IMG/VR virus record: IMGVR_UViG_3300036760_000522 | Span: 124,001 to 188,000 of that record | Reading direction: 5' to 3' (one strand) | DNA: 64,000 nucleotides | In this document: one piece after another, positions 1-64,000 of the stretch | Position numbering within the stretch: position 1 is the stretch's first letter | Layout of the letters: each line of letters starts with the position of its first letter | Notes under the pieces: model-generated | Told to the model about the DNA's origin: nothing | Database searches by the model: none | The model's input: only the letters and a program-made list of their open reading frames with translations | Translations under genes and position numbers: made by a program

Positions 1-651
1 GTTGGGTGCCGAGAACGCCTGCTGTGTTGCGTCGGCGACCATCGAACCCTCCCAAAGGAACAAGCCCGCATAGTGGTCAGGGAACGCGTTGACGGTCGCT
101 TGTGCGAACATGGCGCCACCGACGTAGCCTCCAATCACGACCTTCTGGCTGGGGTTGTAGGCGGCAAGGACAAGGCCCCTCACGAACTCAGCGTCGTCGA
201 TCCTGGTCTGAACGGTCCAACTGCCCATCGCGAGACATCCGGTTGACTCACACGTCCCTGGGGCTTGCTTCGACAGCCTGTCGTCGATCACCCAGACATC
301 GAACCCTAGCGTTGCGAGGGAGCCCAGAAAGGACTTCCGGTAGTTGGTCGTCTCTGTGAGCTCGTACCATCGGACGTCGTATCCAAATGGTCCGTGAAGA
401 ATGACCGGCTTGTGTGAGTACGAAGACTTGACGCGAGTCACCCCAAACACGTTCAGAGGATCTGTCCCCTGCTGGACGGTGTGCTTGGTTCGTGTGAGAC
501 CCGTCGCAGGGTTGTCGATCACCGTGGCAGTGACAGAGTAGTCGCTGAGTGCTTGTGTGACCACCTCGACATCTTGTGAGGCTTGTTGATCAGGTGCGCC
601 TGAGCACGCAAAAAGTAGGGCAACGGCGAGTGTGATTTGGATGGTTTTCAT
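1..651 (-). CDS. Alpha/beta-hydrolase-fold lipoprotein (partial, runs off left edge); nucleophile position is Val
   Basis: Manual translation from ATG at 651, open to position 1 and absent from the ORF track. MKTIQITLAVALLFAC lipobox, VILHGPFG, LATLGFDVWVIDDR, KVVIGGYVGGAMFAQ, PDHYAGLFLWEG. Confidence 0.75.
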   Translation of the reverse strand, partial: MKTIQITLAVALLFACSGAPDQQASQDVEVVTQALSDYSVTATVIDNPATGLTRTKHTVQQGTDPLNVFGVTRVKSSYSHKPVILHGPFGYDVRWYELTETTNYRKSFLGSLATLGFDVWVIDDRLSKQAPGTCESTGCLAMGSWTVQTRIDDAEFVRGLVLAAYNPSQKVVIGGYVGGAMFAQATVNAFPDHYAGLFLWEGSMVADATQQAFSAPN

Positions 652-661
652 GATGTGGGGA

Positions 662-691
662 AACCTACGATCCAAAATACGATCAAGTCAA
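662..691 (-). promoter_or_regulatory. Sigma70-like promoter for the hydrolase-like gene
   Basis: TTGACT-N18-TAGGTT ending 10 nt upstream of the ATG, with a GATCGTA direct repeat inside. Confidence 0.4.
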
Positions 692-697
692 TATTTA

Positions 698-773
698 TGG
701 AGCGGGTGACCGGAATCGAACCGGCCGACATTTGCTTGGAAGGCAACGACCTCGCCATTGAGGTGACACCCGC
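698..773 (-). tRNA. tRNA-Gly(TCC), CCA encoded
   Basis: GCGGGTG/CACCCGC acceptor stem, CTTCCAA anticodon loop, GGTTCGATTCC T-arm, U73-CCA. Confidence 0.93.
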
Positions 774-781
774 GAGAATAG

Positions 782-853
782 CTGTAGGGGAGGGATTCGA
801 ACCCCCGATCTGTCGGTTAACAGCCGACCGCTTTACCGCTTAGCCACCCTACA
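782..853 (-). tRNA. tRNA-Asn(GTT)
   Basis: TGTAGGG/CCCTACA acceptor stem, GTCGG-CTGTTAA-CCGAC anticodon arm, GGTTCGAATCC T-arm. Confidence 0.93.
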
Positions 854-854
854 A

Positions 855-921
855 TGGCGTCCCATGACGGATTCGAACCGTCGCTACCTGCGTGAGAAGC
901 AAACGTCCTGAGCCACTAGAC
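855..921 (-). pseudogene. tRNA-Glu(CTC) lacking the 5' acceptor strand
   Basis: D arm GTCT..GGAC, TTCTCAC loop, T-arm and ATGGGAC-G-CCA are present. The upstream AATTGAAGG cannot pair with ATGGGAC. Confidence 0.75.
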
Positions 922-1093
922 CCTTCAATTCCCAATCGATCTGATCCCTACTTACGCGGATCACAAAACAAAGAAACAAGTTTGTGGGCAGATCGGTACC
1001 TTGGTGGGCACCGATCTGCCACACGAGTGAAAAACACGAATTGTCAAAAAGCAAGGTCCTCGAAAGGACTTTTGAAGAGACCTGAAGTCTCAG

Positions 1094-1165
1094 TTCCAGG
1101 AGCTGGAATCGAACCAGCGTTCCGTCGTTCAGAGCGACGTGGCCTACCAATTAGCCGATCCTGGA
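1094..1165 (-). tRNA. tRNA-Gln(CTG)
   Basis: TCCAGGA/TCCTGGA acceptor stem, CGTCG-CTCTGAA-CGACG anticodon arm, GGTTCGATTCC T-arm. Confidence 0.92.
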
Positions 1166-1181
1166 ATACGAACTTCTTCTG

Positions 1182-1254
1182 TGGGCTGCCCGAGAATCGA
1201 ACTCGGAACTTTCAGGTTAAGAACCTGCTACTCTACCTGTTGAGTTAGCAACCC
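1182..1254 (-). tRNA. tRNA-Lys(CTT)
   Basis: GGGTTGC/GCAGCCC acceptor stem, CAGG-TTCTTAA-CCTG anticodon arm, AGTTCGATTCT T-arm. Confidence 0.9.
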
Positions 1255-1260
1255 ATCAAG

Positions 1261-1333
1261 TGGAGGTGACAGGGATCGAACCTGCAATCTACGTGTTAAA
1301 AGCACGTTGCATTACCAATTTAGCTACACCTCC
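1261..1333 (-). tRNA. tRNA-Lys(TTT)
   Basis: GGAGGTG/CACCTCC acceptor stem, ACGTG-CTTTTAA-CACGT anticodon arm, GGTTCGATCCC T-arm. Confidence 0.92.
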
Positions 1334-1398
1334 ATTCGTTGTGTGCCCGCCTTCACGGGCTTGTGTTTCACTGTTTTCATGATCGTGTCTTTCTTTTG

Positions 1399-1481
1399 TG
1401 GGTCCGTGAAGAGTTGAACTTCTTAGCCAATGGCCCCACGTTTACAGCGTGAGTCGCGTTCCGACGACGAACCCCGGACCC
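1399..1481 (-). tRNA. Atypical tRNA-Tyr(GTA) with long variable arm and non-canonical D arm
   Basis: GGGTCCG/CGGACCC acceptor stem, CACG-CTGTAAA-CGTG anticodon arm, GGCC-ATT-GGCT variable arm, GTTCAACT T-loop. U8 is absent. Confidence 0.75.
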
Positions 1482-1490
1482 AGAAATGTC

Positions 1491-1520
1491 AAAAGCCGCC
1501 TCGGATTTCCCGGGCGGCTT
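1491..1520 (-). terminator. Intrinsic terminator (attenuator) immediately upstream of the tRNA array
   Basis: RNA AAGCCGCC-CGG-GAAAU-CCGA-GGCGGCUU-UU. Confidence 0.8.
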
Positions 1521-1560
1521 CAAAGAACAAAGTTTGGTGAGTTCTTTCTCAGCCGCCTCG
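1491..1560 (-). promoter_or_regulatory. Terminator/antiterminator switch overlapping the leader ORF stop codon
   Basis: AGCCGCCTCG occurs at both 1494-1503 and 1551-1560. AAAGAAC (1522-1528) and GTTCTTT (1541-1547) form an inner stem. The two hairpins are mutually exclusive. Confidence 0.7.
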
Positions 1561-1791
1561 ACAATACGTCTCCGAATTCATATACCGCTTCGCTGCTTCT
1601 CGTAGGCGTTGACTTGGCTGCGGGGGATTTTCGATGAGTCCCATTACTGTCGTAAACGCCTCAGCAGACAACGTGATGACAGTGTCGCTATCCAAACCAC
1701 GCGGGACATCTGACGCTCGGAGATCCGTGAGCGGTTTCCTGGGACCGTCAAGGTAGGTCACCGCTGGTGTGGGCCACAATTCACGAGGCAT
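1549..1791 (-). CDS. DUF1778/TacA C-terminal-like small protein; attenuator leader ORF
   Basis: ITLSAEAFTTVMGLIENPPQPSQRLREAAKRY resembles the C-terminal half of DUF1778. No RHH N-terminus is evident. Confidence 0.65.
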   Translation of the reverse strand: MPRELWPTPAVTYLDGPRKPLTDLRASDVPRGLDSDTVITLSAEAFTTVMGLIENPPQPSQRLREAAKRYMNSETYCRGG

Positions 1792-1800
1792 GACGGATCG

Positions 1801-1829
1801 AACCTGACAGGAACTAACTAGCCCGTCAA
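1801..1829 (-). promoter_or_regulatory. Sigma70-like promoter of the leader/tRNA operon
   Basis: TTGACG-N17-CAGGTT ending 9 nt upstream of ATG 1791. Confidence 0.45.
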
Positions 1830-1839
1830 GTGAAATCGT

Positions 1840-2154
1840 TCATCGGCACAGCTCCCCGAAATGATAGACTCTTATGTGATCGATCCCGGCACGCTCCTCA
1901 AGGAGTAAGGGTCTGTTTATGGAGTCCACGCTTGTCGGTCCGTAGACGACAAGCGTGTTGGCGTTTTCCGGCCAGTGCGCCAAGACTTCCCGTTTTGACA
2001 GGAACCGATACAAGGCAGGGGTTCCGCACAACGTGCCGCTCGTGTTGCTGCCCAAGTAGATGATCCTACTCGCACAACTGATCAGATGCACGAGTGCTGG
2101 CTGTGTGTTGTGGTCACGTCGGCAAATTCGTACGAGCCGACCACGTCCAAACAC
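1840..2154 (-). CDS. Hypothetical protein
   Basis: ORF fills the gap and has plausible composition. Confidence 0.35.
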   Translation of the reverse strand: MFGRGRLVRICRRDHNTQPALVHLISCASRIIYLGSNTSGTLCGTPALYRFLSKREVLAHWPENANTLVVYGPTSVDSINRPLLLEERAGIDHIRVYHFGELCR

Positions 2155-2250
2155 ACGGGCACTGGATGCGATCGCGAATTGAGCCGAACGGGTTGAAGGC
2201 TACGTAACTAGTGAAAGCTCTTGTGGCCTCGCCCCTGTCAGGTGAAGCCC

Positions 2251-2733
2251 ATGATGAAAAATCTAATCGCTCTTTGTGTCGTATCCACTCTCGTCTTCGG
2301 TTGCGAACGCACTCCGACGCCAGAAGACCTCAATAACCTTCGGGACACGGTGACCAAAGGTGTCGCCACCACGACGGCCTTGGTTGAATCCGCCAAGACG
2401 ACCTTCCAGGAGGCCGCAGAAGCCCTGAAACAGCCCGGCGGCTGTGCCAAGGTCCAAGGAATGGTCAAGACCATCACCCGGTCCGGTGAGGCGGCCATCG
2501 CCGCTGGTGCCCTCGTGCAGACAGCTTGCGCCATCCTCCCGCTGTTCAAACAAGACGACAAGACGATCCGAACGCTCACGGACGAAGTCTGTCCAACCGT
2601 CACCAAAATCACCGATGCCGTGCCTGCCATCCGAGAACAGGCTCTCGCGCTTGGTGCTCAAGCCGACAAACTTTGCTCGATGCTGAAGGTGGCGGAACCT
2701 TGTCCGGAACCTGCGCTTAACCTGAAGAAGTAA
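2251..2733 (+). CDS. Helical lipoprotein
   Basis: MKNLIALCVVSTLVFGC lipobox followed by amphipathic helices with Cys pairs. Confidence 0.75.
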   Translation: MMKNLIALCVVSTLVFGCERTPTPEDLNNLRDTVTKGVATTTALVESAKTTFQEAAEALKQPGGCAKVQGMVKTITRSGEAAIAAGALVQTACAILPLFKQDDKTIRTLTDEVCPTVTKITDAVPAIREQALALGAQADKLCSMLKVAEPCPEPALNLKK

Positions 2734-2739
2734 GCACCA

Positions 2740-3954
2740 GTGAAAACCAAAAACCTCATCTCAGATGGCGTCGTCGCTAGTGCAATGGCGCACTGGCGAT
2801 TCAACACTTTCGGCGCCCAGTCATTTCCGGTCGAAACCATATCCCCGTACGTCGTCAACATTGCCGACAATTCCTTCGTCTATCCTGCACACGAAATCTT
2901 GTTGGCTGGACGATACAACAGCTCATTTGAAGCTGAAATAATCATTGGTGGAGATGGCAGCGGAGCAGGTGTTGGGTCTAGCGCTGCTAGTGGCTGGCAC
3001 ATTTTGCCTGGGATTGCAGGCTTCGTAGCAGGCGGTACCAATACGCTAACAGTGCTGGGGGAGTACCAAGGGGTCTCGATTGCTGTAGAGCACGGCAGTC
3101 AGGACGTTTACCGCACCAGCAACTCTACTACGTTTTCAGTGGTCTCAACCGTCGCCCCAACGTCACACGGTCTTTCAGCCCTAGCCTTATCCCGCTCCAC
3201 TTTTCCCGGGCGTATCATAGTGGGCGTGTACGGCGCAGGCACCACACAAAACCGCATCTCTACAAGTGACAATGGCGGTGCATCTTGGACGATTCGCGCC
3301 GTCCCTACTTCGTGGAACGTGAGCCACATCTTCCACATCATACCCAGCCACACGTCGGATCTGATAGTGCTCGCCACGGGCAGCCTGTTGGGGTCCATTC
3401 TGCGTTCGACAGACAACGGAATCACTTGGTCTTCCATCACGCTGCCTTCTGAGTTCTCGAGCAGCTTCTTCGGCTGGGACACCTACCAAGTCGCGTGGAG
3501 TCCCGTCTGGCGGCAGTACCTGCTCTTGGACGGGTCTTTGCAGATGGCAGTTTCACCCGACGGCCTAAGCTGGACTGTCATACCTGGGTCTTCGGCTTCT
3601 GCTTACGCCAATATCATCGAGCCGTCAGGTACTGATCGCGGAAGACTTCTGGCTGCAAACGGTTCCGTGTTTTGCCTAGCTGCAAACACAAAGGGGCTTT
3701 CCAATGACTTGTACGTTCGCGGGGGTCTTTGGACAGCAAACGCCGGCAGAACCTGGAATTTCTCTGCGTTCGGAAATGCCAACAACAGCACGTCTTACCA
3801 TCTTCGTGGGATCAAGCCCTGGAGAAACGGATTTGCTGCGTTCAGTCAGTACGGAGTCTACTTGTCCGGATCCTTGAAATTCGAACATCCGACGTATGAC
3901 TTCGGCAGCTTACAAGCTGGTTTGCCCCACAACGACTTGGGTTACAACTTCTAA
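2740..3954 (+). CDS. Asp-box/BNR beta-propeller protein (putative virion or receptor-binding)
   Basis: SDNGGASW, STDNGITW, SPDGLSW, TANAGRTW repeats. Confidence 0.75.
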   Translation: MKTKNLISDGVVASAMAHWRFNTFGAQSFPVETISPYVVNIADNSFVYPAHEILLAGRYNSSFEAEIIIGGDGSGAGVGSSAASGWHILPGIAGFVAGGTNTLTVLGEYQGVSIAVEHGSQDVYRTSNSTTFSVVSTVAPTSHGLSALALSRSTFPGRIIVGVYGAGTTQNRISTSDNGGASWTIRAVPTSWNVSHIFHIIPSHTSDLIVLATGSLLGSILRSTDNGITWSSITLPSEFSSSFFGWDTYQVAWSPVWRQYLLLDGSLQMAVSPDGLSWTVIPGSSASAYANIIEPSGTDRGRLLAANGSVFCLAANTKGLSNDLYVRGGLWTANAGRTWNFSAFGNANNSTSYHLRGIKPWRNGFAAFSQYGVYLSGSLKFEHPTYDFGSLQAGLPHNDLGYNF

Positions 3955-5210
3955 GGCAACCACATACGAGGGTCGACAGGGTTTGTGGCCCCGTACGCAG
4001 GTATGGCGTAGGCGTCACTTGCGAATACAGCTGGATCGTTCACGCCTGGGTAGTAAACGTGAATTCGAGATCCGTCATTCAACAATGAGACAGGATTCGG
4101 GTTCGAGTCGTTGTCCGTGAACGGATAGTCTGATTGATCGAAAAATGGTGCAGTCAAGGAAGTTAGGAACTGCCAGAGGCGTCCCCCGTTGCGGCTGATG
4201 AAAACCTGTGGCGGTGTACCGTACATGCCCAGCATGATTTGCCCTTCCGGATCAACCTTCTCAATGACGTTGAAGCTCAACCCAACAGCAGTGGTTGCCG
4301 ATGTTGGAAGGTTGGCATCCAGAACTCGACACGTAGTCCACGTAGCTCCGCTATCGTCGGAGTAGTACTGCTCCTCGCCGTCAGCGTCGGACCCCATGAT
4401 CCATCGGTTAAACATCGACGAGTACTGGATCTCCACATACGGAGAAGGAGTCAACGAAAGTGCCATGACAGCCCAAGTGACACCACCGTCCAACGAGCGA
4501 TACGTTGCACCAAATGACGTTCCAACCATCTGAACCGTACCTGTGTCGTCAATTTCGTAGTTGACGACTTCAAAACTTGGAATGGGTGTTGTGGTGATAG
4601 CAGTAAAGCCAGTTGAAGTGGCAGTCGCACCTGAAGCGCGGCAAATACTAGCGGTTCCACCAGTATTGTTGTTCACCAAATAATAGTAGAAGTTGCCGGC
4701 CCGACGCAAGGCAAGGGCTTCACCAACTGTGACTGAATGACCGGGGGGCGGAGCAAGCCAGTTATCCGAACTAGCCGTCGGAATAGCAGCCCCGTAAGGC
4801 AAAGCCATGATGCGAGGAATCGACACCGAGCTTTTTCCGAGCACCCACAAAAAGCTGGTGTAGTAATGTGCCGAAGATACGTGTGTGTACGTGATGGTAC
4901 CTGTTGTCTTGGTAGGAAAAATCGTCGTTTCGTTGAAGCGACACAGTGTGTTGAGGTAGCTCGTAGCGTCTACAAAGGTGTTTCCACTGACAGCCAGTCC
5001 GCTGTTGTACGGACTGGTAATCGAACCGCCGCGAAACATGACGCGCACGAGTCGCCGCCCTGCGCCCACAAAGACGGTTCCCCGCCTAAGTAACGAACCG
5101 TGGATCCCAGTAGTTTCCGCGCCAAAATCCAAATGGCCGGCGAACCGCCAATTGAGCGCGGCCTGAAGGTAACTGGGGTTCCGCAGATTGATCTGGTGTA
5201 GTTCCGGCAT
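3951..5210 (-). CDS. Asp-box/BNR beta-propeller protein
   Basis: SLDGGVTW, SDDSGATW, SRNGGRLW repeats. Confidence 0.75.
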   Translation of the reverse strand: MPELHQINLRNPSYLQAALNWRFAGHLDFGAETTGIHGSLLRRGTVFVGAGRRLVRVMFRGGSITSPYNSGLAVSGNTFVDATSYLNTLCRFNETTIFPTKTTGTITYTHVSSAHYYTSFLWVLGKSSVSIPRIMALPYGAAIPTASSDNWLAPPPGHSVTVGEALALRRAGNFYYYLVNNNTGGTASICRASGATATSTGFTAITTTPIPSFEVVNYEIDDTGTVQMVGTSFGATYRSLDGGVTWAVMALSLTPSPYVEIQYSSMFNRWIMGSDADGEEQYYSDDSGATWTTCRVLDANLPTSATTAVGLSFNVIEKVDPEGQIMLGMYGTPPQVFISRNGGRLWQFLTSLTAPFFDQSDYPFTDNDSNPNPVSLLNDGSRIHVYYPGVNDPAVFASDAYAIPAYGATNPVDPRMWLP

Positions 5211-5257
5211 GGTCAGGCTCTCGTAAGGTGTCGAGACAAAACAGGACTAGTGTGCGT

Positions 5258-5671
5258 TCAGCCGCGTTCGTTCTGGGCGACGACGCGTTTCACGAGTTCA
5301 ATGAGTTGACTGCCAGGCTCGTTGTTGCGCAGCCTGATCTCTGTCTTGATGCCGCGGAACCCAATTTCGTCCCAAAAAATGCCTCCCAATGTGGTGCCTT
5401 GAAAAGTGTCGGTCAGGTAGCCCACGACGAGCTCGACCTCAAGGTCTCGAACGCTTGTTCCTTTGCATCTGACTTCAGTGTAGTCACGGCTTTGGTCCAC
5501 CTCTCCGCGATCGGCCTTGTACCGAGCGGGGATGGCTTTCAGAATGTCTTTGCCGAGTGCGAGGCCCCATTCCCTGGCAACCTCCTCTATTGAACCAGCA
5601 TTGGACGCCGCAGTCTTGGTGGCGACCGCATGAACTCGTTGCAGTACACGTCGATCATAATCGTACATCAT
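5258..5671 (-). CDS. Hypothetical protein with N-terminal YDYDRR motif
   Basis: GAGGAG RBS; co-oriented with neighbours in an operon. Confidence 0.7.
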   Translation of the reverse strand: MMYDYDRRVLQRVHAVATKTAASNAGSIEEVAREWGLALGKDILKAIPARYKADRGEVDQSRDYTEVRCKGTSVRDLEVELVVGYLTDTFQGTTLGGIFWDEIGFRGIKTEIRLRNNEPGSQLIELVKRVVAQNERG

Positions 5672-5678
5672 GTTCTCC

Positions 5679-6008
5679 TCACTTAAGCTTCAGTGACGTA
5701 AACACTCGATTGGCGTCATCGTACGCTTCAGTCAGGGCTGGTATGCTCTGACGAACACGGTCCAACGCTTTCGCCAAATAATCTAGCTGTTGCTCTGGAG
5801 CGTACTTGTCCAAGCCTGGTAACCCTGTCACGGCCTGGTCTTCCCGTATTGCGGCGTAAAGCTCAACCAAAGCAGAGGCTGCCGCAGGGAGGTGTTTTGC
5901 TGCACGATCAAGATCGTCCACGACACGAACGATCTTGATCAGATTGTCCGAGTACGTACCCGACCGCACTGCGGCATTGCGACGATCGTAGCTGTAGGTT
6001 GCTGACAT
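5679..6008 (-). CDS. Hypothetical protein with N-terminal YSYDRR motif
   Basis: ATG at 6008 directly follows the topoisomerase stop and has a GAGGA RBS. Confidence 0.7.
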   Translation of the reverse strand: MSATYSYDRRNAAVRSGTYSDNLIKIVRVVDDLDRAAKHLPAAASALVELYAAIREDQAVTGLPGLDKYAPEQQLDYLAKALDRVRQSIPALTEAYDDANRVFTSLKLK

Positions 6009-6009
6009 G

Positions 6010-7464
6010 TCAATTTCCTCGAATCGGTCCAAAACCTCTGGGCAACCGTGACGCCGACATCTGCGACGACGTCTTTTTGGCGTTGAGGTAGCGGGCCACC
6101 ACTCGTTGTGTAGCACTCAACGGTGATCGGCGTAAAGCGCTGCCCTCATCTGTCTGCCACGCGGGATCCAAATCGTTTTTGGTGATGTTCTCGTCTTGAA
6201 ACAGTTTACGGTAAAGCGCAGTAGCGATACCGGATCGTCGGAACTCAGGTTCCACCTGAACCATTTTGATTTGGTAGCGACCTTGGTAGAGTGACCAGCT
6301 GAGCCAACCAACACGCTCATCGCGGCCAGGAACCCAAACGGAAATCCACCCATCGTGCTGACCCCGAGCGATGGAATCGTTACCGGTTTCGAAATACAGC
6401 GACTTCTCGAAGCCCTGTCGATCATAGGCCCACGTGATGAGATTCTTCCCACCGGCCTTGACGAGGTAACGTAGAATCACCTCGTCACTTTTGCTAGACT
6501 CAGTCGACACGATAGCAATCTTGTTGCCGCGCCAAACAGCGACCTTCTCGCTGCCCAATCCAGACTTGTACAACGAATGCCCGTCTGTCGAAAGCATCCG
6601 GCCATCTGCGGTCTCTTTCTTGATGAACGCGGCAACAACACGCTTGTCCGAAGTGGTCAAACCCGCGAACCGCATTACGAGTTCTGCCAACTTCATCTTG
6701 GAATAGACAGACCCGTCTTTGAGGAACGTCTCCTCGAGCCCCGGAACCAGGTACATGGACTTCAGAGTCGACGCTTCGTGACCGACAGCTTTAGCCGTCT
6801 CATCGAGTGCGTGTTCGAACTCCTTCTTGAGCTGTGCGTCTCGCTTCTTCTTGTCTTCCGACAGTTCACCACTTTTTGAACGGATTGCGCGGAGCTCATC
6901 TTGCATGAGTTTGTTTGCATGAAATCCGCGTAAATCTTTCGCTGTGATCTCGAACTTCTTGAGGTACGCGTTGACGTGACTTGCGGTGATCTTGCCAGAG
7001 CCGTGGCAGAAAATCGAATCCTCGTCGCAGCCCTCGTAAGCGTCTCGGAGAGCGGCCAAAATAGCCTTGTCGCTCACGATCTTCTTCTGTTTGACGCCAG
7101 ACTTCCCGACGTACTTGATAGTCGCCTTGCTGCGACCAAAGCTGATGTGACTCTTCTGCCACCCGGTGACGCCCACATGCCCGTCGTCGGCGCTTGTTGC
7201 ATTCCCAACACGTTCGTAAGTGTGATCTATCAAAGCCACGGCTAGCGAAGTCAGAGCCGTATCAGGATCGCTAGACTTCAGATCCTTCCGTACCTGGCTT
7301 CGTAAGCCTTTGATTTTACCGCGCAATTTCTCGAGTCGTGCTGCCTTTTCGTTGTTTCGACGCGCGATCTGTCGCTCCGAGTACTGATAGACGACCGTTC
7401 CGGTATCCAGCTTCTTTTTGGACTTGTACCGGGCCGCGACGCGAGCAGAAGGGGTCACTATCAA
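6010..7464 (-). CDS. DNA topoisomerase IB fused to a C-terminal GNAT-like domain
   Basis: Topoisomerase IB catalytic motifs ERVGN, YVGKSG, KDLRGFHAN, VGH..TLKSMY. Acetyl-CoA motif VQVEPEFRRSGIATALY. Confidence 0.85.
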   Translation of the reverse strand: MIVTPSARVAARYKSKKKLDTGTVVYQYSERQIARRNNEKAARLEKLRGKIKGLRSQVRKDLKSSDPDTALTSLAVALIDHTYERVGNATSADDGHVGVTGWQKSHISFGRSKATIKYVGKSGVKQKKIVSDKAILAALRDAYEGCDEDSIFCHGSGKITASHVNAYLKKFEITAKDLRGFHANKLMQDELRAIRSKSGELSEDKKKRDAQLKKEFEHALDETAKAVGHEASTLKSMYLVPGLEETFLKDGSVYSKMKLAELVMRFAGLTTSDKRVVAAFIKKETADGRMLSTDGHSLYKSGLGSEKVAVWRGNKIAIVSTESSKSDEVILRYLVKAGGKNLITWAYDRQGFEKSLYFETGNDSIARGQHDGWISVWVPGRDERVGWLSWSLYQGRYQIKMVQVEPEFRRSGIATALYRKLFQDENITKNDLDPAWQTDEGSALRRSPLSATQRVVARYLNAKKTSSQMSASRLPRGFGPIRGN

Positions 7465-7554
7465 AGCGAAACAATAGGAAGAAACGTTGCTGACGATTTC
7501 ACTCGATTTTGAGGCCCCGTGATTCGTAGTAAGAAGTACAGGAGTTCACGAAAC

Positions 7555-7848
7555 ATGACTACAGGTACTAATGGCCGAGTTCGTTTACAGCCGGAGCCAA
7601 ACGAAGACTTTGAACTAATCGCGGTCACCGTCGATGGTAGATCCTGGCTAAGTCGCGACAAGCTGCTCTGTGGGAACCCGAAGCGCCAACGCCGTGTTTG
7701 GTGTGTCCGTTTGGGTGTGACTGACGACGGACTTGCTCTTGGCGGCTGCTGTATATTTCACACTGAGCCTGAGGCACGCGAGAACTTTGCCCGTATAGCC
7801 CCGACCTTTTCCCAGGTCTTTGATCCCATTACTGGCGAAAGGCGTTGA
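7555..7848 (+). CDS. Hypothetical protein
   Basis: AGGAG upstream; first gene of a plus-strand cluster. Confidence 0.5.
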   Translation: MTTGTNGRVRLQPEPNEDFELIAVTVDGRSWLSRDKLLCGNPKRQRRVWCVRLGVTDDGLALGGCCIFHTEPEARENFARIAPTFSQVFDPITGERR

Positions 7849-7855
7849 GTTGCCA

Positions 7856-8260
7856 ATGAACACTTCACGCTTTCCGAACTTCCGGGAGTTCATGCTCCTC
7901 GCTAGCGAAATCGACATCAGCCGGCCTCCAGGGTTCTTGTCACAAACCTACTCTGCACGCCGATACGTCGAGTTGTATGACCTCGCCGAACGGGCTTGGA
8001 ACAGTTGCGGCGACCAAGGACCGAGGATTGATTCCATGGTCGTTGCCGTGACCAACGAGTTCATTTTCAACGAAGAAGCGGGCAAGCTCGTCGCCATGAC
8101 AGACACCCGCTTTACCTGTGGTGCACTGCTGCGCTTCAAAGGACCTGTGATAGGCTTTCCCCTCTTTGCGGTCCACCTCACAGGTACGGGCATGGACGCC
8201 TACGTCGAGTCAAAATATTGGTGGACCTACGTCCTACCACTTCAACCCAAATACCTCTGA
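7856..8260 (+). CDS. Hypothetical protein
   Basis: ORF with tight operon spacing. Confidence 0.55.
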   Translation: MNTSRFPNFREFMLLASEIDISRPPGFLSQTYSARRYVELYDLAERAWNSCGDQGPRIDSMVVAVTNEFIFNEEAGKLVAMTDTRFTCGALLRFKGPVIGFPLFAVHLTGTGMDAYVESKYWWTYVLPLQPKYL

Positions 8261-8286
8261 AAATCTCAAACACGAAAGAACCCACC

Positions 8287-9174
8287 ATGCGCGCCTTTGC
8301 CTCATCGTCGATCACATTCGGTCTCGTTTCGATCCCCGTCAAACTTTACGTCTCGGCCTCGGACGATCGCCCACACCTCAACATGCTCACCAAAGACGGG
8401 CACCGCGTCAAACAACAGATGCTCGATGCGGAAACCAGCCTACCTGTCGAACACAGTGAGTTGGATCGCGGCTACGAAGTCAGCAAGGGACAGTTCGTCC
8501 GAATCACCAAAGAGGAGCTTGCGTCGCTCGAGACCAAGGCCAACCAGGTTGTCGAGATCTTGGAATTCGTACCCATCGGCCATGTGGACTTCGTACAGTC
8601 TGAGAAGACCTACTACCTCAGTCCTGACAAGGGGGGAGACAAGGGCTACACGTTGCTCGCGGAAACCTTGGCCGTACAACAGGTGCAAGCAATCGCCAGA
8701 TGGACCAACCGCGGCAAGCAACACCTGGTCACCGTCCGAACCTACCGTGGAGGACTCGCACTCCAGGTGCTCTTCTACTCAAGTGAGGTACGCGACTTCG
8801 AGGAGGTTAAGGCCGCCAAAGTCGAAATCTCACAAGCTGAACGTGACTTGGCCAACCAACTCGTAGCGCACCTAACAAAGCCATCCTCTGACATCAGCCA
8901 GTACACAGATGAGTGCACGGCAACGCTGATGCGACTTGTCGACGCCAAAGTCGCCGGTCGTGAGATCGAAATCCCCCAAGCCTCCGGACAACCCGCCGTA
9001 CTCGACCTTTTTGATGCTCTCAAACGCAGCCTCGAAATCTCGGCGCAAAATACACCGAAACTCGCAAACGGGACACCGTCTGAAAAAATCAACGGCTCCT
9101 CACCGTCTCATGACAAGAACACCAACAAACCTAAATCAACCAAAAAATCAAAATCACACGCGCGTACGACTTGA
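8287..9174 (+). CDS. ku: Ku DNA end-binding protein
   Basis: ITFGLVSIPVKLY, RGYEVSKGQFV, EKTYYLSPDKGGDKGYTLL, DLFDALKRSL, basic tail. Confidence 0.95.
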   Translation: MRAFASSSITFGLVSIPVKLYVSASDDRPHLNMLTKDGHRVKQQMLDAETSLPVEHSELDRGYEVSKGQFVRITKEELASLETKANQVVEILEFVPIGHVDFVQSEKTYYLSPDKGGDKGYTLLAETLAVQQVQAIARWTNRGKQHLVTVRTYRGGLALQVLFYSSEVRDFEEVKAAKVEISQAERDLANQLVAHLTKPSSDISQYTDECTATLMRLVDAKVAGREIEIPQASGQPAVLDLFDALKRSLEISAQNTPKLANGTPSEKINGSSPSHDKNTNKPKSTKKSKSHARTT

Positions 9175-9199
9175 CACCCGTCGATAACATGTCTACTTT
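9171..9199 (+). promoter_or_regulatory. Sigma70 promoter
   Basis: TTGACA-N17-TACTTT. Confidence 0.65.
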
Positions 9200-9268
9200 T
9201 CGGACCGCGTTCAATCTTCAAAAGGAAGCTCACCTCCTCAAAGTGTGAGACTCGAACGCGGTCCGAAA
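9198..9268. repeat. 15-bp perfect inverted repeat enclosing two small hairpins
   Basis: TTTCGGACCGCGTTC (9198-9212) / GAACGCGGTCCGAAA (9254-9268). Confidence 0.85.
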
Positions 9269-9300
9269 CTCCCTGGAGTTCCAGGGAAGAGAAATTAAAG

Positions 9301-9897
9301 ATGCCGAAAGGTCATGAAAAACTCGCAGTCGCAGTCGTAGACGAATTGGTGAGACGCCTCACCAATTCCAGTTCCTCCGCGTCCGCGAGCCAAGAAACAC
9401 CACAAGAAGCAAAGCCTGTTCAACGTCGCGGACGAAAAAAAGCAGTAGTAACTGCTTCGCCCCCTGTTGCCTCAGAAAACGGAGAAGCCGCCAAACGCGG
9501 TCCCGGAAGACCGAAGACAAAGTCCCTCGCTGCGGCGTCTTCAGTTGCAGCGAAACCAGACGGTCGCAAGCGCGGTCGAAAGTTGTCCGATATCGAGGGA
9601 TCCGCTGCGTCAAAAACTCCAGGTCGAAAGCGTGCAGTTGATCCTGAAACGAACGGGCATTCAAAGAAATCGGGAGCGTTGTACAACCTGATGGTGCAAG
9701 CCATGTTGGCAGAAGGCAACAAGCCCATGAAAGCCACGGACGTTCTCGAGGCTCTTGCTAGCCAGGGACACAAAGTCACGGCTAGCAACCCGCGTAACTA
9801 CGTGAGCTTCCTACTGTCGAAGCGAGAAGACCTTTTCACCAAGGTCTCACACGGAGTCTATCAAGCAAAAAAAGGGACGAGGTCGGCGGAGGCGTAA
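9301..9897 (+). CDS. Histone-like basic DNA-binding protein (AT-hook plus C-terminal winged HTH)
   Basis: KRGPGRPK, RRGRKK, RKRGRK. The C-terminus KPMKATDVLEAL...YVSFLLSK..LFTKVSHGVY is wHTH-like. Confidence 0.75.
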   Translation: MPKGHEKLAVAVVDELVRRLTNSSSSASASQETPQEAKPVQRRGRKKAVVTASPPVASENGEAAKRGPGRPKTKSLAAASSVAAKPDGRKRGRKLSDIEGSAASKTPGRKRAVDPETNGHSKKSGALYNLMVQAMLAEGNKPMKATDVLEALASQGHKVTASNPRNYVSFLLSKREDLFTKVSHGVYQAKKGTRSAEA

Positions 9898-10009
9898 CCC
9901 CACCCACCGATCTAGAACCCAAACCGACGCCCCTCACAATCGACGAAGCGATGTCTATGTGGGGCGTCGGTGGCGGGGAAGAACCTGCGAAAGATGACCC
10001 TTTCGCCGT

Positions 10010-10522
10010 ATGAAAAGCCAAAGGCGACTCACACTCGCGGCTGAGTATGGGGAGAACATCCGGCGTACAACACGCGTAGATTGCCGCAGAAGTTGCTCCG
10101 CGTGTTGTAGTCACCCAGTCATCATCACTCTTGACGAAGCTGACGAGATCTACGAGTTTCTGCGTAGCAGAAGGCTCTGGACAGCTGCATTGAAGATCAG
10201 TCTTGAACAGACCTCGAAGCTCACTGCCGGTTTGAGCTTCGAGGTCTGGTTGTTAGCAGAGATTCAGTGTCCCCTGCTGGACGGCAGCGATCTTTGTAGC
10301 GTCTATCCAAAACGCCCCTTTCAATGCGCCGTCACATTCTCACGTGATCGTCGAGACTGTGAGCCGACGGTTCTCGGTCCTGGCTTGATCCCAAAGCTCG
10401 AAATCCTCGAGAAGCTTGAGAAGCTCGAAACTGATGCCGGGAATTACCGGAACATTTCGACGAGGCTACCGCTTGCAGCAGCTCTTTTGATCGCAGACAG
10501 TCGCCATTCTCATGAATCGTGA
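10010..10522 (+). CDS. YkgJ-family cysteine cluster protein
   Basis: CRRSCSACC...CPLL...CSVYPKRPFQC. Confidence 0.9.
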   Translation: MKSQRRLTLAAEYGENIRRTTRVDCRRSCSACCSHPVIITLDEADEIYEFLRSRRLWTAALKISLEQTSKLTAGLSFEVWLLAEIQCPLLDGSDLCSVYPKRPFQCAVTFSRDRRDCEPTVLGPGLIPKLEILEKLEKLETDAGNYRNISTRLPLAAALLIADSRHSHES

Positions 10523-10817
10523 CTTCAATCAGTGTTGTATCTGTCTGCGGGCTTGTCGAGGACCTGAAGCCCACGTCATCAATCTCACGCGCGACGAACA
10601 AGCGTACCTCAAAAAGTCCACGGGCATAACGACGCCCGCCAGTTTCATTTATTGTCAACCTTGTTGGCGTGTCCTGTCTGATCCTGTAACCGGGATACAG
10701 TTTTTCACAAACCACTTCCAAAAGCTTGTGAAAGCGATGGGTGTTGCCAAGCCAGAGGTGCATGCCAACGCGTACCGGGACAGACTTTACAAATTGATGC
10801 GGAGGAACAGCAACTGA
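10512..10817 (+). CDS. Hypothetical Zn-binding protein
   Basis: CCIC...CQPC; overlaps both neighbours. Confidence 0.65.
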   Translation: MNRDFNQCCICLRACRGPEAHVINLTRDEQAYLKKSTGITTPASFIYCQPCWRVLSDPVTGIQFFTNHFQKLVKAMGVAKPEVHANAYRDRLYKLMRRNSN

Positions 10818-11947
10818 TGATCGACAAGAATCGACTACGAGACATCAAGCGCATCATCACACACGCGCACTGCTCGGATGGGGTAGCGTCTGCCATGATC
10901 CTCCTCGACGCATTGCCTGAAGCGACAGTGGAGTTCGTCCAGTACGGCACAAAAGAGCACAAAGAGCTCGAGGCCACACCAAACACAATCTTTTGCGACT
11001 TTTCCCCTCCTAGAGAACGTGTCGACGAGTTCTTGGCAGCTGAGACTATCGTGCTCGACCACCACAAAGGTGCCCCCGTAGAACGATTCGTGGAAGCAGG
11101 CCTGGGGGACTTCGTCCCAGAAACCCCAGGAGTCTCTGGTGCCAGTCTCGCCTACGCGGACGTTTGGGTGCCCCTCAGAAACCCAAACGATACGCCGAAT
11201 TTCTTTACACGCCTAGCAGTGCTCGCTGCAACCTACGACACTTGGCAAACAGACAGCCAGGACTGGGACGAAGCCTGTGATGTGGCTGAGTGCCTAAGAT
11301 TCTGGCCGTGGTCGTATATCGAAGACAAAGTCAAAAAATCGTCTTTCTTCGGTTCTTCCCCGCCACCACAGACGCTGACATGGGAGGATCTGTTCGAGGT
11401 CGGTCCCCACCTCAGCAAACTGTCAGATGTGGACTCCGTGACACTGTCCAAAAACGCTTTTCGTGTCACCAGCAAGCGGGAGCGGAAGGTCGCCATCGTT
11501 CCAACGACAGGTGCCAAGCTAAACAAGGTGGCACACCATGATCAAGGCAATGCAGATCTCGTCATAGGCTTCAGTTACAACATCGAACCGGACTCCGTAA
11601 AGCAAATCTGTTCATGCCGGACCAAAACAGATTTCGATTGTCACGCGTTCGCGCTTGCCATGGGCGGTGGAGGACACACCAAAGCCGCAGGGTTTTCAAT
11701 ACCTGTGGATGTAACCCACAAAGACCCGATAACTGTCATCCGACGCATGTTGGGACTCTACGAAGAAGTTGAAGACCTGTGGAAGGCCAAGATCAAAGAG
11801 CCACACTTCACAGAGAATTATCCAAGACCCCAACAAGCTTTCGCGCATCTGCTACTAGTACAGATACCGGGGCTCCGGAATGCACCCGAAGTGCTCAAAC
11901 TGTTTTTCCCAGAGGGAACTCCCGATCCAAGTCACCAGAACAAATGA
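10817..11947 (+). CDS. DHH-family phosphoesterase with DHHA1 domain
   Basis: HAHCSDG, CDFS, LDHH, SGASLA, GGGGHTKAAG. Confidence 0.92.
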   Translation: MIDKNRLRDIKRIITHAHCSDGVASAMILLDALPEATVEFVQYGTKEHKELEATPNTIFCDFSPPRERVDEFLAAETIVLDHHKGAPVERFVEAGLGDFVPETPGVSGASLAYADVWVPLRNPNDTPNFFTRLAVLAATYDTWQTDSQDWDEACDVAECLRFWPWSYIEDKVKKSSFFGSSPPPQTLTWEDLFEVGPHLSKLSDVDSVTLSKNAFRVTSKRERKVAIVPTTGAKLNKVAHHDQGNADLVIGFSYNIEPDSVKQICSCRTKTDFDCHAFALAMGGGGHTKAAGFSIPVDVTHKDPITVIRRMLGLYEEVEDLWKAKIKEPHFTENYPRPQQAFAHLLLVQIPGLRNAPEVLKLFFPEGTPDPSHQNK

Positions 11948-12113
11948 TAGAGAGACGGCGGAGCACCCGATCTGTCTTTCCCTGTTGCAACGCTTCCTGC
12001 AACATCCTCTGTCGAGGGTCATTGATCTTGCGAGCCCGCTCGAGTGCTTGACGAGCGAGACGGTTCCAGTCGACAACGCTTCGTGTCATTCTCTCAACAT
12101 CTGACAGGTTCAA
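11895..12113 (-). CDS. Hypothetical protein
   Basis: Helical-looking ORF convergent with the DHH gene. Confidence 0.35.
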   Translation of the reverse strand: MNLSDVERMTRSVVDWNRLARQALERARKINDPRQRMLQEALQQGKTDRVLRRLSIICSGDLDREFPLGKTV

Positions 12114-12210
12114 ACTTGACTAAAGGCGCAAAGCTACCATTGAGTGGCGAGACTAACTCAGTCATTTCCTATTGGCAACTTCGAAGATCCGTCCTTTTTA
12201 AGACAAAGAT

Positions 12211-12621
12211 TCATTGAGCAAACGGCGGCTGTCCGCGAAAAGCTGTATAGAACGGAATGCTCGCAGCCATTTGGTTTATCTGTGACATCTCCTCGTCCCC
12301 TTGATACGTCGTTGGGAGACGCGGGGTCGTTGCGGCAAGTGTTCGCAAGTGAGCGTCGCTTGTCACCCGCAAAAGGTCTTCTCTCGCGTGCTCATCCCTC
12401 TGCAAAATGAAAACGATCATATCGTCATCCAGATTGTCGAGAGTACAGATCCCTCCGGTGCCGTCGGGGGCTATCCCTTCGACCCAAACGTTGTTGTTGC
12501 GGTCTAGGTCGCACTTCGTCGGCTGAGGACCTGGATCTTCTTCAGGAAGGCAACAATCAGTTGGGATCGAGTCTTCGAGCGTGGGTAACGTGTTGCAGTC
12601 TTCGAGCGTGGGTAGTGACAT
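12211..12621 (-). CDS. Hypothetical acidic Cys-containing protein
   Basis: GAGG RBS; N-terminal LPTLED occurs twice. Confidence 0.65.
   Translation of the reverse strand: MSLPTLEDCNTLPTLEDSIPTDCCLPEEDPGPQPTKCDLDRNNNVWVEGIAPDGTGGICTLDNLDDDMIVFILQRDEHAREDLLRVTSDAHLRTLAATTPRLPTTYQGDEEMSQINQMAASIPFYTAFRGQPPFAQ
12570..12614. repeat. 18-bp direct repeat, 27-bp period, in frame
   Basis: AGTCTTCGAGCGTGGGTA at 12570-12587 and 12597-12614. Confidence 0.85.
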
Positions 12622-12651
12622 GGGTGGATCCTCTCATAACACACGCTCAAT

Positions 12652-13398
12652 GTGACAGCAAGTCTCCGCGTTGCAGCAGTTCAGTTTGCGCCGGCCTTCG
12701 AGCGACCGAACCGGAATCTCACGACAGCTGTCCAGTTGGTTACTCAAGCCATCCGTGAAGGAGCAAAGCTCATCACGTTGCCTGAGCTGTGCACAACAGG
12801 CTACAGCTTCATGGACTACGAACATGCAGCCAGATTTGCGGAGGACTTGTCCGGACCTGAGACGTCAAGCTCCATGGCGATTTTCAAAGAGATCTGCCAT
12901 CGCTACGATGTCGCCATCGCCTACGGCACCCCAGAACGTGATCCAGGAACACACAAGCTCTACAACAGTCAAGTCTTGATCACGCCGAATCTCTGGTGTG
13001 TTTTCCGCAAAATTAACCTGTGGGCCAATGACTACCTTTGGGCGACGGAGGGATCGGAACCGCCTGCCATTCTTGAGTTTGGTGGTCGGAGAGTCGGAAC
13101 TCTGATCTGTCGGGACATCCGAGATAAGTCCGACGACGTGGCCAGCTTCTACGAAAAGGGTGACGCGGACGTCGTTTGTTTCAGTTCCAACTTTGGCAAA
13201 GGAGGATTTCCAGCGGTCAGTTGGATCCGGTTTGCCAAGAACAACAAGGTGTGGCTTCTCGTTTCGAATCGCTACGGACTCGAACAGAACAACGACTTTG
13301 GACACGGCGGGATCTGCATCGTCAACCCCGAAGGACAAGTCTCCTGTCGAGGACTCAAGTGGAACCAACCATGTGTCGTGACAGCCGACATCCCGTGA
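12652..13398 (+). CDS. Carbon-nitrogen hydrolase (nitrilase superfamily)
   Basis: RVAAVQF and the catalytic triad in LPELCTTGY, FRK, LICRD. Confidence 0.93.
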   Translation: MTASLRVAAVQFAPAFERPNRNLTTAVQLVTQAIREGAKLITLPELCTTGYSFMDYEHAARFAEDLSGPETSSSMAIFKEICHRYDVAIAYGTPERDPGTHKLYNSQVLITPNLWCVFRKINLWANDYLWATEGSEPPAILEFGGRRVGTLICRDIRDKSDDVASFYEKGDADVVCFSSNFGKGGFPAVSWIRFAKNNKVWLLVSNRYGLEQNNDFGHGGICIVNPEGQVSCRGLKWNQPCVVTADIP

Positions 13399-13399
13399 C

Positions 13400-13825
13400 T
13401 CACAGAAATTGCTGCTCCCAAGTTTTGATTTTTGGGCCTTTGTACCGTCGATGTGTGATGGGTGTTTCCGACGCTAGCATCACATACGTTGGGACTTGCT
13501 TGGGCTTAATACCGTCGCGGTACTTGACCTCGTAGTGATCATCTTTCCACACAATGATCGCGCGACCCTCTTGGTGGAGCATAGTCTCCAAAACGTCAAG
13601 CGAAACGTCGGAACGGAAACGCACGAAATTGATCGTCGCCAGCGAAGTGACTCCGTAAACATACAATGACAAGAATCGCTGTTCCGCATTGGCGGCGTGT
13701 ATCATGATGTGTTCCACCACCTTGTGTGGAGTCTCATAAGACCTGATCTCGACAGCCGCGTAAGCCACTGCGTTCTCACGTCTCAAACGGCGAGCGGTGA
13801 ACCACTTGCGTATCCGGGTCAACAT
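13400..13825 (-). CDS. Hypothetical protein
   Basis: Last gene of the minus-strand replication cluster. Confidence 0.55.
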   Translation of the reverse strand: MLTRIRKWFTARRLRRENAVAYAAVEIRSYETPHKVVEHIMIHAANAEQRFLSLYVYGVTSLATINFVRFRSDVSLDVLETMLHQEGRAIIVWKDDHYEVKYRDGIKPKQVPTYVMLASETPITHRRYKGPKIKTWEQQFL

Positions 13826-14876
13826 CCAATGGATAGGAACGTACAGAAGTAGGTCCGTGTAACCAAACCCGCCAATGGACTTTTGCGTAAACCGCCCACA
13901 CACTGCCGGACTCTCTGGAAGATACCGAGTAGGAATCGATCTTCACACGGCCCGCACTCGGGGAAAGCGAGACAGTTTGCGCACCAACTACAGGCAATAC
14001 ACGGTTCAGCGGATTTTTCTGTAGCAAGACCGATACAGCTTCCGGCGGAGCAATCCAGAATCCAGGGCCAGAATCCGAACTTACGGAAGGTAAGCCAGGT
14101 ATGACCGAGATCAAACGCGCCATTTCCCGCAACACGCCAGCGGCTAAGCTGGCGCGTGTGTTGGACGCGTGTTGGTGCACGACAGACAAAGCAAGTAAGT
14201 CGCTGATCCCGAAATCCGTGCCGGAGACGGTCTGGCCGCTCACAGAGGGCTCTGTGTCAGGCTCAGTCGTGACCGGTTGGAGCCTAGACCAGAACTCCCT
14301 CAAAATGCCTCTGGCAGAGTCTAGGAGGGCGGTCGGGTCCAACTGTCCAATGGCTGTGGCGATAGCTTGCCGGCCATTTCTCGAGAGTATGAGTAGACGG
14401 GTATCGAGACCAGAAATTCCAAGACGGGCGGAAAAGAAGTCAATCGCGCCTTTCTCCCGCCCCCGATCAGAGAACCAGAGGGTTAGGGCTGCCTCTACCT
14501 CTGGTTTCAGCCTCGGAAGCCCGATGCCGAGCCTACCGTTCTCACGCATGACTCGAGGCTGTTCCTCGAGATAGGACGGATCTAGTGCTCCGATTGCGTA
14601 ACCTGTCTCGGTTGACGAGAGGATGATCCGATCGCCGGCCTGCAAAACCTCTTCGGCTAAGTACTGAGCCGTGATTTGAGGATCGTGAATGTCCTCACAC
14701 AGCTCTAACTGTCCTTGTATTTCCGTCGTGAGCTGCTCAAGTGATTTGGTTGCGGCTTCATACAGAAGGTACGGACGCGCCTTGAGTATCGATCGGGCTG
14801 CCAACAAATCCGGAGGAATCGGCCGGACAGTCATCGCAAGGGATCGTATCGGTGTTTCTTTCGACAATTGATCCAT
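13776..14876 (-). CDS. Hypothetical protein
   Basis: 366-aa ORF within the operon. Confidence 0.65.
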   Translation of the reverse strand: MDQLSKETPIRSLAMTVRPIPPDLLAARSILKARPYLLYEAATKSLEQLTTEIQGQLELCEDIHDPQITAQYLAEEVLQAGDRIILSSTETGYAIGALDPSYLEEQPRVMRENGRLGIGLPRLKPEVEAALTLWFSDRGREKGAIDFFSARLGISGLDTRLLILSRNGRQAIATAIGQLDPTALLDSARGILREFWSRLQPVTTEPDTEPSVSGQTVSGTDFGISDLLALSVVHQHASNTRASLAAGVLREMARLISVIPGLPSVSSDSGPGFWIAPPEAVSVLLQKNPLNRVLPVVGAQTVSLSPSAGRVKIDSYSVSSRESGSVWAVYAKVHWRVWLHGPTSVRSYPLDVDPDTQVVHRSPFET

Positions 14877-16410
14877 TACTGTCTCCTTCTAGCGACGACG
14901 CGTATCTGGCTCGAACACCGTCTCTTGAAATCGGATCGTACCCGATCCACTCGTGCAGCGCCTCAGCCTCACGAGAAAAAGCGCGTAGCAGCCTTGGTCT
15001 GTTGGTCAACGCCACTCCTACCTCATAAATGAGGTAGGAGTGCTTTAGGTAGGATTGCAACAAGGCGTCGTTGATAGATTGCTCGATCTCACTGCCTACA
15101 AGCCCGTGTGCGGCTTGCATCAGTTCGCTGCATTCTATGCTCGTGAGCTTCGAAGATGTGTGTTTGCGAAGATGGATATTCAGGATCTCCAGACATTCAG
15201 CAGGCGTTGGCGGACCAAAGAAAAACCGCTCATTACTGCGTCGAACGAAAGCAACAGGCAATGCTGCCATGTTGTTGACCGTGAATACAAAGCACAGCGG
15301 GGCTTTAGTCTCTTGTAGCCAGGTAGCGAACCGGGCATGCATACGCGAGGTAGTTCCCGCATCACTGTACGTCGATGACGGATCACCTGACAGGTTTCTT
15401 TCGGCTTCATCGATCCAAACCAAAGCAGGTGCAGACGCTTCCAGAATGTCAATTGCCTTGCGAACGTTCGATTCAGAATCCCCGAGTCCTCGTTCGCGTA
15501 AACGTCCGAAATCGAGTTCGAACAAGGGTAATTCCCAACAACCTGCAAGAGCGCGCACGGATAGACTTTTTCCACACCCCCAGAAACCAAGCAGGATCAA
15601 CCCGCGAGGCGGAACAAGTCCTTGTTTCTGCCCTTCAGGCGACCAAGTTGTTTTCTGATCCTGAGCCCACGATTTGAACCGATCGGCTCCGCCCAAATCA
15701 TCTAAAGACGCAACGTCTTTGACCAACGTCACAAGTCCGGTCGTCAGAAGGCGACGACTCTTCAGTTGAGTCACGTATTGCAGGTCAACCCGTGACTCGG
15801 GTACTGTAGAAGCAACGCTCTGACCAATGGCGGAACGGATCTCGTACGTCGACATGTCGCGAAACAGTGAAAGATCCGCAGGCGGCTCGACCTTGTGCTC
15901 TCGACAGATGCGGCCCACGAGGTTCTCCAGTCGCCGCTTGCTGATCCCCGGATCACGAACGACTTGAAGGTACCTTTCTAACGAACCCGGGATCGTGATC
16001 CTTGGTCCAAGAAAAATCACTGTCACACCAACCTTCGAAGCGTGGTTGCATACGTGAATGAGATCCAGGATCAGACGAACAATTAGCGCATCTCGAAACA
16101 GCCGCTCAGGATCTGTGAAAATCCAGTAACTCGCCTCCTGAACCAAAGGACGGATCTTTCTGAGAGCCTTGTCCGCGTCCTTTGTGGTTGGCTCAGCCTT
16201 GAAGGTCGTCGGCTCATGCCAACTTTTGAGCGCTGACACCAAGTTGACGAGGCCCATCGCCGGAGAGTAGAGATTGGCTTGCTCTGGTTTGTCCTTGAAA
16301 AGTTTCCCGAAATCTAACAGGAAACGATCTTCTTCGTCCGTCACGTAGTAGAGGAACCGGTTTCCCGCACATCGGTGGAAGTCCAGATCCGCTGACAAGC
16401 CAGTAGACAT
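14758..16410 (-). CDS. Ycf46/SpoVK-like AAA+ ATPase
   Basis: Walker A GFWGCGKS, Walker B LVWIDEAE, TVNN, RRSNERFF. Confidence 0.9.
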   Translation of the reverse strand: MSTGLSADLDFHRCAGNRFLYYVTDEEDRFLLDFGKLFKDKPEQANLYSPAMGLVNLVSALKSWHEPTTFKAEPTTKDADKALRKIRPLVQEASYWIFTDPERLFRDALIVRLILDLIHVCNHASKVGVTVIFLGPRITIPGSLERYLQVVRDPGISKRRLENLVGRICREHKVEPPADLSLFRDMSTYEIRSAIGQSVASTVPESRVDLQYVTQLKSRRLLTTGLVTLVKDVASLDDLGGADRFKSWAQDQKTTWSPEGQKQGLVPPRGLILLGFWGCGKSLSVRALAGCWELPLFELDFGRLRERGLGDSESNVRKAIDILEASAPALVWIDEAERNLSGDPSSTYSDAGTTSRMHARFATWLQETKAPLCFVFTVNNMAALPVAFVRRSNERFFFGPPTPAECLEILNIHLRKHTSSKLTSIECSELMQAAHGLVGSEIEQSINDALLQSYLKHSYLIYEVGVALTNRPRLLRAFSREAEALHEWIGYDPISRDGVRARYASSLEGDSNGSIVERNTDTIPCDDCPADSSGFVGSPIDTQGASVPSV

Positions 16411-16439
16411 CCTTCAGTTCCCAGTCCCAAAACACCGAA

Positions 16440-16970
16440 TCACTGAAACCTAATCTTGGCTCCAGGTTTCACAATCCGCTCATTGCTCTTGGTGGGGGCT
16501 TCCCACGGATCAATCTTGACGCTCGGCGTTGTTGGCGGCGTGCCGATCATTTGGCCTTGCCGCACGGGAGTGTTGTAACTAGGGATCCGTGCAACCTGGT
16601 CAAGGTCGGTCATTGGAACCTGCACAACAGGTTCAGGTTCCGAAACGTCAGTACGCACAATTGGTTCAGGAATCGAGATAGTCGTCGTGGAAGGGACTTC
16701 CCTAGGATCCACCCACTCAGTTCTGGGCTGCTCGACCTCGATAAAATGCTTGGCCGTGATTTCAGAGTACCGGCTATCGTCTTGGGACATGCGAGACACC
16801 CCTGTAAAGAGACGGCTCTCCCAGGAGAGGACGCGCTGATCAAATCTGGATCTTCCGTGTTGGCTGCGAGAGCACTCCGCCTGCTGACAACGAGAACAAA
16901 ACTGCAACATGAAGTCCTCGTGAGGGACATTGTGGTCGTTGCAAAGCCGGAGGTAGTCTTGCTTCGACAT
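16440..16970 (-). CDS. Hypothetical protein (Cys-containing N-terminus, Pro-rich C-terminus)
   Basis: C..FCSRC...C; lies directly downstream of polA. Confidence 0.7.
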   Translation of the reverse strand: MSKQDYLRLCNDHNVPHEDFMLQFCSRCQQAECSRSQHGRSRFDQRVLSWESRLFTGVSRMSQDDSRYSEITAKHFIEVEQPRTEWVDPREVPSTTTISIPEPIVRTDVSEPEPVVQVPMTDLDQVARIPSYNTPVRQGQMIGTPPTTPSVKIDPWEAPTKSNERIVKPGAKIRFQ

Positions 16971-16974
16971 GGCG

Positions 16975-19899
16975 TCAAGTCAGCACGTAGGTTCCGGGAC
17001 CCAATCCACGATCCGCCATCTTGTGGCCAAAACATACAGGGTCAATGGGTATGGGCTTTTCTAAAGGGTCGATCAGAACGTTGTCATGCTGGTCGACCAA
17101 ACACAAGAGCACATCCCCTCCAGGTTGTAGAGATCCTGCCACCGCCTCATAGGTCAACCTCACAGAAGCTTCTGTGAGGTACGTCTGGCACAGTACGAAC
17201 CGCGCAATCCTCTTTGAAGCTGGTTTTTGGATACCGTTAGTCGCGTTCTTTGGCAAGGGGTCTACCTGCGACGCCACACGAACTGTCGAGTCAGTGACAG
17301 CAGGCGGAGTGAAAGTCGTCGCAGTTGACGGAATCGTTGGGACCAGTGGCAGACCGACTGGTAGCCTATCAGGCAAAGCGTCTGGAGTCACGAACTCCAC
17401 CAGCCACTCTGGCACAGGGGTCTTCTTGGAAATCACCTTGTCCCAAGCGATCTTGCTGCCCCAGTTCAAGCCCAGTGAAACGTCGACAACCAAAGGGACT
17501 TTCCATCGCAGCATCTGACTCGGATGTTCCATGACCTCAATGACAACAGGAATCACCTCCATCAAATACTGATGCTTGATCTCGAACACGATTTCATCGT
17601 GCACTGTCAGGATCATGCGAACCCGGTCGTCTCCGAGTTGTTTCCAATTCTGATCGTAGTACCGATCCCAATTGTGCTTGCGAAACGCTTTGGTGAGAAG
17701 CACCAAAGCGACTTTCATGATATCTGCACCTGTTCCCTGCACGGGGTAGTTAACGGACTCGCGTTCGGCTGAGCCTTTTCTTGACCAGGCCTCTTTCTTG
17801 TCAATTACAGCTAGGCGTATTTTCTCTCCACAATTTGAACAAGGTTCTGTCTCAGCTTTCTTCGGAGTGAAACAGTGGCCACACCGTTGACACGAAAGAT
17901 CCCCCTCTTTGATGGCAGCACCAGGAACCTCAATCCAACGACGGAATGCCGAATAGACACCCTTGTTGGCTTTGACGAACGCATGTTGCTTCTTGATCCA
18001 TTGCGCTATCTTGGGCACTCCCGCTAGGAACTGCTCGATCCAGCGGGCAGCATCATGCTCCGCACATCCTGCGTTTCGTTGAACAGCCTTGATCCCACCT
18101 CCATACAAGATGCTGAAGTTAACGCGCTTGCCTTTGTCGCGCTCGACTTCGTCTTTCTTGGTGATGTGCGGACCGAAGATGTTTTTGGCTGTGATCGTAT
18201 GGATATCGCCAGTGCCGTTCAAGAACTCGTTGATCCACACATCCTCACCGGACAGGTTGGTAGAAATTCGAAGTTCTTGTCCTGAGTAGTCACACTTCAC
18301 CAAGGTGTAGCCGTCACGTGCAATGAATGCCCGACGCAACGAGTGTGCGACCTTGGGCTTTTTTGGATCGTCTCGAACAGGGATCCCCTGAATCGGGATT
18401 CCCGCGTAGCCGTCACTAGTATCACCTTGGGGTGCAGTAAATCGTCCTGTGATGGCCCCCAACTGATTGAACTTGTACCTCAGTTGGTCCTGGTCATCAC
18501 ACGTATCCAACATCCCCTGTAGATAGGTGCCCTTGATCTTGTCGATTTGCTTGTATTTGATGATGTCGGTCAGGACCTTAGAGGCCCCTGGGGCGTCACC
18601 GAGCTTCTCGAGTACCTTGGCGTTGGTCTCGTACTGCTGCTTAGCCTCTGTGAAATTCGGTTTCGGTTTTAGGTCAAGCCCTCTTTCCGAGAACAAGAAA
18701 TCTGACAGTTGCTTCGGCGATCCTGGGTTCAGTTCCGAAAACAACGTCTTGTCACGCGCTATCCCAACCTTTCGTATTTCCGTCAGTAACGTCGCTAGTT
18801 CGGCCTCAGCCTCAGTTAACAGTCTTTGGATTTCTGCGCGATCAATCTTGGAACGATTCCGCTCCATGACACGAACCACCTGTACAGTCTGTTTCTCCAG
18901 ACGGTGCGTGAACGTGTACTTGGACTCGACAACTGCGCTGACGACCTCCCGATAGTCATACTCCAGACCGGGCTGCGTGTGCTCCCAATCTGTCTTGCGG
19001 TGCTCGCAGAGTAATTCGGTACAAATAGCGTCCGAGCAGCCGTAGACAACGATGTCACTGTCGTCATCAGGGTAACGTGTGGCAATCTTGCGTTCTTTGC
19101 GGGATACATTGGGAGGAAACAGCTCGTTGTAATTGATCATCTCGTACGGGACGTACTCATTCGTCTCAGGATCCTTGACCTTGAGCCACCGTAGAGCGTT
19201 TTCCTTCAGTCCCAAGTCAGCATCAGAATGTACTGCGTAAATCGCAAGCTCCACGTCTTCAAAACTCGACGGGTGCCAGAAATCAATGCCTGTAACCGGA
19301 TACAGGAACTCCTGGTCGAACTTGGCACCGGCAAAATAGACGACGATCTTGCCGGGCTCTTGTATCGACTTCGAGCCCAACGGATCCTCAGCTAATCCTT
19401 CCGGAGTCAAGACTGGCTGAGACGCCCAACAAAGCCGTGCGATCTCTTGCTCTACAGACTCAACAGGAACGTTTGGGTCACGCTCCGCGTAATTGGCGTC
19501 ATAGTTGTGACGCACTGGTATGTAGTGTCCGTGACCGCGAACTGAAATGGCGTAACCGACAATCTGATGTTTGGTTCTCGGACGCCCATCGACGTAGTCA
19601 ATGCGGTTGTCGAACCCCTCCGTTTCGAGGTCCAAGGAACAACGACCGTGTGCCAGTGCACTATCCACCAAAGAACGAACTTCCTCGACTGTCTTCACCA
19701 AAGTGAAATGATGGAACTTCATCCACCGTTTACGTAGAGAAGTTTCTTTGACCTTGTCCGCAATATCGTTCTGCAACGCTAGAAATGCTTCAGCGTTACC
19801 GCTCACCGCAATAGGAACCGTTGACTTTTTCGGTTCTGATTTTTTGGGAGTTTCGACGAGGCCCAAAAAACTCAAGAGGTCGTCGTCTTCAGATGCCAT
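16975..19899 (-). CDS. polA: Family A DNA polymerase with 3'-5' exonuclease
   Basis: LDLETEG, AKFD, YGCSDA, ITGRF, CDYSGQELR, R...KRVNFSILYG, NYPVQGTGAD, TVHDEI. Confidence 0.95.
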   Translation of the reverse strand: MASEDDDLLSFLGLVETPKKSEPKKSTVPIAVSGNAEAFLALQNDIADKVKETSLRKRWMKFHHFTLVKTVEEVRSLVDSALAHGRCSLDLETEGFDNRIDYVDGRPRTKHQIVGYAISVRGHGHYIPVRHNYDANYAERDPNVPVESVEQEIARLCWASQPVLTPEGLAEDPLGSKSIQEPGKIVVYFAGAKFDQEFLYPVTGIDFWHPSSFEDVELAIYAVHSDADLGLKENALRWLKVKDPETNEYVPYEMINYNELFPPNVSRKERKIATRYPDDDSDIVVYGCSDAICTELLCEHRKTDWEHTQPGLEYDYREVVSAVVESKYTFTHRLEKQTVQVVRVMERNRSKIDRAEIQRLLTEAEAELATLLTEIRKVGIARDKTLFSELNPGSPKQLSDFLFSERGLDLKPKPNFTEAKQQYETNAKVLEKLGDAPGASKVLTDIIKYKQIDKIKGTYLQGMLDTCDDQDQLRYKFNQLGAITGRFTAPQGDTSDGYAGIPIQGIPVRDDPKKPKVAHSLRRAFIARDGYTLVKCDYSGQELRISTNLSGEDVWINEFLNGTGDIHTITAKNIFGPHITKKDEVERDKGKRVNFSILYGGGIKAVQRNAGCAEHDAARWIEQFLAGVPKIAQWIKKQHAFVKANKGVYSAFRRWIEVPGAAIKEGDLSCQRCGHCFTPKKAETEPCSNCGEKIRLAVIDKKEAWSRKGSAERESVNYPVQGTGADIMKVALVLLTKAFRKHNWDRYYDQNWKQLGDDRVRMILTVHDEIVFEIKHQYLMEVIPVVIEVMEHPSQMLRWKVPLVVDVSLGLNWGSKIAWDKVISKKTPVPEWLVEFVTPDALPDRLPVGLPLVPTIPSTATTFTPPAVTDSTVRVASQVDPLPKNATNGIQKPASKRIARFVLCQTYLTEASVRLTYEAVAGSLQPGGDVLLCLVDQHDNVLIDPLEKPIPIDPVCFGHKMADRGLGPGTYVLT

Positions 19900-20317
19900 C
19901 GCGTTCGATCACCAAAATGTAGACGTCTAGCTTCCAGAGGTCGAGAGCCCGCGTCAATGTCTCCTGCACGTCTCCTACAACACCGCCGGGCATGTAACAC
20001 GGAGGGCGTTGTCGATGCTCAGCTTGGCAACGCTTGTCGTGAAAAGGACAGGTTCGTTTTTGTGAGCACGTCTTTGCTTCAAGAGGTAGCTTTTTGAGCG
20101 ATCCAACTGGCGGCAGACCGAGTGCCTCTGACAAGGGTCGACTCCACCCCTGAAGAGCTTGTTCTAAGACTTCAAAATCAATCTTGGTGACCAAACCTTC
20201 GTAGGTAGTCCCACGCAATGAATCCCACTCTGTCTCCCAAATACCGTTGTGTGCTTGGACCAACAACGCTGAAATTTCGCCTCGCTCATGTGTCGGGATT
20301 TTGACTTGCCGGGCCAT
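19889..20317 (-). CDS. Hypothetical protein (Cys cluster)
   Basis: Overlaps both neighbours in the replication operon. Confidence 0.7.
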   Translation of the reverse strand: MARQVKIPTHERGEISALLVQAHNGIWETEWDSLRGTTYEGLVTKIDFEVLEQALQGWSRPLSEALGLPPVGSLKKLPLEAKTCSQKRTCPFHDKRCQAEHRQRPPCYMPGGVVGDVQETLTRALDLWKLDVYILVIERDGI

Positions 20318-20906
20318 GGCGAACTCTCTCACCGATCTTGTGCAGCAAAGCGTTGAGAGATTTTTTGGCTTCCTCGTAGCTCAAAGTCCCGTGTCGAACA
20401 GCGTAATCGATGCGATCCAATACGATGCCAGCAGCTGCGTAGCTCTTGAAGTTGTCGGTCCGAAGAAAATCGTCTCGCGTGCTACACAACCTAGTCTCTA
20501 CTTGCATCTGAAACTCTGACCACGACTCGTGTCGGCGATCAGAGACCTCTTTTACGGCATCGACACCTTCAGGAACTGGAGGTGTCGGGATCTGGTAGGC
20601 ACGCTCAATTTCCGAAAGGGTTTTCCCAAATGGCTGCTCTGAATCGTTGAACTTTCTCCAAAGAGCAATGACGTCCCAACGCTCTCGACAGACGAAACAC
20701 CAGGCTCCGCTGGGCCCCCCTGAAGACGTAAGATAGACTCGGGCACTCGGCTTCTCGTCCTTACCGTGAAAGGGACAAGAGATCTGCTCTTCCTTGTCGT
20801 GGCTTGAAAGCTTGATGCCGTGTTGGCGCAGAACGCTGTGCACAGACACTTGGTCATGAATTTTCGCAACCCGTTGTTTGTACCAAGCACGAAGTTCGTC
20901 ACTCAC
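20286..20906 (-). CDS. CHC2 zinc-finger protein (primase Zn-binding domain, no TOPRIM)
   Basis: CPFH.KDEKPSA...WCFVC...WDVI. Confidence 0.85.
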   Translation of the reverse strand: MSDELRAWYKQRVAKIHDQVSVHSVLRQHGIKLSSHDKEEQISCPFHGKDEKPSARVYLTSSGGPSGAWCFVCRERWDVIALWRKFNDSEQPFGKTLSEIERAYQIPTPPVPEGVDAVKEVSDRRHESWSEFQMQVETRLCSTRDDFLRTDNFKSYAAAGIVLDRIDYAVRHGTLSYEEAKKSLNALLHKIGERVRHGPASQNPDT

Positions 20907-23662
20907 AGTCCAGCCTCATTCAACAGTCGCAAATCCTCTTTGGTCAGCTCCTTGTTGTTGAAGGATTCCTGTCCTTCCAGGTTGCGCAACCTTCGAGCGT
21001 TCGCGAAGTCGACCTTCACCTTAATCTTGCTGAACAAGTCGTTGTCGCGGTTCTTAAGATTGCAAAAAATAGTCTCTCCTGCTGCCCGTAAGGAGTCGCA
21101 CAAATACGTCGTCGTCACGTAATCCGCGGAGCGTTCTGCCTCATTGGCATAAGACAAATTGCTGAACCGATACACACCCTCCTTCTCGGTCCCTTCCTGC
21201 TTGTCCGCTGCGTCTTTGCCCTGACGGTTGATCTGGTGCAACAACAAAACCGGTAAGCCAGTCCCCCCATTGAAATGTAGGGCAAGGAGCTTAGCGTCAA
21301 CAATTACTGTGTTGTGCTCAACAGTGTAGTCCTTGTGTGCCCGAGCAGCTTTGACAAGACCACTATGATCGACGACCAGTAGCCCAACATCCATCGATCG
21401 ATGAACGGACTCCGCATACACACGAATGTCATCGACACCGACTTTGCGATCAGGTGAATAGACCCGAATCTTGTGGTATTCAGGATTGTTCTCGAGATCG
21501 TGTAGGGCTTCTTTGTAGAAGGCTTCTTCCTCCCTAGTCAAGTCTCCGTCACGTACCTTGCGATAGTCCAAGGGTTGTCGACCCTGAGCTGTGAACTTCC
21601 CGTTGGATGTGTGCATCACAGCCAGTAGACGTCGCAAATGCTCGTACCGCATTTCGAGGCTGACGTACAGGCTGTGTGTGCGATAGCGTGTCGCCAGGTT
21701 GTAACACCAATTGATCGCAAAACTCGAATTGTGAGTGATAATGTCATTCGCTACGAAAGTGCGGTGCACAGGCACTGATAGGTCATAGGTCATTTCAACG
21801 CCCATTGAATTAACACTCTTGACACAATCCCAGTAAATATCGCCTGTGCTCACGCCAAATTTTTCAGCGACATCCGAGGTAACCGTGGGATTGTTTCTCG
21901 AGGCTGTACGAGCATACCTCCAATGTCCATTGATCTTAATGCGACGTCCATCTGGCAATAGACTAGAAGGCACAGGAGTCGAGTCTATTTTAGGTAGACG
22001 CGAAAGGAGTCGAGAAAATTTAGCCTCTTTGCCTACAATCCGAACTTTTTCACAGAACAACCGTTTGCTTGGATTGGTGACTATTCGGACAGTCCAGAAA
22101 CGATATGGGCGGTCCTCTACCTTTGTATTAACGAAAGTAACCGTTGATTTTATACCTAGACGTAGCAGCAGAGACTGTATGTCCTCACAAAGCTCTCTAC
22201 ACACGGACGAATAGGTGATGATGTGACTGGACTGCTTAGCACCTGTTCCGTCTTTGTTGATTCGATCCTTTCGAACGTAGTCGTCGGTGCAACAGGATCC
22301 GTTTGTTGACCACAAGGCTCCCAACAGAGCCGCGACAAGATCCTCGCTCATTCCAAAAAACTCACTTGGAATCCGCTTGTTGTAAGAGTCCGTCCCGTAA
22401 AGACCGAGCTGCTCTAAAAGAAGCCGAAGTGGAGAAACCGTACGATGCCACCGATCACCTAAACCGTGAGCAACTCGAACATACGGAACACGTTGGCCGC
22501 CCTGAGGAACATTTAGAGAAAACCAAGGATTTTCATAGTCGGGCTCTCCTTCTATGTAACCAAGGTCTCTCAAACAAGTAACGAAATCACACAAAATGGG
22601 CCCGTCTTGTTGTGTGAAGTTGATGCATTGTCCGATCGCACCGTCCCCGATGAGATAGCCAACCAATTTGACCTCTGAGAGCGAGTACGGTCGTGCCCCC
22701 ACAGCCCTCATGACTTTGGGGGTCGCTACAAAGTCCCCTTCCTTCAATGACGACAACGACTCCCATCCGAAAGGAGTGAGAAATTTGTGATTGGAGGTGG
22801 CACCTATACGCCGGCCTGACACAAGTAACAGTTCAAATATTTCACGTCTTCCGTTCTGAACTAGATGTGAAGCCGGAGTTTGTACAAGTACTGGGCTTGC
22901 CCCTTCATTTTGGATCGCTGACACTACCGGCAAGTCGCCGCAGGCGTACAGCTCTGACAGGCGCCGACGTCGTTGGGTGCGGTGGTCAAATACTGTAGTG
23001 TCTCCTGCTAGGCATTTCAACTCTCCTGTCGCGGCAGCGTGAACCCACAGTTCTCCTTTCTTGATGCCATGGCACGTTTTGTCAATATGATCAATGCCTG
23101 TGAACTTCCCATAAGCCTTGTCTTTCTGTGACTTGGCATCTTGGTACTCTGTCCACACACGTTCCGTATCGTGTACGATGTCCCCTTCAATTTGAATGTT
23201 GTGGTCTCGAGGAACCTCCTCGTAGACGTGTTGGTTGAAGTACTGTAGCGCGTGTGTGACGCCTTTCAGCTGTGTCTTGCCTTCGACACGTCCCCTCGTG
23301 ATGATCTCTTCGACGTCACGTAGCAGTTTTCGAACCTTGTTCTGGGCCTGTTCCTCACGTAGCGTTCTGAGTAGCGTGCCGTAGTTACTACGAGTGTAGG
23401 CTTCGACTGTTTTGATGTCGGCAAGTTTTTCGACAACCGTTATTTCGTTATTTCGTTCGAAGTAATCTCGAATCGACGCCCAGTCCGGAGGTTCCAGATT
23501 CTGTTGAACGTACTCCTGTACGTAGGTCCAGATCTTGGTTTCATCAGGGTTGTGCCACTCAAACCCTGATCTCAATAGACGACGATAGTTGCCGTCTATT
23601 TGCTCAATCGTGAGCTTAGCATCCCCAAAATCGATGATGCCCCGTAAAAGCCGTTTGGACAT
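20903..23662 (-). CDS. dnaB: DnaB-like replicative helicase with intein
   Basis: Walker A AAATGELK|SS split by the intein; SLEM, VVDH, HQINR, AERSAD, LKNR. Confidence 0.92.
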   Translation of the reverse strand: MSKRLLRGIIDFGDAKLTIEQIDGNYRRLLRSGFEWHNPDETKIWTYVQEYVQQNLEPPDWASIRDYFERNNEITVVEKLADIKTVEAYTRSNYGTLLRTLREEQAQNKVRKLLRDVEEIITRGRVEGKTQLKGVTHALQYFNQHVYEEVPRDHNIQIEGDIVHDTERVWTEYQDAKSQKDKAYGKFTGIDHIDKTCHGIKKGELWVHAAATGELKCLAGDTTVFDHRTQRRRRLSELYACGDLPVVSAIQNEGASPVLVQTPASHLVQNGRREIFELLLVSGRRIGATSNHKFLTPFGWESLSSLKEGDFVATPKVMRAVGARPYSLSEVKLVGYLIGDGAIGQCINFTQQDGPILCDFVTCLRDLGYIEGEPDYENPWFSLNVPQGGQRVPYVRVAHGLGDRWHRTVSPLRLLLEQLGLYGTDSYNKRIPSEFFGMSEDLVAALLGALWSTNGSCCTDDYVRKDRINKDGTGAKQSSHIITYSSVCRELCEDIQSLLLRLGIKSTVTFVNTKVEDRPYRFWTVRIVTNPSKRLFCEKVRIVGKEAKFSRLLSRLPKIDSTPVPSSLLPDGRRIKINGHWRYARTASRNNPTVTSDVAEKFGVSTGDIYWDCVKSVNSMGVEMTYDLSVPVHRTFVANDIITHNSSFAINWCYNLATRYRTHSLYVSLEMRYEHLRRLLAVMHTSNGKFTAQGRQPLDYRKVRDGDLTREEEAFYKEALHDLENNPEYHKIRVYSPDRKVGVDDIRVYAESVHRSMDVGLLVVDHSGLVKAARAHKDYTVEHNTVIVDAKLLALHFNGGTGLPVLLLHQINRQGKDAADKQEGTEKEGVYRFSNLSYANEAERSADYVTTTYLCDSLRAAGETIFCNLKNRDNDLFSKIKVKVDFANARRLRNLEGQESFNNKELTKEDLRLLNEAGL
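21728..23014 (-). mobile_element. Intein (429 aa) with LAGLIDADG homing endonuclease, inserted in the DnaB P-loop
   Basis: K|CLAGDT start and TYDLSVPVHRTFVANDIITHN|S end; endonuclease motifs LVGYLIGDG and LLGALWSTNG. Confidence 0.93.
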
Positions 23663-23668
23663 GGTGGA

Positions 23669-24538
23669 TCAACGTCGGTATTTATGACGTTTCGAACCTC
23701 CGCCCAACATAACGTCCAACCTGTCGCTCTCGTCAGAGGGTTCGCCAAAACTACCTTGAGCCGTTTCCGGTACGAAAGACGAATGTTCAACCGGCGCAGT
23801 CTCCACATCCACAAACAAGTCTTCCGAGGTCTCCGGTGAATCAAGCCCGATATCCCCCGACGCGACTTCCACACCCAATTCAGAAGTCAAATGCACCTCT
23901 TCGTAACGAGACTCAATGTAGGACTCCACCTCAGTACTGTGTGAATGCTTCCACACGTAAGCCGGGTCACAGGACTCAAATACCCACGTAGGCTGATTGT
24001 CTGTTTCACGGATTTTGAGAGCCTCTTCTAGGACACCGCTCGCGGCCACGTTCTTCCAACCAAGATGTCCTAGCCGAAGAATGACCAAACCGAATTCCTG
24101 TCCTACCAACTCTCGGATCACGTTATGTGTTTCACGCTGATCACGCTTTGAAACGGCCGTCGACCTGTAGGCTTCTCCTCCGACGAACACGTCACGCAAA
24201 CGGCCGTCGTCAACTACCTTGAAAGTCAGTGTCGGATGACAAACCAACACTAACTTGAGATGAGGAAGGAATTCGGACCAAGTTGTGCCTCGGATACGAA
24301 CGTTTTTTGTTGTGCAGTCGACCTCAGATGTTGTGGACTCGTCTTTACGTGGCCGATAGAATGGACTCTCCAAAATATTAGCAGCAGAGGCTATTTCAGA
24401 GCCCAAACGCCGATGGATGGAATCAACAGCGTCACGGACACAGATGTTCGGGCAGCGACGTACTGTGATGTCGTTGACCGAGATTTCCCCGTCCTTACAC
24501 CCATCATAAGGCGTCAAGCCACAACGATCGCAAGACAA
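23669..24538 (-). CDS. Putative helicase loader-like protein (degenerate DnaC-type)
   Basis: N-terminal Cys cluster; LVILRLG and LEEALKIRE...PTW segments; immediately upstream of dnaB. Confidence 0.5.
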   Translation of the reverse strand: MSCDRCGLTPYDGCKDGEISVNDITVRRCPNICVRDAVDSIHRRLGSEIASAANILESPFYRPRKDESTTSEVDCTTKNVRIRGTTWSEFLPHLKLVLVCHPTLTFKVVDDGRLRDVFVGGEAYRSTAVSKRDQRETHNVIRELVGQEFGLVILRLGHLGWKNVAASGVLEEALKIRETDNQPTWVFESCDPAYVWKHSHSTEVESYIESRYEEVHLTSELGVEVASGDIGLDSPETSEDLFVDVETAPVEHSSFVPETAQGSFGEPSDESDRLDVMLGGGSKRHKYRR

Positions 24539-26671
24539 CTAGACTTCTCCCCTCACGACCTTCTGTGACTCTCTCATCAGACGGAATAAGTCGCGGGTAC
24601 TGCCATCTTTGTCCTTCTCCAGTTCGATCGCTCCCACTTTGTCTGCCGACAGAACTTGTTCGATCAAGCGCTTCTTCTTTCGCAACAAGGTCAGTACGTG
24701 ATGGTCGATCGTCTTCCTGGCTTTGCCCTCACCGTCCAGCTCAGCCAAGAACAAGTACACTAAGACACCGCGGTGAGGGGATCCGATCCGGACCATGCGT
24801 CCTAGGATCTGAACGAAGTCCCCCCACGACCACGGCATGTCGAAGTAAATGAGAGCTGCCCCAGCTTGCAGGTTGATGGCTTCAGAACCCGCGTTCGTGA
24901 TCACGACAACACGCACGTCGGACTTCAGGTCTTGAAACGCAGCTTGCGCCTCATCACGCTGTCGTGTGTTTTCAGCCCCTGTGATTTTTACGGCCCTGAT
25001 TTTGTGCTTTGCTAAGATCTCACACAACCGCGTGGTGTGGCTCGCGAAACGCGTGTAGACGATGACCTTGGCCCCATCCAACTCATCCGTCAAAAGATCG
25101 ATCAGAGCGGCTTCCTTGCTGCTCAAACTGCCAACCTTAGCGGTGTCCCCGCTCAAAACATCGCTGAAATCTCCTACGTCGTCGCCTTCTTGAAACTTCA
25201 GCAGTGCGAGGGAGTTCACAACCTGTTGACAGTAAATGAGGCTGGTCAAAGCCTTGGTCTCACTGAAGGACTTCAAATCGCCGTCGCCAAGTTCAATCAA
25301 GCCTCGCAACGCCTCCTGGTACTTGATCCGTTCAGCGCGATTGAGCTCGATCAAAAACTCCCGAGTAGTGAGGACAGGAAGGTCAGTCGTGACCGTATGC
25401 TTAGCCCGACCGAGGTAGACAGGTTCGATCGTCCGTCGAAACTGGTCTAGATTCTTGTAACCCTTGATGATTGGGATCTTTCTACCACGCTGCACCTCCA
25501 ACAACTCGACGTAACAGAAGTCCTTCATGAAACCGGTCTTCGTGCGGAATAAAGTAGGCACGATGACCTTGTAAATACCGTACCCCTCGAAGAGGCGATT
25601 TTTGAGCAAGGTTGCGGTGAGGCCGTACACACGATCAGCTGACTGCGCAGCGTATCGGCAAATCTCCCACGTCTTCGTGCGGGTCTCCTTGAATGCTGTG
25701 CACTCGTCGTAAATGAGGACAAGGTTCGGACCGGAAGACTTGAAAAGTCGATCGAGCATTCCTGGTATCACAGGTTGCTTGGGATCGGGGCGTGCCGTAC
25801 CAGGCAACAGCGGCCGATAGCCGTCGTAGTTCCAGTCGATGATCAGTGTCTTGTAACTCAAGATGAGAACAGATCGGTCCGTCCGAAACCATTCTTCGTA
25901 AACTAGGCGGCGCGCTTCAGCCGGTGGCTTGTCTTTGATCTTTTGATCCGCGACGACGAAGGACTTGACACCTTGTGTGAATTTGGCGATCTCACTCGCC
26001 CACTGGCGAAGCGCACTCTTCGGTGCGACGACCACGACTTTTGTATTTGGGTGCTTCCCCCACAGATAACAAAGTGTCGCTAAAGTTTCAAACGTCTTCC
26101 CGATCCCAGTATCATCACCAAGCACCATGCGCTTCATCGCGAGCATGGTGAGGATAGCTTGGATCTGGTAGTACCGGATCTGAAGCGGTGTCAACTCTCC
26201 GTCGAGTCCTCGAATCTCCGTTTTCAACAGAGGCGTCGGCGGCAATGGCTTCAAGTCTTTTCGAGACCTGATAACCCGCAGCTTCTCCAGCAACGGGTTC
26301 GATTTAGTCGGGGCCTCCATCAGTCGTTGAGGTTTCTGTACTCGATCCCCCAAGAAATTGATCTTGGCGTGCTCAATCCCCTTCTTCATACCTTCAGTGA
26401 CTCCGTAGTCCGTGTAGCCAGCTACCATATCCGCAACTTCATAGAACACCAAACCGACCTCTATCCCGAGTCGGCGTTCCTCAAGTACACGATCATCTAA
26501 CGCTCCAGGGTACATCCGATGCGAAGCAAACGGTGCTTCTCCACGGAGAAGCGAATCGCGTATGGCCAGCTGCAAGTAGTTCTTGTTACGTGCAAGCTCC
26601 TTTAGTGTCGCGAGACCGTTCGGTCCAGAACCTGAACCGTAAGGTGACTCAATGATCACGATCGGTTTCAC
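24539..26671 (-). CDS. SNF2-family helicase with an extra N-terminal alpha/beta domain
   Basis: GDDTGIGKT, DECT, TAT, SEAINLQ, QILGRMVRIG; N-terminal IIESPY...GEAPFASH domain. Confidence 0.9.
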   Translation of the reverse strand: MKPIVIIESPYGSGSGPNGLATLKELARNKNYLQLAIRDSLLRGEAPFASHRMYPGALDDRVLEERRLGIEVGLVFYEVADMVAGYTDYGVTEGMKKGIEHAKINFLGDRVQKPQRLMEAPTKSNPLLEKLRVIRSRKDLKPLPPTPLLKTEIRGLDGELTPLQIRYYQIQAILTMLAMKRMVLGDDTGIGKTFETLATLCYLWGKHPNTKVVVVAPKSALRQWASEIAKFTQGVKSFVVADQKIKDKPPAEARRLVYEEWFRTDRSVLILSYKTLIIDWNYDGYRPLLPGTARPDPKQPVIPGMLDRLFKSSGPNLVLIYDECTAFKETRTKTWEICRYAAQSADRVYGLTATLLKNRLFEGYGIYKVIVPTLFRTKTGFMKDFCYVELLEVQRGRKIPIIKGYKNLDQFRRTIEPVYLGRAKHTVTTDLPVLTTREFLIELNRAERIKYQEALRGLIELGDGDLKSFSETKALTSLIYCQQVVNSLALLKFQEGDDVGDFSDVLSGDTAKVGSLSSKEAALIDLLTDELDGAKVIVYTRFASHTTRLCEILAKHKIRAVKITGAENTRQRDEAQAAFQDLKSDVRVVVITNAGSEAINLQAGAALIYFDMPWSWGDFVQILGRMVRIGSPHRGVLVYLFLAELDGEGKARKTIDHHVLTLLRKKKRLIEQVLSADKVGAIELEKDKDGSTRDLFRLMRESQKVVRGEV

Positions 26672-26685
26672 AAGGTCGCCGAAGG

Positions 26686-27297
26686 TCAGAAAAATGCGAA
26701 CCAGAGGGCTGCTTCAGGATTGTGTTTCGCTGTCCAGCCGTAGGCGTAGCCTGCGTAGACACCAAAGTTCTTGACCAGATCTACACCAAGGCCCAGACCA
26801 ACAGCCCGAAACCCAACATGCGCATTGAGATTGAAATCACGAACGTAAAACATATCGATCATGGCGCCTGCGTCCCAGGCATCCCGAAACCTGCGGCCTT
26901 CTTGGAAGGGCTCAGCAAGCAACGCGCCCAAGTACGCTTTGGGACGAAACCGAAACCCAACCCAGGGCGGCTCCTGTACGGCAGCAACGACATTGAGTTT
27001 TCCTTGGGCCTCGATGTCGTACACACACCACTTAATTCGTAGCTTGTACGGCTGAGGCCCCTTCGTCGAGTAGAAAATCCGACCTGCTCGGTCCACTGTG
27101 ATAATCACAGGGTCGAGTTCAAAAGTTGGAACGGTTTGACTGAGACACTGCTTCTCACGAACGATCTCAATCATCGCGTGCAAATCTGGCTCCGCGACAC
27201 AAGTTGAACCCGCGTCGCATTCAGCGCCGTACGACGCTCGTACGAATCCGAACGCCAACAAAAAAGACAATGTGCGAATCAACATCCAGGCCTCCAC
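26686..27297 (-). CDS. Secreted or outer-membrane protein (candidate lysis accessory)
   Basis: Signal peptide, C-terminal amphipathic beta-strands, terminal Phe. Confidence 0.6.
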   Translation of the reverse strand: MEAWMLIRTLSFLLAFGFVRASYGAECDAGSTCVAEPDLHAMIEIVREKQCLSQTVPTFELDPVIITVDRAGRIFYSTKGPQPYKLRIKWCVYDIEAQGKLNVVAAVQEPPWVGFRFRPKAYLGALLAEPFQEGRRFRDAWDAGAMIDMFYVRDFNLNAHVGFRAVGLGLGVDLVKNFGVYAGYAYGWTAKHNPEAALWFAFF

Positions 27298-27333
27298 CTA
27301 GGATGGGGATCACAACACCGAACGCGATGAGCG

Positions 27334-27849
27334 TCAGCTCCCGTACCGCTTCAGAAGGTCGTCGACTGTCTTCTTCGGAACCTTCGAAGAGTCGGTAACG
27401 GTCACTGCGAAAATTTCAGGCTTCACGATCACGACCTTGTCGACATCTCGCGCCCTAACCCCTGTAGGGAGGTCAACAACGTGCTTGGTGCCGTCTTCAG
27501 CTTTGATTGTCACTTGTTTCGGGTTCGAAAATAACCCTGGAGGCTCAATCGACACTACCTTGGCTTGCGTGATCCCGTGCTCATCGGGCGTCCCGACTGG
27601 TATCAACTTGCCGTCCTTGTCGACACGGTCCTTTGGAATGGTGTTGGCAACGTCGACAGCTTTCTTGTCGCTACCGGACTTGCCAAGCAAGCGAGCTAAG
27701 AGCCCGCCGATTTGCAAATTCTTGACGCCCAACATGACCAGGACGATCGCCCCAATGACGAGCAAGAGCGCCGGCAACGGTGCAAGGATCCAACGACGGA
27801 TCCAGGCCCAGACCTTCTGAGCCTTAGTTTCGTTCGGTTGGGGGGACAC
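27334..27849 (-). CDS. N-terminally membrane-anchored protein (spanin-like position)
   Basis: GTG start overlapping the holin-like gene; TM segment ILAPLPALLLVIGAIVLVMLGV. Confidence 0.6.
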   Translation of the reverse strand: MSPQPNETKAQKVWAWIRRWILAPLPALLLVIGAIVLVMLGVKNLQIGGLLARLLGKSGSDKKAVDVANTIPKDRVDKDGKLIPVGTPDEHGITQAKVVSIEPPGLFSNPKQVTIKAEDGTKHVVDLPTGVRARDVDKVVIVKPEIFAVTVTDSSKVPKKTVDDLLKRYGS

Positions 27850-28243
27850 TGGGAGTTGGATCTGGTAGCGCAATACCCGTACTCTTGTACAGCGTTTTCT
27901 GTACGACCTCGTACAAGAAGTCGGAGAACCACCCAACCACCATCGCGTAGAAGATTCGACCGGACGTCGTGGTGATCTCGGTTCCGCCGTAAATGGCAGG
28001 CTCTTTGACGAACATCCCGAACAGAGCACCTGCAATGACAGGCAGTGCGTAGAGCCCGACTTGGTTCCACAACATCGAACCTCGACTCGTGTACATGGGC
28101 CCGTGATCCATTTCGCGCGCGAGAGGCTTCAGAAAGGGAAACGCGATCTCGACAAGGCGTCGAGTGAAGAACACAAATATCACAACAGAAACCGCAATGA
28201 TCGCGGTTCCGCGACTCAAAAACTGAGAGACTACGTCATCCAT
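27824..28243 (-). CDS. Three-TM membrane protein, putative holin
   Basis: Three hydrophobic segments; GGAG RBS. Confidence 0.6.
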   Translation of the reverse strand: MDDVVSQFLSRGTAIIAVSVVIFVFFTRRLVEIAFPFLKPLAREMDHGPMYTSRGSMLWNQVGLYALPVIAGALFGMFVKEPAIYGGTEITTTSGRIFYAMVVGWFSDFLYEVVQKTLYKSTGIALPDPTPSVPPTERN

Positions 28244-28244
28244 G

Positions 28245-28445
28245 TCAGTTCTCCGAAGTTGGGACAGGCAACACACCGTTTGCCCACTGGTTGATGCGCG
28301 TCAACTGTTGTTCTAACTCCTGAGCTTGCCTTGGCGTGTTACTTGGATCTGCCAAACGTTCCAAGAGCTTCGCATGATGTTTCACCGCCATCGCTTGTCG
28401 GCGATTAGGTGGAATATCGAGGTAGGTCAGTGTTCGCGCTGCCAT
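28245..28445 (-). CDS. Hypothetical protein
   Basis: 66-aa ORF with an upstream TTGACG-N17-TGTTGT promoter-like sequence. Confidence 0.6.
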   Translation of the reverse strand: MAARTLTYLDIPPNRRQAMAVKHHAKLLERLADPSNTPRQAQELEQQLTRINQWANGVLPVPTSEN

Positions 28446-28487
28446 ATCCCTAACGAGACAACAAGTGGACTAGGACAGACCGTCAAT

Positions 28488-28889
28488 CTAAACTGGAACA
28501 CCGACAGGCATTGATCGTCGTTCGTCCCCTAGAATTTCGTGACGCCATGATTTGGGGCGACGTCGTTCAGAGCGATTGTCGATGTAGGGAATGTAAGTAG
28601 ATCCTTCTGCTTTCAGTTGCCGAACAACTCCGCGAAGCGTTTCAACCGATTCCTGTATTTCGAGCGTTCCGTTACCTGCCCTGTAATGAAGTTTTTGAGG
28701 GGCAGTCGGACGCGATTTGACACGCGTCCTTCTCAGCCGACCTCGCAGCTTCTCATAGTGCACGTTCTCTAGGCGAGCGAGATCTGCCAGACTTTGCCAC
28801 CGCCCCATCCACGGCACCCAAAAAGTCGTTCGCTTCCGGTTGTTGAACCGTTCGTGTTGAGTCCACACACAATTATTGACGTGATATCC
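28488..28889 (-). pseudogene. 3' half of an HNH-type homing-endonuclease-like gene split by the transposon
   Basis: GYHVNNCVWTQHERFNNRKRT continues 37557-38033 in frame. Confidence 0.85.
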
Positions 28890-28898
28890 ACGACTCGG
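28890..28898. repeat. Left target-site duplication
   Basis: ACGACTCGG, identical to 37557-37565. Confidence 0.9.
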
Positions 28899-29023
28899 GG
28901 CTTTGCCTGAGAAAGGGCCGACCGACATGAGTTGTCGGGCAGTCTTGGGTTCTGCCGGGCAGCCGGTGTGCCACCTGAAAGAAAGGCCTCAGCATACGTC
29001 ACTAGGCCTTGAGCCGCGGGCGA

Positions 29024-29344
29024 CTATTCGCTGCGCGTCGTGGGGTGAGCCTGAATCCGGCCCTCCGCTACACACTCCTGTCGCCAGGCTTCATGTTGAC
29101 GATGCCTCCACTCAGTTTCTGCGATTCGTCGAGCCTCTTGCCCCTCTGGGGTTGCATGGAATCGCTCGGCTACGTGGTCCATCATTGCCTCATCGACCTT
29201 CTTGGTTCCCGTCTCCGCCCACTCGAACGCTCGTTGTATCCCGTCACAATCAAGTCCGGAACGAGCCAGCAGCAGTCCGACAAGGTGGCGGAGTTCCTTG
29301 ACCGTCTGAACGAGGTTGTCCGAGTGAATTGGGTCTAGTGTCAT
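29024..29344 (-). CDS. Hypothetical protein (transposon cargo)
   Basis: ATG at 29344 with a TTGACA-N18-CAGTTT promoter-like sequence just upstream. Confidence 0.55.
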   Translation of the reverse strand: MTLDPIHSDNLVQTVKELRHLVGLLLARSGLDCDGIQRAFEWAETGTKKVDEAMMDHVAERFHATPEGQEARRIAETEWRHRQHEAWRQECVAEGRIQAHPTTRSE

Positions 29345-29636
29345 TATCCAAACTGACCGCCACATCTGAAGCCTGTCAACCCGTGGACAGCCAACTGCGC
29401 CAGAGTGGAACAACCAATCCTGCGCTGAGATGCGTCTAGGGCCGCACAGGGTGTGTTGGCAGGCGTGGCACAGCGTGAGTCTGACGGAAGCTGTCACAGC
29501 GAACGAAGACCGGGATGGTGAGGAGAAATGCCCTTCTTCGTGACCGGGACACGCCCGCTCCACGACCAGTGCTCGTTCAAGAGCAGTTGGTACGTCCCAT
29601 CGCGCTTTTTGGAGAAAAGCGGGTAGTTGAGCAGGC

Positions 29637-30077
29637 TCAATCGACGAGATCTTGGTACCGATGCTTCCCGTTCTCCGCGAGAACCAAGATGAACCCGTGA
29701 CGCTTGGTCCAAAGTTTGTGTTCGATTAACGCTCGTGAGATGAGCGTGACCGTTGTGTTCTTCGCCGGATCGGAGGTCGGATCGACGGACTCGAGCTTAT
29801 CAAGTGAGACGATTCCGTAGTCATACGATGATGCGTCGTAGATAAAGTCCTCGGCGCTCTTGGTCACGAAAATCCGGCCCGGCAGAAGCTCGGACTTGAT
29901 CACGTCATCGGTCATTCCAGGCCGAGGAACGATAACTCGGATGTTCGCCGCTCGAAGAGGCACAGCGATGGTTTGCACATTTTCTTCGACAACGAGAACG
30001 CCCCGCGATGTCGCTTCGCGAGTTTGATCTTTGAAGCGATCCAAGATCCGATCGATGTCACCTTGTACGACGGTCAC
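29637..30077 (-). CDS. PIN-like (DUF5615/Mut7-C-type) putative RNase
   Basis: VLVVEENV...MTDDVI...GRIFVTKSAEDF pattern. Confidence 0.6.
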   Translation of the reverse strand: MTVVQGDIDRILDRFKDQTREATSRGVLVVEENVQTIAVPLRAANIRVIVPRPGMTDDVIKSELLPGRIFVTKSAEDFIYDASSYDYGIVSLDKLESVDPTSDPAKNTTVTLISRALIEHKLWTKRHGFILVLAENGKHRYQDLVD

Positions 30078-30135
30078 CTAGAAGCGATACCACGCGAAAC
30101 GGGAGGCAGCCGCTGATCATGCCCAAAAAGTGAGG

Positions 30136-33100
30136 TTACGCAGTCTCGCGACGGGGCGGAGGCCGCGTGGAGACTTTGACGATGTTGGGGCCGATGCTCC
30201 TCTCGCCTGTGGTTCGCGCAACGGCCTTCCACTGTCGATGCTTGCCGTTGAAGCTCACCGCCATGCCCAATGCCTCCAGTGTTTCCAATGCAGGGACAAC
30301 TGCGTCCGCCGAAGCGCCAATGTACAACGCAGCGACATCATTGGCTGTTAGGGCCTCGCTGCTAGCTACGATGAAATCTCGAATCGCCGCGACCTGCTGC
30401 GGCAACTCCATTGGCCACGGCAACTGAAGCTGGTGTTCTGGCGCCTCTGGCACACGCACAGCCCGAGGAACGGCCCCCTTTGCTTCTTGGAAAGCAGGTC
30501 GCAGCCAACGAACCGTTCCGGACGACTCCTCGGCGGTGCGCACTTGATTCAGAGTGAGTAGTTTCTCCAGAACGATGTCGTCAGAGAGCCCTCCTGACCA
30601 ACCATAGGCACTACATACGGCCTCATCGAGGTCTGAATGAAGCCTCTGTAGGCCCGAGACCAAGCCCTGGTCGTAGCTCAGTCTCTCTTTGTCCGTCAGC
30701 GGTTCACCAGACCGGAGCTTCTCGAGCACATTGTACATTGCAGTGATCGTTAGCTGCGGGTGTGCGGCCTGCTGGCGCCTGCGATGGCCATCAAGTTGTT
30801 CACCCAGATCGCGAATGCACTGTCGCTGTGTCTCCGTGGCGGACGGGAAAGGAAAAGTCTCAAAGCAGCGCGTCTTATTGTAGCGAGGCCGATCCTCGAG
30901 GGTTCCACCAGCGGCTAACGCCCACGCAACATGTATCCGACTGGATAGAACACCGAGTACATATGCGTCGTCGGCTGCTATGTTCACGAGCATGTTATCC
31001 GGAAGCACGGCTTCGTCGAGGAAAACGAACACTCGGTGCTTGGCTGTTTCGACCGTCGCAATGAAACGTGAGAGCCCAACAAGTGCGGGGCGAAAGGCAC
31101 TCCGAGGCTCGCCGTGTATCCACCAGTTGTCGCGGTAGACTGCTCGTCTATTTTGGTCTCTCTCCGGTTTGACCGTGTCGTGGATGTGTTGAAACACTTC
31201 CGGGAAGCGTTTTTGGACTTGCCCGAGGGTTAGGCCAAACAAGTCGATGACCCAGACTCCTCGAGGAGTCTGGGTCACGTCACGCCCATTTCGGTACTCG
31301 CGAATGTGCCGTTCGAGTCCTTCTTTTCGACCCAACCCGAGCTGTTCTGCTTTGTCCGGCCTGACGACAAATCCCGAGCCGTGGAGCTTAACACCAGGGC
31401 AGCTCAAGGCTTCATTGGAGCGAAGCGGAGCCGCACTCGAAACGTCTGCTCCGACTGAGAGATCGGCAGAGATAGTGCCGATGCGTGTGGCGAGTTCAAT
31501 AGTGGCACCGAGGCTCCCCTGGTTAGACTCGCATTGGACCGACAGCAGTCGACCAGCATGAATTCCGGCTTGGCCAACCGTCATGGAGATTCGTACCGCG
31601 GCACCATCCGCAGAGTCGACCCAAGGATGGTCTGGGATGGCGAAGACCAATGATAGTGGCTCCTTGTCGCTCAGGTGGGTTCTGACAACTCTGCGGTTGA
31701 AGGTCTGCCGCAGGCTGTTGGTAGCAATGAATCCGAATCGCCTTGCACGCCCTGCACGAACGAGTTCTGCGGCCTTGTGCCACCAGTACATCACGTAGTC
31801 ACACGACTCGGGAAGCTCCGGGTAAGCGTCGCGGATGGTTTCAGCATAGCCCTCCCCAAGTGTCCCGCGCATTCGTCCATTGCCCACGAATGGGGGGTTC
31901 CCTACGATGAAATCCGCGGCTGGCCAGTCAGCCCTCCTTGGGTTGATATACCGAACAACAGGCACCTGCGCCGTTTCATCTGGGACCTCGTCGCCGGTCA
32001 CATGGCTCTTCTTCATCGTCTCGCCGTCCCAAAAGGTCAGCAATGCGCCTGTGTGCTCATTGCGAGCTTCTTCTTCATGATCGTAAGCGAGCACCGCATC
32101 TCTGCATTCGATATTCTTGTCGTCCCTCAGGATTGGTTCTGGAGGTGTTTTTGACTGCCCGTACATCTTGTGATGCCATTGCAGGTAGCCGATCCACAGA
32201 ACCAGCTCGGCGATCTCCTTCGACCCACGACGGGCCTCGATACCTTTGAACTGTCGAGGCGTCACCATCATGTTTTCGCCCAGTTCCTGTTGCTTCATAC
32301 CCAGGTCGAAAAGCGTCGCCAGGACCTCGCTTTCCAAACGCTTGAAAAGGTTGAGCGCAACATAGAGAAAATTTGCAGATCCACAGGCCGGGTCGAGCAC
32401 GGTCGTGTTGCAGAGCTTCTCCAAAAATTCTCGAACAACGGACTGAGCTTCGTTTACTCTCTTTGGCGGCGAGAACTCGCCCGGTGGCACTAGCTGTCGA
32501 ACCCTGACTCGTACGATGTCCCATTCGGCGCGCAGTGGTTCCTCGATGGTCGGAACAAGCAAACGCTCTACGTACGAAGTCGGAGTAAAATGCGCGCCCA
32601 ACTTGTGACGCTCCTTCGGATCCAGGGCTCGCTCAATAAGCGTGCCAAAAATCGCTGGCTGCACGTCACACCACTCGCGCTTGGCTGCTTTGAGCAATAT
32701 TCTCAATTGCGTTGCCTCAAGGGGTAACGCCTCCGGATCCGCGAAAAGTCCACCATTGAACTGCAAGAGCTTTCCGAGAATGAAGAAGCTTTTCCCAGAA
32801 TTCATCGCGTCCCAAAGTGCCTCGACACCAGTCTTGAACGATGACGGATCCGGAATCCATGTTTTCTCCAAAGCGGTGGTGAACACCTTTTCTCGCAAAA
32901 GACCGATATCTTCGGCAAACATTGTGAAGACGCACCGCATCAGAAACCTCGCCACGACCTCGGACGAGTAACTGGTTTTTTCGAGTTCGCCAGCGAGGAC
33001 GGCAAGGTCGGTTGCAATTTCGCGAGTCACCTCCTCAGACTTGCGTGCCGGGTCGAGACTGCGAGGGTCAAGCCAGATCGCCCGCAAACAGTCAGAATGG

Positions 33101-33654
33101 TTTGCCAGGTCACTCAGGAAGATGCGGTTCTTCTGGTTATTCGGATAGGCGTGGTAGGCCCCACTGCCGTCAAAGCACGCGAACAGATCGAAACAGTACC
33201 CGATGTCGGTGACGATCACGAATGGGGGTGGCTGCGCCACGCCTTTCGTGTAGCGAAGAGCCTGACCTTGGGCAGCGTTCATTGCCGAACTCCAGCCTGG
33301 AGTTCCTCGTACTGCGGTTCCCTTCTTTTTACTGCCCTTGTTGGACCCCTGCTTGGCCTCCAACACGAAGCACCCCTGTTTGTACAGATCCATCAAGCCA
33401 GATTTTTGACCGTCGTGTTCGTGAATGACAGCGTCGGCTTCGAAGACGTAGACGTCCTGTTCTGGATCGCCCGTCTTTGCGTTGGGCTCCGGAACGCCGA
33501 GGGCTCTGCACAAATCTTTGCAGAAGCTATCCTTGTTTGCGCGTTCACTGCCCTCGCTGTGTTGCCAGCGGGCTATGAAGTCGTCGATTGGCACTAGTGT
33601 ATCGCTTTCGGCGATTGGTGGCCCACGCAGACGAACCAGTCCGTCAGACTGCAT
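30136..33654 (-). CDS. MmeI-like type IIL restriction-modification enzyme (endonuclease, m6A MTase and TRD)
   Basis: DLYKQGCFVLEAK, GAHFTP, LDPACGSANF, GNPPF, TAKHRVF, RPRYNKTRCFETFPFP. Confidence 0.92.
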   Translation of the reverse strand: MQSDGLVRLRGPPIAESDTLVPIDDFIARWQHSEGSERANKDSFCKDLCRALGVPEPNAKTGDPEQDVYVFEADAVIHEHDGQKSGLMDLYKQGCFVLEAKQGSNKGSKKKGTAVRGTPGWSSAMNAAQGQALRYTKGVAQPPPFVIVTDIGYCFDLFACFDGSGAYHAYPNNQKNRIFLSDLANHSDCLRAIWLDPRSLDPARKSEEVTREIATDLAVLAGELEKTSYSSEVVARFLMRCVFTMFAEDIGLLREKVFTTALEKTWIPDPSSFKTGVEALWDAMNSGKSFFILGKLLQFNGGLFADPEALPLEATQLRILLKAAKREWCDVQPAIFGTLIERALDPKERHKLGAHFTPTSYVERLLVPTIEEPLRAEWDIVRVRVRQLVPPGEFSPPKRVNEAQSVVREFLEKLCNTTVLDPACGSANFLYVALNLFKRLESEVLATLFDLGMKQQELGENMMVTPRQFKGIEARRGSKEIAELVLWIGYLQWHHKMYGQSKTPPEPILRDDKNIECRDAVLAYDHEEEARNEHTGALLTFWDGETMKKSHVTGDEVPDETAQVPVVRYINPRRADWPAADFIVGNPPFVGNGRMRGTLGEGYAETIRDAYPELPESCDYVMYWWHKAAELVRAGRARRFGFIATNSLRQTFNRRVVRTHLSDKEPLSLVFAIPDHPWVDSADGAAVRISMTVGQAGIHAGRLLSVQCESNQGSLGATIELATRIGTISADLSVGADVSSAAPLRSNEALSCPGVKLHGSGFVVRPDKAEQLGLGRKEGLERHIREYRNGRDVTQTPRGVWVIDLFGLTLGQVQKRFPEVFQHIHDTVKPERDQNRRAVYRDNWWIHGEPRSAFRPALVGLSRFIATVETAKHRVFVFLDEAVLPDNMLVNIAADDAYVLGVLSSRIHVAWALAAGGTLEDRPRYNKTRCFETFPFPSATETQRQCIRDLGEQLDGHRRRQQAAHPQLTITAMYNVLEKLRSGEPLTDKERLSYDQGLVSGLQRLHSDLDEAVCSAYGWSGGLSDDIVLEKLLTLNQVRTAEESSGTVRWLRPAFQEAKGAVPRAVRVPEAPEHQLQLPWPMELPQQVAAIRDFIVASSEALTANDVAALYIGASADAVVPALETLEALGMAVSFNGKHRQWKAVARTTGERSIGPNIVKVSTRPPPRRETA

Positions 33655-34069
33655 CTCATGGTGGTATTGTCCCCCTTGCCAGGCTGCGTTGTGCCGCTCG
33701 ACAGCACAACGGTCACTTGTTGTTGTTAATATCTCGCCTCAGTACGGATCATGGCCCACGGCGGTTTAGCCTTTTGGAATGAGTCGAAGAAGGTGAACGG
33801 AGCGTCAATGTCCTGACGGTCCGTGTCCTTTCGACAGACCATTGTCGTCGGTCACACCACGCGGGATTTAGAAATGGAATATTGCCGACGGCAGCGCACT
33901 CAGAGCCTCGTCGAGTTCGTCGCCGGATCCGTCAATCCCTGGTACCAATGGACTTTGTGAGAGCGTGGCGCGTGCTGCCACCGCATAGTTTGGCGGGTGC
34001 GAGAACAGGAGAGTCCGCTCAAACTTGCATGGTTCGAGCGAAGCACCGCTCCGGCACACTGCCGCCTCT

Positions 34070-34444
34070 TCAAACACGTTCAATGAGACAGAAGACGTCC
34101 CCGGAATCCAGCTCGCCTCTCCAATGGCGCAAAAGAACATCTCGGTTCTTAATGATGAACGGAACAACTTGCCTTTGGATTTTACCCGGCAACGTTCCAA
34201 GAATTCGCGACGGATTCGTGATCGTTACCGAGACGGAGGTATCGAGTCCTTCGGTCGTGGTCTCCTCACCAAGCACGACTTTGACCCTCGGACCGTGTTG
34301 AGAATCTGTTCCCCCGAATTCTCCAGGAGAGACCCAAATGGCGGCTCCCTGCACCCCAGTTCGTTTTGGGAGCAGGTTGGTCATGGCTTCCATGAGGATG
34401 CTCGGTTCTTCGAATCGCGAAGCAGTTCGTTGGAAATCACGCAT
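34070..34444 (-). CDS. DUF4160-like protein
   Basis: TNLLPKRTG..IWV...HGPRVKV...FIIKNRDVLLRHW. Confidence 0.65.
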   Translation of the reverse strand: MRDFQRTASRFEEPSILMEAMTNLLPKRTGVQGAAIWVSPGEFGGTDSQHGPRVKVVLGEETTTEGLDTSVSVTITNPSRILGTLPGKIQRQVVPFIIKNRDVLLRHWRGELDSGDVFCLIERV

Positions 34445-34568
34445 GAAGAAGTTTTGCACGACGGGAAGGAACTTTTGGTCTTCCGGCGTATCGTTTCCCG
34501 GCCGTACACGGCACGTCGCCGTTGAGCTACCGTGATCGACTGGGCAGTCTCTGCCCTCACGGCCTCAA

Positions 34569-34799
34569 TCAGAACAACAGCCGCTGCACCTCTTGCTCGA
34601 CTTCCGCCTCCGTCTTCATCGGTACCAACAAACAAACGTCCTGAATGGCCAGAGATACAGCCAACTGCCCTGCCTGATCGTATGGGCGTTCGAACATGCG
34701 GAGTCGAGCAGGAGCGATGTAGTCCCGATCCGTGAATTTTGTCCCCGACGCGGCCTTGCCGTAGGCTCGCACGTAGATGCTGTAGGTTTTGCCTTTCAT
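34569..34799 (-). CDS. Hypothetical protein
   Basis: ATGA overlap with the upstream gene. Confidence 0.6.
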   Translation of the reverse strand: MKGKTYSIYVRAYGKAASGTKFTDRDYIAPARLRMFERPYDQAGQLAVSLAIQDVCLLVPMKTEAEVEQEVQRLLF

Positions 34800-35050
34800 G
34801 AAGCGCGTTTCCTGCGATCGTGTCGTCCCTGCCGCAGACCTCGAGCTAGCGACACGGCACAAACTTGGTCGACCAGCTCGAACAGAAGCTCGTTCGTGAC
34901 CTCTTCGATGACCAAGTAGAGCTGAAACTGCGGGAGACTCACGGCTCGCCTGAGGCGCGCCTGGTGCCTCGTGAGCCTCTTCGCGAGCTGCTGAAGCTTC
35001 GGGCTCGTCGCGAGTAGGTGATCTGTGAGGTCGGGGGGTGCCTCGGACAT
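34796..35050 (-). CDS. Hypothetical protein
   Basis: Helical ORF divergent from the XRE gene. Confidence 0.6.
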   Translation of the reverse strand: MSEAPPDLTDHLLATSPKLQQLAKRLTRHQARLRRAVSLPQFQLYLVIEEVTNELLFELVDQVCAVSLARGLRQGRHDRRKRAS

Positions 35051-35088
35051 TTGGCTTCCCCGAGTTCACACCAGGTCGCCGTTCATTT

Positions 35089-35102
35089 CAACCTATAAGT
35101 TG
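35089..35102. promoter_or_regulatory. Palindromic operator candidate between divergent genes
   Basis: CAACCTATAAGTTG. Confidence 0.4.
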
Positions 35103-35109
35103 GTTTTAA

Positions 35110-35412
35110 TTGGGTCCTCGATACCGCGAGCCTGCGGGTGTGACGAAACAGAAGGCCGATGAACTAGGGCACAACGTTGGAAGGAGGGTCGCTGAAATAC
35201 GGCAGAAAAACGGCCTGACGCAGCAGGGGCTAGCGACCTCAGTTCGGGCGACCGTCCAGTGGATTAGCCGAATCGAGAATGGTGAGGAAAACCTGACCCT
35301 CGCGACGCTTGTGAAATTGGCCAACGCGTTGTCCGTGACGGTCAGGGAGCTGTTTGAGGAGCCAGCCTCCAATCCCAAGGAGGTTCGGCGCGGGAGACCA
35401 CGAAAGGGCTGA
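35110..35412 (+). CDS. XRE-family HTH regulator
   Basis: IRQKNGLTQQGLA...WISRIENGEENLTLATLVKLANAL; C-terminal RRGRPRK AT-hook. Confidence 0.93.
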   Translation: MGPRYREPAGVTKQKADELGHNVGRRVAEIRQKNGLTQQGLATSVRATVQWISRIENGEENLTLATLVKLANALSVTVRELFEEPASNPKEVRRGRPRKG

Positions 35413-35509
35413 CCCCCAGAGTTTTCTGGTGCACCTGAAGGGGCTCGTTCGAAGTCCGCTATTCCACTTCTGAAATCCGCCACAGAAGGTGGCCCCCCAG
35501 TGCTGACGA

Positions 35510-36025
35510 TTGGAGTTGTGCGGAATTTTGGAGGACACCCACGTTTCTGGCAGAACGGGAGTTGTGGCCGATCCACTTCCCGCAGAGGCAGTGCTCGAAC
35601 AGGCAGCCCGGCTCCTCAAGGTGGCCACGGATATTCTGTCCAATCTCAAGCCCCAAGGGGACGAGCAACGTGGAAAAACCGCGGGGCCGTTACAAATCGC
35701 GGGGCGACTGTACCTGAGCCTCACTGCAATCCTTGCCCTTTCAGCAACCGGATGGTCGTACCTCTTCAAAGGCACGGAAGGGGCAACATGTTCAACGGTG
35801 GTAGCTACACTGAGATGGTTGCTCGTGGCCGCAATCTTTCTAGGCATCACGGGGATTCTGTGGCTCGTAGCTCACCTGACACGCAAACACGTGTCACTGC
35901 TTTCTGGTCCCGGTGAATATTCATCCACGGTCCACGAGGCCTTGATGAGTAAGGGAGACCCGTTGGGGAGCGGCCCACCTGACTCTGTCACACAACTTCC
36001 GGGACCTGCTGGTACTTCGAAGTGA
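35510..36025 (+). CDS. Two-TM membrane protein
   Basis: Two hydrophobic helices; GTGA overlap with the next gene. Confidence 0.65.
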   Translation: MELCGILEDTHVSGRTGVVADPLPAEAVLEQAARLLKVATDILSNLKPQGDEQRGKTAGPLQIAGRLYLSLTAILALSATGWSYLFKGTEGATCSTVVATLRWLLVAAIFLGITGILWLVAHLTRKHVSLLSGPGEYSSTVHEALMSKGDPLGSGPPDSVTQLPGPAGTSK

Positions 36026-36303
36026 TCTACTTGGTCACATTGCAGCGAAGTCCCCCTAGAGTGATGCCGGGATTTACCGATCAATTGGCAGAGAGTTCTG
36101 AGTTTCATCGAAAGATCATGGACAACGTGTGGGTCGTCGACACTTGGTTCGGTAGTCGGGATCTCACAGAAGTACTTCGAGTGCATCTGGGTCCAGCTGA
36201 TCAGCTTTTGGTGATACGAGTACACGACGATTACTTCGGATGGATGCGTCAGGACGTATGGAAGTGGTTGCGAGCCGCTTCAAGCTATCGAAGATTCGAC
36301 TGA
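36022..36303 (+). CDS. Small ferredoxin-like (Cas2/VapD-like) protein
   Basis: MIYLVTL...KIMDNVWVVDT...LRVHLGPADQLLVI...GWM...WKWL. Confidence 0.6.
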   Translation: MIYLVTLQRSPPRVMPGFTDQLAESSEFHRKIMDNVWVVDTWFGSRDLTEVLRVHLGPADQLLVIRVHDDYFGWMRQDVWKWLRAASSYRRFD

Positions 36304-36558
36304 GCCATTGATTTGGTGAGGTCGGCGCCAATACAGTTTCGGGCGATCCTCCAATTGCTCACAACACCTTCTTTGGTGGCGCCGGCCGGGAAGGGAATGG
36401 GATGATCTTCGCAGAAGGCCCTGATCGATTAGACCGATCATCCTGTTCGTTCCCGTTCGCGACTTTGAGCAGATTCAAAACAGACGCCGAATACCGGACT
36501 ACCTTCGCGGCCCCTGGGTATCCTGGCTCCTGTTTCTTGGCTTACGGGAATCCGAAAA

Positions 36559-36885
36559 GTAGGGTGAGCCCGCCCGAGGTTTGATTACCGGGCGGGGACA
36601 CGCTTTCGACTAGGCGTGGCTCATGCCACCTACGGTCCGCCACCAACGAAGGTGCCGAATCAGCGGGCACATGAATCCCTCACGCAAGTGCTTGTAATGC
36701 ACAGCGTTTTCCTCTGCGGACATTCGTCGCCGCTGACGGGCCTTGACACGACTCCCACGCGGGCGTTAAAGTCCGCCTGCGTCAGGTGTTGGCTGGACTT
36801 TGAGCGCCCGTCAGGGCCGCTTTTGGGACGTGACACGGCCTATATGGCCCCAAAGACCCCGTGGTGCTTTAACACCTGGGGTTTT
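36559..36885. ncRNA. Candidate structured RNA or regulatory element
   Basis: Several nested stems, a TTGACA-N18-TAAAGT promoter-like sequence at 36743 and a terminator-like hairpin at 36856-36885. Confidence 0.4.
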
Positions 36886-36899
36886 CGGCTATTTGGAGA

Positions 36900-37442
36900 T
36901 CAGTTCATCATGGCGGCGGCCTCCGGCGGGACGGGAATCTTCGAGAGTTCTACGAGCTTGGCGACGTTGACCTTGTAGCGGTTACCACCGAGACTATCGA
37001 TAACGCGGAGCGTCTTTAGTCTCGTCAGCTGGGCGTTTACTCGGTTCTTTGCCACCATCTTTTTGAGACCGGAGCCCCAAATGGCTTCGGCGGTGCACTG
37101 GTAGTCCAGCTCGGGGTTCTCCAAGAGCCGGAACGCGATTCGCCAACAGATGGGTGTGCTCGGCGGCAGGACGTATTCCTGTTGGGGCCGTAACTGGGTC
37201 GAGCCGTTGAGCCCTGGTGTCGGTTGTGACGAACCGTTTGTGGCCTGGATTGGGGGACAATCATCATCACAGCGGCCGTGGGCGATGACTTCTTGTAGGT
37301 GGGCCTCTGTCTTGGTCTCGACTTCCTTGGCCTTGATCAAGGCTTTGGTCAGGTCGGCGACGTTCTTTTTCGCCACGTCGAGAGCGTGAACAGCGTCGAT
37401 TACAAGGTCGACGCCTTCGTTTCTATGGGAAGTCTTGGCCAA
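36900..37442 (-). CDS. Coiled-coil plus winged-HTH-like DNA-binding protein (element regulator candidate)
   Basis: N-terminal coiled coil; C-terminal RVNAQLTRLKTLRVIDSLGGNRY. Confidence 0.6.
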   Translation of the reverse strand: MAKTSHRNEGVDLVIDAVHALDVAKKNVADLTKALIKAKEVETKTEAHLQEVIAHGRCDDDCPPIQATNGSSQPTPGLNGSTQLRPQQEYVLPPSTPICWRIAFRLLENPELDYQCTAEAIWGSGLKKMVAKNRVNAQLTRLKTLRVIDSLGGNRYKVNVAKLVELSKIPVPPEAAAMMN

Positions 37443-37451
37443 GCCACCGCA

Positions 37452-37552
37452 GTCTACACAAGCGCAGGACCCTGTCTACACCGTCGTGTAAATCCAGACC
37501 GTTTTACCAGGCAGCTACACGATTTACCGGGCAGAGAGGTTTACACAGGCAA
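37452..37552. repeat. Subterminal repeats at the right end of the transposon
   Basis: TTTACCAGGCAG (37503), TTTACCGGGCAG (37523), TTTACACAGGCAA (37540); GTCTACAC at 37452 and 37474. Confidence 0.7.
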
Positions 37553-37556
37553 AGCC

Positions 37557-37565
37557 ACGACTCGG
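37557..37565. repeat. Right target-site duplication
   Basis: ACGACTCGG. Confidence 0.9.
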
Positions 37566-38033
37566 ATGTAAGCGTCCTAGCATCTTGCCAACCGGACAAG
37601 GTCCCATGTCCGCCAGGAATTCTTCGAACACTTGCCACCGAGGGTCTACTCGAACTCCTCGCTTCTCAGCAAAATAGCGCATGTGCGCCCAAGACTGGTA
37701 CGTGCTGTTTTGACAGCTCCCTCTACGGGCACAGCCGTGTCGTATGTGGCGTCCACGTCCACTGAAACGACAACCACAGCCCTTGCTGAGACCTGCACAC
37801 AAACTGTCAACTTGGACACCTCGCTGTATGCCACAAGCGCAGTGACATTTGACGTACAGTTTGCGGCCTCGCTTATACGGTGGCGACATCACGACCCAAT
37901 GGCCAAACGTCACGCCTCGTTTGATCGAGACCATCTTGGCCTCTGTTCCGATTATGACTTTTCTGCGCACCCTTCCTCCTTCAATTCCCAGTCCGATCTG
38001 ATCTCTACCCCAAATCAGCACTTTCATTTTCAA
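37557..38033 (-). pseudogene. 5' half of the HNH-type homing-endonuclease-like gene
   Basis: FGHWVV..CHCACG..SKGCGC..TYQSWAHM..RWQVFEEFLADMGPCP..LGRLHPSR. Confidence 0.85.
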
Positions 38034-38067
38034 GTTTTGAGCGGTCTCAACCGTATTTAGCTACGCC

Positions 38068-40650
38068 ATGGTACACGACCGAAAAACCTGTATGTCCAGA
38101 TTTGGCACATTACTCGCGATCTTGCTTGTTGTCGCAGGTTGCGGAGAAAGCCTCTACGGACCTAAACAAATTGATATACCGGGCTCCGCCCCTATCCCGC
38201 CCGAACCCGAAACCCCCTCCATCACAGCGAGTTCGGGAGGCTCTCAAAGTGGAACGGATCCCACCGCACTTGAGCCAGACGCGGGTGCCGATAACCTAGG
38301 CGGTTCTGGTGGATCTGGTGGCAGCTCCTCTAGTGGCGGGACCGCAGGAGTGACTGGCGGCGGCGGAAATAGTGCAGCCGGTGCACCCAACACGACATTT
38401 TGCGACCCGGCCACTACACAGTGCAACGGTTCCGCATTTGAAACATGCCGCCAAGATGGCTCGGAATGGATCCCAACCGAAACTTGTCCGTTCGCCTGTG
38501 ACGACGAATTCGGGTGCATCGGCGAGTGCGTCCCCGAAGATGCCCGCTGTACGCTCAACTTAGGGGAACACGAGATCTGCGACGCCTTCGGTCAATGGTC
38601 GACTGAATCATGCCCCTTCGGCTGCGAAAACGGTGCGTGTACGGGCGTATGTGTGCCTGGGACCAACGCGTGTCTGCAAATTCCCGACCTGACCATGACC
38701 CTGATCACTGCCTTGTGTGACGGACAAGGGTCCTTTGTCCAGACCGACATTTGTGACTTCGTGTGCAAAGAGGAATCGGGCGTAGCCTACTGTACCGGGG
38801 AGTGCGTCCCCGGAACCAAGCGATGTGCCGGAGGGCCGGCCGTCGAGCTCTGCGACTCGGACGGCGAGTGGATCCCCGACGCCGACTGTGAATTCGCTTG
38901 CGAGGGTGACGGCGTCTGTGCCGGAACCTGTGAGCCAGGGACGATGCGTTGTTCTGGGCTCGGAATCGAATCCTGTGACACCCAGGGGGCTTGGCAACCT
39001 GCTACGACGACTTGCCCCTATGCCTGCCTGAACGGAGCTTGCACGGGCAACTGTGTGCCCGGAACCCTACGTTGCAACGGCTCTGCGACCGAGACTTGCG
39101 ACACCTTGGGAGAATGGGGATCGACCGTCTCGTGTCCGGTCGATCCTAACACGGCGCCAATCTGCTCAGGAGCCGGCATCTGTGGCACTGCCTGCACTTC
39201 TGGCTTCGCTGACTGCACAGCTGCTCCGGGATGTGAAACCACACTTGGGTCGTCGACCAACTGTGCCGCCTGTGACGACGCGTGCACGGCGACACCCGAG
39301 AACGCTGATCCAATTTGTGTCGGCGCCGTCGAGGGCTGTGGATTCACGTGCATCCAAGGTTTCGCCGACTGTACGGCCGACCCTGGATGTGAAACGAACA
39401 CCCAGAACGACGAAACGAACTGCGGCGTGTGTGGGCTCGCGTGCAACGGTGGCCAGTGTTTCAACGGCGCCTGCGAGTACCCGGGAATCGAACCAATTGC
39501 GGTCCATCCAGGAGGAAATAGCAGCGGGTGGGGTGACCGCATCGCTCAAGACGCGGACAACCTCTACACCTTCGAATACGACTACACCGAGAACCAAGTC
39601 ACTGTTCGAAAAATGCCCAAGAACGGGAGTGTGTCCGAAGTCATCACTAGCTTTGAATACTCGCCCCAAGCCGAGATCAGCATTGGAGTCGCTGATATGT
39701 TGTCAGCCGGACAACATTTGTACATCATCAAGCAGACGTACGTCGCATTTGTCGGCATCACGTCATCCGAGATCATTCGCTGTCCGACAACAACGCCTAA
39801 TCCGCTCGACTGCACACAAGTTTATAGCGGGACGGGGAGTTCACACCAACGCCTTGTGAAAAACTCGACACACGTCTATTGGCACAACGAGGACCAGGAA
39901 GGACCGTGCCTTGTGAATGGCAATGGGTGTGATCCGACGGGCTACCCGTTTAGGTCCGTAACGTTCTACCGCACATTGATCGATTCAGCATCGCCGTCAA
40001 ACGAACTTGTCTACTCCCTCTCAGGAACCTGGTTCGTGGAGCCAAAAATCGTCGTCGATGACGATTTCATTTACTACTGGCACGTCGAGAGAGGCACAGT
40101 AGCTCTCAATCAATATGTCTATCAAGCGTACCTGACGAAGCACTCGCTAGCTGAGCCAACGACAGCGCCCGAGAATGATATTGGATTGGCGGCTTTCGCC
40201 ACCTACATCAACGAGAATGGTTTCCTTGTCGAGGGCCGACCTCTGCACTACCCAGTCGATTTGATCAAGATGGAGTCGGGTCAGATCATTGCAACCTCCG
40301 ACAACAAATACTTCATCTTCGGTGCCTACCCCGAGGACACGACAGCCGAGCTGCTACACGTCGTGCAGTCCGTACAAAGCATCGTACCTACCGACGAATA
40401 CCTGTTCAACAAAGACGACCGAATCTACACACCCACTCAATGGCTGGATGTGAGAAACTTCACACGCGGCTACTGGACAACGTATCCGCACCAAGCTTAT
40501 GCGATCATGTCCGACGTTGCCGACGACGACTACGTGTACTTCCTGAGCTGGGGCTACTGGAACGAGTACCAATATCAGATAGATGGTCCTGACGTGGTGA
40601 CCCCTCAGACGCTTTATCGTGCCCCAGTGACTACGTACCAGGTGTTCTAG
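38068..40650 (+). CDS. Large Cys-rich repeat lipoprotein with C-terminal beta-propeller-like domain (myxobacterial type)
   Basis: LLVVAGC lipobox, Gly/Ser linker, repeated C.G.C.PG..RC.G...E.C...G.W and GFADC...GCET motifs. Confidence 0.85.
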   Translation: MVHDRKTCMSRFGTLLAILLVVAGCGESLYGPKQIDIPGSAPIPPEPETPSITASSGGSQSGTDPTALEPDAGADNLGGSGGSGGSSSSGGTAGVTGGGGNSAAGAPNTTFCDPATTQCNGSAFETCRQDGSEWIPTETCPFACDDEFGCIGECVPEDARCTLNLGEHEICDAFGQWSTESCPFGCENGACTGVCVPGTNACLQIPDLTMTLITALCDGQGSFVQTDICDFVCKEESGVAYCTGECVPGTKRCAGGPAVELCDSDGEWIPDADCEFACEGDGVCAGTCEPGTMRCSGLGIESCDTQGAWQPATTTCPYACLNGACTGNCVPGTLRCNGSATETCDTLGEWGSTVSCPVDPNTAPICSGAGICGTACTSGFADCTAAPGCETTLGSSTNCAACDDACTATPENADPICVGAVEGCGFTCIQGFADCTADPGCETNTQNDETNCGVCGLACNGGQCFNGACEYPGIEPIAVHPGGNSSGWGDRIAQDADNLYTFEYDYTENQVTVRKMPKNGSVSEVITSFEYSPQAEISIGVADMLSAGQHLYIIKQTYVAFVGITSSEIIRCPTTTPNPLDCTQVYSGTGSSHQRLVKNSTHVYWHNEDQEGPCLVNGNGCDPTGYPFRSVTFYRTLIDSASPSNELVYSLSGTWFVEPKIVVDDDFIYYWHVERGTVALNQYVYQAYLTKHSLAEPTTAPENDIGLAAFATYINENGFLVEGRPLHYPVDLIKMESGQIIATSDNKYFIFGAYPEDTTAELLHVVQSVQSIVPTDEYLFNKDDRIYTPTQWLDVRNFTRGYWTTYPHQAYAIMSDVADDDYVYFLSWGYWNEYQYQIDGPDVVTPQTLYRAPVTTYQVF

Positions 40651-40714
40651 AGAGTGTTGCGACCGATGTTGTGCTGCTAACCAGAAACATGCTAGGGTCC
40701 ACCCGGGCCCCAGC

Positions 40715-40909
40715 GTGAAACCAACGTCGACACGGATCCCGTACCCAATTCTTCTCGTCTACGCGCTGGGCCTCGGAATCACCACGGCCGCCATTGCACG
40801 TGCAGCTCTAGAGAGTGACCAAGAATACACCTGGGTTGCCTGGGTTTTCATTGCGTTTGTCCTAAACGACGCCCGTAAGACATTTAGACGCCACGAGAGC
40901 AGGCTGTGA
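40715..40909 (+). CDS. Small two-TM protein
   Basis: Two hydrophobic segments. Confidence 0.55.
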   Translation: MKPTSTRIPYPILLVYALGLGITTAAIARAALESDQEYTWVAWVFIAFVLNDARKTFRRHESRL

Positions 40910-41265
40910 TGTCTGACATCGAAACCAGGATCATTTCGTGGAGGGACTTCATGTCAGGTCTTTCTGACATCGTTCCACCCTATCCTTGCCCCATATTCTG
41001 TCCATCTTGCAAAGCAAGACACCTCGACATAGGGCCCTGGTTGACACGACTACACAAGAAACACCTGTGTCTCGAATGCGAAAAGATATTCGTCACCTCG
41101 AACACACACCCAACCGTAGGCGTCAGCAACGAGTTTCTACAAAGCAAGCATCTGACAAAGCCGGAAATCATCGCCAGGCGCACTATGGGAATCAAACCGT
41201 ACCTCGTATTGGAAGACGAACGCCTCGCTTGGCTAGCTGTAGCCAAGACACTCACTGGGGACTGA
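40906..41265 (+). CDS. Hypothetical Zn-ribbon protein
   Basis: CPSC..H...H..HLCLEC. Confidence 0.7.
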   Translation: MMSDIETRIISWRDFMSGLSDIVPPYPCPIFCPSCKARHLDIGPWLTRLHKKHLCLECEKIFVTSNTHPTVGVSNEFLQSKHLTKPEIIARRTMGIKPYLVLEDERLAWLAVAKTLTGD

Positions 41266-41270
41266 TCAAA

Positions 41271-41909
41271 ATGTTCGTCCCCATGATTTCAGTCTTCCGA
41301 CCCACCGTCAGTGGGCACATAGAAATCAAGCACGAGGAGGTCGAAGAAACCCACTACATCGACACGCCTGACGGTAAAGGAACGGAAGTCAAATTCCCTA
41401 AGACACGTTGTTGTCGTCTCTATCGTACAGCAATCTTGCTGCCCAAGTTGCTCGCACAAGATTCACCTGCTGAGCAACTTGCAAACCGTCAAGTTGTGTC
41501 GGAAGCCTTTGGTGACGTGCTCATCGCAGGACTCGGAATCGGTATGACTACGGTCGCGATCCTACAAAGACCAATGGTACGCACGGTCACCGTCGTCGAG
41601 TCCGACGCTGAAGTCCTACGTGTTGTCGGAGACGTTCTCAAAAAGTTGCCCGACGCCCAGCGGAAACTCGGCTTCGTTCACGCAGACATCACTGAATGGA
41701 AACCGTACAAACGAAAATGGAGTACGATTTGGTTCGACATCTGGTCATCCGTCGATGAAGGGACAATTCCAACGATCAACTTCCTACACAAGAAGTACCA
41801 AAAGCACAAGCGCCCCGACGGTTACATGGGTTCGTATAAACAACAGTTTTTGCGCAACACTAGGAAAGATCAACGATCACCCCAGAAGGACTGGAGTGAT
41901 CTAGGCTAA
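41271..41909 (+). CDS. Spermidine-synthase-like SAM-dependent methyltransferase
   Basis: GDVLIAGLGIG, VTVVESD, HADI, IWFDIW. Confidence 0.8.
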   Translation: MFVPMISVFRPTVSGHIEIKHEEVEETHYIDTPDGKGTEVKFPKTRCCRLYRTAILLPKLLAQDSPAEQLANRQVVSEAFGDVLIAGLGIGMTTVAILQRPMVRTVTVVESDAEVLRVVGDVLKKLPDAQRKLGFVHADITEWKPYKRKWSTIWFDIWSSVDEGTIPTINFLHKKYQKHKRPDGYMGSYKQQFLRNTRKDQRSPQKDWSDLG

Positions 41910-42398
41910 CGTCGAGAGAAAATCGGCTAGTTCGCGATTTTCATCAGGGAGAGGGGAAACACAGCTCTCGAGCCAAGTCATAGCGCGTTCGAGCGTAGGA
42001 CTTCGGAAGTCAATCGGGATTGCTTGGTTAATTTCATCGATCGCGGAACGCAAGTCTTTAGGGGGTTTGACTTTTCTTTTCGACGATTTACACATTTTCG
42101 CAAGGTCAGGCGACCACACTGCCCCAGGCGCTAGTGTCCACACTACAGCGTTACGACCGGTACTTGTGGCCCGAACGCGATCAGAGTCAACAACCAAGCC
42201 ACAACTAACCAAGGCCACACGTGCGGGACGCTCGGCATTGCCTCCCGCTGCGAATCTTGCCTCCATTTCCTGGTCCGTCAGACCTTGTTCGTGTTCTTGT
42301 AAGAGCTTGAAACACAACTCTATGTTGGTCTCAGATCGCGCGATTGCAGCTTGGCGTGATGTCTCGGAGTGTTTTTGGAAGGGGCCTGGCGCAGCCAT
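41901..42398 (-). CDS. Winged-HTH phage protein
   Basis: ETSRQAA..GLTDQEM..RPARVAL..GLVVDS..TGRNAVVW. Confidence 0.75.
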   Translation of the reverse strand: MAAPGPFQKHSETSRQAAIARSETNIELCFKLLQEHEQGLTDQEMEARFAAGGNAERPARVALVSCGLVVDSDRVRATSTGRNAVVWTLAPGAVWSPDLAKMCKSSKRKVKPPKDLRSAIDEINQAIPIDFRSPTLERAMTWLESCVSPLPDENRELADFLSTLA

Positions 42399-42432
42399 AC
42401 TACCAAAACACCGGTGTTAAAACCTCCACCAC

Positions 42433-43335
42433 ATGACGACACTTCACGAGATTGGCAGAGCCAAGATTTACCTAGTTGACGACAGCCTGAATTGGCTCGC
42501 CACCCAGAAAGAAAACAGCTTTCAAGCAGTAGTTACTGATCCGCCTTACGGCGCCAACGAGTTCGCGACAAAAGAGCTTGAACATCTACGTAACGACAAC
42601 AAGGGTATATGGGGGACACCTCCTAAAGGACGTAGTCCTTTACCAAGATTCACCATACTGGATGACAGCGACATCGATTCGATGTCGCTGTTTTTCACAC
42701 AATTAGCAAAACAACTCCACCGAGTTCTTGTACCAGGAGCTCACGTCTTCATCGCTACGAACGTGCTGCTATCACAATACGTCTATATTGCGTTTCTGCA
42801 AAACGGCTTCAAGAAACGAGGGGAAGTAGTCCGGCTAGTCCAGACGCTTCGTGGTGGAGATCGTCCGAAAAATGCCGAAGACGAGTTTCCAGACATAACT
42901 GTCATGGCGAGATCCGCATGGGAGCCGTGGGGGATATTCCGCAAACCTTGTGAAGGCCGTGTCCAAGACAATCTGAAGAGGTGGAGAACAGGCGGTCTAC
43001 AAAGAGAAAGCGTGAGTCGACCTTTCACTGACGTCATCAAAAGTGCATTGCCCTCGGATGCGGAAAGAGCAATCTCACAACACCCTACTCTAAAACCTCA
43101 ACGGTTCATGAGACAAATTGTCAGAGCAGCTTTACCGCTTGGGGGAACGGTCATAGACCCATTCATGGGGTCTGGGTCCGTGGTCGCGGCTGCCTTACAC
43201 TTGGATTGTGACGTTGTTGGGCTCGAACGCGATCATGTTTTCTTCGAAGAGGCGAAAACTTCGATACCAAAATTTGTCGAAATCAACGATGACTTGTCGA
43301 ATCGTCGGGACTTCGACGCATTGATGGAGCTTTAG
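42433..43335 (+). CDS. Orphan N4-C/N6-A DNA methyltransferase (beta class)
   Basis: VTDPPY precedes HPTLKP and DPFMGSGS. Confidence 0.92.
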   Translation: MTTLHEIGRAKIYLVDDSLNWLATQKENSFQAVVTDPPYGANEFATKELEHLRNDNKGIWGTPPKGRSPLPRFTILDDSDIDSMSLFFTQLAKQLHRVLVPGAHVFIATNVLLSQYVYIAFLQNGFKKRGEVVRLVQTLRGGDRPKNAEDEFPDITVMARSAWEPWGIFRKPCEGRVQDNLKRWRTGGLQRESVSRPFTDVIKSALPSDAERAISQHPTLKPQRFMRQIVRAALPLGGTVIDPFMGSGSVVAAALHLDCDVVGLERDHVFFEEAKTSIPKFVEINDDLSNRRDFDALMEL

Positions 43336-43338
43336 TAG

Positions 43339-46300
43339 CTAGAGAACTTCATTGGTCAGCAACAATTCCGACGCACGCGCTAACACAATAGTCGCCGGAT
43401 CGACCATTGACCGTGCCGGATTGTTGGTAATTGGGTGGCCGGTCAGACGATACAAATCGGCGGCGCTGTAGCCCTCACCCGTACCTGCCGTGCTCACCTG
43501 GACGGCATTGATGTTGTCCGCCCCGCTGTCCGTAGGTCGAGCTGTCGTCGCGATAAGCATCAGCAGCTCATCGCCGGCCGACACCTCGTTGGCTCCGACG
43601 TTGGTCGGCACATTCCGGACCAACATGGCAAGCCCTGCCAAAACCCCTCCAGAGGTCGTGTGGCTGGCGCTAGGAGGGGTGATCGCCCCCACGTCGCCAC
43701 CGGAGTGCCCAAACACTGAAAACGCGCTACCGCCTCGATTGGTGCGGTAGTTGGTCAGGACCGAGTAGTTGCCGTCGTTACCGTCCACATGGACCACGGT
43801 CTCCCCAGCATGTCCGCCAGTCACCGAACCTGTGTGGACGGGTACTGTTTCGTATTCGAGATTCTGGACCGGTGCGACTGAAGCTGCCTGGATCCCAGGT
43901 GCACTGTAATCAACCGAAAACGGCCCAATGTCTCCGACGTAGTTCCCCCGGAAGTCCTTGTCCCGGAAGAGCGCTCCCAACGGGAGACGCTCGGTCATCC
44001 CCAGATATTCAGAGCCGATCGGAAGACTTCTCTCAGACGTAGTTAGGGCCTCAGGCGTTGGCGTTGCACGTGGAACAACAGTAGTCGCCGGGATCAGCCA
44101 CGGCTCGTATCCCGGAACACGCACATCCTCATCGCTGGCGGGAACATCCCCTGAAAGCCGTCCCGTGCCAAGAGTGGTTACGAATTTAACACTAGCTAGG
44201 ACCTCGAGGACCTTTTGGTTCGGTCGAGTGAGGTTCGAGTATTCCAAACTCGTATTCAACAGCTGGTAACGTATGGCTGTTGTGAGTGTGCCTGGCTTGT
44301 ACCCAAGATCCGATTGGGTGCTCTGGCTGCCCCAAACATCTCCTTGGTACGGAGTCCGGCTGTAGTTGATCGCGATCTCGTCCCCTGCTTTGGGTGCCCC
44401 AGGAAAAATGAAAACGGGATTAGTAATGTGCAACCCCGCTGCGCCTGTCCCTTCTCTGCCAAAGGTACCTAGTAGTCTAGTGAGCACAAGACGTGCATCC
44501 TGGTTAAGATCAAAAAACCCACGGTCGCACCCAAAGATAGACGCTTCAATCACGTAGTTCGCGGCACTGAACGACGCAATGGGATTTGGGCTTTTCGAAA
44601 TGTCGATCACGTCAGCGTTAAGAATGAACGTCGGATCGCCATCGACGTCAGATTCAATCCAGAATGTAGGTCCAGAGAAATTTTGACGCAGAAGATTTGT
44701 TGCGCCGCCAGTTTCTGCTTCACGTGTTGAAGGATTGAATGCACTACCCTCGGTACCATAGTCCTGGGCTTCGTACACTGCGAACAAGCGGGCAATACCG
44801 TAAAATGGAGGAAGCTCCAAACCCTGACGACCAAGACCTCGCCCGTCCACAAAGAACCGCATTCCAGCCATCAAATTGGTGAACCCAAGAAATGATGTGT
44901 TGTAGGCGGCAGCCGTCAGCGTAGTGAAGTTGTACGTCGAAAATAACTGGTAACTCACAGACCCACTACCAGCCGTTAAGGGCACGTAGTTCTGCACCGA
45001 AGGAGCCAGAGGAGCCGCACCTTTACGTGCCTCAATCCCAAAATTGATCCCTTGATCAAAGTCTCCGGCGTCTGTCCACAAAATAGGAACTCGAACCTCA
45101 CCCCAACCAGGCACCAGACGACGTGGAACAACCACCACCATATTACCAGAAGTGGCACTTGGATCAGCGTAGCTAGCGAACAACATCAGAGGATCTGTAG
45201 CCCCCCACTTCACTCCACCTGCCGGGGTATTGGCCGGCATTGCGCCAAACGTTGGGCTAAAACCAGGCCCCGCAGTTTTCTGTATCGTTTTGAAAGTGGA
45301 ATTTGCCGGGACTCCTCCGGTACCTGCTGTGTACGGAATCCGACGAAAAGGAGTCAGTACAACTGTTTTGCTTCCGGGGTCGGCATACGACTCGCAAGTC
45401 GAAGGCAGACCTCCATTGAATGTCGCGTTACGATACCGACTCCACTGCGCAAGCCATGTGGTACGCAGGGTCTGGTTATCAGCAGGGAGACCTTGAATTT
45501 GTAACAAGATCTCCGAATTGCCTGACAAATACGCAAGACTGTGTATCGCGTCAGGTCGACGTGAAAGCCCACGCCCAGCACCGTACAACACGTGCATCGT
45601 GATGAACGCTCCAACGTTTCTGACAACGAATCCTCCGAGAAGAGTGATGAGCAAATCCCCGATGCCGTTGTTCGCGACGCTGTAGTGAGCTAACGACAAG
45701 TCCGCAATCTCACCAAGAAACCGAATCTTGACGTACGATTGGACCGCAACAAGCGTGATTTGATCAACATCTGATCCGGGCAGTGAGCCTGTGAACAAGC
45801 TCTTCGGCACCGTGATCACGTTCGTTGGTTGAAACCCGGTTCCGGAAGGGTGGTTGATGGTTACTCCAACACCTACCCCACCACCGAAACCAGCCCCCAA
45901 CGTGCCTCCAATTTCCACCACAGTGGTTGAGGTTCCTGGGGTGTTGATAGGAATCACCACTGCCTGCAAAAGCGCGGGATCACCCCAGACTTGACGAATC
46001 CCGTCAGGTGCGTCTAACTTCGTGACTCCAAGCGCTCCTGGAGAGGCCGAAATCTTGTCTTGGTAGAACACGAACGAACCTTGTGGACCCCCACCTGTAC
46101 GCTTCCACGTCGCCCTGAGGCGTCCTCGCAGAAGACGATCCAGGTTTCCCCGCAACAGTGCCTCGTAGTCCAACGACGGCCCAGTCAAGTGTCGCAAATC
46201 CAGGATATCGTCCTTGATGACTTGGTCCGCAAACAGACCGTCTGGTCGCCCCGAAAGCACTGTGACGGTCGACCCTGATGCGTGAGCTTCTGCTAACGAA

Positions 46301-47421
46301 CCAAACTGTCCACGAGAAGCAATAGTCATCGTCGTCCCTGTGATCGACGAATAGGTCAGAATCTCGTCACCGATTTGAATGGCTACAGGAGTCGCAGGCG
46401 TCAACGGCAGCGGTACGTTGGTCACCGTCGCCAAAGACAATGTCAACGCACTGCTCGTCAATGCACTCGCCAGCGACGGAACCGTTGAAAACGTTTTGTA
46501 CCCTGTCCGATCGACAGCAGTCGGATTTCGGTCAACGGAACCGTTCAGATTCTGTCCAGGGTCCCCCGTCCATGAAACACGATTCCGGCGAAAGACAACA
46601 CAAATAGGCACCGCGTAGGTATAACCGTCGACTGAACCTAGGGTACTCTGTGTTCCGTCCCCTGCACGCCAGAGGCCCACGTCCCCAAGCTCAATACGCA
46701 TGTTCGTGAAGACATAGCTTGTCGGAACCGCGCTTGACCCTTGCCCTTTGACGGTTGCAGGATCAAACCCGTCCGGGTAACTTGCAAGACCGACGTTGGA
46801 GACAACTCGAATCCGGTACTGCAACTGGACCCGTTGCGTGGTTTCAAATCCAATCGCAGGATCTTGTAAGTCGTCAGCCAAGAAGGTGTAGCCGCCTTCC
46901 ACGTTGCCGTAGCGATAGAGAGCCGATGCACCAGGCTTGTTGAGCGTCGAAGGGTTCGGTGGCACACGAGCCTGCCAAACCTCCAGAAACACGAAGTCGA
47001 TCCTCGCGTCCCCTGTGTTCGCAGGGGGCGGTGGAAGGGTGATTCTGTTCCACGTATCCGCGTCATTGGGAGAACCAGGGGGCGTTCCAGTCAAGGTGCC
47101 AGTCACAGGTATCAGCCAACCATTGACGTTGGCCCACATAATCGCTTGCTTCTCGCCAGCAAACTGTGGACCAAACTTGAACCAATTGGACCAGATCCTG
47201 TTCGTCACGAACGAGTCGATTGGGTTTGCGGCGTCCCCCAAAAAGCCGCTTGGCGCAGTTCGAAGCGCAAGATTGCGATCACCCTCCGTCGCAATCTGAC
47301 CCAAGAGTGTGAGTTCAGAGTCGATCGGGGGCTTGCCAGCCTGAAAAATAGGAACAAGAAAACCGGTTTGTTTCGGATTCAGAACTCTGGAAGCGCCCGG
47401 TCCGTAATTGTCAGCCATCAT
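43339..47421 (-). CDS. Large virion structural protein (tail/baseplate-associated); paralog of 50261-52894
   Basis: 1360 aa, G/T/S-rich; shared N-terminal QAGKP.D.EL and ETT.RVQ.QYR.RVV. Confidence 0.75.
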   Translation of the reverse strand: MMADNYGPGASRVLNPKQTGFLVPIFQAGKPPIDSELTLLGQIATEGDRNLALRTAPSGFLGDAANPIDSFVTNRIWSNWFKFGPQFAGEKQAIMWANVNGWLIPVTGTLTGTPPGSPNDADTWNRITLPPPPANTGDARIDFVFLEVWQARVPPNPSTLNKPGASALYRYGNVEGGYTFLADDLQDPAIGFETTQRVQLQYRIRVVSNVGLASYPDGFDPATVKGQGSSAVPTSYVFTNMRIELGDVGLWRAGDGTQSTLGSVDGYTYAVPICVVFRRNRVSWTGDPGQNLNGSVDRNPTAVDRTGYKTFSTVPSLASALTSSALTLSLATVTNVPLPLTPATPVAIQIGDEILTYSSITGTTMTIASRGQFGSLAEAHASGSTVTVLSGRPDGLFADQVIKDDILDLRHLTGPSLDYEALLRGNLDRLLRGRLRATWKRTGGGPQGSFVFYQDKISASPGALGVTKLDAPDGIRQVWGDPALLQAVVIPINTPGTSTTVVEIGGTLGAGFGGGVGVGVTINHPSGTGFQPTNVITVPKSLFTGSLPGSDVDQITLVAVQSYVKIRFLGEIADLSLAHYSVANNGIGDLLITLLGGFVVRNVGAFITMHVLYGAGRGLSRRPDAIHSLAYLSGNSEILLQIQGLPADNQTLRTTWLAQWSRYRNATFNGGLPSTCESYADPGSKTVVLTPFRRIPYTAGTGGVPANSTFKTIQKTAGPGFSPTFGAMPANTPAGGVKWGATDPLMLFASYADPSATSGNMVVVVPRRLVPGWGEVRVPILWTDAGDFDQGINFGIEARKGAAPLAPSVQNYVPLTAGSGSVSYQLFSTYNFTTLTAAAYNTSFLGFTNLMAGMRFFVDGRGLGRQGLELPPFYGIARLFAVYEAQDYGTEGSAFNPSTREAETGGATNLLRQNFSGPTFWIESDVDGDPTFILNADVIDISKSPNPIASFSAANYVIEASIFGCDRGFFDLNQDARLVLTRLLGTFGREGTGAAGLHITNPVFIFPGAPKAGDEIAINYSRTPYQGDVWGSQSTQSDLGYKPGTLTTAIRYQLLNTSLEYSNLTRPNQKVLEVLASVKFVTTLGTGRLSGDVPASDEDVRVPGYEPWLIPATTVVPRATPTPEALTTSERSLPIGSEYLGMTERLPLGALFRDKDFRGNYVGDIGPFSVDYSAPGIQAASVAPVQNLEYETVPVHTGSVTGGHAGETVVHVDGNDGNYSVLTNYRTNRGGSAFSVFGHSGGDVGAITPPSASHTTSGGVLAGLAMLVRNVPTNVGANEVSAGDELLMLIATTARPTDSGADNINAVQVSTAGTGEGYSAADLYRLTGHPITNNPARSMVDPATIVLARASELLLTNEVL

Positions 47422-47554
47422 TGCTCCGTCTACTGTTTCTCGCAGTCACGACACTGTGCGTGATATTTACGAAAAGTCCCAGTACCTCCACACCGCGTAC
47501 AACGTCTGGAGGTACAGACGCTACTTGACAAATCGGGAGGTCCAAGGTAATCAG

Positions 47555-47698
47555 TCACTGGTCAATCTCCACGATGCGATGAACCTCAACACCGGTCTGA
47601 TTTTGGGTTCTCATACGTCGACAAATTTCCTGGATCTCACGGCGCAACACGAAAAGATCCCACTCAGACACTTCACGCTCAGGGCGTAGCTTGTCCAC
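47555..47698 (-). CDS. Small hypothetical protein
   Basis: 47-aa co-oriented ORF in an operon gap. Confidence 0.3.
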   Translation of the reverse strand: MDKLRPEREVSEWDLFVLRREIQEICRRMRTQNQTGVEVHRIVEIDQ

Positions 47699-47748
47699 CG
47701 GCGGTGCCCAATTTTGCGGCCACCCCCAAGCTACGCTTGTCGGCTTAG

Positions 47749-48417
47749 TTAGTAAATCAAGGCCCATGAGCCTAACCACGTCTTCTGAGTCGTTTCGTTG
47801 AACAATGACAACCTGAATTGATTTCCTTGATTTACTAACGGTATGGTCAACATCGCACCATTGGTGACCAACAACCAAGCAGACGGATCGGGATCGTTGT
47901 TGAACGTAACGTACACTTGGAAATTTGAGTCGATCGTCTCTTGATAGGTACGAGCCGCGACACCACTGATTGGATCTGTGAGTCCGTAACGAAAAGCCTC
48001 GTAACGCACGACACACGAAGTCGGGGTCGACGTAAGAACGTGTAAATCAGTAGCGAGAAGACCGTCCGAGCTTGAACCAACAGGCACTACACCTGTCGTC
48101 TGGCGTTCACCGATGAAGAAGCCACCGATACCATTGCCGAGCGTGATCGAAGTAGCCTCGTCCCATCCAATGCCGTCAATCTGCTCGTCGTACAAGATGG
48201 TCGTGTAGCCGGGGTACAGTGACAAGAGACCTGTGTATTTCTTGGACACCAGATCAGTAAGGTCTGAAGGCACACCGTCAACCGGGACATCAAACGGCAC
48301 ATTGACGGGGAAGCTGCCCCGCAAATTCAACGACCCGCTCTGCAAGTTCACAGTATCGCGAATCCTCGACGTGCCGAGAACCGTGGAGTGTGCGTCAACG
48401 AGATAAATGGTTCCCAT
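47749..48417 (-). CDS. Virion structural protein
   Basis: Beta-rich and tightly packed in the structural operon. Confidence 0.65.
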   Translation of the reverse strand: MGTIYLVDAHSTVLGTSRIRDTVNLQSGSLNLRGSFPVNVPFDVPVDGVPSDLTDLVSKKYTGLLSLYPGYTTILYDEQIDGIGWDEATSITLGNGIGGFFIGERQTTGVVPVGSSSDGLLATDLHVLTSTPTSCVVRYEAFRYGLTDPISGVAARTYQETIDSNFQVYVTFNNDPDPSAWLLVTNGAMLTIPLVNQGNQFRLSLFNETTQKTWLGSWALIY

Positions 48418-48418
48418 G

Positions 48419-50200
48419 TTACGGCCCGTAATCAGTTCTCGTCAAGAACCACTCAAGTATGTACTGTGCTTCGAATTTCAATACTGTCCCAGCCGAACTT
48501 GGCGTGCTGTCATCGGACCCGGAAAACCGAAAGTTTGCAGGCCAAACAACCGTCGACAATTCACCTAAGCTGCCAGCGGTGACGTTGTAAGCAACATAGA
48601 TCGTGATGCGGTCTCCAAACTCAGGAGTGTACGTTCCATCCAGAGCGATCGTCAGTACCCGGCTGCTCGATCCTGTGAATCCGAAATAGATCGTGCTGAC
48701 AGTTCTCGGATCAAACGTCTGTGTCTGTGTGGAGCCAATGGCAATCGTAGATTGTGATCGGCTGCTCAGGAGGCCCCGAATTCGACCTCCACGGCTTTCA
48801 ATAGACCCGTCACCCCAAAGCTCGCCTTTGACGGTCTTACGGCCGAGATCAGTTACGGCCGCCCCTTGCTCAGTGTACGCGCCCCACTCCAGAGCATGCA
48901 AGTTCCAGTCACTGGTTCCTCCTCGAGCTGTGTCGAGTGTGCCAGCTGACCAGAACGGTGGGGTTTGGGAGATCTCAGAAGTCGGAGTTGACGTTATGGC
49001 GCCTGGCACCAAATGCGAGAAACCATTTAGGCGGTTTTCTGCGTCTCCAAATTGATCCGTGTCACCCCCAGCAAAGAACCCTGTGCGGATCCAACGAATG
49101 TTTACGGATTCCCCGACATCCGGAAGCACAGCGGAGCCTGAAGACTCCCCGCCCAACACATTCACAGAACACTGTCTTGAGTTCAGTGGGTCAAGGGAAC
49201 GTATGATGTAGACTTCCCTCGTCCCGATCTTGGTGCCTGTCGTGTACGTGATTTCAGCAAGATCAACGCCAACTCTGACCGCCGTGCGAAACGGACCCGA
49301 AAGATACCAATAGTCTGAGGCCGCTAACTCCAACTCGTCAGTTGCCGAAATCGTCCCAACTGAAGAAGCGTTGACTCTAGTCCACGCAGTTGCACCGCCA
49401 AGAGTTCCTGATGCGATATCTTTTTCGTAGACAGCTAGGAATCCGGCCGCTTGGTGTCCAACAAGTCCTCTGTCATTGGCGTCAGCAACGTTCTTTTTGC
49501 GTCCAACGTAGACATACCCTGTAGAGCCGCTGGACGCGCCGGTTGTCGGATGTACGGTCGCGCCCCGTAAGTGAGCCCGCCAGTGTGATTTGTAGGGGTC
49601 TAAATAAAGCCCTAGATCTGTTGCCGTGTTGACGATAACAGTTGGTGCAATACCACTACGCAGGTATTCAGGAAAACGAACACGATCAGGCGAGCGGCGC
49701 AAGGCTGGATGACTTGCTAGCTCGATCGGCAAACTGCCGACCAAAGCCTGCTTCCCGTAGTAGACCTTGTAAGTGACGTTCTGCGGGATTGACGGCGTGA
49801 ATGTCAATGTCAGGTTCGCAGCGAAGAACCCAGCACCTATCGCTGCGGGCGAAATAGCGGTGACCGCGACGTAGGATCGACTGACAGGATCGAAAATTTC
49901 TGTGTCGTCAGCTGCATTGACCACACGAAACAGATCCTGCAACTGGTCTCCACCGGAATCGCCAACGTAGAAAGGTCCGTAAGTTGTGTTGACCAACAGC
50001 AGCGTTGCGTCGGCTGAAGACCCTGAGGCAAACGAAGCCGTGACACTCGGTGCCGCCAACGGCTGATTGAGGACGCCTACCAATACACCCAACACAGCTG
50101 AGCTGGTCTGCGCGTACAAGTCCGCCGCAGCGTTCACAACATCGTTGTGAAGCTTTCCAGGTCCAGTCGTAATGGTACTAGGGTCAGCAGTACTCGGCAT
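48419..50200 (-). CDS. Tail-fibre-like structural protein
   Basis: C-terminal VVWPANFRFSG domain is typical of fibre tips. Confidence 0.65.
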   Translation of the reverse strand: MPSTADPSTITTGPGKLHNDVVNAAADLYAQTSSAVLGVLVGVLNQPLAAPSVTASFASGSSADATLLLVNTTYGPFYVGDSGGDQLQDLFRVVNAADDTEIFDPVSRSYVAVTAISPAAIGAGFFAANLTLTFTPSIPQNVTYKVYYGKQALVGSLPIELASHPALRRSPDRVRFPEYLRSGIAPTVIVNTATDLGLYLDPYKSHWRAHLRGATVHPTTGASSGSTGYVYVGRKKNVADANDRGLVGHQAAGFLAVYEKDIASGTLGGATAWTRVNASSVGTISATDELELAASDYWYLSGPFRTAVRVGVDLAEITYTTGTKIGTREVYIIRSLDPLNSRQCSVNVLGGESSGSAVLPDVGESVNIRWIRTGFFAGGDTDQFGDAENRLNGFSHLVPGAITSTPTSEISQTPPFWSAGTLDTARGGTSDWNLHALEWGAYTEQGAAVTDLGRKTVKGELWGDGSIESRGGRIRGLLSSRSQSTIAIGSTQTQTFDPRTVSTIYFGFTGSSSRVLTIALDGTYTPEFGDRITIYVAYNVTAGSLGELSTVVWPANFRFSGSDDSTPSSAGTVLKFEAQYILEWFLTRTDYGP

Positions 50201-50260
50201 CTTTTACCTTGGTTGTTGCTAAGCTCCCTCAACTGTAGTAGTTTGGAGTTTCCGTCGTCT

Positions 50261-52894
50261 TCAGACGGCGGAGAAATTGAAACCTAGCAGTTGTCCCTTG
50301 AGCTTGTACACGCTGGCGCTCGAACGATTCGAGACAAGACTTGACATGAAAGCGATTGTGTTTTCGTCATCGAACGAAGCCCATCTCGTAAGCAAGAGCA
50401 GCACAAGTTCGCCCTTGAACCCAAACGGAGTGTCGACGGACAACTCACAAAGGATTGGCAAAAAGTTCTTGTGACGCTTCGGGTCGCTTAGCGGCTGCGC
50501 GACGCCCAACGGCTTGTACGCACTAGTCAAGGCCTTGAAAAAGGTCCGTCCTTCTGCGTCGACATCCCCTGGGGCGCGACTGAACACAAAGTCGTCAGGC
50601 GATGGAACGACTGGCACGTGTGCAGGGAGACGCAGAAAACCCGTATCCGCAAACAACGTGGTCACGGAGACGCGCAGAGCCCCATCAAGTTCATGGTCCC
50701 CTGTAAACGTGCCCCCAGATGTCGGGTAAACACCCCCTGATTGGACGTACGCAGTCGGAAACGGGTAGCCCTGGCCATCACTACCACTCCCCGCAGTCAA
50801 CGCGTAGACATCTTGTGTGACCAATCGAGGAATCAAACTCAAACTCGTACCAAGCAGCGCTGCGCGAACTGTTTGCGGCAAACGCGCCTCGTAGTAGATG
50901 GTCAGCTGCTCGTCATTCTGAGGCAGTGGACGGATCGACTGGTAGGTGACGGTGACGGTGACGCCACCACCTCCAACCGCAGGGCTCAATGTCAGAAGGT
51001 ACCCGTCACTCGAGACCGTGATGGATCCGCCGTAAGGACCTCCCGGAGCTTGTGAAATGGAAACCGTGCCTGTAATTGCACGCTCAGGCAGAGCAATCGT
51101 TGTTGTGGTTGAAGTCGAGAAGAAAGTCCTAGAATGCGAAACAGTTGTATAAGACAAGGACACTTCACGATTTGGTGTGTTGAAAGTCGGGGTCTGAAGA
51201 GCACTGTAAAGAATCGGTGATCCCGCTGGAAGTTGTGCAGGGTTGTTTATGAACACCCCTTGCAAAGTGGGAAGAACAGCGTTGTTTGCAAAAATAGCCG
51301 TTGGTGTACGAAAAAGTCCGGCTCCGGACGGATACGCGATGAGAACCGAAATGTAGATGGGTGATGTGCCGCCGATTGTTGTATGAATCCTAAACGTCAG
51401 AGCACCCTGTGGAACACTACCGAGGCCTTCAATGCTCCAACGAGGCGACGTTGTGTCCGTCGTAACATTGACGGAATTCTGTCCCAACGATTCACCGAGG
51501 TATACAACGCGAACAACATCCACGAATGAAATCGTGGATGGAGCAAAGGCTGTCCAATTGAATGCTGTGTACGGCCAAATGGGCAGCGCAGACGGCGAGA
51601 TAGTGATGGTGTCTCCATCCGCCCAGCTAGGGCCCCCGCCCGAACCGTCTGCCGGCGTGAACCTCAAAACGATCGTTTCGTAGATCGTGCGGTCCGAAAA
51701 TGTTCGACGTACGGCGTCAAACTCGCCAATGAACTCTGCACCCGGAGTGTCACCCGTCGTCGTTCCGTCACCACCGTTGGCGTTCGACACTCCGATCTCG
51801 TCGGCCCACATGACGGTGTGCCCGTGAAGACCCCCACCCAACAGTGTTGCTCCGATCTCGGTTTGGATCTGGTTGTCGAGCAAAAGATGCAAGTTACGTT
51901 GCGTTACCTCTTGCAGATCCCAACCAGTGGGTGAGGTACCAAACCGCAGGTCGAGGATGTCCCTAGCAACGACGTTGTCGCTGAACAAACTGTCCGGACG
52001 GTCCGAAGGACCAGGAAACGCTACACCGCCGTTGTGGTTTGTGTTTCTTGCAAAGGCTGTTGTGTTGCGCCGAAACACAGCACAAAAAGGCAGGGCGTAC
52101 ATGTATCCGTCAACGGTGCCTAGCGTGTTGGTCGGATCCCCATTACCGGCTCGCCAAAGCCCGGGGTCCCCCGACAACGACTGATTCGTATATGTGTAGA
52201 CCGTAGCCGTTCCGTCGGGGGTCGCAGCCGTGGCCGGCACAGTGTTGGCCACGACAGACGGGTCCTCGATGCCGTTGGGGAAGCTGAATAGGTCAACGGC
52301 GTTGACGACACGCAACCGGTATTGGATTTGAACCCGCTTCGTGGTTTCAGACCCTACAGCTCCGTCCAAGATGTCATCAGCGAAGTTCAGTGCCAGGTCG
52401 CTAGCGGTCGGAATCTTGACGTTTCCATAGCGCCAGATTCTCGCCGCAGGACTTTTTCCGGTTGTTGTCGGAGCAGCTGGAATGAGCCGGCGCCAAACTT
52501 CCAAAATGATGAGATCGGTTCGTTTGGTTCCAGCTCCAACCGGGCCAGCACCGAGGCTCAAAACGTTCAGCTCTGTTGCGTCTCCTGTGTCGGCGACGTG
52601 GACAAGCCAGCCATTGACGTGCGCACGCTGCGTCGTGAGACTGACAGTGTTGGCCGTCGTAACGAGCGCATTCAAGAGGCCAGACTGTGTTACATTGAGA
52701 AACTGGTTCGACACCCATCCTGAAGGAAACGAGCGCCGACGGGTGACAAGCTCGGCCTCTTGTCCAACATCCTGAGCAAGATTGAGTTCCTTGTCGAGGA
52801 TCGGCTTCCCCGCCTGAATAACGACTGTTTCCCAAGCACGATCCGCAGGATCCAAATACCCGGACGTTGCCGGCCCATAGTCTTTGGCTGTCAT
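50261..52894 (-). CDS. Virion structural protein; paralog of 43339-47421
   Basis: DYGP..S..L.P, QAGKPILDKELN, LGTVDGYMYA.P.C.VFRRN, RPD.LF.D. Confidence 0.75.
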   Translation of the reverse strand: MTAKDYGPATSGYLDPADRAWETVVIQAGKPILDKELNLAQDVGQEAELVTRRRSFPSGWVSNQFLNVTQSGLLNALVTTANTVSLTTQRAHVNGWLVHVADTGDATELNVLSLGAGPVGAGTKRTDLIILEVWRRLIPAAPTTTGKSPAARIWRYGNVKIPTASDLALNFADDILDGAVGSETTKRVQIQYRLRVVNAVDLFSFPNGIEDPSVVANTVPATAATPDGTATVYTYTNQSLSGDPGLWRAGNGDPTNTLGTVDGYMYALPFCAVFRRNTTAFARNTNHNGGVAFPGPSDRPDSLFSDNVVARDILDLRFGTSPTGWDLQEVTQRNLHLLLDNQIQTEIGATLLGGGLHGHTVMWADEIGVSNANGGDGTTTGDTPGAEFIGEFDAVRRTFSDRTIYETIVLRFTPADGSGGGPSWADGDTITISPSALPIWPYTAFNWTAFAPSTISFVDVVRVVYLGESLGQNSVNVTTDTTSPRWSIEGLGSVPQGALTFRIHTTIGGTSPIYISVLIAYPSGAGLFRTPTAIFANNAVLPTLQGVFINNPAQLPAGSPILYSALQTPTFNTPNREVSLSYTTVSHSRTFFSTSTTTTIALPERAITGTVSISQAPGGPYGGSITVSSDGYLLTLSPAVGGGGVTVTVTYQSIRPLPQNDEQLTIYYEARLPQTVRAALLGTSLSLIPRLVTQDVYALTAGSGSDGQGYPFPTAYVQSGGVYPTSGGTFTGDHELDGALRVSVTTLFADTGFLRLPAHVPVVPSPDDFVFSRAPGDVDAEGRTFFKALTSAYKPLGVAQPLSDPKRHKNFLPILCELSVDTPFGFKGELVLLLLTRWASFDDENTIAFMSSLVSNRSSASVYKLKGQLLGFNFSAV

Positions 52895-52904
52895 GCAAGT
52901 AAAC

Positions 52905-53564
52905 TCAAAAGCTCAAGCGCCACGTGATTGCCAGCGTTGACGTAGGAGGTTTATTCACGACTTTGAAATTTAACACATTGAACAAAGTCTCGAACGCAGT
53001 GAGGTCCACCGTGGGGTCGTACGGACCGTTGGGAGGCGTCACAGGGTTCCGTATGGACATGTTGGTCGAGATGTTCCCGCCGATGAGGCCCATCTCGACC
53101 AACGGTCCCACAGCTTCGGACTCCGTGTAGATCGTGTTGAAGTCCACGACACGCGTTGGGTAAGCGACAGGTGCACCTGCACCATCGACGAACTGGACAG
53201 ACGCAAAGGTCTTGCGTGTGATCTCGCCGTAAAGGGCCCGTTGTGTATTGGTAGGAGCCGGCGGATTCATTGGGTCCCATCCCGTGTCGCCAGTACCAAT
53301 GGCCAGCGCGAAAATACCGTGAGGCGGTTCTTGATTGTCGCGGGCCAAACGGGCTAGCAAAATCGATGCATCGAGAACAACCAAGTTTTCGAGGTGGCGT
53401 TCTTCCTGGATCGCCCCAGTCTCTCCGTCACGCAAACAGAGAAAGACTTCCCCACGAATGTGAGGACCCTGATCCGCAGCTCGAACCGCGAACGAGAACC
53501 CTACTTGCTCCGTCGGTTCCCTAAGACTTTCCGAGCCTTTCAAATCGTCCTCACCTTCTGGCAA
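52905..53564 (-). CDS. Tail/baseplate-associated structural protein
   Basis: NLVV...LAIGTG...EAVGPLVEMGL...ITWRLSF. Confidence 0.7.
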   Translation of the reverse strand: MPEGEDDLKGSESLREPTEQVGFSFAVRAADQGPHIRGEVFLCLRDGETGAIQEERHLENLVVLDASILLARLARDNQEPPHGIFALAIGTGDTGWDPMNPPAPTNTQRALYGEITRKTFASVQFVDGAGAPVAYPTRVVDFNTIYTESEAVGPLVEMGLIGGNISTNMSIRNPVTPPNGPYDPTVDLTAFETLFNVLNFKVVNKPPTSTLAITWRLSF

Positions 53565-53568
53565 GCAT

Positions 53569-53591
53569 AGGGCATAAGAGGCTTATGCCCT
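53569..53591. repeat. Perfect 10-bp hairpin in an intergenic region
   Basis: AGGGCATAAG-AGG-CTTATGCCCT. Confidence 0.7.
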
Positions 53592-53633
53592 CGAAGCAGT
53601 TGAACACCGCTTCGCCAGGGGCTGTGATCACAA

Positions 53634-54323
53634 TCACGGACTATAGGCCCCTAGGGTGCGATTGAACTCGTCGAGAATTTGACCTGAAGTCAATCCGATA
53701 TTCAGGACTTTCAATGAAGACAATATGCCCGAGGGTGCTGTCCCAGCCACGGTCGATGATCCAACCCTGAACCGACCACTTGTGCCGTCGGTTGGTGTCG
53801 TGAGCGTTCCGGAAGCAGCTCCCAACGTTCGACCGTTCAAATAGAATTGAACAACGTTGGTAACCCGAGTTACAGCAAAATGGCAAAGCGACAATGGCGG
53901 GTACAGAGTAATCGAATACGAAGCATTCACACCAGCGCCTGATTCACTAAACAGTCCCACATTTTCAGAGGTCGTTGCCACCATGTCAATTTGGTAAAGA
54001 GCGTTGGTATCCGAAGTCTCACCAGTTGCTGTGTGCGAACAGAGAAATTTTCCGGCTTCGTAAGCGGGGGACAACTGCAACAACATCTCGATCGTGAGAT
54101 TGCCAGTGATCCTCAGCACAGGCTCAGCTACGTTGTAGATCAACTTAAGTGGATCGACGATCAACAGTGCTCGCAGACCTGGGAAAATGTTCGTGTAGCG
54201 GGCGGCACCGGACTCAACCGTCAAATGGAATCCGTTGCCAGAGCTGTCATTCAAGTCCCCGTCGAACTGCCACAGCCCCACTGGGCTGTGGTGCAAACCA
54301 TGTCTTTGAACAACAGCCGTCAC
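53634..54323 (-). CDS. LamG/ConA-like domain protein
   Basis: GLWQFDGDLNDSSGNG...HFAVTR....QFYLNG. Confidence 0.85.
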   Translation of the reverse strand: MTAVVQRHGLHHSPVGLWQFDGDLNDSSGNGFHLTVESGAARYTNIFPGLRALLIVDPLKLIYNVAEPVLRITGNLTIEMLLQLSPAYEAGKFLCSHTATGETSDTNALYQIDMVATTSENVGLFSESGAGVNASYSITLYPPLSLCHFAVTRVTNVVQFYLNGRTLGAASGTLTTPTDGTSGRFRVGSSTVAGTAPSGILSSLKVLNIGLTSGQILDEFNRTLGAYSP

Positions 54324-54335
54324 ATGCCCACCGAA

Positions 54336-55040
54336 TCAGTTTACGAACCCAAAAAAGGATCCCAACGTCAGGTTGTATTCCGCTTTGATCTGCGTCGCAG
54401 TAAGAGCGCTTGCAATCACTTTGACGGATGAGATCATGTTGGGAGCCCCTGTACCGCCAGGGGAGCCTAAACCCTCGGAAGCCCCAATTCGAAATCGACC
54501 GCTCGTACTACCTGTTGGTGCCGTGAGAGTTCCAGACGCGGCACCAAATGTCCGGCCGTTGAGGTAAAACTGAACAACGTTGGACGCCCTGACAAGAGCA
54601 AAATGAGAGAGTCTGCGTGGGGGCACTAAATTTGTGGTGTTCAGTGTTTGGTTGGTCCCTGTACTGAACTCGTGGAGGTATTGGAAGGTCGTAGTTGTAA
54701 ACTGCGCGGCGTAGGAATAGTTCGTCGCCTCCGTCTCTCCAGAAGCGCCGTGGGATACAACGCCGGTGGCCACGTTGTTCGTAATAACATGAAGCAGACA
54801 CTCAATCGTCAGATCCCCCAGGATATTCAAGGATGCTGTGAAAGCACTTCGTCCAACAGTCAAACCGTCTTGCAAGTACAAGGCTCGTTTGCCAGACGAA
54901 AAAATGTCCGTGTAACGCGCTGTGCCTGCAATGGCTGTCAAAGTCAGTCCGTTACCGGAGCTATCGGTGAGGTCATTCTGCAACTGCCACAGACCCGCAG
55001 GGCTGTGGGTCGTCGTATGTAGATTAACTGCGCCGGCCAC
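54336..55040 (-). CDS. LamG/ConA-like domain protein
   Basis: GTG start at 55040; GLWQLQNDLTDSSGNG...HFALVR....QFYLNG. Confidence 0.85.
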   Translation of the reverse strand: MAGAVNLHTTTHSPAGLWQLQNDLTDSSGNGLTLTAIAGTARYTDIFSSGKRALYLQDGLTVGRSAFTASLNILGDLTIECLLHVITNNVATGVVSHGASGETEATNYSYAAQFTTTTFQYLHEFSTGTNQTLNTTNLVPPRRLSHFALVRASNVVQFYLNGRTFGAASGTLTAPTGSTSGRFRIGASEGLGSPGGTGAPNMISSVKVIASALTATQIKAEYNLTLGSFFGFVN

Positions 55041-55042
55041 TT

Positions 55043-57484
55043 TCAAATCTCTCCGTAGAACCGACCAAGTGTTCTGTTGTACTCGGACACGATGTCCGTT
55101 CCCGATAACCCGGACGCGATCAGCTTTAGGGACGCGACATCGCAATCAGGTGCGCGTTGCGTCGAAACGCCCACACGGAAACGCCCACTCGTTCCACCAT
55201 CGGGTGTCGTCAACGTTCCGGACGTAGCGATCAAAACTCCGTCAATGTAGAGACGTATGACCTGGGATATTCTGGTTAACGCTAGATGACACAGATTGTT
55301 CAAAGGCGGACGAGTCGTACTGTATGTGACGGCGGAGTCCGCCCCTGAACCGGACTCTTGGAGGTATCCAAACTCCCCCGTCGAGTCCAACACCTGCATG
55401 CAGTAGAAGGCATTGTCGGCTGACGCCCCGCTTCCAAAAGTGCCAGCGTGGCTCACTAGATTTCGGAGACTTGTGTAGGCCTGGAGGTTCAACAACATTT
55501 CGATCGTGAAGTCCCCTGTGATCGCAAGCGTTGCTTCCGCGACGTTGTAAATAAGGCCCGTCAAATCATTGAACTTGAACCCGCGAACTCCTGGGAAGAT
55601 GTCAGTGTAACGCTCGGACCCAGTCTCGACAGTCAGGCTGAAACCGTTGCCGCTACTGTCGGTAAGATCGTTCTGGAATTGCCACAACCCGACCGGACTG
55701 AAGGTCGTGTCGTGCAACTGAACGGGTGCCTGCGTCCACGTAAAGTCCACGACCACTGCTGTGTCATTGTTGGATCTGTCGTACTCGAAACCACGGATCA
55801 CTGTGTCCGTGAGAGCAATCGTGTCTGTGACTACAACGTCTCTGACACGGCCGGCAGCGACAGCGTCCGTCACAGACAATGTATCGGAGACGCTGACCAG
55901 CAAGGTCAACCCTGCGACCACAGTGTCTGTGATGCTGACGACGTCTTCTTCTTCGACAACAATGGCGCCCGAAGAGAGGACTGTCGTCTGGTCGACCATC
56001 GAAATCACGTCTTGTGTAAAGGTTTCCAAGACGTTGATGACCACTTGATCGTCAACCGCCACATCGTCATACAAGTGGCGGATGTCCGGCCAATAGAGCC
56101 GTTGCGTCACAGTCGGGCCGGGACCAACCGGCGTCAGATTGTCGAGGGCTCGAAACGATTGAGGCAATGCTCCTGCCCACACAGCTGTGAAGCTCGGAGT
56201 AATACGCTCGACAGTGACTGCGTCGAGGGCCAACATCGTATTGTCGACCGTGACATTCGTACCCGACACTTGTGCGATGTTCTGGGAGCCAAATGTCACG
56301 AAACGAGGATCGTTAAGAAACCCTCCACGTGAAACGTCGATCGGCTCCTCAAGTGTCGCGTCGACCGGTGTGTCGGTGATCATCGAACCAAAGTCAGCGA
56401 TCGCAAAGTCATAAATCGGCGGCAACGCATCGTTCGCGTGTTGCGGGTGCAGCTCTATGCGAGCCTGACCTAAACGATCAAACGGTGCCCAGACAACAGC
56501 AGTGCCGATGACGCTTGTGATCCCTGGTCGCCACGTGAACAACGGGTCTGGATCTGGAGGATCAGGAAAGTGGTACTCGTCGTAAGCACGAGTGCAGACA
56601 GATACGTCCTCCACGTCAATGAATGACGGATTCGAAACTGCCTCAAGAGCCGGCGAGAAGAAAACAAGCCCAGCAGGATCACCCAAGATCCCGCTTGTGA
56701 CCTCGCCCGAAAAGTTTTCAATAGGGATCTCGAGCGGAGAGACTGCAATAGCCTCGGTCGCATCGGCCCACTGAAAAATGTCGGTATCGTTGACGACAGC
56801 TTGGTTCAGGACATCTTTGACGACGGCACTGATGATCGCTGCGTAGTACTCTTTGGAGTTCAGCTCTTGCCCAAGAGTGAGTGTGAGTCGTTGGATCGGC
56901 AGGGGCCCTGAAACAGTCGCAGTCAAAACCGGGATTACAACTCCGCCAGTCGTGGTCCGTATAGTGTAGTTTCCTGGGTTGGTGAATGCAGCGTTCACCA
57001 ACATCGGATTCGAAAACACAAACTCAATTTTTGACAGAGCCTGAGCCCCGACAAAAAAGGTCGTCGTTCCTATTGAGAACCCAACAAACGAGGCAGTATC
57101 GTCCGTTCCTAGATCAACTCCGGTTGTGGTTTGAGCATCGGTAACGGTAACGATGTAGAGAATCGCCAGCTGAAACGACGTAGTGAGTCGTACATGTGTC
57201 GAATCAAGAACGATTGCCCCTGTGACTGCCAACCCAGGGATCGTGTAGTTCGCCGGATTGACGAGCGGAGGGTACGCAATGTTGAGCGGTCTGGAAAACT
57301 CAACGATGACCAGTGTCGACGTAGAGGACGCAGCAGAAACCACACGAAGTGGAACAATCCCTTCGACTGTTTCAGCAATCGAAATCGTCTCATCGATCCC
57401 GATGTCGAATAGCTCAGCGACTTCCCCGGCGCCCGAGTCCCCCCAAGCACCGCCTCCCCAGCCTATGCCTCCATAGCCGGCCAT
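55043..57484 (-). CDS. Virion protein with Ig-like domains, acidic beta repeats and C-terminal LamG
   Basis: V.FS.P...NP.NYTI twice; D.I.I.D.V repeats; GLWQFQNDLTDSSGNG. Confidence 0.8.
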   Translation of the reverse strand: MAGYGGIGWGGGAWGDSGAGEVAELFDIGIDETISIAETVEGIVPLRVVSAASSTSTLVIVEFSRPLNIAYPPLVNPANYTIPGLAVTGAIVLDSTHVRLTTSFQLAILYIVTVTDAQTTTGVDLGTDDTASFVGFSIGTTTFFVGAQALSKIEFVFSNPMLVNAAFTNPGNYTIRTTTGGVVIPVLTATVSGPLPIQRLTLTLGQELNSKEYYAAIISAVVKDVLNQAVVNDTDIFQWADATEAIAVSPLEIPIENFSGEVTSGILGDPAGLVFFSPALEAVSNPSFIDVEDVSVCTRAYDEYHFPDPPDPDPLFTWRPGITSVIGTAVVWAPFDRLGQARIELHPQHANDALPPIYDFAIADFGSMITDTPVDATLEEPIDVSRGGFLNDPRFVTFGSQNIAQVSGTNVTVDNTMLALDAVTVERITPSFTAVWAGALPQSFRALDNLTPVGPGPTVTQRLYWPDIRHLYDDVAVDDQVVINVLETFTQDVISMVDQTTVLSSGAIVVEEEDVVSITDTVVAGLTLLVSVSDTLSVTDAVAAGRVRDVVVTDTIALTDTVIRGFEYDRSNNDTAVVVDFTWTQAPVQLHDTTFSPVGLWQFQNDLTDSSGNGFSLTVETGSERYTDIFPGVRGFKFNDLTGLIYNVAEATLAITGDFTIEMLLNLQAYTSLRNLVSHAGTFGSGASADNAFYCMQVLDSTGEFGYLQESGSGADSAVTYSTTRPPLNNLCHLALTRISQVIRLYIDGVLIATSGTLTTPDGGTSGRFRVGVSTQRAPDCDVASLKLIASGLSGTDIVSEYNRTLGRFYGEI

Positions 57485-57714
57485 CAGACGCTAATGACCG
57501 CCAACAAAGTGATGTCAGTGAAGTTGATCGTCCCGCCGCAATGCGTTCCGCTGAATTGACTTGCAGTAAAATCAGGCTCGTCAAGAGCAAGCCAAGTCCG
57601 GTACGTCAGTGACCCACAGTTCAGATCAATGGATCGCATTTTGTACAGAAACGTTCCCGGCGGAGCCAGACCGCCGGCCCCAAACGAAATGAGTTCTCCG
57701 TCAATGTCCGCCAT
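57484..57714 (-). CDS. Small hypothetical structural protein
   Basis: TGATG overlap with the next gene. Confidence 0.6.
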   Translation of the reverse strand: MADIDGELISFGAGGLAPPGTFLYKMRSIDLNCGSLTYRTWLALDEPDFTASQFSGTHCGGTINFTDITLLAVISV

Positions 57715-57720
57715 CGCAAC

Positions 57721-58059
57721 CTACTGTTGTGTACAAGAAGCGGAATCCCGCGTTCGATACTCTTCGACTTGGTCGCAAGTCTCGATCAACGACACACACT
57801 GCGGATTCACGGGCACGCCTTTGCCTTGCAGGTCCTCGCAAAAGTCTGGGCAGCTCTGGTTCGGCACATCCACTGGACCTGGGAGGTCGTTGTTGTAGAC
57901 GGATTCCCCCTCCTCACATCCTAGCGATACCAAGTGCTCACACATGATTTCGCACTGCCCCGGCTCATTGTCGGGCGGTAAGGGCTTCGGCGTTTCTGTG
58001 CCTTGAGACGGAAGACACCCAACTATGAAAAAGAGAGCTATCAGTGAAAGCTGGTGCAT
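57721..58059 (-). CDS. Cys-rich lipoprotein
   Basis: FFIVGC lipobox plus 8 further Cys; GAGG RBS. Confidence 0.75.
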   Translation of the reverse strand: MHQLSLIALFFIVGCLPSQGTETPKPLPPDNEPGQCEIMCEHLVSLGCEEGESVYNNDLPGPVDVPNQSCPDFCEDLQGKGVPVNPQCVSLIETCDQVEEYRTRDSASCTQQ

Positions 58060-58106
58060 GGGGGTTTCCTCTTTTCGACCTCACTACACTAGAGGAGCCC
58101 ATAAAA

Positions 58107-58928
58107 ATGTTGACGAAGTATGGCTACAAAGCAGACCCCCCGAAGAAGGCGGATCAAAAGCCCGACTTCGACTTCACAGCAGGTCTTCTTCCGAAACTCC
58201 CACAAGTCTCGCAAGGCGACGTCGATCTCATGGCTTTCTGTACCGAGAGCCACCAGTATTCGATTGGATCATGTACTGGTAACGCGTCAGCGGACTCCGT
58301 CGAGGTCCTGAACGCCATCGAAGGTAAACCGGGAGTCCAGCTTTCGAGGCTTTTCGTCTACACGTTAGCCAGAAACTTCATGGACCAGGACGGTGACGGA
58401 AAAGGAGACATCGACAAAGACGATGGGGCTTTTCTCCGGTTCTGCTTCGAAGTTCTGTCAAAGTTCGGAATTTGCAGAGAAGACTTACCTGCCGGCAAGG
58501 GTGGCTGGCCTTACGACGTAAACAAGGTTCACACACTGCCCGATCTCATGGCCATGCGTGCGGCTACCGCGCACCGAATCCACAGCTACTACAGAATCAG
58601 TGAGACCGGAGACAACCGACTCGAGAAAATCGTTGCAGCCTTACGTGCAAACCACCCGGTTACTTTCGGAACCATTGTCGACACATCCTTCCAACAAATC
58701 CGTGACGAAACTCCATGGGAAGGGCCAAAGGGCCAGATCCTTGGAGGGCATGCCATGCTTGTGGTCGGTTACCTCGCCTCATTTGGTTTCATCGTCAAGA
58801 ACTCATGGGGCAAAAATAATTTTGGGTTCAACGGCTTCTGCATCGTTAAGCCCCATGTCTTGGCGTCCAAAGAAACGGGCGACCTGTGGGTTCCAACCAA
58901 AGGAACTGCGTTCAAACTTGCAGCTTAG
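58107..58928 (+). CDS. Papain-like C1 cysteine peptidase
   Basis: QYSIGSCTGNA, LSRLFVY, GGHAM, KNSWG. Confidence 0.92.
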   Translation: MLTKYGYKADPPKKADQKPDFDFTAGLLPKLPQVSQGDVDLMAFCTESHQYSIGSCTGNASADSVEVLNAIEGKPGVQLSRLFVYTLARNFMDQDGDGKGDIDKDDGAFLRFCFEVLSKFGICREDLPAGKGGWPYDVNKVHTLPDLMAMRAATAHRIHSYYRISETGDNRLEKIVAALRANHPVTFGTIVDTSFQQIRDETPWEGPKGQILGGHAMLVVGYLASFGFIVKNSWGKNNFGFNGFCIVKPHVLASKETGDLWVPTKGTAFKLAA

Positions 58929-59956
58929 ACAGGTGTTGATCGGTTCCACGGCCAACACAGCGGACCAAGTTGCATGAAACGCTTCAAGGTCCCGCTTGCT
59001 GGAAATGTGTTGGGACCGTTCGAACCGTCCAAGTTGCCTGCAACCCACCAGAGATCTGCTAAGAATCCGTGACGCCCTTGCCTGCCAGCGGTGTCGCAGT
59101 AAATGCCAATTGGCAGTAACGAGTAGAGGCTCGTAACATCACTAGGAACACTCAAGTCTTCCCCAATAAACGGCCGATTTTGCATGTCGGCTTCCCCTGT
59201 CAAATTCAGGTTCATAGTTGCAGTACTTCGACCGCGCGCGTCTGCAACGTCCGTCAAATCGTCGTAATTGACTGCGGACGTTGCAGGTCCTGTCGCACTA
59301 TCAGCTCTCAGCATGGAAACCGACGGACTCGTCCAACCAGCGACAGGATCTCGAGGAACATCGAAAATCCAAAATCCAACCAAATTGGCGTTCCGCGTAA
59401 TGACTACTCGATTCGACATTCCGTCCACAGACTTCATGACATGATACCTGGACGTGTTGTTTCCTCCGCCACCCCACGTATTCACAGTGGAGCTGATCAA
59501 GGTTGTCTGATCTGTAGCTGTCGGCGCAGCGGACGTTGATCCGTCAGTACCTCCATTGACCGAACCAAATCCAGCGACAGGCGAAACAGCCAACAAAGCG
59601 AAGTCGTCAAGACTGTTGTTGAGATGTATGAGCAACTCAAATTTTGGAGAGATCCCAGGCTGGCGAAGAACGATCCACGAGCGGACACTGGCAGAAGACC
59701 AGTCAAGGTCACTGTCCACTGTCCAGCGGTCGACAGAGTCCATACCGGACGACGTGCTGTTCGACGATCCACTAACAGTCCAATTAGCCTGACTGGTAAC
59801 CAAACCTCCAGCACTATTGGTCCAACTGCCCGTCCCCAAGAGTGTATTCTTGATGCTCCTCAGCAAGCGTCGATTGGTCGACAAACTACTACCCAAAGCA
59901 GAAACAGTTTGGTTGACTTGAAACTGCCAGCGTCGAACAGGGATCGGTAAAGGCAT
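58925..59956 (-). CDS. Virion protein; paralog of 59963-61066
   Basis: Shared WQ.QVN, ANWTVSGSSN, VDRWT, RSWIVLRQPGI, PWN. Confidence 0.75.
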   Translation of the reverse strand: MPLPIPVRRWQFQVNQTVSALGSSLSTNRRLLRSIKNTLLGTGSWTNSAGGLVTSQANWTVSGSSNSTSSGMDSVDRWTVDSDLDWSSASVRSWIVLRQPGISPKFELLIHLNNSLDDFALLAVSPVAGFGSVNGGTDGSTSAAPTATDQTTLISSTVNTWGGGGNNTSRYHVMKSVDGMSNRVVITRNANLVGFWIFDVPRDPVAGWTSPSVSMLRADSATGPATSAVNYDDLTDVADARGRSTATMNLNLTGEADMQNRPFIGEDLSVPSDVTSLYSLLPIGIYCDTAGRQGRHGFLADLWWVAGNLDGSNGPNTFPASGTLKRFMQLGPLCWPWNRSTPV

Positions 59957-59962
59957 AGGCGA

Positions 59963-61066
59963 TCACGCTGTCATGACGGGAACTGTGCCGTTCCAAGGAA
60001 CGATCACCACACCAAATTGTGCAAACTGCTTTGAGCTGTCGATAGGATACGTTGAACCGTCCACTACAGAGTCGCTGCCAAACCAAAGATCAGACATCCA
60101 GGCGTGGCGACCACGAACGGACGCATAAATGGTGTTGCTACGATCAAGACCGACCGGAAAGATCGGGTACTTACTACTCAAGTCGTTGAGATCCATGCGA
60201 TCGCCAATGGGGTCTATCGAAGTTGGTGTAGCCGAACCGATACACTCTGTTGAAAAAGGAAGAGCTGCCCTCGAACCAGCACCTAATGCGCTATCTGGTG
60301 CCAGCCCATTAATCCTAGAGCAAGGTCCACCACCACCCGAGGTTTGGTTAGACATTGCTGTGTAACTCAAGTGTGAACTTGACGGAGGACCGGAACTTCC
60401 CTGTGTCCAACCAACGTAAGGAACAGTCCAACCATCGACTGGGTGTATTGGGCGCTCCCAACCCCAAAAAGTTGTCGAGAAGCCGCTGCGACAAGTGATG
60501 ACTCGCGTCGCAGCTCCGTCCGTTGATTTCATAACATGGAGAACAGCTCCGACATTTGTGGTTGGTACAAGTCCGGGTGACGAAGAGTTCAAGCCAGAGA
60601 CCATACCAATAGCATCAGTAGCAGTTGGCCGACTAGTAATACTGCCGCCTGTGTATCCAACAGAGGGTGAGGCCGCTGTGGTGCTAGCCTCCGGAACGGC
60701 TGACACGAACCCTTCGAGAGCAAACAGTATTTCCGATTGTGCGTAAATGCCAGGTTGTCGCAGCACAATCCATGATCGTGCTTGCCCAGAATCTGCCCAG
60801 ACTAAAGCGTTGTTGTTCGTCCAACGATCAACTCCATCCAACGCGGCTGTACCTGCGTTGGATGAGCCGCTGACGGTCCAGTTCGCTAGAGACGCCACGA
60901 CCTCCCCATTACGGTTGGTCCAAGTCCCAGATCCTTTCAGGATGTCCTTGAGAGTCCGCCAAATGGTTTGAGCCGTGATGAGTTGTGTTCCACCGGCAGC
61001 CACAACGACATTGACCTGGTACTGCCACGTTCGCTGGATGACAGGGTAGGCCATCAAATCACACAA
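59963..61066 (-). CDS. Virion protein; paralog of 58925-59956
   Basis: Same shared motifs as 58925-59956. Confidence 0.75.
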   Translation of the reverse strand: MCDLMAYPVIQRTWQYQVNVVVAAGGTQLITAQTIWRTLKDILKGSGTWTNRNGEVVASLANWTVSGSSNAGTAALDGVDRWTNNNALVWADSGQARSWIVLRQPGIYAQSEILFALEGFVSAVPEASTTAASPSVGYTGGSITSRPTATDAIGMVSGLNSSSPGLVPTTNVGAVLHVMKSTDGAATRVITCRSGFSTTFWGWERPIHPVDGWTVPYVGWTQGSSGPPSSSHLSYTAMSNQTSGGGGPCSRINGLAPDSALGAGSRAALPFSTECIGSATPTSIDPIGDRMDLNDLSSKYPIFPVGLDRSNTIYASVRGRHAWMSDLWFGSDSVVDGSTYPIDSSKQFAQFGVVIVPWNGTVPVMTA

Positions 61067-61949
61067 TTGAGAGTTGGACGAGTTTCGATCCTACAAAGTC
61101 AGACGCAGTCCCTCCGTTTCGATACAACCTAACTTCATAGGTTCGGAGTGCGTTTCGCAAATTGCCGGCAGCACCGCCGACGGTCAGCGCACTGGAAATA
61201 ACACGTGTCGGAGAAGTCACAGCAGTCGTAATCGTCGAGCCTGTCACTGTCTCAGCGTCATCCAAATTCCAAAGCTCGACGGTTGATAGCGCAGCAGCGT
61301 TGGTGGTCTCGATCACGGCTTCCAAGTAGAACGAAGCCCCAGGAAACTCCGTCGGATCGACGACAATCATGCCAATGCTGTAGGGACCTGTCTGGTTGGT
61401 CGTCCACGGGCCTGAAGACCCGACTACCTTCCTAGTACCCGCGTCCCTAAAGCGTCTCAGCAAGTGGTTCAGGAGCCCGTCTACGGTGTCTCCGGCCCAC
61501 CCATCAAGCTGTCCTCCGAAATTGAACTCGTTGGGCTTGGCCCCCATCATACCACTTGCCGGATCGGGCAAGGGTATCGGCCAGAGCTGTGGTGGAGGGA
61601 CTACAATTCCGTTGGCTTCAGGAACAGCGAAGACCCGCTGGTCGATGTCAGTCGGAACCCCGACACGGTTGATGACGTTCCAAACCTTCAGAGCGAAACG
61701 ATAGCAGCCTCGAACGTCAGGTGTGAAGTTCGCGATGGGTGTGTTGTTGTTGTTATGGAACGTGAACGGAGCCGCTGGAACAAGCGAGCTTGCTGGATCG
61801 ACATACAACAAATCGATCTGCCAACTTGCTACATCCGTGTTGTTGCTGTTCGCTACAGAAACCAAGGATCCAGTCGTACCCTTAAGGGCTTCGCCATCAG
61901 CCCCGATGTTGAGGCCCTGCGTGAATTTTGAAAGTGCAATTGCGGTCAT
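61059..61949 (-). CDS. Virion structural protein
   Basis: FTPDVRGCY, EFNFGGQLDGWA; beta-rich. Confidence 0.65.
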   Translation of the reverse strand: MTAIALSKFTQGLNIGADGEALKGTTGSLVSVANSNNTDVASWQIDLLYVDPASSLVPAAPFTFHNNNNTPIANFTPDVRGCYRFALKVWNVINRVGVPTDIDQRVFAVPEANGIVVPPPQLWPIPLPDPASGMMGAKPNEFNFGGQLDGWAGDTVDGLLNHLLRRFRDAGTRKVVGSSGPWTTNQTGPYSIGMIVVDPTEFPGASFYLEAVIETTNAAALSTVELWNLDDAETVTGSTITTAVTSPTRVISSALTVGGAAGNLRNALRTYEVRLYRNGGTASDFVGSKLVQLSIV

Positions 61950-61955
61950 GTGACG

Positions 61956-63149
61956 CTACGGATACACAAACATCGGAGAGGATGAATACAAGCCAGAGTT
62001 CTCTTGCGACAAACAAAGACGTCCTCCGGCCAGCTTTGTGAACGGCTGGGCATTCGCACCAGAAAATCTCTGCGATGTAACCATCCGCCAGCTCTGACCA
62101 AAGTCCCTGCTCACAAACCACGTCGCAATAGAAGGCACCACAGTGCTGTAGGCATAAAGACCGATGATCCCAGACTCCACTACCAATGACATCAACACAT
62201 ATGCCGTGCTGCCAGCCAAAGGATTCGTGGCTGACGCCAATTGCGTCCAAGCGCTACTCGCCGACGGACTCGACAAAATAACCAAACCCACACTCAAGTC
62301 GTCACTGACGATATACCAGACGTCCTCAACTTTGTCGTACGCTGTGAGGCGCTTTCCGTAGTCTCCTGCAAGGACAGGAAACGGTGGCGTCGAACACTGC
62401 ACAGGTACCGGCAAGCTGACAAGGCTGAACGTGCTGCCATTCGCACTATAAACTATCTGGCTGTTGGAGCCACCCAACAGACCAATGGTCTTCCCAAGCC
62501 CTGTGGCTAGGGATCGGATGGGTACTGACGACCCGTACGACACGCTTGTCCAACTAGCCACACCTCCAAGGTTACGTTCCAAAGTCGCCGTGCTGCCCAT
62601 GTCACTCCAAGACGCCAGGAACACGTCATTGACACTGTCGTAGACCAAAGCTTGACAGATTTCGTCTGCGCCTAAACCGGCTCGTGTTTGCAACGTGAAC
62701 ACAGGTACCGCCGCCAATGTGCCTTGGATGTACCCGTCAGTGTTTCCTGTAAACTGACGCAGACCAACAATGAAGGGTCCTGTTCGAGGCTTGACTGCTA
62801 CACGCAAACACTCAGTTTCGTTGCTTTGATATGCCCCTATCACGCTGTTTCCAGTATCGCCCAATCCCGTAGCCACAAAGATCTTGAACTCATCAGCGGG
62901 GTACCCCAAGTACGCGTTGGCCGTGATGATCGTGTAATGTGCCAAGTCTTCATTTGTTACAAGCGTACGATCCGCGAACTCAATGTCGGAACAGTCGTCT
63001 GCGACACCAAGAGATCCGAATTTCGTGAAAGACAACCAGTTGATTTCTGCAAACGTCCGCAAGCTTTCCAACATCTTGTTGACGTGGTCGTCGTCAAAGT
63101 CTTCACCTGTAAAAAAAGTGCCGAAAGGTTTGGGGTCTTGGTAGCTCAT
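61956..63149 (-). CDS. Asp-box/BNR beta-propeller virion protein
   Basis: SANGSTF, SRDFGQSW. Confidence 0.7.
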   Translation of the reverse strand: MSYQDPKPFGTFFTGEDFDDDHVNKMLESLRTFAEINWLSFTKFGSLGVADDCSDIEFADRTLVTNEDLAHYTIITANAYLGYPADEFKIFVATGLGDTGNSVIGAYQSNETECLRVAVKPRTGPFIVGLRQFTGNTDGYIQGTLAAVPVFTLQTRAGLGADEICQALVYDSVNDVFLASWSDMGSTATLERNLGGVASWTSVSYGSSVPIRSLATGLGKTIGLLGGSNSQIVYSANGSTFSLVSLPVPVQCSTPPFPVLAGDYGKRLTAYDKVEDVWYIVSDDLSVGLVILSSPSASSAWTQLASATNPLAGSTAYVLMSLVVESGIIGLYAYSTVVPSIATWFVSRDFGQSWRMVTSQRFSGANAQPFTKLAGGRLCLSQENSGLYSSSPMFVYP

Positions 63150-63152
63150 GGC

Positions 63153-64000
63153 TCAACACAGAGGCGATCCTAGGGGTCCGCCGATCTTAAAACAGTACAA
63201 ATCAGCCGTCATTGAGATAGCGTCGGATACTCCGATATCGAACGATTGAGGTCCGGGATCCACGGATACGCGCACTACGCCAGCACCCGGATCCCGCTCA
63301 ATCCGGTAGGTGTGGTACCGACCGTCCAGATAGTCGAGACTGATGGCACCCAAATATTTCCCATCTTGCTGATCCGAGACAATCGCGAAGCGCTCTGCTA
63401 TCCCGGAAGTCAACAAAGCAATCGCGACTGTAAACCCTGGCGCAGAAATTCCGAACCGAATCTGTGTGTCCCCGACACCAAGTGTCGAATCTGCGGCAAC
63501 TCGCAGTCGGAAAACAGCCTCCGTGATGAGACCAGGAGCATCGAGCAGCGGTGTCGGATTACGATACACTGTTGCCCCACCGACCGTACCATAGGACAAC
63601 GCACCCCCAGCAACGCTCGCGGAAACATCCACAGGAACGTCGCTCACAAGCTCCCAAGGCGTCGGCGCCGTCGTGTCGTTCTCAGGCAGAACTGTGCCGT
63701 CGTATGTCAAACAGACTTCTCTAACGTACTGGAATCCTCCAAGCTCAGGTCCACACGAATCATCAGCCGGCGCGATCAGCGCCAGGGCCCCAGTCGATTG
63801 TTCGATGACATCCAAACACGAGTACAAAATGTCATCCGGCACTTCAAGTCGAATGCGTGTTGAACCGTCATTCAAAACGAAGTCACCGTCATTGTTGAGC
63901 ACGTCTTCGGGGTTGTTCAGGACCGAGACGAACTCTGTAACGACGTAAGGAGCACGCGTCTCAAAAGTCTGCGTACTCGGCACCAACGGCGTACCTTCAT
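63153..64000 (-). CDS. C-terminus of a virion structural protein (open to right edge)
   Basis: Frame open to the window end; C-terminal lectin-like DGRYHTYRIER. Confidence 0.7.
   Translation of the reverse strand, partial: EGTPLVPSTQTFETRAPYVVTEFVSVLNNPEDVLNNDGDFVLNDGSTRIRLEVPDDILYSCLDVIEQSTGALALIAPADDSCGPELGGFQYVREVCLTYDGTVLPENDTTAPTPWELVSDVPVDVSASVAGGALSYGTVGGATVYRNPTPLLDAPGLITEAVFRLRVAADSTLGVGDTQIRFGISAPGFTVAIALLTSGIAERFAIVSDQQDGKYLGAISLDYLDGRYHTYRIERDPGAGVVRVSVDPGPQSFDIGVSDAISMTADLYCFKIGGPLGSPLC

What the first reader, a model, noticed from the sequence alone, without database searches (positions are those of the whole stretch)
1491..1581. Translation-coupled attenuator gating the phage tRNA array
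Seen: the last codons and stop of ORF 1549-1791 (CGA GGC GGC UGA) repeat the 3' arm of a U-tailed terminator about 57 nt downstream. CGAGGCGGCU-GAG-AAAGAAC…GUUCUUU-GA-AGCCGCCCG forms a long antiterminator that sequesters the terminator's 5' arm. The first tRNA starts about 10 nt after the U-tract. The last ten codons (MNSETYCRGG, with its own ATG at 1581) include AAU, GAG and UAU, which are read by array-type tRNAs Asn(GUU), Glu(CUC) and Tyr(GUA). Inference by analogy to trp/his attenuation: a ribosome reaching the stop blocks the antiterminator and keeps the array off. Stalling caused by tRNA depletion or cleavage switches the array on, making the phage tRNAs an inducible repair response.
Basis: partly seen in the sequence, partly recalled or inferred. 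Interest (0 to 1): 0.82.

Follow-up and report, generated by a model that had tools for sequence, protein, structure and literature searches.

The report
Possible translation-sensing terminator before phage tRNAs
At the end of a small antitoxin-like gene of a giant phage, just before its tRNA genes, a stop signal for transcription can fold in two mutually exclusive ways, one of them blocked by a ribosome at the stop codon. This looks like a classical attenuator, but it rests on folding predictions alone.

Summary
The sequence features are real and lie on the minus strand. An 80-codon ORF (1791-1549) ends in CGA GGC GGC UGA. The 10-mer CGAGGCGGCU (1560-1551) recurs at 1503-1494 as the 3' arm of a strong hairpin (1521-1492, -21 kcal/mol) followed by UUUU. 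The shared partner AGCCGCCCG (1519-1511) can pair with either copy. The upstream pairing (-24.3 kcal/mol) forms first in co-transcriptional folds, and 0.2-0.4% of random genomic upstream segments pair as well. Modelling a ribosome on the last five sense codons or the stop gives 100% terminator.

The architecture therefore fits translation-coupled attenuation. The tRNA-depletion part is not supported:
- Codons read by the array tRNAs are not enriched (P=0.30).
- The "first tRNA" (Tyr-like, 1481-1398) is a sub-threshold call.
- tRNA-Glu(CUC) is 5'-truncated in this genome.
- The tRNA region holds at least 16 tRNA genes or tRNA-like calls, interspersed ORFs and further hairpins.

Only one distinct relative exists; it differs by 3 nt in the terminator loop, so covariation is untestable.

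The ORF is an orphan, RHH-less TacA/AtaR-type antitoxin fragment. Verdict: a plausible but unproven variant of ribosome-mediated attenuation. A plain terminator with a fortuitous repeat is almost as likely.

The parts
1549..1791 (-). 80-aa ORF. It is an orphan TacA/AtaR/KacA-type (DUF1778) antitoxin fragment that keeps the C-terminal toxin-neutralising half only. The last 10 codons extend beyond the end of the family.
   Evidence: Pfam PF08681: 26.3 bits against a cutoff of 21, residues 33-70 matching profile positions 41-78. PDB AtaR 6gtq/6ajm and KacA 5zgn match chain residues about 51-85. Against L002 there are 6 synonymous and 2 non-synonymous codon differences.
1551..1560 (-). Upstream copy (R1) of CGAGGCGGCU, forming the 5' arm of the antiterminator. 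It covers the last three sense codons and the first base of the stop codon UGA (1551-1549).
1522..1547 (-). Inner 7-bp hairpin, AAAGAAC / 12-nt loop / GUUCUUU. It is present in both states and extends the antiterminator.
1511..1519 (-). Shared arm (R') AGCCGCCCG. It pairs either with R1 (antiterminator) or with R2 (terminator).
1491..1521 (-). Intrinsic-terminator-like hairpin: 12 pairs with one bulged A and loop GAAAU. Its 3' arm R2 is at 1503-1494, followed by the UUUU tract 1494-1491.
   Evidence: -21.1 kcal/mol. It is among about 5 strongest hairpin-plus-U sites in the window. It resembles the terminator of the RcsR1 sRNA model, 20.3 bits, below the gathering score. In L002 only the loop differs.
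1398..1481 (-). tRNA-Tyr(GUA)-like cloverleaf with a long variable arm, a 4-bp T stem and extra bases at positions 8-9. It is sub-threshold.
   Evidence: ARAGORN calls it only at -ps80. There is no Rfam tRNA hit at E<=10. Fold -32.9 kcal/mol, z -2.45.
1093..1333 (-). Confident tRNAs: Lys(UUU) 1333-1260, Lys(CUU) 1254-1181 and Gln(CUG) 1165-1093.
922..1092 (-). Structured spacer inside the array. It holds a weak terminator-like hairpin (1069-1056 plus a U tract) and a 14-bp hairpin (1020-987).
   Evidence: z -4.2
701..921 (-). tRNA-Glu(CUC), 5'-truncated (921-855); tRNA-Asn(GUU) 853-781; tRNA-Gly(UCC) 773-701.

Best explanation
The element is the intrinsic terminator of an orphan TacA-like gene, placed at the 5' border of a jumbo phage's tRNA region and built as a two-state switch. 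The terminator's 5' arm (1519-1511) can pair with its normal 3' arm (1503-1494). It can also pair with an identical copy of that arm (1560-1551) that overlaps the last codons and the stop codon.

Proposed working:
- On RNA without a ribosome at the ORF end, the upstream pairing forms first and the polymerase reads through into the tRNA genes.
- A ribosome that closely follows the polymerase and sits on the last codons or the stop melts the upstream arm. The terminator then forms and transcription stops before the tRNAs.
- Transcription of at least the first tRNA sub-cluster from the tacA-like promoter would then rise whenever translation lags behind transcription.

Shown: the sequence, the two pairings, their energies, their order of appearance, and their rarity by chance. 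Inferred: that the hairpin terminates, that host transcription and translation are coupled, and that the tRNAs depend on this transcript.
For: - The exact 10-nt arm copy contains the stop codon.
- Antiterminator -24.3 against terminator -21.1 kcal/mol; whole states -28.1 against -29.2.
- In growing-chain folds the antiterminator appears as soon as position 1512 is made, in three different 5' contexts. It persists to 1491 in two of the three.
- Without a ribosome, P(antiterminator) is 0.60 and P(terminator) 0.40. With a footprint on the last five sense codons or the stop, P(terminator) is 1.00.
- The stop codon lies 28 nt before the terminator stem, so a terminating ribosome does not cover the terminator itself.
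- A competitor this strong occurs for 0.18-0.375% of random genomic upstream segments, and there are only about 5 comparable terminator-like hairpins in the window.
- In the only divergent relative, all 3 differences across the last ten codons, the leader and the Tyr-like gene fall in the terminator loop. They add a base pair (-23.2 kcal/mol) and leave the antiterminator unchanged.
- The last 10 codons that carry the upstream arm lie beyond the end of the TacA/AtaR family alignment.
- No gap for a promoter exists between the U-tract and the Tyr-like gene, which are 9 nt apart.
Against:
- Only two distinct sequences exist, with 3 differences in the leader, so covariation cannot be tested.
- The U-tract is short (4 U) and the generic terminator scan missed the site.
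- With a ribosome stalled upstream, equilibrium favours the terminator, so the switch works only if it is kinetically trapped.
- An anti-antiterminator ('region 1') is no better than chance: 51% of random segments pair as well.
- The ORF has 80 codons and carries a protein domain; it is not a short leader peptide.
- The ORF has no Shine-Dalgarno-like sequence, and the host and its degree of transcription-translation coupling are unknown.
- No other ORF-to-tRNA junction in the same tRNA region has a similar design.
- Further hairpins inside the array imply that later tRNAs are not governed by this site alone.
Confidence: 0.4

Rival explanations
1. This is an ordinary, constitutive and possibly leaky intrinsic terminator that ends the tacA-like transcript. 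The upstream copy of its 3' arm is a fortuitous GC-rich repeat (the codons GGC GGC) with no regulatory role. The tRNAs are made by basal read-through or from a promoter of unknown type.
For: - About 13 loci in the window carry nearby direct repeats of 10 nt or more.
- The hairpin closely resembles a generic terminator, the RcsR1 model.
- In translated mRNA, ribosomes would remove the competitor anyway.
- The design is not repeated at other tRNA junctions.
- The same 12-nt motif TTTTGACAWTTC follows both hairpins of the array. This suggests a common terminator or terminator-plus-TTGAC-box module rather than a unique switch.
Against: - The competitor's strength is reached by only 0.2-0.4% of random upstream segments.
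- The copy is exact over 10 nt, includes the same bulged A, and sits on the stop codon.
- The antiterminator is at least as stable as the terminator and forms first, so on untranslated RNA it should impair a 'plain' terminator.
Confidence: 0.35
2. Ribosome stalling at AAU, GAG or UAU in the last ten codons, caused by depletion or cleavage of the matching host tRNAs, opens the gate. The array is then an inducible repair response to anticodon nucleases.
For: - The geometry fits for stalls at AAG 1590, UAU 1584, AAU 1578 and, marginally, GAG 1572. These lie 10-30 nt upstream of the arm.
- Phage tRNAs are known to counter tRNA-targeting defences (PMC11464382, PMC11555353).
- The adjacent gene resembles an antitoxin of tRNA-acetylating GNAT toxins (PMC9177977).
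Against: - Codons read by first-cluster tRNAs: 3 of the last 10 (expected 1.9, P=0.30), 5 of the last 14 (P=0.115), and 11 of 79 overall (expected 15.2). There are no tandem regulatory codons.
- A stall at UAU 1566 would cover the arm and favour termination.
- The Tyr gene is sub-threshold and the Glu(CUC) gene is truncated in this genome.
- The phage carries tRNAs for many amino acids, so any codon set would overlap with 'array' tRNAs.
Confidence: 0.08
3. This is an RNA processing or stability element. The two alternative hairpins serve as 3'-end protection for the tacA-like mRNA after RNase P/E releases the downstream tRNAs, or as a processing signal at the head of the tRNA precursor. They do not act as a transcriptional switch.
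For: - Hairpins also punctuate the interior of the array: 1089-1075, 1069-1056 and 1020-987, with spacer z -4.2.
- The Tyr-like structure begins 10 nt after the hairpin, so 5' processing would leave the hairpin at the mRNA's 3' end.
Against: A single hairpin would be enough for protection. This idea does not explain why an exact copy of the arm overlaps the stop codon, nor the U-tract.
Confidence: 0.12

Closest known systems
Ribosome-mediated (leader-peptide) transcription attenuators of enterobacterial trp, his, phe and pheST operons
   Same: - An intrinsic terminator whose 5' arm can instead pair with an upstream segment.
- A stop codon placed so that a terminating ribosome occludes that segment and lets the terminator form.
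- About 60 nt between the stop and the U-tract.
- The terminator is thermodynamically at least competitive, so control would be kinetic.
- pheST shows that components of the translation apparatus can be regulated this way (established knowledge).
   Different: - The translated ORF has 80 codons and encodes a recognisable protein domain, not a 14-30-codon leader.
- There is no run of regulatory codons.
- There is no significant 1:2 anti-antiterminator or pause hairpin, so untranslated RNA is predicted to read through rather than super-attenuate.
- The downstream genes are tRNAs in a phage. The paper searches found no described case of this.
Plain Rho-independent terminators at gene ends, for example the terminator of the Rhizobiales sRNA RcsR1 (Rfam RF02552)
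   Same: The hairpin has nearly the same sequence and shape, including the bulged A, and is followed by U residues.
   Different: An exact second copy of the 3' arm lies upstream and overlaps the stop codon. The score is below the family threshold, so this is a resemblance of terminators, not membership.
DUF1778 antitoxins TacA/AtaR/KacA of GNAT (TacT/AtaT/KacT) toxin-antitoxin modules
   Same: Residues 33-70 of the ORF match the C-terminal toxin-neutralising segment.
   Different: - No ribbon-helix-helix N-terminal half.
- No adjacent GNAT toxin.
- It is encoded by a phage, next to tRNA genes.
- Similar RHH-less motifs occur in a 255-aa protein of Shewanella phage SXP01, and three times in tandem in metagenomic protein P0005.
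Phage tRNA clusters used against tRNA-targeting defences (T5 tRNA-Tyr against retron/PtuAB, viral tRNA-Lys against PARIS)
   Same: It is a phage tRNA cluster that includes Lys, Tyr-like, Asn, Gln and Glu species (PMC11464382, PMC11555353).
   Different: No regulated expression of such arrays by attenuation is described in those papers' abstracts. Here the repertoire is broad, with at least 16 tRNA genes or tRNA-like calls, as expected for a general translational supplement.

Membership tests
Ribosome-mediated transcription attenuator | Intrinsic terminator directly upstream of the regulated genes | tested here: met
   Hairpin 1521-1492 at -21.1 kcal/mol plus UUUU, 9 nt before the Tyr-like gene. 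Function as a terminator is not shown.
Ribosome-mediated transcription attenuator | Mutually exclusive antiterminator that uses the terminator's 5' arm | tested here: met
   1560-1551 pairs with 1519-1511. Energy -24.3 kcal/mol; 0.18-0.375% of random segments pair as well.
Ribosome-mediated transcription attenuator | Translated ORF whose stop lets a terminating ribosome block the antiterminator | tested here: met
   The stop at 1551-1549 lies inside the arm. Footprint modelling gives P(terminator)=1.00. The ORF is supported as coding.
Ribosome-mediated transcription attenuator | Short leader peptide with clustered regulatory codons | tested here: not met
   The ORF has 80 codons and a Pfam domain. 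Codons of array tRNAs are not enriched, P=0.30 and 0.115.
Ribosome-mediated transcription attenuator | Upstream anti-antiterminator or pause hairpin (1:2) | tested here: inconclusive
   An 8-bp pairing of 1609-1601 with the arm exists, but 51% of random segments do as well.
Ribosome-mediated transcription attenuator | Both pairings conserved, with compensatory changes, in relatives | tested here: inconclusive
   Only L002 differs, by 3 nt in the terminator loop; L018 is identical. Viral, metagenome and protein searches gave no further relatives.
Ribosome-mediated transcription attenuator | Read-through responds to translation of the leader | not testable with these tools
Rho-independent terminator | GC-rich stem-loop immediately followed by a U-rich tract | tested here: inconclusive
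   The stem is strong, but there are only 4 U before GACAUUU. The generic scan, which requires at least 5 T in 8, did not list it.
DUF1778 / TacA antitoxin | Match to PF08681 above the gathering score | tested here: met
   26.3 bits against 21, but only profile positions 41-78 match. PDB AtaR and KacA C-terminal segments also match.
DUF1778 / TacA antitoxin | N-terminal ribbon-helix-helix DNA-binding half | tested here: not met
   Residues 1-32 match nothing, and profile positions 1-40 are unmatched.
DUF1778 / TacA antitoxin | Adjacent GNAT toxin gene | tested here: not met
   Downstream lie the terminator and the tRNAs. The upstream ORF has no Pfam family, and atlas leads point to a methyltransferase-like fold.
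tRNA (for 1481-1398) | Detection by standard tRNA models | tested here: not met
   ARAGORN with default settings and Rfam RF00005 at E<=10 do not call it; only ARAGORN at an 80% threshold does.
Known cis-regulatory RNA (T-box, riboswitch, other Rfam leader) | Match to an Rfam family | tested here: not met
   No hit reaches any gathering score in 1385-1600 or in 1-3000.

The most novel reading that the evidence does not exclude
A phage tunes its own tRNA supply by feedback from translation. The terminator in front of the tRNA region opens whenever ribosomes fail to keep up on the preceding antitoxin-like gene, for instance after host tRNA-targeting or translation-blocking defences act. Together with the RHH-less TacA-like protein, this would form a 'tRNA protection' module.
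Probability: 0.12. Interest if true: 0.8.

Novelty: new variant of a known kind. Interest (0 to 1): 0.45.

Why it matters
If the switch works, it would be the first case I could find of tRNA genes placed under ribosome-mediated attenuation. It would also show that a phage can sense the state of host translation and respond by making tRNAs. That bears on the current question of why phages carry tRNAs: codon supply, or escape from tRNA-targeting immunity. If it is only a terminator with a fortuitous repeat, the locus is ordinary. The orphan RHH-less TacA-like gene would remain a candidate anti-toxin decoy worth testing in its own right.

Tried and rejected
- Relatives of the 80-aa ORF. The viral scan gave only the source contig and one 98%-identical relative. 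The metagenome scan gave only false hits in LepA genes. The 5.8-billion-protein search gave one hit. The 1.8-billion-representative search gave repeat proteins and one short contig. The tblastn search of GenBank phages found RHH-less motif proteins without tRNAs nearby.\n- Synteny through the 426-aa neighbour.

Full report
**Setting.** The window is part of IMGVR_UViG_3300036760_000522, a 301.5-kb phage-like contig. It encodes a family A DNA polymerase, a DnaB-type helicase with an intein, other helicases and an MmeI-type restriction-modification enzyme. Everything relevant to the finding lies on the minus strand.

**Check of the observation.**
- ORF 1791-1549 (80 aa) ends CGA GGC GGC UGA.
- The 10-mer CGAGGCGGCU occurs exactly twice, at 1560-1551 and 1503-1494.
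- Between the two copies lie a 7-bp hairpin (1547-1541 / 1528-1522) and AGCCGCCCG (1519-1511), which is complementary to both copies.
- The downstream pairing gives a hairpin of 12 pairs with one bulged A (1521-1492, -21.1 kcal/mol), followed by UUUU and then GACAUUU.
- The upstream pairing, stacked on the inner hairpin, gives -24.3 kcal/mol.
- The two complete states differ by about 1 kcal/mol.
- The generic terminator scan did not list the site because the U-tract is short.
- My own scan found only about five hairpin-plus-U sites of comparable strength on both strands of the window. The Rfam search aligned the hairpin to the terminator of the RcsR1 sRNA model, below threshold.

**Is the second pairing more than chance?**
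- A nearby 10-nt direct repeat alone is not rare; about 13 loci in the window have one.
- The relevant question is how often the 45 nt upstream of a given terminator arm pair with it this well.
- The energy gain is -16.5 kcal/mol against a mean of -4.95 for genomic 45-mers, and 0.18% are as good.
- As a duplex it is -17.8 against -8.7, and 0.375% are as good.
- With about five candidate terminators, the corrected chance is on the order of 1-2%.

**Behaviour in silico.**
- In growing-chain folds the upstream pairing appears as soon as position 1512 is available, whatever the 5' context. It is still the minimum-energy state at 1491 in two of three contexts.
- Ensemble probabilities without a ribosome are 0.60 antiterminator and 0.40 terminator.
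- With a 28-30-nt footprint on any of the last five sense codons or the stop, the terminator probability is 1.00.
- With a footprint further upstream, equilibrium still favours the terminator (0.65-1.00). Read-through would therefore have to be kinetic, as in the trp attenuator, where the terminator is also the more stable helix (established knowledge).
- A possible 'region 1' (1609-1601) pairs with the upstream arm but no better than half of random segments. Untranslated RNA is therefore predicted to read through, not to super-attenuate.

**The ORF.**
- It is a real coding candidate, with 6 synonymous and 2 non-synonymous codon differences from the relative.
- It matches Pfam TacA1 (DUF1778) above threshold, but only in the C-terminal half.
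- It aligns to residues about 51-85 of AtaR and KacA structures.
- DUF1778 antitoxins normally carry an RHH DNA-binding domain and sit next to GNAT toxins that acetylate aminoacyl-tRNAs (PMC9177977). Here the RHH half and the toxin are both absent.
- The last ten codons, which carry the upstream arm, lie beyond the family's C-terminus.

**The tRNAs.**
- Confident genes in the first cluster are Lys(UUU), Lys(CUU), Gln(CUG), Asn(GUU) and Gly(UCC).
- The gene immediately after the hairpin (1481-1398, anticodon loop CUGUAAA) folds as a long-arm cloverleaf. Only ARAGORN at a relaxed threshold calls it; the Rfam model does not.
- tRNA-Glu(CUC) lacks its 5' part in this genome but is intact in the relative.
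- The cluster is interrupted by a strongly structured 171-nt spacer with a weak terminator-like hairpin and a 14-bp hairpin.
- Beyond the window the same strand carries nine more tRNAs over several kilobases, interspersed with ORFs.
- Codons read by first-cluster tRNAs are not enriched near the ORF end.
- No other ORF-to-tRNA junction shows a comparable switch.

**Comparative evidence.**
- Only one distinct relative was found, IMGVR_UViG_3300037424_001177.
- The last ten codons, the leader and the Tyr-like gene are identical to the window except for three adjacent bases in the terminator loop (AAU to CCC). This change adds a pair to the terminator and leaves the antiterminator untouched.
- This is consistent with the structure but far too little for covariation.
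- All other routes to relatives failed.
- Read data could not be consulted.

**Interpretation.**
- The anatomy is that of a ribosome-dependent terminator, and I rate a working translation-coupled switch at about 0.4.
- A plain terminator with an incidental repeat is almost as likely (0.35).
- The paper searches found no described attenuator in front of tRNA genes. If real, this is a new variant of a known kind.

Noticed in passing
window 1549-1791 (-); L009 2974-3741; protein P0005: The ORF is an RHH-less, toxin-less TacA/AtaR-type C-terminal motif encoded by a phage next to tRNA genes. The same motif opens a 255-aa protein of Shewanella phage SXP01 and occurs three times in tandem in a 134-aa metagenomic protein. 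These may be decoy antitoxins against GNAT toxins.
   Followed up: partly
window 855-970 (-) versus L002 4790-4881: tRNA-Glu(CUC) is 5'-truncated in the window (67 nt, Rfam model positions 9-63), next to about 48 nt that the relative lacks. In the relative the gene is intact (76 nt, 62.6 bits).
   Followed up: partly
L002 4883-5410: In the relative, tRNA-Asn carries a 12-nt insertion (85 nt). A 147-aa minus-strand ORF with no family match sits between tRNA-Asn and tRNA-Gly. It may be a mobile insertion in the array.
   Followed up: no
window 1483-1494 (-) and 1038-1049 (-): The 12-mer TTTTGACAWTTC follows both terminator-like hairpins of the tRNA cluster. The 11-mer TTTTGACAWTT has no other exact match in the window. 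It contains a perfect TTGACA box but has no -10 partner.
   Followed up: partly
window 922-1092 (-): The spacer between tRNA-Gln and tRNA-Glu is unusually structured (z -4.2), with a 14-bp perfect hairpin at 1020-987. Its function is unknown.
   Followed up: partly
window 1840-2154 (-) versus L002 3405-3965: The gene upstream of the TacA-like ORF has 186 aa in the relative. In the window it has a replaced N-terminal region, and homology starts at residue 98. Atlas leads point to a phage family with a methyltransferase-like fold.
   Followed up: partly
L001 5117-6397 (window 1-675, -): The 426-aa ORF between the tRNA sub-clusters has no Pfam family. Its 54%-identical relatives sit in bacterial chromosomal contexts (Ser/Thr kinase, sigma-54 activator, RND efflux). 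This suggests acquisition from a host-like bacterium.
   Followed up: partly
window 20903-23662 (-): A DnaB-like helicase is interrupted by an intein with a LAGLIDADG endonuclease domain.
   Followed up: no
window 30136-33654 (-): A complete MmeI-type restriction-modification enzyme (N-terminal, helicase-spacer, methyltransferase and TRD domains) is encoded by the phage.
   Followed up: no
window 15011-15043 (+) and 12570-12615 (+): At 15011-15043 a near-perfect hairpin of about 13 pairs (-22.8 kcal/mol) lies inside the AAA-ATPase ORF region. At 12570 and 12597 there is an 18-nt direct repeat spaced 27 nt apart.
   Followed up: no

Follow-up and report, generated by a model that had tools for sequence, protein, structure and literature searches.

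The stretch analysed here, referred to as the window, comprises 64,000 nucleotides and corresponds to bases 124,001-188,000 of the IMG/VR record IMGVR_UViG_3300036760_000522 (301,550 bp). The record carries direct terminal repeats, has a CheckV completeness of 62% and a GC content of about 54%; its length together with the repeats indicates a jumbo phage. DNA sequencing runs containing the region came from sediment and freshwater, and a blastn search against GenBank phages matched only tRNA genes. The window encodes a replication module with PolA, an intein-containing DnaB helicase, an SNF2 helicase, an MmeI-like enzyme and Ku. The DnaB-like helicase gene (20903-23662, minus strand) is split by an intein with a LAGLIDADG domain; the MmeI-like enzyme (1172 aa; 30136-33654, minus strand) has N-terminal, helicase-spacer, methyltransferase and TRD domains; and the phage-encoded Ku homologue lies at 8218-9174 on the plus strand. 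The features of the window that concern this study are as follows.

1549..1791, minus strand: mini-antitoxin ORF, 80 aa from the first ATG, with a TGA stop codon at 1551-1549
1582..1695, minus strand: conserved core, residues 33-70, assigned to toxin binding from Pfam, the AtaR/KacA alignments, pLDDT >90 and the predicted interface
1484..1520, minus strand: terminator-like hairpin between the ORF (stop codon 28 nt upstream) and the first tRNA-like gene
1400..1481, minus strand: non-canonical cloverleaf resembling tRNA-Tyr(GUA), at the head of the array (MFE fold)
1260..1333, minus strand: tRNA-Lys(UUU) (ARAGORN, Rfam)
1181..1254, minus strand: tRNA-Lys(CUU) (ARAGORN, Rfam)
1093..1165, minus strand: tRNA-Gln(CUG) (ARAGORN, Rfam)
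855..921, minus strand: tRNA-Glu(CUC), 67 nt, matched by Rfam only in part (model positions 9-63)
781..853, minus strand: tRNA-Asn(GUU) (ARAGORN, Rfam)
701..773, minus strand: tRNA-Gly(UCC), found by Rfam only (40 bits); cloverleaf with anticodon loop CUUCCAA
6010..7464, minus strand: Topo IB-GNAT fusion (PF01028, E 8e-25; PF00583, 21.9 bits)

The tRNA region lies between two ORFs with lipoprotein-type signal peptides (1-675, minus strand; 2221-2733, plus strand). Beyond the latter, two convergent genes (2740-3954, plus strand; 3951-5210, minus strand) encode 400-aa proteins with BNR/Asp-box-like SxDxGxTW repeats.

The mini-antitoxin ORF matched the Pfam family PF08681 (TacA1/DUF1778) with 26.3 bits (E 7.1e-6), above the gathering score of 21 bits, and a genome-wide Pfam scan gave the same result. 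The match joins residues 33-70 of the ORF to positions 41-78 of the 80-position profile, that is, to its C-terminal half only. A phmmer search of PDB chains found AtaR of E. coli (6gtq_C and 6ajm_C, E 2e-4) and KacA of K. pneumoniae (5zgn_A, E 0.02) in ungapped alignments that span ORF residues 36-71 and cover only the C-terminal 35 residues of the antitoxins (AtaR 51-85, KacA 52-85). The core consists of the strand VITLS, the helix AEAFTTVMGLIE, the linker NPPQPS and the helix QRLREAAKRY, and by alignment it is equivalent to the βB-αC-PPAP-αD segment of KacA (52-85). The peptide quoted in the preliminary description of this DNA corresponds to residues 39-67. The true start is uncertain, since translation could also begin in frame at codon 11 (GTG) or codon 33 (TTG), and the ribosome-binding site of the ORF is weak in the window.

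Residues 1-32 had no Pfam or PDB match. In an AlphaFold2 model built on a 24-row alignment, pLDDT was 45-66 over residues 1-40 and exceeded 90 across residues 41-70, with helices at 43-54 and 61-78; the β-α-α unit of a ribbon-helix-helix (RHH) domain, which we sought in this model, was absent. The HMM search and the model thus bear out two statements of the preliminary description, namely that the ORF resembles the C-terminal half of DUF1778 and that it has no RHH N-terminus. PADLOC gave no match, and NCBIfam no meaningful match, for the mini-ORF or for the full-length antitoxin and toxin described below.

The ORF belongs to a family of nine distinct sequences of 50-80 aa, found on phage-like contigs: the 80-aa protein of the window, the 98%-identical P0001, P0002, P0007-P0011, and a 59-aa variant in L084, the one further variant that a metagenome scan yielded. 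Single-sequence searches reached few of them. A word-indexed search returned only two proteins and exhaustive phmmer five, three of which were long multi-stretch proteins judged to be spurious; a profile of three sequences, the ORF and its first two matches, was needed to reach the 50-61-aa proteins P0002 and P0007-P0011. Scans of IMG/VR found nothing beyond the 98%-identical relative. All nine variants have the motif (I/L)xLSxEAxxxxxxxxxNPPQPSxRLRxAA(K/R)R in common and are truncated at an identical boundary. Their N-termini are short and variable, with 13-25 residues before the core in the other variants; the window's copy is the most diverged, lacking a conserved W and carrying a lineage-specific, proline-rich N-terminus of 35 aa.

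After the mini-ORFs themselves, the closest relatives in the profile search were full-length proteins of a 114-aa family (E 1e-6 to 1e-4), and canonical PF08681 proteins ranked lower (E from about 1e-4 to 1). The 114-aa antitoxins consist of a CopG-like RHH start (MRLEATVPD...), a long linker and a tail, ...L(E)W....LELPxEALxKMxxLxxxPPxPSxRLRAAAKRH, to which the mini proteins align over their full length, the conserved W included. The tail common to both groups reads L(E/A)W...LELS..AL.KM....NPPQPSERLRAAAKR, and by local alignment score the window's core is nearest to P0012 of the 114-aa family. Pfam TacA1 does not recognise this family, and its profile reached AtaR and CopG in the PDB only at E 0.4-0.7; these weak matches are consistent with an RHH domain followed by a DUF1778-like tail.

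A scan of species-representative genomes for the 114-aa family gave 61 loci, labelled as Myxococcota lineages (44), "Deltaproteobacteria" (12) or other or vague taxa (five). At 52 of 64 loci a GNAT gene encoding a homologue of a 179-aa protein lies directly downstream of the antitoxin gene, and in L015, L017 and L079 the two genes overlap by 4 nt. The 179-aa GNAT protein matched TacT (6g96, 5fvj, 7ak7-9), KacT (5zgn) and AtaT (6ajm, 6gtq) in the PDB with E 4e-15 to 1e-6. From the homology of the tail and the pairing of the 114-aa antitoxin genes with a GNAT gene, the phage peptide is the counterpart of the toxin-neutralising tail in a genuine RHH-GNAT module. Genes for HicB, AbiEi_1 and DUF433 adjoin the Myxococcota modules (L015 1321-1854, L017 4884-5669, L079 5123-5356), and these neighbours of toxin-antitoxin (TA) or abortive-infection type suggest that the modules lie in TA or defence islands. 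Judged only from the taxonomy of the antitoxin's relatives, the host phylum of the phage is most likely Myxococcota; genomes of this phylum are typically much GC-richer than that of the phage.

The residues on which neutralisation depends in KacA are largely conserved in the phage ORF. The C-terminal βB-αC-PPAP-αD segment of KacA wraps KacT, and neutralisation of KacT is lost in the R77A mutant and in the M65A/I68A/Q70A mutant (PMC6698736). R77 corresponds to R62 of the phage protein, M65 to M50, I68 to I53 and Q70 to N55, and PPAP corresponds to PPQP at 56-59. In PDB 6gtq/6gtr, a 46-aa AtaR chain lacking the RHH domain stands alongside the AtaT chain; the RHH domain is therefore dispensable for complex formation in AtaRT.

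Three runs of a co-fold that paired ORF residues 30-80 with the toxin encoded next to P0012 (L079 4342-4884, a metagenomic contig) returned ipSAE values of 0.81, 0.81 and 0.82, whereas the highest value among three controls was 0.01. The interface on the peptide comprises residues 36-74, that is, the conserved core. Of 80 solved complexes, 58 attained the mark used, as did 2 of 110 mismatched pairs; these counts hold only roughly because our own alignments were supplied. The model supports binding of the phage peptide to a TacT-family GNAT toxin, in line with the partner class named in the preliminary description; since solved AtaRT, KacAT and TacAT look-alikes exist, the pass may reflect likeness to remembered structures and not binding. 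Full neutralisation by KacA takes two antitoxin chains per toxin, both held by the RHH dimer, and a monomeric fragment may therefore neutralise less well.

The explanation we favor, and consider the probable one, is that the mini-antitoxin is an RHH-less orphan antitoxin that acts in counter-defence by keeping a host TacT-type toxin inactive during infection. A jumbo phage would have captured the toxin-wrapping C-terminal module of a DUF1778/TacA antitoxin (strand, helix, PPxP linker and helix), leaving out the RHH domain for DNA binding and dimerisation. The peptide would be made early, with or just before the phage tRNA cluster, and would bind a TacT/KacT/AtaT-like GNAT toxin of the host in the manner of the cognate antitoxin, covering the acetyl-CoA groove and the dimer surface. 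As the labile host antitoxin decays during infection, the peptide-bound toxin would then be unable to acetylate aminoacyl-tRNAs. In this scheme we infer the binding, the neutralisation, the timing, the identity of the host and the role of the host TA module in anti-phage defence. Our literature search found no paper in which GNAT/RHH modules defend against phage, and no phage orphan antitoxin or mimic of the DUF1778 type. GNAT/RHH modules are also missing from the defence models of PADLOC.

The setting of the ORF is a tRNA array. ARAGORN identified 14 tRNA genes in the genome, all on the minus strand at genome positions 119,145-125,333, and the mini-antitoxin ORF lies at the 5′ end of this region on the same strand. 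On the minus strand of the window, the order is ORF, hairpin, Tyr(GUA)-like element, Lys(UUU), Lys(CUU), Gln(CUG), Glu(CUC), Asn(GUU) and Gly(UCC). The tRNA-Glu(CUC) gene is 67 nt long here and 76 nt in the close relative L002, and the window's copy may be damaged. The Tyr-like element was not called by ARAGORN and had no Rfam match at E<=1. Its MFE cloverleaf has a long variable arm, an anticodon loop CUGUAAA and an aberrant D region, with a 1-nt 8/9 connector and a 5-nt D loop; an alternative acceptor pairing gives a 6-nt connector. The same odd element occurs 3′ of the ORF in L004 (6197-6285) and L008 (about 3285-3370). In L009-L011, L080 and L081, the array starts with a canonical tRNA-Tyr, whose anticodon lies at position 38 in L080. 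The aberrant Tyr-like tRNA could be a nuclease-evading tRNA or a decoy.

Every variant of the mini-ORF lies inside or heads the same array (Tyr, Lys, Lys, Gln, Gln, Asn). In the head type, represented by L004 and L008, the ORF is followed by the Tyr-like element and then by Lys, Lys, Gln, Gln and Asn; the protein of these two loci is about 40% identical to the window's overall and 59% over the core. In the interior type (L009-L014, L080, L081, L082 and L084), the ORF is placed between tRNA-Gln(CUG) and tRNA-Gln(UUG). In five contexts of this type, 17-18 nt separate tRNA-Gln(CUG) from the ORF and 9-12 nt separate the ORF from tRNA-Gln(UUG); the first of these spacers contains AAGGAAAG-like purine runs that provide a ribosome-binding site. 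The related phages have only a few scattered genes in common with the window's genome, at 38-62% amino acid identity, and the linkage of ORF and array has therefore persisted through considerable divergence and one or more rearrangements. The ATG of the ORF is directly preceded (window 1792-1812, minus strand) by a motif resembling a T-loop, GGTTCGATCC, together with a TGACGG/CCGTCA inverted repeat. No tRNA could be resolved from this motif; it may be a leftover tRNA 3′ end, as expected had the ORF once lain inside the array.

The preliminary description had presented the ORF as the first gene of a tRNA operon. Its position and strand agree with this statement; the hairpin at 1484-1520, however, separates the ORF from the tRNAs in the window. 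This GC-rich hairpin, read from the sequence, has an eight-pair stem (AAGCCGCC/GGCGGCUU) present in both the MFE and the centroid folds, a 12-nt loop and a following UUGACAUUU U tract. A consensus terminator scan missed it because the loop exceeds 8 nt, and a weak Rfam match to RcsR1 at 1493-1520 (E 0.55) was set aside as the terminator-like hairpin itself. The hairpin could act as a terminator or attenuator of transcription, or else shield the mRNA at its 3′ end. A scan of positions 600-2400 for sigma-70 promoters found none. The strongest support for co-transcription comes from the relatives with the ORF between two tRNA-Gln genes: the gaps leave no room for a promoter or terminator of its own, so the ORF would there be part of the tRNA precursor. 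A further suggestion of the preliminary description, that the same ORF serves as a sensor, found no support.

This linkage raises the possibility, which we rate as appreciable but well short of even, that ORF and array form a coordinated island for the protection of translation, close to the two-layer counter-defence proposed in the preliminary description. The tRNAs would replace cleaved host species while the peptide blocks acetylation, and the placing of the ORF within the tRNA precursor would ensure that both are made together. The persistence of the linkage in all contexts, across such distantly related phages, and the confined interior copies argue for such an island. Phage tRNAs are, moreover, documented counter-defences against anticodon nucleases and against retron and Septu effectors (PMC10264068, PMC11555353, PMC13096335), and for each of Lys, Gln and Glu the genome carries both isoacceptors, a redundancy not accounted for by codon compensation alone. 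On the other hand, most characterised GNAT toxins target Gly-tRNA (PMC9177977), whereas the conserved neighbours of the ORF are Tyr, Lys, Gln and Asn, and an extra tRNA would also be acetylated once charged. The position of the ORF varies between lineages (head or interior), and the terminator-like hairpin intervenes in the window. The arrays also hold GIY-YIG and HNH homing endonucleases and may merely tolerate small inserts; they may thus be simply permissive sites or general anti-defence islands. Homing-endonuclease-like genes of the HNH and GIY-YIG types lie in or beside the related arrays (L009 3857-4315, L010 4512-5099, L004 4050-4466), a setting that recalls the amplification of anti-defence loci driven by SegB in T-even phages (PMC13096335).

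A bolder proposal, which we offer as speculation and think rather improbable, is that GNAT/RHH modules constitute an unrecognised anti-phage defence of Myxococcota. A clade of large phages would answer it with a bare peptide whose mRNA is cut from the tRNA precursor by tRNA processing, and peptide and unusual tRNAs, such as the aberrant tRNA-Tyr, would form one island that keeps the aminoacyl-tRNA pool usable.

Returning to the orphan antitoxin, the preferred reading, the phage itself appears to lack a toxin. Directly downstream of the ORF are tRNA genes and no bicistronic GNAT toxin gene, the other ORFs within 5 kb had no toxin-like family match, and no TacT-like toxin was found in the 301-kb record; this absence is strong, not absolute, because CheckV completeness is 62%. 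Across the 301,550 bp of the record, Pfam GNAT models matched at a single place, the C-terminal domain of the Topo IB fusion, whose gene shares the strand of the mini-antitoxin and lies 4.2 kb from it. This domain had no TacT/AtaT-like match in a PDB search, and hhalign gave it a probability of 0.2% against the TacT-like toxin profile, indicating that the two are unrelated; the fusion was accordingly rejected as the cognate toxin. The preliminary description is right that no toxin lies adjacent to the ORF. Its account of an orphan, RHH-less fragment of DUF1778 type also stands; the neutralising region and the KacA neutralisation residues are kept, the gene is phage-encoded, and it lies at a tRNA array in all relatives found.

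The nearby GNAT domain gives rise to a further alternative, that the peptide acts on a non-toxin or phage-encoded partner, for example by regulating the Topo IB-GNAT fusion or another acetyltransferase. The shared strand and short distance speak for it, as does the presence of a Topo IB gene near the ORF in the close relative L002, but the dissimilarity of this GNAT domain to TacT-like toxins and the lack of such a neighbour at the more distant mini-ORF loci make it very unlikely.

Substitution patterns bear on whether the ORF encodes a functional product. Between lineages, the 31-codon core has pS of 0.63-0.75, which is saturated, and pN of 0.25-0.35; between the window and L002, the full ORF differs by six synonymous and three non-synonymous changes. 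Saturated synonymous sites in a conserved core indicate purifying selection on the translated product, not a decaying fragment, and by these sequence comparisons the mini-antitoxin ORF is a real gene and no relic. The alternative that the ORF arose by chance, or is a functionless remnant of a TA module that was phage-borne or had been captured, would fit a domain fragment with no partner gene, a weak ribosome-binding site in the window and a lineage-specific proline-rich N-terminus, but is scarcely credible given this selection, the single truncation boundary in nine variants, the Pfam score above the cut-off, the retained KacA functional residues and the conserved position at the array.

Relative to known systems, the phage ORF is homologous to the C-terminal strand-helix-PPxP-helix region of TacA, AtaR and KacA, the DUF1778 antitoxins of GNAT-RHH type II TA systems, and keeps their neutralisation residues. 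Unlike them, it has no RHH domain and hence neither autoregulation nor an antitoxin dimer, it has no adjacent GNAT toxin gene, and it is phage-encoded within a tRNA array. With the Myxococcota modules of 114-aa and 179-aa proteins, the latter TacT/KacT/AtaT-like, it has in common the antitoxin tail from L(E/A)W to RLRAAAKR(H/Y); in contrast to the mini-ORFs, the 114-aa antitoxins have a CopG-like RHH domain, a long linker and a 4-nt overlap with the toxin gene. The phage copies start at about the point where the linker of the 114-aa antitoxins ends.

Orphan antitoxins and antitoxin mimics are a recognised form of phage counter-defence, examples being T4 Dmd, AdfN against DarTG1 (PMC11825919) and the DarTG antitoxin mimic encoded by phage ICP1 (PMC11481870). 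Like these, the mini-antitoxin is phage-encoded, has no cognate toxin partner and mimics or stands in for a host antitoxin, with neutralisation predicted in the present case. In contrast to them, it belongs to the GNAT/DUF1778 family, is a bare binding peptide and not an enzyme, and is known here from sequence and a model. Its surroundings resemble anti-defence phage tRNA arrays, with tRNAs for the common nuclease targets Lys, Tyr, Gln, Asn and Glu and with homing endonucleases in the relatives; the difference is a candidate anti-toxin protein gene embedded between tRNA genes.

The biological role of GNAT tRNA-acetylating modules is still debated. Should it neutralise host GNAT toxins, the peptide would be the first reported phage counter-measure to the large DUF1778/GNAT family and, by implication, the first indication that tRNA-acetylating GNAT modules act in phage defence. 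It would also represent a natural antitoxin cut to its neutralising module and would help to define a minimal TacT-type inhibitor. The protein genes wedged between tRNAs with spacers of 9-18 nt would allow the idea of tRNA-punctuated mRNA release to be tested in a phage, and the mini-antitoxin makes the role of GNAT TA modules in phage defence directly testable.

Follow-up and report, generated by a model that had tools for sequence, protein, structure and literature searches.

A portable terminal peptide tag on a predicted type IB topoisomerase–acetyltransferase-like fusion protein of a huge phage

Several described systems use short peptides or protein fusions to bring varied enzymes to a viral head or protein shell. 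In phage T4, the internal proteins IPI-III and Alt, otherwise unrelated and some of them anti-defence or host-modifying enzymes, share only a short terminal capsid targeting sequence (PMC3012670). The T4 sequence is found at N-termini only and is removed by the prohead protease. The polyvalent proteins of phages and conjugative elements (Iyer, Burroughs, Anand, de Souza, Aravind 2017; PMC5512222) carry several effector-type domains in one polypeptide, including RimI-like GNAT, 2H phosphoesterase, Pol-beta nucleotidyltransferase, helicase and metallopeptidase-like domains, are encoded among late genes, are tied to the head by covalent fusion to MuF or portal domains, and are predicted to be delivered together with the DNA. 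Encapsulin cargo-loading peptides and microcompartment encapsulation peptides are short terminal peptides on flexible linkers, at either terminus, that direct diverse enzymes into a protein shell; the microcompartment peptides are amphipathic helices, and the encapsulin shell has the HK97 fold. Type IB topoisomerases (TopIB) occur in poxviruses (vaccinia and variola) and in bacteria such as Deinococcus radiodurans, and the poxvirus enzyme is packaged in virions.

In this study, a 64,000-nt stretch (the window; positions 124,001 to 188,000 of IMG/VR record IMGVR_UViG_3300036760_000522) of a 301.5-kb phage genome was analysed using genetic code 11. The initial annotation had described one gene as a complete TopIB catalytic set followed by an unrecognised domain of about 90 aa and a GNAT-like domain, bracketed by RVxARY-type motifs with a weaker copy at the first domain junction, and this description proved to be correct. 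The features are listed in Table 1. The start codon is TTG 7464 or GTG 7458, and no clear Shine-Dalgarno sequence precedes it.

Table 1. Features of the fusion gene and the two genes that follow it (window positions; residues numbered in the 484-aa protein)
Position	Strand	Residues	Feature	Observation
6010..7464	-	1-484	Whole gene: TopIB, small domain and GNAT-like domain in one fusion protein (P0001)	Stop codon TGA at 6010-6012; same protein on record as 482 aa starting at GTG 7458 (P0002)
7426..7446	-	7-13	N-terminal tag ARVAARY	Matrix score 16.1; followed by KSKKK and a beta-hairpin (to residue ~28) conserved in all TopIB homologues; predicted short helix (residues 5-11) of low confidence, not packed on the core
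6715..7410	-	~19-250	Type IB topoisomerase catalytic domain	Catalytic codons R85 7210-7212, K121 7102-7104, R179 6928-6930, H229 6778-6780, Y238 6751-6753
6667..6693	-	258-266	Junction tag KLAELVMRF (ELVMRF at 261-266), degenerate	Aligns with the C-terminal tag of stand-alone TopIBs (for example KAAAVAERF and KAAALVLRY); predicted free helix, pLDDT below 50
6415..6657	-	~270-350	Small alpha/beta domain, fold not assigned	AlphaFold2 pLDDT ~90; conserved in the homologues P0003-P0006, P0122 and P0123
6130..6402	-	~355-445	GNAT-like acetyltransferase core	RRSGIA motif at 409-414
6085..6108	-	453-460	C-terminal tag QRVVARYL	24 residues before the protein end; best matrix score in the genome, 20.0; predicted isolated helix, pLDDT below 50
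6013..6084	-	461-484	Tail after the tag	Appears to be the remnant of a third fused open reading frame; the 94%-identical relative P0003 has ~70 extra coiled-coil-like residues here
5679..6008	-		Next gene in the operon	ATG at 6008, one base after the TopIB stop codon; N-terminus carries a second terminal motif (TYSYDRR)
5258..5671	-		Following gene	N-terminus MMYDYDRR (second terminal motif)

The N-terminal part of the protein matched Pfam Topoisom_I (PF01028) at 87.9 bits against a cut-off of 23.7 (E = 8.4e-25, residues 35-235) and at 89.6 bits in a scan of the genome. Alignment with variola (2h7f) and D. radiodurans TopIB showed that R85, K121, R179, H229 and Y238 correspond to R130, K167, R223, H265 and Y274 of the poxvirus enzyme, and these five residues were invariant in 43 homologues. 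The AlphaFold2 model had a mean pLDDT of 86, and Foldseek matched it to variola TopIB (3igc/2h7f; best E = 2e-12, TM 0.67) and to D. radiodurans TopIB (7e-12). Unlike the poxvirus and bacterial enzymes, the phage protein lacks the separate N-terminal DNA-binding domain of about 80 aa, and only about 28 residues, the tag helix plus a basic beta-hairpin, precede the catalytic domain. This is a minimal variant, which is not grounds for exclusion from the family.

In the C-terminal half, residues ~271-345 form the small alpha/beta domain, which always travels together with the GNAT-like domain; no structural match covered it in searches in which it was not folded and searched on its own. For residues ~354-444, Pfam Acetyltransf_1 scored 21.9 bits against a cut-off of 20.7 but covered only profile positions 28-86, other GNAT models fell below their cut-offs, and the NCBIfam RimI model scored 14 bits against 86. 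VIA-align gave Z 9.1 with 78-88 aligned residues, and Z 8-9.1, rmsd 2.5-3.5 Å and 72-89 aligned residues against dozens of GNATs over model residues 105-195; every top hit was a GNAT, and the ESM Atlas neighbours were RimI-like GNATs. However, the model had only moderate confidence (pLDDT 68, 7 sequences), and the usual N-terminal arm is not clearly present. In the RRSGIA motif, which fits the acetyl-CoA binding pattern Q/R-x-x-G-x-G/A, the R, G and A were invariant across the 7 homologues.

The short motifs were found not to be a chance feature. The strict pattern RV[AV]xR[YF] occurred 7 times in the genome against 0.3 in shuffled sequences, and all 7 lay within about 30 aa of a protein end. 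A scoring matrix built only from the C-termini of TopIB homologues on other contigs gave 11 hits at a score of at least 12 against 1.1 in shuffles, with 9 terminal against 0.2 (binomial P = 1.7e-4). There were 16 hits against 1.4 in a 485-kb relative (LR745208) and 49 against 1.5 in 31 related IMG/VR loci, 34 of them terminal (P ~ 1e-12). As a negative control, the cultured jumbo phage Tunturi_5 (308.7 kb, 58% GC), which has related head genes (portal ~38-40% identical), gave 1 hit against 0.9 expected; no cultured tag-bearing phage was found. Fifty-one proteins of the genome studied here are shared with LR745208 but absent from Tunturi_5. Off-frame translation of this GC-rich genome gave a background higher than shuffling (4 against 12 hits per 1e5 positions); the terminal position, not the raw count, is the strongest statistic. 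The enrichment at protein termini and at the junctions of fused modules, genome-wide and clade-wide, passes the test that had been set for the motif beforehand.

The consensus of the motif is LAxRVAxR(Y/F)L, about 10 residues predicted to form an amphipathic helix. It was carried by 52 of 86 TopIB homologues just after the catalytic core and by 17 of 63 homologues of the 2H phosphoesterase at 2-15 residues from the C-terminus, and the N-terminal copy was conserved as RVAARYKxKKK in 89 TopIB homologues. Other carriers included a C39-like peptidase, a poly(A)-polymerase fusion and many small proteins of unknown function, and several proteins carried tags at both ends or in tandem. A 99-aa protein at genome positions 122640-122939 has its tag in the N-terminal region. 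All-against-all BLASTP revealed nothing shared between carriers beyond the tag, and the idea that they are paralogues was rejected. A repeat or recombination boundary at the DNA level was also rejected, since synonymous codons differ between copies and only the coding frame is conserved. Pfam and PHROGs searches with about 30 carriers returned mostly no family. The second terminal motif, Y-x-Y-D-R-R, was not enriched in the relatives' loci and is specific to this lineage. Literature searches for the motif strings and for TopIB in jumbo phages found no description of the tag.

In relatives, the TopIB module and the acetyltransferase-like module (small domain plus GNAT) occur as separate tagged genes (P0122, the ~270-aa TopIBs) and in the reverse order (P0004-P0006), indicating that the protein is a gene fusion that kept its tags. 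Relatives add HD, HAD-like, HExxH-bearing, Cys-rich and poly(A) polymerase domains, although a Pfam search of the fusion partners of TopIB homologues returned only HD and a weak metallopeptidase hit.

In about 20 related loci the TopIB gene lies inside the head and packaging module. Fifteen of these have the large terminase gene directly upstream, ending at or overlapping the TopIB start, and the portal, the protein encoded after the portal (p311), the prohead protease and the scaffold follow. In two lineages (related locus L069 and LR745208), TopIB is fused to the N-terminal module of p311, and p311 homologues and a ~130-aa protein encoded just before the terminase genes carry the tag. In contrast, in the genome studied here and in its closest relatives the gene lies beside Ku, DNA polymerase A, DnaB and other helicases. 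Searches of this genome with Pfam models for portals (SPP1, HK97-type and T4), MuF, Peptidase_S78 and Gp23 gave no match, and Peptidase_S77 gave only a sub-threshold 13.6 bits. The portal was identified by tblastn with the annotated portals of Tunturi_5 and phage G, and a prohead protease was found with phrog_18299 (E = 7e-13). An ESM Atlas feature search with p311 gave no usable hit. The head-module proteins of this genome comprise the portal, large terminase, major capsid protein, scaffold, p207, the p217 paralogues, p220 and p311. The scaffold, prohead protease and major capsid protein carry no tag, and many carriers are scattered through the genome.

The analysis itself establishes that the gene is a fusion of two units that are independent elsewhere, a predicted minimal (~260 aa) type IB topoisomerase and a small domain plus a RimI-like, GNAT-like domain, that each unit kept its own copy of a portable tag, and that in this clade the tag is a protein-level short linear motif, predicted as a free amphipathic helix on a flexible tether, at the N- or C-terminus of many otherwise unrelated proteins. 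What follows is inferred. The tag would be a docking or address peptide bringing a varied set of proteins to one common, multivalent partner, most likely a component of the head-assembly or DNA-packaging machinery, so that tagged proteins would be loaded into, or held at, the capsid, as T4 internal proteins are loaded through their capsid targeting sequence. In this view, the TopIB part would relax DNA during packaging or on entry, the GNAT part would acetylate a protein target, and junction copies would be relics of fusions between neighbouring tagged genes. We give this reading a probability of about 0.45. A link to the head is plausible but unproven; no partner has been identified, and a complex prediction of the HK97-like major capsid protein with residues 436-484 of the fusion protein gave no verdict, counting neither for nor against binding.

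Compared with the T4 sequence, the tag likewise is all that its unrelated carriers share, but it also occurs at C-termini, is sometimes doubled, and no conserved cleavage pattern flanks it. Compared with the polyvalent proteins, two or more effector-type domains are likewise joined and the domain types overlap, namely the tagged types GNAT, 2H phosphoesterase and Pol-beta nucleotidyltransferase and also helicases and metallopeptidase-like domains, but a short non-covalent tag would take the place of the covalent fusion, no MuF domain was found, and the head context is seen in most relatives but not in this genome. There is no sequence similarity to the encapsulin and microcompartment peptides.

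The interpretation offered in the initial annotation, that the motifs are packaging or processing signals of a virion-internal polyprotein injected with the DNA to relax the incoming genome and acetylate a host target, is only partly supported: the motifs are real signals and a virion link is plausible, but proteolytic processing of a polyprotein is not supported. In favour of processing, copies lie exactly at module boundaries in many multi-domain relatives, a prohead protease is encoded, some relatives fuse TopIB to a domain bearing an HExxH motif, and processing of packaged proteins occurs in T4, phiKZ and SPN3US. However, most copies are at the true termini of single-domain proteins, where there is nothing to cut, no residue pattern typical of a scissile site was seen around the tags, the small domain and the GNAT domain have no tag between them, and junction copies are explained by fusion of separately tagged genes; cleavage is considered unlikely. 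Docking to a hub outside the virion, such as a replication, repair or transcription factory, a phage-built compartment or a host hub protein, with TopIB-GNAT acting on replicating phage DNA, is the strongest of the alternatives, although also rather unlikely. The neighbourhood of the gene in this genome, the many small carriers in non-structural regions and the untagged head proteins agree with it, whereas the commonest position of TopIB in the clade, between the large terminase and the portal, and the absence of the tag from the core replication enzymes do not. Ku cannot be the hub, because it is absent from five tag-bearing genomes.

A degron recognised by an AAA+ unfoldase or protease that clears a set of phage proteins at a defined time is the least likely alternative. 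The tag is terminal and accessible, as a degron must be, and AAA+ ATPases are encoded nearby in this and related genomes; however, doubled and tandem copies and retention at internal junctions fit avidity better than degradation, the same oriented motif works at both termini, and it sits on enzymes whose gene is translationally coupled to the large terminase gene. The N-terminal copy could be simply part of the TopIB fold or its DNA-binding surface, its resemblance to the others being coincidental or secondary, since it is far better conserved than any other copy, persists as LVIAKYKSKKK in TopIBs only 38% identical whose loci show no other tags, and adjoins KSKKK and a beta-hairpin modelled as part of the domain. 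This too is doubtful, because the helix itself is not packed on the core and the same six residues recur at the termini of unrelated proteins; moreover, it concerns one copy only and does not exclude the tag model, and that copy may also be an intrinsic TopIB element.

A more far-reaching reading, tentative but possible, is that a clade of uncultured huge phages (about 290-570 kb) uses one address tag at either end of a protein to load a large and fast-changing set of enzymes and small effectors into the capsid or onto the packaging motor, including a minimal TopIB whose gene, in most members, overlaps the end of the large terminase gene. This would be a cargo-loading code that can be read from sequence, and would point to a topoisomerase that works with the packaging motor on very long genomes. 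The conserved order of large terminase, TopIB and portal raises the separate question of whether packaging of 300-500 kb genomes needs a dedicated swivel enzyme. Most genes of huge phages have no assigned function, and a tag readable from sequence sorts 4-10% of them into one functional set. If the partner is a head component, the tag lists the proteins these phages carry into the cell with their DNA, including candidate anti-defence enzymes such as the Acb1-like 2H phosphoesterases, and would also offer a short peptide for loading foreign proteins into very large capsids.

The 301,550-bp IMG/VR virus record, with direct terminal repeats, is a jumbo phage; CheckV rated it 62% complete, although related records with terminal repeats are 448-513 kb, and either this phage is a smaller member of the clade or the completeness estimate is off. 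The window (bases 124001-188000) mainly holds DNA-metabolism genes, including those for a family-A DNA polymerase, a DnaB-like helicase, other helicases, an AAA ATPase, Ku, a DHH-family protein and a CN-hydrolase. ORFs were translated with genetic code 11 only. No obvious Shine-Dalgarno sequence was observed before either possible start of the TopIB-GNAT ORF, designated P0001. The features considered are listed below.

Coordinates of the TopIB-GNAT gene and of other features of the phage and its relatives
Feature	Sequence	Position	Strand	Remarks
TopIB-GNAT gene (P0001)	window	6010-7464	-	484 aa; start at TTG 7464 or GTG 7458
First gene downstream of TopIB-GNAT	window	5679-6008	-	ATG at 6008, one base after the TopIB-GNAT stop codon; N-terminal Y-x-Y-D-R-R
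Second gene downstream of TopIB-GNAT	window	5258-5671	-	N-terminal Y-x-Y-D-R-R
Last gene of the TopIB-GNAT operon	window	3951-5210	-	419 aa; weak BNR/Asp-box and sortilin-Vps10-like (beta-propeller) matches, both below the Pfam cut-offs
Ku homologue	window	8218-9174	+	likely start about 8284; Pfam Ku, E=1.8e-34; transcribed divergently from TopIB-GNAT
Gene just downstream of Ku	window	9301-9897	+	198-aa basic protein; several GRP/GRK (AT-hook-like) repeats and a C-terminal globular part; no Pfam match
Tagged 2H phosphoesterase	genome	37156-38040	-	weak, below-cut-off match to Acb1
Small protein	genome	118997-119566	+	N-terminal Y-x-Y-D-R-R
Small protein	genome	205451-205756	-	N-terminal Y-x-Y-D-R-R
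Gene directly downstream of the major capsid gene	genome	210172-212070	-	632 aa; matches to LAGLIDADG and HNH homing endonucleases and to a DNA methyltransferase
Head module	genome	212-226 kb	-
Protein encoded after the portal (p311)	genome	217675-218610	-	conserved charged N-terminal module
Tagged 2H phosphoesterase	LR745208	347195-348688	-	weak, below-cut-off match to Acb1
Conserved terminase-TopIB-portal gene order	related loci L049, L052-L058, L061-L067, L072, L073	about 8000-20000 (locus coordinates)

The domains of P0001 were searched separately. Pfam Topoisom_I matched residues 35-235 at E=8.4e-25, and alignment with variola and D. radiodurans TopIB placed the catalytic pentad at R85, K121, R179, H229 and Y238, all five of which are invariant in 43 homologues. 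An AlphaFold2 model of residues 1-272 had a mean pLDDT of 86 and matched variola TopIB (E=2e-12, TM 0.67), bacterial TopIB and human Top1. The usual N-terminal DNA-binding domain is missing, and only a basic beta-hairpin (KSKKK...VVYQY) remains. The C-terminal half was modelled with a pLDDT of 68 from 7 sequences. In this model, residues ~271-345 form a confident small alpha/beta domain that matched nothing, whereas residues ~354-444 superpose on many GNATs (Z up to 9.1, about 80 aligned residues). The latter contain the acetyl-CoA-type motif RRSGIA, scored 21.9 bits with Pfam Acetyltransf_1 against a cut-off of 20.7 and thus barely passed, and had RimI-like GNATs as the nearest ESM Atlas shapes. 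The initial annotation had described a complete TopIB catalytic set followed by an unrecognised domain and a GNAT-like domain, with RVxARY-like motifs at both ends and a weaker copy at the first domain junction; this description proved correct, and the three motif copies lie where it had placed them.

The strict pattern RV[AV]xR[YF] was found 7 times in 6 proteins of this genome, against 0.3 in shuffled sequences, and every copy lies within about 30 residues of a protein end. To avoid circularity, a scoring matrix was built only from the stretch following the catalytic core in TopIB homologues from other contigs; of 86 homologues, 52 have a copy there, with the consensus LAxRVAxR(Y/F)L. Searches with this matrix gave the following counts.

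Hits of the independent tag matrix at score >=12 in the genomes and loci examined
Data set	Hits	Shuffled	Terminal hits
This genome	11	1.1	9 (0.2 shuffled; P=1.7e-4)
LR745208 (485 kb, uncultured)	16	1.4	6
31 related IMG/VR loci	49	1.5	34 (P~1e-12)
Tunturi_5 (308.7 kb, 58% GC; control)	1	0.9	0

The control, Tunturiibacter phage Tunturi_5 (PP885688.1, loci L081-L098), is a cultured jumbo phage with related large terminase, portal, protease and capsid genes. It is the nearest cultured relative by its portal (about 38-40% identity) and infects an acidobacterium, which hints at the host range of the clade; it lacks both TopIB and the tag, making it a useful natural negative control. Off-frame translation of the present genome gave a third of the in-frame rate, but several of these off-frame hits sit right after a stop codon and look like small tagged genes missed by crude ORF calling. 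The tag was also found in a second enzyme family, as 17 of 63 homologues of the phage's 2H phosphoesterase carry it 2-15 residues from their C-terminus. The tagged 2H phosphoesterases of this phage and of LR745208 resemble the anti-CBASS Acb1 family only weakly, and are candidate enzymes for degrading cyclic-nucleotide or 2'-5' oligonucleotide signals.

Carriers of the tag share no similarity beyond it, and its codons vary at synonymous positions. AlphaFold2 predicted every copy as a short isolated helix of low confidence. The hydrophobic positions (-4, -3, 0, +1, +4 and +5) fall on one face of a helix, with arginines at -1 and +3, and several proteins carry the tag at both ends or twice in tandem.

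A second terminal motif, Y-x-Y-D-R-R, was observed at the N-terminus of four unrelated small proteins of this genome (about 0.1 expected), including the two genes directly downstream of TopIB-GNAT. The same motif replaces the RVAxRY tag at the C-terminus of some TopIB homologues (P0080, P0082 and P0116), a TYDRR ending occurs on a ~1100-aa helicase-like protein in the related locus L068, and an SYDFRK sits at the tag position of this genome's p311. The motif is not enriched in LR745208 or in the related loci.

More than 400 homologues of the TopIB core (60-70% identical) were found on contigs of up to 570 kb. Most are stand-alone enzymes of about 270 aa with an N-terminal and a C-terminal tag, and the weak ELVMRF of P0001 aligns with that C-terminal tag. 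The small-domain-plus-GNAT unit exists as a separate gene, as in the homologues P0122, which has an N-terminal tag, and P0123, which ends in AYTYGR; the same unit also occurs upstream of TopIB in the homologues P0004-P0006. Other relatives join TopIB to HD, HAD-like, HExxH-bearing, Cys-rich or poly(A)-polymerase modules, usually with a tag at the joint. The tail after the last tag in P0001 looks like the stump of a third ORF that is longer in the 94%-identical P0003. No conserved residue context that would mark a cleavage site was found. The simplest account is that tagged genes lying side by side fuse easily, because both products would go to the same place, and that the tags survive. The initial annotation had interpreted the motifs as packaging or processing signals of a virion-internal polyprotein, and this is only partly supported: the motifs are real signals and a link to the head is plausible, but the architecture is that of a gene fusion, and processing of a polyprotein is not supported.

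The head module of this genome contains the major capsid protein (phrog_2522, E=9e-51; Pfam Phage_capsid), a Q-rich scaffold-like protein, the prohead protease (phrog_18299, E=7e-13), the portal, which was identified by 40% identity to the annotated portal of Tunturi_5 and 25% to that of phage G, and the large terminase. In 15 related loci the large terminase gene ends at, or overlaps, the start of the TopIB gene. The conserved gene order is a ~130-aa tagged protein, a ~200-aa protein, the large terminase, TopIB, two or three paralogues of a 170-aa protein (p217), p140, the portal, p311 (310-1310 aa), p220, the prohead protease and the scaffold. The TopIB start overlaps the terminase stop in several loci, which suggests translational coupling. 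The ~130-aa protein, encoded two genes upstream of the large terminase, carries the tag at its N-terminus. In LR745208 and in the related loci L069-L071, TopIB lies after the portal and is fused there to the conserved N-terminal module of p311. So the ancestral home of this topoisomerase is the packaging and head cluster, and in the present genome and its closest kin it has moved next to Ku.

In an alignment of p311 with its homologues, the N-terminal module is conserved and highly charged (ATK..E.E..RLVRP.PK.KPPRHDRRR, then acidic DPD repeats, then NYKxVGGS) and is followed by the tag position; about half of the p311 homologues carry the tag right after this module. In relatives the protein grows to 875-1310 aa, with large inserts that have no Pfam match. 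This gene position is the one occupied by MuF/gp7-type head proteins in other phages, but no MuF domain was detected.

Ku is present in the closest relative (L044) but absent from five other tag-bearing huge-phage genomes, and it is excluded as the partner of the tag. Ku together with a topoisomerase in a phage with terminal repeats suggests end protection or repair of the incoming linear genome. Comparison of this genome and LR745208 with the tag-free Tunturi_5 left 51 candidate partner genes, including those of the head-module proteins p207, p217, p220, p311 and the scaffold.

Several points speak against a role of the tag at the head. The scaffold, protease and capsid protein have no tag, many carriers are scattered through the genome, and this copy of the gene has a replication and repair context. 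The single complex prediction, of the major capsid protein with the C-terminal tag region, is evidence neither for nor against binding. The N-terminal copy of TopIB is unusually well conserved and persists as LVIAKYKSKKK in distant TopIBs whose loci have no other tags; it may therefore also serve the enzyme itself. Other explanations remain possible. Docking to a cytoplasmic hub is doubtful but is the strongest of these, true processing is unlikely, and a degron is the least likely.

A shared terminal targeting peptide on diverse phage proteins is known from T4 and has analogues in encapsulins and microcompartments. In the literature searched, and only there, no paper was found to contain the motif strings or to discuss a type IB topoisomerase in jumbo phages. 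New here are the sequence, its use at either terminus, the scale, the clade, and the association with a topoisomerase whose gene, in most relatives, starts at or overlaps the end of the large terminase gene. As a further precedent, phage polyvalent proteins combine GNAT, 2H, Pol-beta and peptidase domains and are thought to be packaged through MuF or portal fusions (PMC5512222). The analysis itself demonstrates the clade-wide terminal tag and the fused nature of the gene, whereas DNA relaxation by the TopIB part, acetylation by the GNAT-like part, presence in the virion and binding to a common partner are inferred from sequence, predicted structure, gene position and precedent. Taken together, the best reading, inferred and not shown, is that these huge phages use the tag for docking to the head or packaging machinery.

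What the first reader, a model, noticed from the sequence alone, without database searches (positions are those of the whole stretch)
28890..37565. 8.66-kb transposase-less cargo transposon with TIRs and a 9-bp TSD splitting a phage gene in frame
Seen: ACGACTCGG is duplicated at 28890-28898 and 37557-37565. Directly inside are the inverted ends GGCTTTGCCTG and CAGGCAAAGCC. Removing the element and one TSD joins 38033-37557 to 28889-28488 into one 292-aa ORF (…GKMLGRLHPSR|GYHVNNCVW…NNRKRT), matching the LDR.DN..GY.P.NC.W HNH-type motif. The ends are therefore exact and the insertion looks recent. None of the ~10 internal ORFs resembles a DDE, HUH, tyrosine or serine recombinase. Known: GGC-initiated TIRs with 9-bp TSDs typify the IS903 group of IS5 (GGCTTTGTTG…), and GG ends with 8-9-bp TSDs also occur in IS256/Mutator-like elements. 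Inference: this is a large non-autonomous mobile insertion cassette, mobilised in trans, that moved a defence-like gene block into a jumbo phage.
Basis: partly seen in the sequence, partly recalled or inferred. Interest (0 to 1): 0.88.

Follow-up and report, generated by a model that had tools for sequence, protein, structure and literature searches.

The report
Transposase-less restriction-gene transposon in jumbo phage
An 8.7-kb mobile DNA cassette carrying a restriction-modification enzyme, but no transposase of its own, has inserted cleanly into a dispensable-looking gene of a roughly 300-kb phage. It belongs to a widespread, apparently unnamed branch of the IS5/IS903 transposons that routinely carries cargo genes and also occurs in other contigs predicted to be viral.

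Summary
Positions 28899-37556 form an 8,658-bp element with perfect 11-nt inverted ends (GGCTTTGCCTG) and a perfect 9-bp target duplication. Removing it restores a 292-aa HNH-like ORF.

Two independent empty-site alleles exist in related phages, one on an IMG/VR contig and one in another sediment run. Both run through the exact predicted junction.

The ends are not orphan. The same terminus, 9-bp duplications and a fixed subterminal repeat layout (motif at positions 38 and 58 on one end, 24 and 44 on the other) recur in about 20 complete elements. These come from bacteria, archaea (86-97-bp MITEs) and viral contigs.

Autonomous members (3.3-8.8 kb) encode a ~410-aa transposase with a SWIM zinc finger and an IS5-type DDE domain, followed by a ~100-aa helper. 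Its nearest annotated relatives are IS903-type insertion sequences.

The window's copy lacks both of these genes. It keeps a conserved end-proximal winged-helix gene. Its cargo is an intact-looking MmeI-family restriction-modification enzyme and a three-gene module (HTH regulator, membrane protein, 93-aa protein).

Verdict: a non-autonomous cargo member of an IS903-related family. It was either mobilised in trans or lost its transposase after insertion. I rate it a new variant of a known kind, of moderate interest.

The parts
28488..28898 (-). C-terminal part of the disrupted HNH-like phage gene. The left TSD copy at 28890-28898 is included.
   Evidence: PHROG phrog_3377, HNH endonuclease, 3.7e-7. 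Continuous with the N-terminal part once the element is removed. Intact homologue in L004.
28890..28898 (.). Left copy of the 9-bp target-site duplication ACGACTCGG.
   Evidence: Present as a single copy at the empty sites.
28899..28962 (+). 'L-type' end: terminal GGCTTTGCCTG plus two subterminal CGGGCA repeats at element positions 38-43 and 58-63 (28936-28941 and 28956-28961).
   Evidence: The same 38/58 layout occurs in 22 of 23 unique ends from other genomes.
29024..29563 (-). 179-aa ORF, probably not a gene.
   Evidence: Negative codon score. No family hit and no homologue in related loci.
29637..30077 (-). 146-aa cargo gene downstream of the RM gene. There is a weak lead to DUF5615/PIN-like proteins.
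   Evidence: Best codon score in the element. Homologue in L051 at 28% identity, 1e-15. Atlas feature scores of 0.72-0.79 are a lead only.
30136..33654 (-). 1172-aa MmeI-family type IIG/IIL restriction-modification enzyme combining nuclease, methyltransferase and target-recognition domains.
   Evidence: Pfam MmeI_N, MmeI_hel, MmeI_Mtase and MmeI_TRD. PADLOC REase_MTase_IIG at 1423 bits over the full length. PDB 5HR4 MmeI at 1e-40, with D-x9-E-x-K and GNPPF aligned.
34070..34459 (-). 129-aa cargo gene, possibly a DUF4160/DhiT-like toxin-type protein.
   Evidence: Positive codon score. NCBIfam toxin_DhiT at E 0.014. Atlas scores 0.90-0.93 to clusters that include DUF4160. Lead only.
35110..35412 (+). 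100-aa XRE-type HTH regulator, the first gene of a three-gene module.
   Evidence: Pfam HTH_3 at 3e-12. PADLOC control-protein models. Homologues next to the same partners in L005 and L007.
35510..36025 (+). 171-aa protein with two hydrophobic helices (read by eye), the second gene of the module.
   Evidence: 70% identical to L007 and 47% to L005, in the same gene order. No family hit.
36022..36303 (+). 93-aa protein, the third gene of the module.
   Evidence: 69% identical to P0121 in L007 and 48% to L005.
36900..37442 (-). 180-aa end-proximal accessory gene of the transposon family: a long helix plus a winged-helix domain. It is the only transposition-module gene retained.
   Evidence: Homologues sit in the same place, just inside the R-type end and upstream of the transposase, in L047 and L085/L087. 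56 representative relatives. AlphaFold pLDDT 86.6. Foldseek top hits are all winged-helix DNA binders, none significant.
37493..37556 (-). 'R-type' end: terminal GGCTTTGCCTG (37546-37556, read inward) with TGCCYG repeats at element positions 24-29 and 44-49 (37528-37533 and 37508-37513).
   Evidence: The same 6/24/44 layout occurs in L040 and L047 and in L085.
37557..37565 (.). Right copy of the 9-bp target-site duplication ACGACTCGG.
37557..38033 (-). N-terminal part of the disrupted HNH-like phage gene.
   Evidence: PHROG phrog_374, HNH endonuclease, 3e-15. 81% identical to the intact L004 gene.

Best explanation
Positions 28899-37556 are a non-autonomous, transposase-less member of a family of cargo-carrying DDE transposons related to the IS903 group of the IS5 family. 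In autonomous members, a ~410-aa transposase (N-terminal SWIM zinc finger plus IS5-type DDE domain with the Y-2-R-3-E-6-K signature) acts on ends that begin GGCTTTGC. A ~100-aa HTH/zinc-ribbon protein immediately follows the transposase gene. In one subfamily a winged-helix protein is also encoded just inside one end. The ends carry direct copies of the terminal motif at fixed helical spacing. Insertion makes staggered cuts 9 bp apart, which produces the 9-bp duplication. The window's copy has both specialised ends and the winged-helix gene but has lost the transposase and its partner. I infer that a related transposase, supplied by the host chromosome or another co-resident element, moved it into the replicating phage genome. 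It landed in an HNH-endonuclease-like gene. It brought an apparently intact MmeI-type restriction-modification enzyme, an HTH/membrane/93-aa module and two small toxin-like genes. Shown: the boundaries, the duplication, the empty sites, family membership of both ends, the absence of the transposase, and the cargo identities. Inferred: trans-mobilisation, the roles of the accessory proteins, activity of the RM enzyme, and any benefit to the phage.
For: The boundaries are exact, and two empty-site alleles exist. An L-end pattern scan of genomes and metagenomes returned many true ends with the motif at exactly positions 38 and 58 (22 of 23 unique ends). These include two archaeal MITEs with perfect 9-bp TSDs. 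An unbiased search around transposase genes, for any 8-nt TIR plus an exact 9-bp TSD, recovered only GGCTTTGC-ended elements. About 20 distinct complete copies were found. The transposase has SWIM plus DDE_Tnp_1 domains. Its best NCBIfam model is transpos_IS5_2, and D, D, E and YREK are invariant in a 9-sequence alignment. Its nearest annotated relatives include a 1055-bp IS903-type IS. The R-end layout and the o180 gene match the autonomous elements L047 and L085. The partner gene F3 follows the transposase in 9 loci. The window element contains no transposase, F3 or NikA-like remnant. Two different transposase-motif scans of viral contigs did not return the window's own contig. The closest MmeI relative (61% identity) sits in an element with the same terminus and the same three-gene module. 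The C-terminus of F3 lies at that contig's edge, which suggests an autonomous relative with the same cargo.
Against: No transposition was observed. No second insertion of this very element was found: the exact ends occur only in its own contig, and only the runs that hold the phage hold the element. The donor and the trans-acting transposase are unidentified, and only 64 kb of the 301-kb phage could be read directly. The transposase scores below NCBIfam's IS5_2 cut-off (125.6 against 140), so placement within IS5 is by best match, not by curated membership. The subterminal repeats have the same absolute orientation at both ends, and I cannot explain this mechanistically.
Confidence: 0.85

Rival explanations
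1. The element entered the phage as an autonomous transposon, using its own transposase. It then lost the transposase/F3 segment by deletion inside the phage, so no trans-mobilisation occurred.
For: The relative L005 appears to carry the same cargo (MmeI plus the three-gene module) together with F3, and therefore probably the transposase. In the window, a roughly 600-bp stretch without a convincing gene lies between o180 and the 93-aa gene, exactly where the transposase sits in L047 and L085.
Against: No remnant of the transposase, F3 or the NikA-like gene is detectable even at E<=50. TSD, TIR and target ORF are all still perfect, which argues for little time since insertion. All three runs that hold the phage hold identical pieces of the same version. 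None of this is decisive.
Confidence: 0.12
2. The element is autonomous. One of its uncharacterised small proteins (o180, o146, o129 or the 171/93-aa pair), or the MmeI-like enzyme itself, is a cryptic transposase.
For: Several ORFs have no family assignment. o180 is conserved next to the end.
Against: In every autonomous relative, the same ends co-occur with a canonical DDE transposase. o180 models as a helix plus a winged helix with no catalytic fold, and it occurs together with the DDE gene rather than instead of it. The three-gene module also occurs in an element with different termini (L007). MITEs of 86-97 bp with the same ends show that the ends alone suffice in cis.
Confidence: 0.02
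3. This is not a transposition product. It is a site-specific integration, a homing or recombination event, or an assembly chimera.
For: None specific. The target is an HNH-like gene, and such genes can be associated with homing.
Against: Perfect TIR plus a 9-bp TSD is the signature of DDE transposition, and the same signature recurs at unrelated targets for about 20 relatives. No integrase is present. The source run has one contig of uniform depth 45 across the junction, and two other runs hold identical pieces of both flank and element.
Confidence: 0.01

Closest known systems
IS903 (IS5 family, IS903 group)
   Same: The termini begin GGCTTTG and the target duplication is 9 bp. The DDE_Tnp_1 catalytic domain carries the IS4/IS5 YREK signature. 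An IS903-type copy (1055 bp, IR GGCTTTGTTGAATAAATC, TSD ATACAGACG) is among the nearest annotated relatives of the family transposase.
   Different: Only about 25-28% identity, and only over the catalytic part. The family transposase has an extra N-terminal SWIM zinc finger and a conserved downstream partner gene. In one subfamily there is also an upstream winged-helix gene. The two ends differ and carry spaced subterminal repeats. All complete autonomous copies are 3.3-8.8 kb and carry passenger genes. The window copy has no transposase at all.
Mobile insertion cassettes (MICs, for example MIC231 of Bacillus cereus and the qnrS2 mic)
   Same: IS-type inverted ends flank passenger genes 'instead of the transposase gene' (the wording of PMC4444841). 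A target duplication is present and a cognate autonomous element exists. Trans-mobilisation by the cognate transposase is the accepted mechanism (my knowledge of De Palmenaer et al. 2004, cited within PMC4444841).
   Different: Different IS family. At 8.7 kb with about 9 genes it is much larger than described MICs, which carry one or a few genes (my knowledge). It retains one accessory transposition-module gene, and it resides in a phage genome.
Transporter IS (tIS) as defined by ISfinder
   Same: The autonomous relatives are IS-like units with a single transposase plus passenger genes inside the inverted repeats.
   Different: In this family cargo is the rule rather than the exception, in every complete autonomous copy examined here. 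The window copy is the transposase-less derivative. The comparison with tIS rests on my knowledge of the ISfinder definition and was not tested.
MmeI (type IIL/IIG restriction-modification enzyme, PDB 5HR4)
   Same: All four MmeI Pfam domains occur in order. The nuclease D-x9-E-x-K motif and the methyltransferase NPPF motif are conserved.
   Different: Distant from MmeI itself (E 1e-40, partial alignment). It is about 250 residues longer and belongs to a clade found mostly in Myxococcota and Acidobacteriota MAGs, with at most 61% identity to anything public. Its recognition site is unknown.
Tn7-, Mu- and Tn552-type transposons with multiple transposase-binding sites in unlike ends
   Same: The left and right ends are functionally differentiated, with repeated subterminal motifs about two helical turns apart.
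   Different: No TnsB/MuA-type transposase or ATPase is present. The TSD is 9 bp, not 5 bp. The ends start GGC, not TG. The catalytic domain is IS5-type. This is a resemblance of end architecture only.

Membership tests
IS5 family, IS903 group | Encodes a DDE_Tnp_1 transposase with D, D, E and the Y-2-R-3-E-6-K signature. | tested here: not met
   The window element has no transposase or remnant. Autonomous relatives with the same ends do have one, but they score 125.6 bits against NCBIfam IS5_2's cut-off of 140.
IS5 family, IS903 group | Inverted ends starting GGC (IS903: GGCTTTGTTG...). | tested here: met
   GGCTTTGCCTG at both ends. An IS903-type reference read from L082 has GGCTTTGTTGAATAAATC.
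IS5 family, IS903 group | 9-bp target-site duplication. | tested here: met
   ACGACTCGG occurs twice. Perfect 9-bp TSDs flank about 20 relatives and the IS903-type copy in L082.
IS5 family, IS903 group | Compact IS of about 1 kb with a single ORF and no passenger genes (feature taken from my knowledge of ISfinder). | tested here: not met
   The window element is 8,658 bp with about 9 genes. Autonomous relatives are 3.3-8.8 kb with accessory and cargo genes.
Mobile insertion cassette (non-autonomous IS derivative) | IS-type inverted repeats and a TSD flank passenger genes, with no transposase inside. | tested here: met
Mobile insertion cassette (non-autonomous IS derivative) | A cognate autonomous element with the same ends exists. 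| tested here: met
   L040, L047 and L085 share the 11-nt terminus and both the L-type and R-type subterminal layouts, and they encode the transposase.
Mobile insertion cassette (non-autonomous IS derivative) | Mobilised in trans by the cognate transposase. | not testable with these tools
   This needs a transposition assay. No second insertion of the same cassette was found.
MmeI-family type IIL/IIG RM enzyme (cargo gene) | Single polypeptide with an N-terminal PD-ExK nuclease, helical spacer, gamma-class N6-adenine methyltransferase and TRD. | tested here: met
   Pfam MmeI_N, MmeI_hel, MmeI_Mtase and MmeI_TRD are all above cut-off. PADLOC full-length match at 1423 bits. The motifs align to 5HR4.
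MmeI-family type IIL/IIG RM enzyme (cargo gene) | Cleaves at a fixed distance from an asymmetric site and methylates one strand. | not testable with these tools
   Biochemistry or methylome sequencing is required.
Composite (compound) transposon | Two complete IS copies bracket the cargo. | tested here: not met
   Only 11-16 nt of inverted identity at the ends, and no IS copies.
Tn7-like / Mu-like transposons | TnsB/MuA-type transposase, AAA+ regulator, TG...CA ends and a 5-bp TSD. | tested here: not met
   None of these proteins is present. The ends start GGC and the TSD is 9 bp.

The most novel reading that the evidence does not exclude
The GGCTTTGC-ended, SWIM-DDE elements are an undescribed cross-domain lineage of IS903-related cargo transposons. 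They occur in bacteria, in archaea as MITEs, and in about 30 IMG/VR viral contigs, including contigs of 451 and 618 kb. They have differentiated ends and dedicated accessory DNA-binding proteins. They act as a recurrent vehicle that delivers restriction-modification and other conflict genes into phage genomes. The window shows that even an 8.7-kb copy without a transposase, one that keeps the end-proximal winged-helix gene, can still be moved.
Probability: 0.4. Interest if true: 0.7.

Novelty: new variant of a known kind. Interest (0 to 1): 0.55.

Why it matters
Insertion sequences are considered rare in phage genomes, and how phages pick up defence or exclusion systems is an open practical question. 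This case is cleanly resolved. The empty sites, both specialised ends and autonomous relatives are all in hand. It shows a transposon family, not a recombination hotspot or a homing endonuclease, placing a complete type IIL restriction-modification enzyme into a large phage.

The family itself appears uncatalogued beyond the generic label 'transposase', although at least 1,972 protein clusters belong to it. It has unusual features for an IS5 relative: a SWIM domain, conserved helper genes, unlike ends with phased repeats that co-vary with the terminal motif, and obligatory cargo. RM systems are repeatedly among that cargo.

The family also offers a simple experimental system. Defined ends of about 64 bp and natural MITEs of 86-97 bp could be used to study how end asymmetry and accessory proteins work in an IS5-type transposase.

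Tried and rejected
- **Exact ends in viral contigs.** 25-27-nt ends were found only in the window's own contig. No second insertion of this exact element is visible there.
- **Element-only run search.** It found only the three runs that also hold the phage, so no donor was identified.
- **Near-identical MmeI copies.** None exist; the best match is 61% identical. A word-based search with the 93-aa protein returned a single hit.
- **tblastn for lost genes.** Searches of the element with the family transposase, F3 and the NikA-like protein, up to E 10-50, found nothing.
- **False positives in the L-end scan.** About 15 of the 26 genome hits lie in what reads as a conserved GTPase (SelB-like) coding sequence (...MTIDLGFAW...VPGH..., judged by eye, not tested). 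They were discarded. L014, L019, L037 and L041 were also set aside as doubtful.
- **Is o180 universal?** An iterative search over all fetched loci found it only in the window and L047. It is specific to one subfamily.
- **Foldseek of the o180 model against the PDB.** No significant match, best E 0.23.
- **Literature searches.** Searches for SWIM with IS5 transposases, and for transposons with passenger genes in jumbo phages, found nothing relevant. This is weak evidence of novelty only. ISfinder could not be queried.
- **Are the other viral contigs related phages?** Their flanks show no similarity to the window's 64 kb. PHROG hits on their flanks are only partly phage-like, so some may be prophage or host DNA.
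- **Rejected hypotheses.** A Tn7/Mu-type element, a composite transposon, an integrase-mediated island and an IS256/Mutator-type element were all rejected.

Full report
**1. The observation**

ACGACTCGG occurs at 28890-28898 and 37557-37565. GGCTTTGCCTG follows at 28899-28909, and its reverse complement ends at 37556. The ends match at 11 of 11 positions, then at 14 of 16.

A 9-bp direct repeat abutting an 11-nt inverted repeat within 20 kb is expected about 0.001 times in a window of this size. Exactly one is present. Deleting 28899-37565 joins 38033-37557 to 28889-28488 on the minus strand. The result is an 879-nt ORF of 292 codons without stops. Both halves hit PHROG families annotated as HNH endonuclease.

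**2. Independent proof of the boundaries**

The window is part of IMGVR_UViG_3300036760_000522, a 301,550-bp contig. By the range of L003, the window corresponds to contig positions 124,001-188,000. Its flanks encode a family A DNA polymerase, an intein-containing DnaB helicase and an SNF2 helicase, all with phage-family matches.

A related viral contig (L004, IMGVR_UViG_3300037424_001177, 159 kb) carries the same gene uninterrupted. That gene is 250 aa and 81% identical over the N-terminal part. It sits next to the same 845/860-aa cysteine-rich lipoprotein gene, and the DNA runs straight through a single copy of the target.

Public sediment runs tell the same story. The source run has one contig of even depth 45 across the junction. 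Two further runs hold identical pieces of both phage flank and element. In a fourth run, a related phage (90-95% identical) has a contig that follows the left flank to 28898. It then continues with the sequence found at 37566 onward, with one mismatch in 30 letters. The insertion is therefore real, precise and polymorphic among related phages.

**3. What is inside**

- **30136-33654 (minus strand).** A 1172-aa MmeI-family type IIG/IIL restriction-modification enzyme. All four MmeI Pfam domains are present. It gives a full-length PADLOC match of 1423 bits and matches PDB 5HR4. The nuclease D-x9-E-x-K motif and the methyltransferase GNPPF motif are conserved. Its closest public relative is only 61% identical, and the next relatives are mostly from Polyangia, Myxococcota and Thermoanaerobaculia MAGs.
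- **35110-36303 (plus strand).** A three-gene module: an XRE-type HTH regulator, a 171-aa protein with two hydrophobic helices, and a 93-aa protein. The module is conserved as a unit in two other loci.
- **Two small genes with weak leads.** One points to DUF5615/PIN-like proteins and the other to DUF4160/DhiT-like proteins.
- **No recombinase.** No DDE, HUH, tyrosine or serine recombinase is detected by Pfam, NCBIfam or PADLOC.

**4. The ends belong to a large family**

The contig carrying the closest MmeI relative (L005) has the identical 11-nt terminus. L005 stops exactly 30 nt outside that terminus, and L006, from another sample, starts exactly at it. This is what k=31 assembly graphs do at the edge of a polymorphic or multi-copy element; the reading is my inference.

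L005 and the window's left end also share CGGGCA-type motifs at element positions 38 and 58. I scanned with a pattern built from the terminus and these two motifs, with slack in the spacers. It found true ends in the following:

- Roseomonas, Thermoanaerobaculia, Gemmatimonadaceae, Polyangiaceae, Myxococcales and Acidobacteriota;
- a Thermoplasmatales archaeon and two Woesearchaeota;
- another viral contig and about a dozen metagenome contigs.

About 15 hits in a conserved GTPase coding sequence were discarded. Despite the slack allowed, 22 of 23 unique ends have the motifs at exactly 38 and 58. The two Woesearchaeota copies are 86-bp and 97-bp MITEs with perfect 9-bp duplications.

**5. The family's transposase**

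Inside several of these ends lies a ~410-aa protein with a SWIM zinc finger and a DDE_Tnp_1 domain.

- Its best NCBIfam model is transpos_IS5_2, at 125.6 bits against a cut-off of 140.
- A nine-sequence alignment has invariant CxC...CxH, D, D and E residues and the Y-2-R-3-E-6-K signature.
- Its nearest annotated relatives (25-28% identity) are IS5-family transposases. One lies in a 1055-bp IS with the classical IS903 inverted repeat and a 9-bp duplication.
- At least 1,972 protein clusters belong to the family, named at most 'transposase'.

Searching viral contigs with the transposase found about 30 loci. An unbiased scan around these genes, for any 8-nt inverted repeat plus an exact 9-bp direct repeat, recovered only elements that begin GGCTTTGC. 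Counting redundant loci once, there are about 20 complete elements with perfect 9-bp duplications. The autonomous ones are 3.3-8.8 kb, so all carry extra genes. Cargo identified includes:

- a BglII-like endonuclease with an N6/N4 methyltransferase (L049);
- methyltransferases (L053, L085);
- HipA_2 with DUF3037 (L013);
- the HTH/membrane/92-aa module (L007).

**6. Module organisation and what the window copy has lost**

In L085, a complete 4,347-bp element with TSD CACCTGTCG, the order is:

1. R-type end;
2. a homologue of the window's 180-aa gene;
3. a small NikA-like gene;
4. the transposase;
5. a ~100-aa HTH/zinc-ribbon gene (F3);
6. a methyltransferase;
7. L-type end.

L047 has the same R-end layout and the same 180-aa homologue in the same place. 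F3 follows the transposase in nine loci.

The window's R end has TGCCYG at positions 6, 24 and 44, like L040, L047 and L085. Its 180-aa gene sits just inside that end. The transposase, F3 and the NikA-like gene are absent, with no remnant.

The 180-aa protein has 56 representative relatives. It models confidently as a long helix plus a winged helix. Structural neighbours are winged-helix DNA binders, but none is significant. I infer that it binds DNA, possibly the subterminal repeats. This is untested.

Across subfamilies the terminal octamer (positions 5-12) is repeated at about positions 23-30 and changes in step: TGCCYG, TGCCCAA, TGCACAA, TGCAACG. This covariation argues that one DNA-binding domain reads both the terminal and the subterminal copies.

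**7. Mechanism**

The most likely history has four steps.

1. An autonomous ancestor resembling L005 carried MmeI plus the three-gene module. L005 has the C-terminus of F3 at its contig edge.
2. That ancestor lost the transposase/F3 segment.
3. A related transposase, supplied in trans, recognised the two intact ends of the resulting cassette.
4. The cassette was inserted into the phage genome during infection, with 9-bp staggered cuts.

Two different transposase-motif scans of the viral collection did not return the window's own contig. The helper was therefore probably host-encoded, although I could not read the rest of the phage.

The main rival is that the deletion happened after an autonomous insertion. 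The data do not exclude it. The perfect duplication, the perfect ends and the still-open target reading frame indicate a recent event either way.

Two things remain unknown: whether the RM enzyme is active, and whether it benefits the phage, for example by excluding competitors.

**8. Comparison with known kinds, and verdict**

The element works like a mobile insertion cassette, that is, IS ends around cargo with no transposase (PMC4444841). It meets the structural criteria for one. It shares with IS903 the GGCTTTG terminus, the 9-bp duplication and the type of catalytic domain.

It and its autonomous relatives fail the compact, single-ORF definition of an IS903-group IS. They add a SWIM domain, helper genes, unlike ends and obligatory cargo. 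The phased subterminal repeats recall Tn7 or Mu ends, but no other feature of those families is present.

I found no description of this lineage in the searchable literature. ISfinder could not be consulted, so 'undescribed' is provisional.

It is a new variant of a known kind, of moderate interest (0.55).

Noticed in passing
window 20903-23662 (-): The phage DnaB-like helicase is interrupted by an intein with a LAGLIDADG homing-endonuclease domain (Pfam Intein_splicing, LAGLIDADG_3, DnaB_C). This is a second, unrelated selfish element about 6 kb from the transposon.
   Followed up: no
window 38068-40650 (+), 40986-41909 (+), 42433-43335 (+): Next to the insertion lies an 860-aa cysteine-rich predicted lipoprotein with no family hit; it is conserved in the empty-site phage L004. 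Beyond it are two DNA methyltransferase-like genes, one with a weak RrnaAD hit and one N6_N4_Mtase. The phage therefore already modifies DNA near the place where the RM cassette landed.
   Followed up: no
L022:2502-2598 and L024:2919-3004: Two Woesearchaeota MAG contigs carry 97-bp and 86-bp miniature elements with the same termini, the 38/58 motifs and perfect 9-bp duplications. The family's ends are therefore present in Archaea.
   Followed up: partly
L007:1034-9783: An 8,750-bp autonomous relative (TSD TCGCGAACC, termini GGCTTTGTC) carries the same HTH/membrane/92-aa module at about 70% identity but no MmeI gene. It also carries a metallophosphatase and a DnaG-type zinc-ribbon gene. The three-gene module travels independently of the RM gene, and its function is unknown.
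   Followed up: partly
L040:6460-7607: In this otherwise complete 4,886-bp element, the transposase gene is split by about 1.15 kb containing a 376-aa ORF. This may be a nested insertion. It was not examined.
   Followed up: no
L005:1-41 and L006:1-11: Two Logan contigs from different samples end exactly 30 nt outside the element terminus (L005) or exactly at it (L006). This fits de Bruijn graph branch points at a polymorphic or multi-copy element boundary. The reading is my inference from k=31 assembly behaviour.
   Followed up: partly
window L end 28899-28962 and R end 37493-37556: All four subterminal repeats have the same absolute orientation along the element (CRGGCA on the plus strand at both ends), while only the terminal 11 nt are inverted. 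I have no mechanistic explanation for this asymmetry.
   Followed up: partly
window 28446-28732, compared with run X4: The empty-site relative in run X4 differs in the C-terminal part of the HNH-like gene by an 81-nt deletion. A 43-nt stretch is also replaced by 346 other letters. The L004 homologue is likewise shorter, at 250 against 292 aa. The target gene is variable and probably dispensable.
   Followed up: no
L049:11657-12844 (-): A second, unrelated transposase (phrog_506, 5e-77) lies about 4 kb from the RM-carrying element in this viral contig.
   Followed up: no
Genome-contig loci L009, L011, L012, L016, L017, L020, L021, L023, L026, L027, L030-L034: The end pattern also matches what reads as a conserved GTPase (SelB-like) coding sequence...MTIDLGFAW...VPGH..., in Chloroflexota and other phyla. 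The SelB-like label is my reading by eye. This is a coincidence of coding sequence and is worth knowing for anyone who reuses the pattern.
   Followed up: yes
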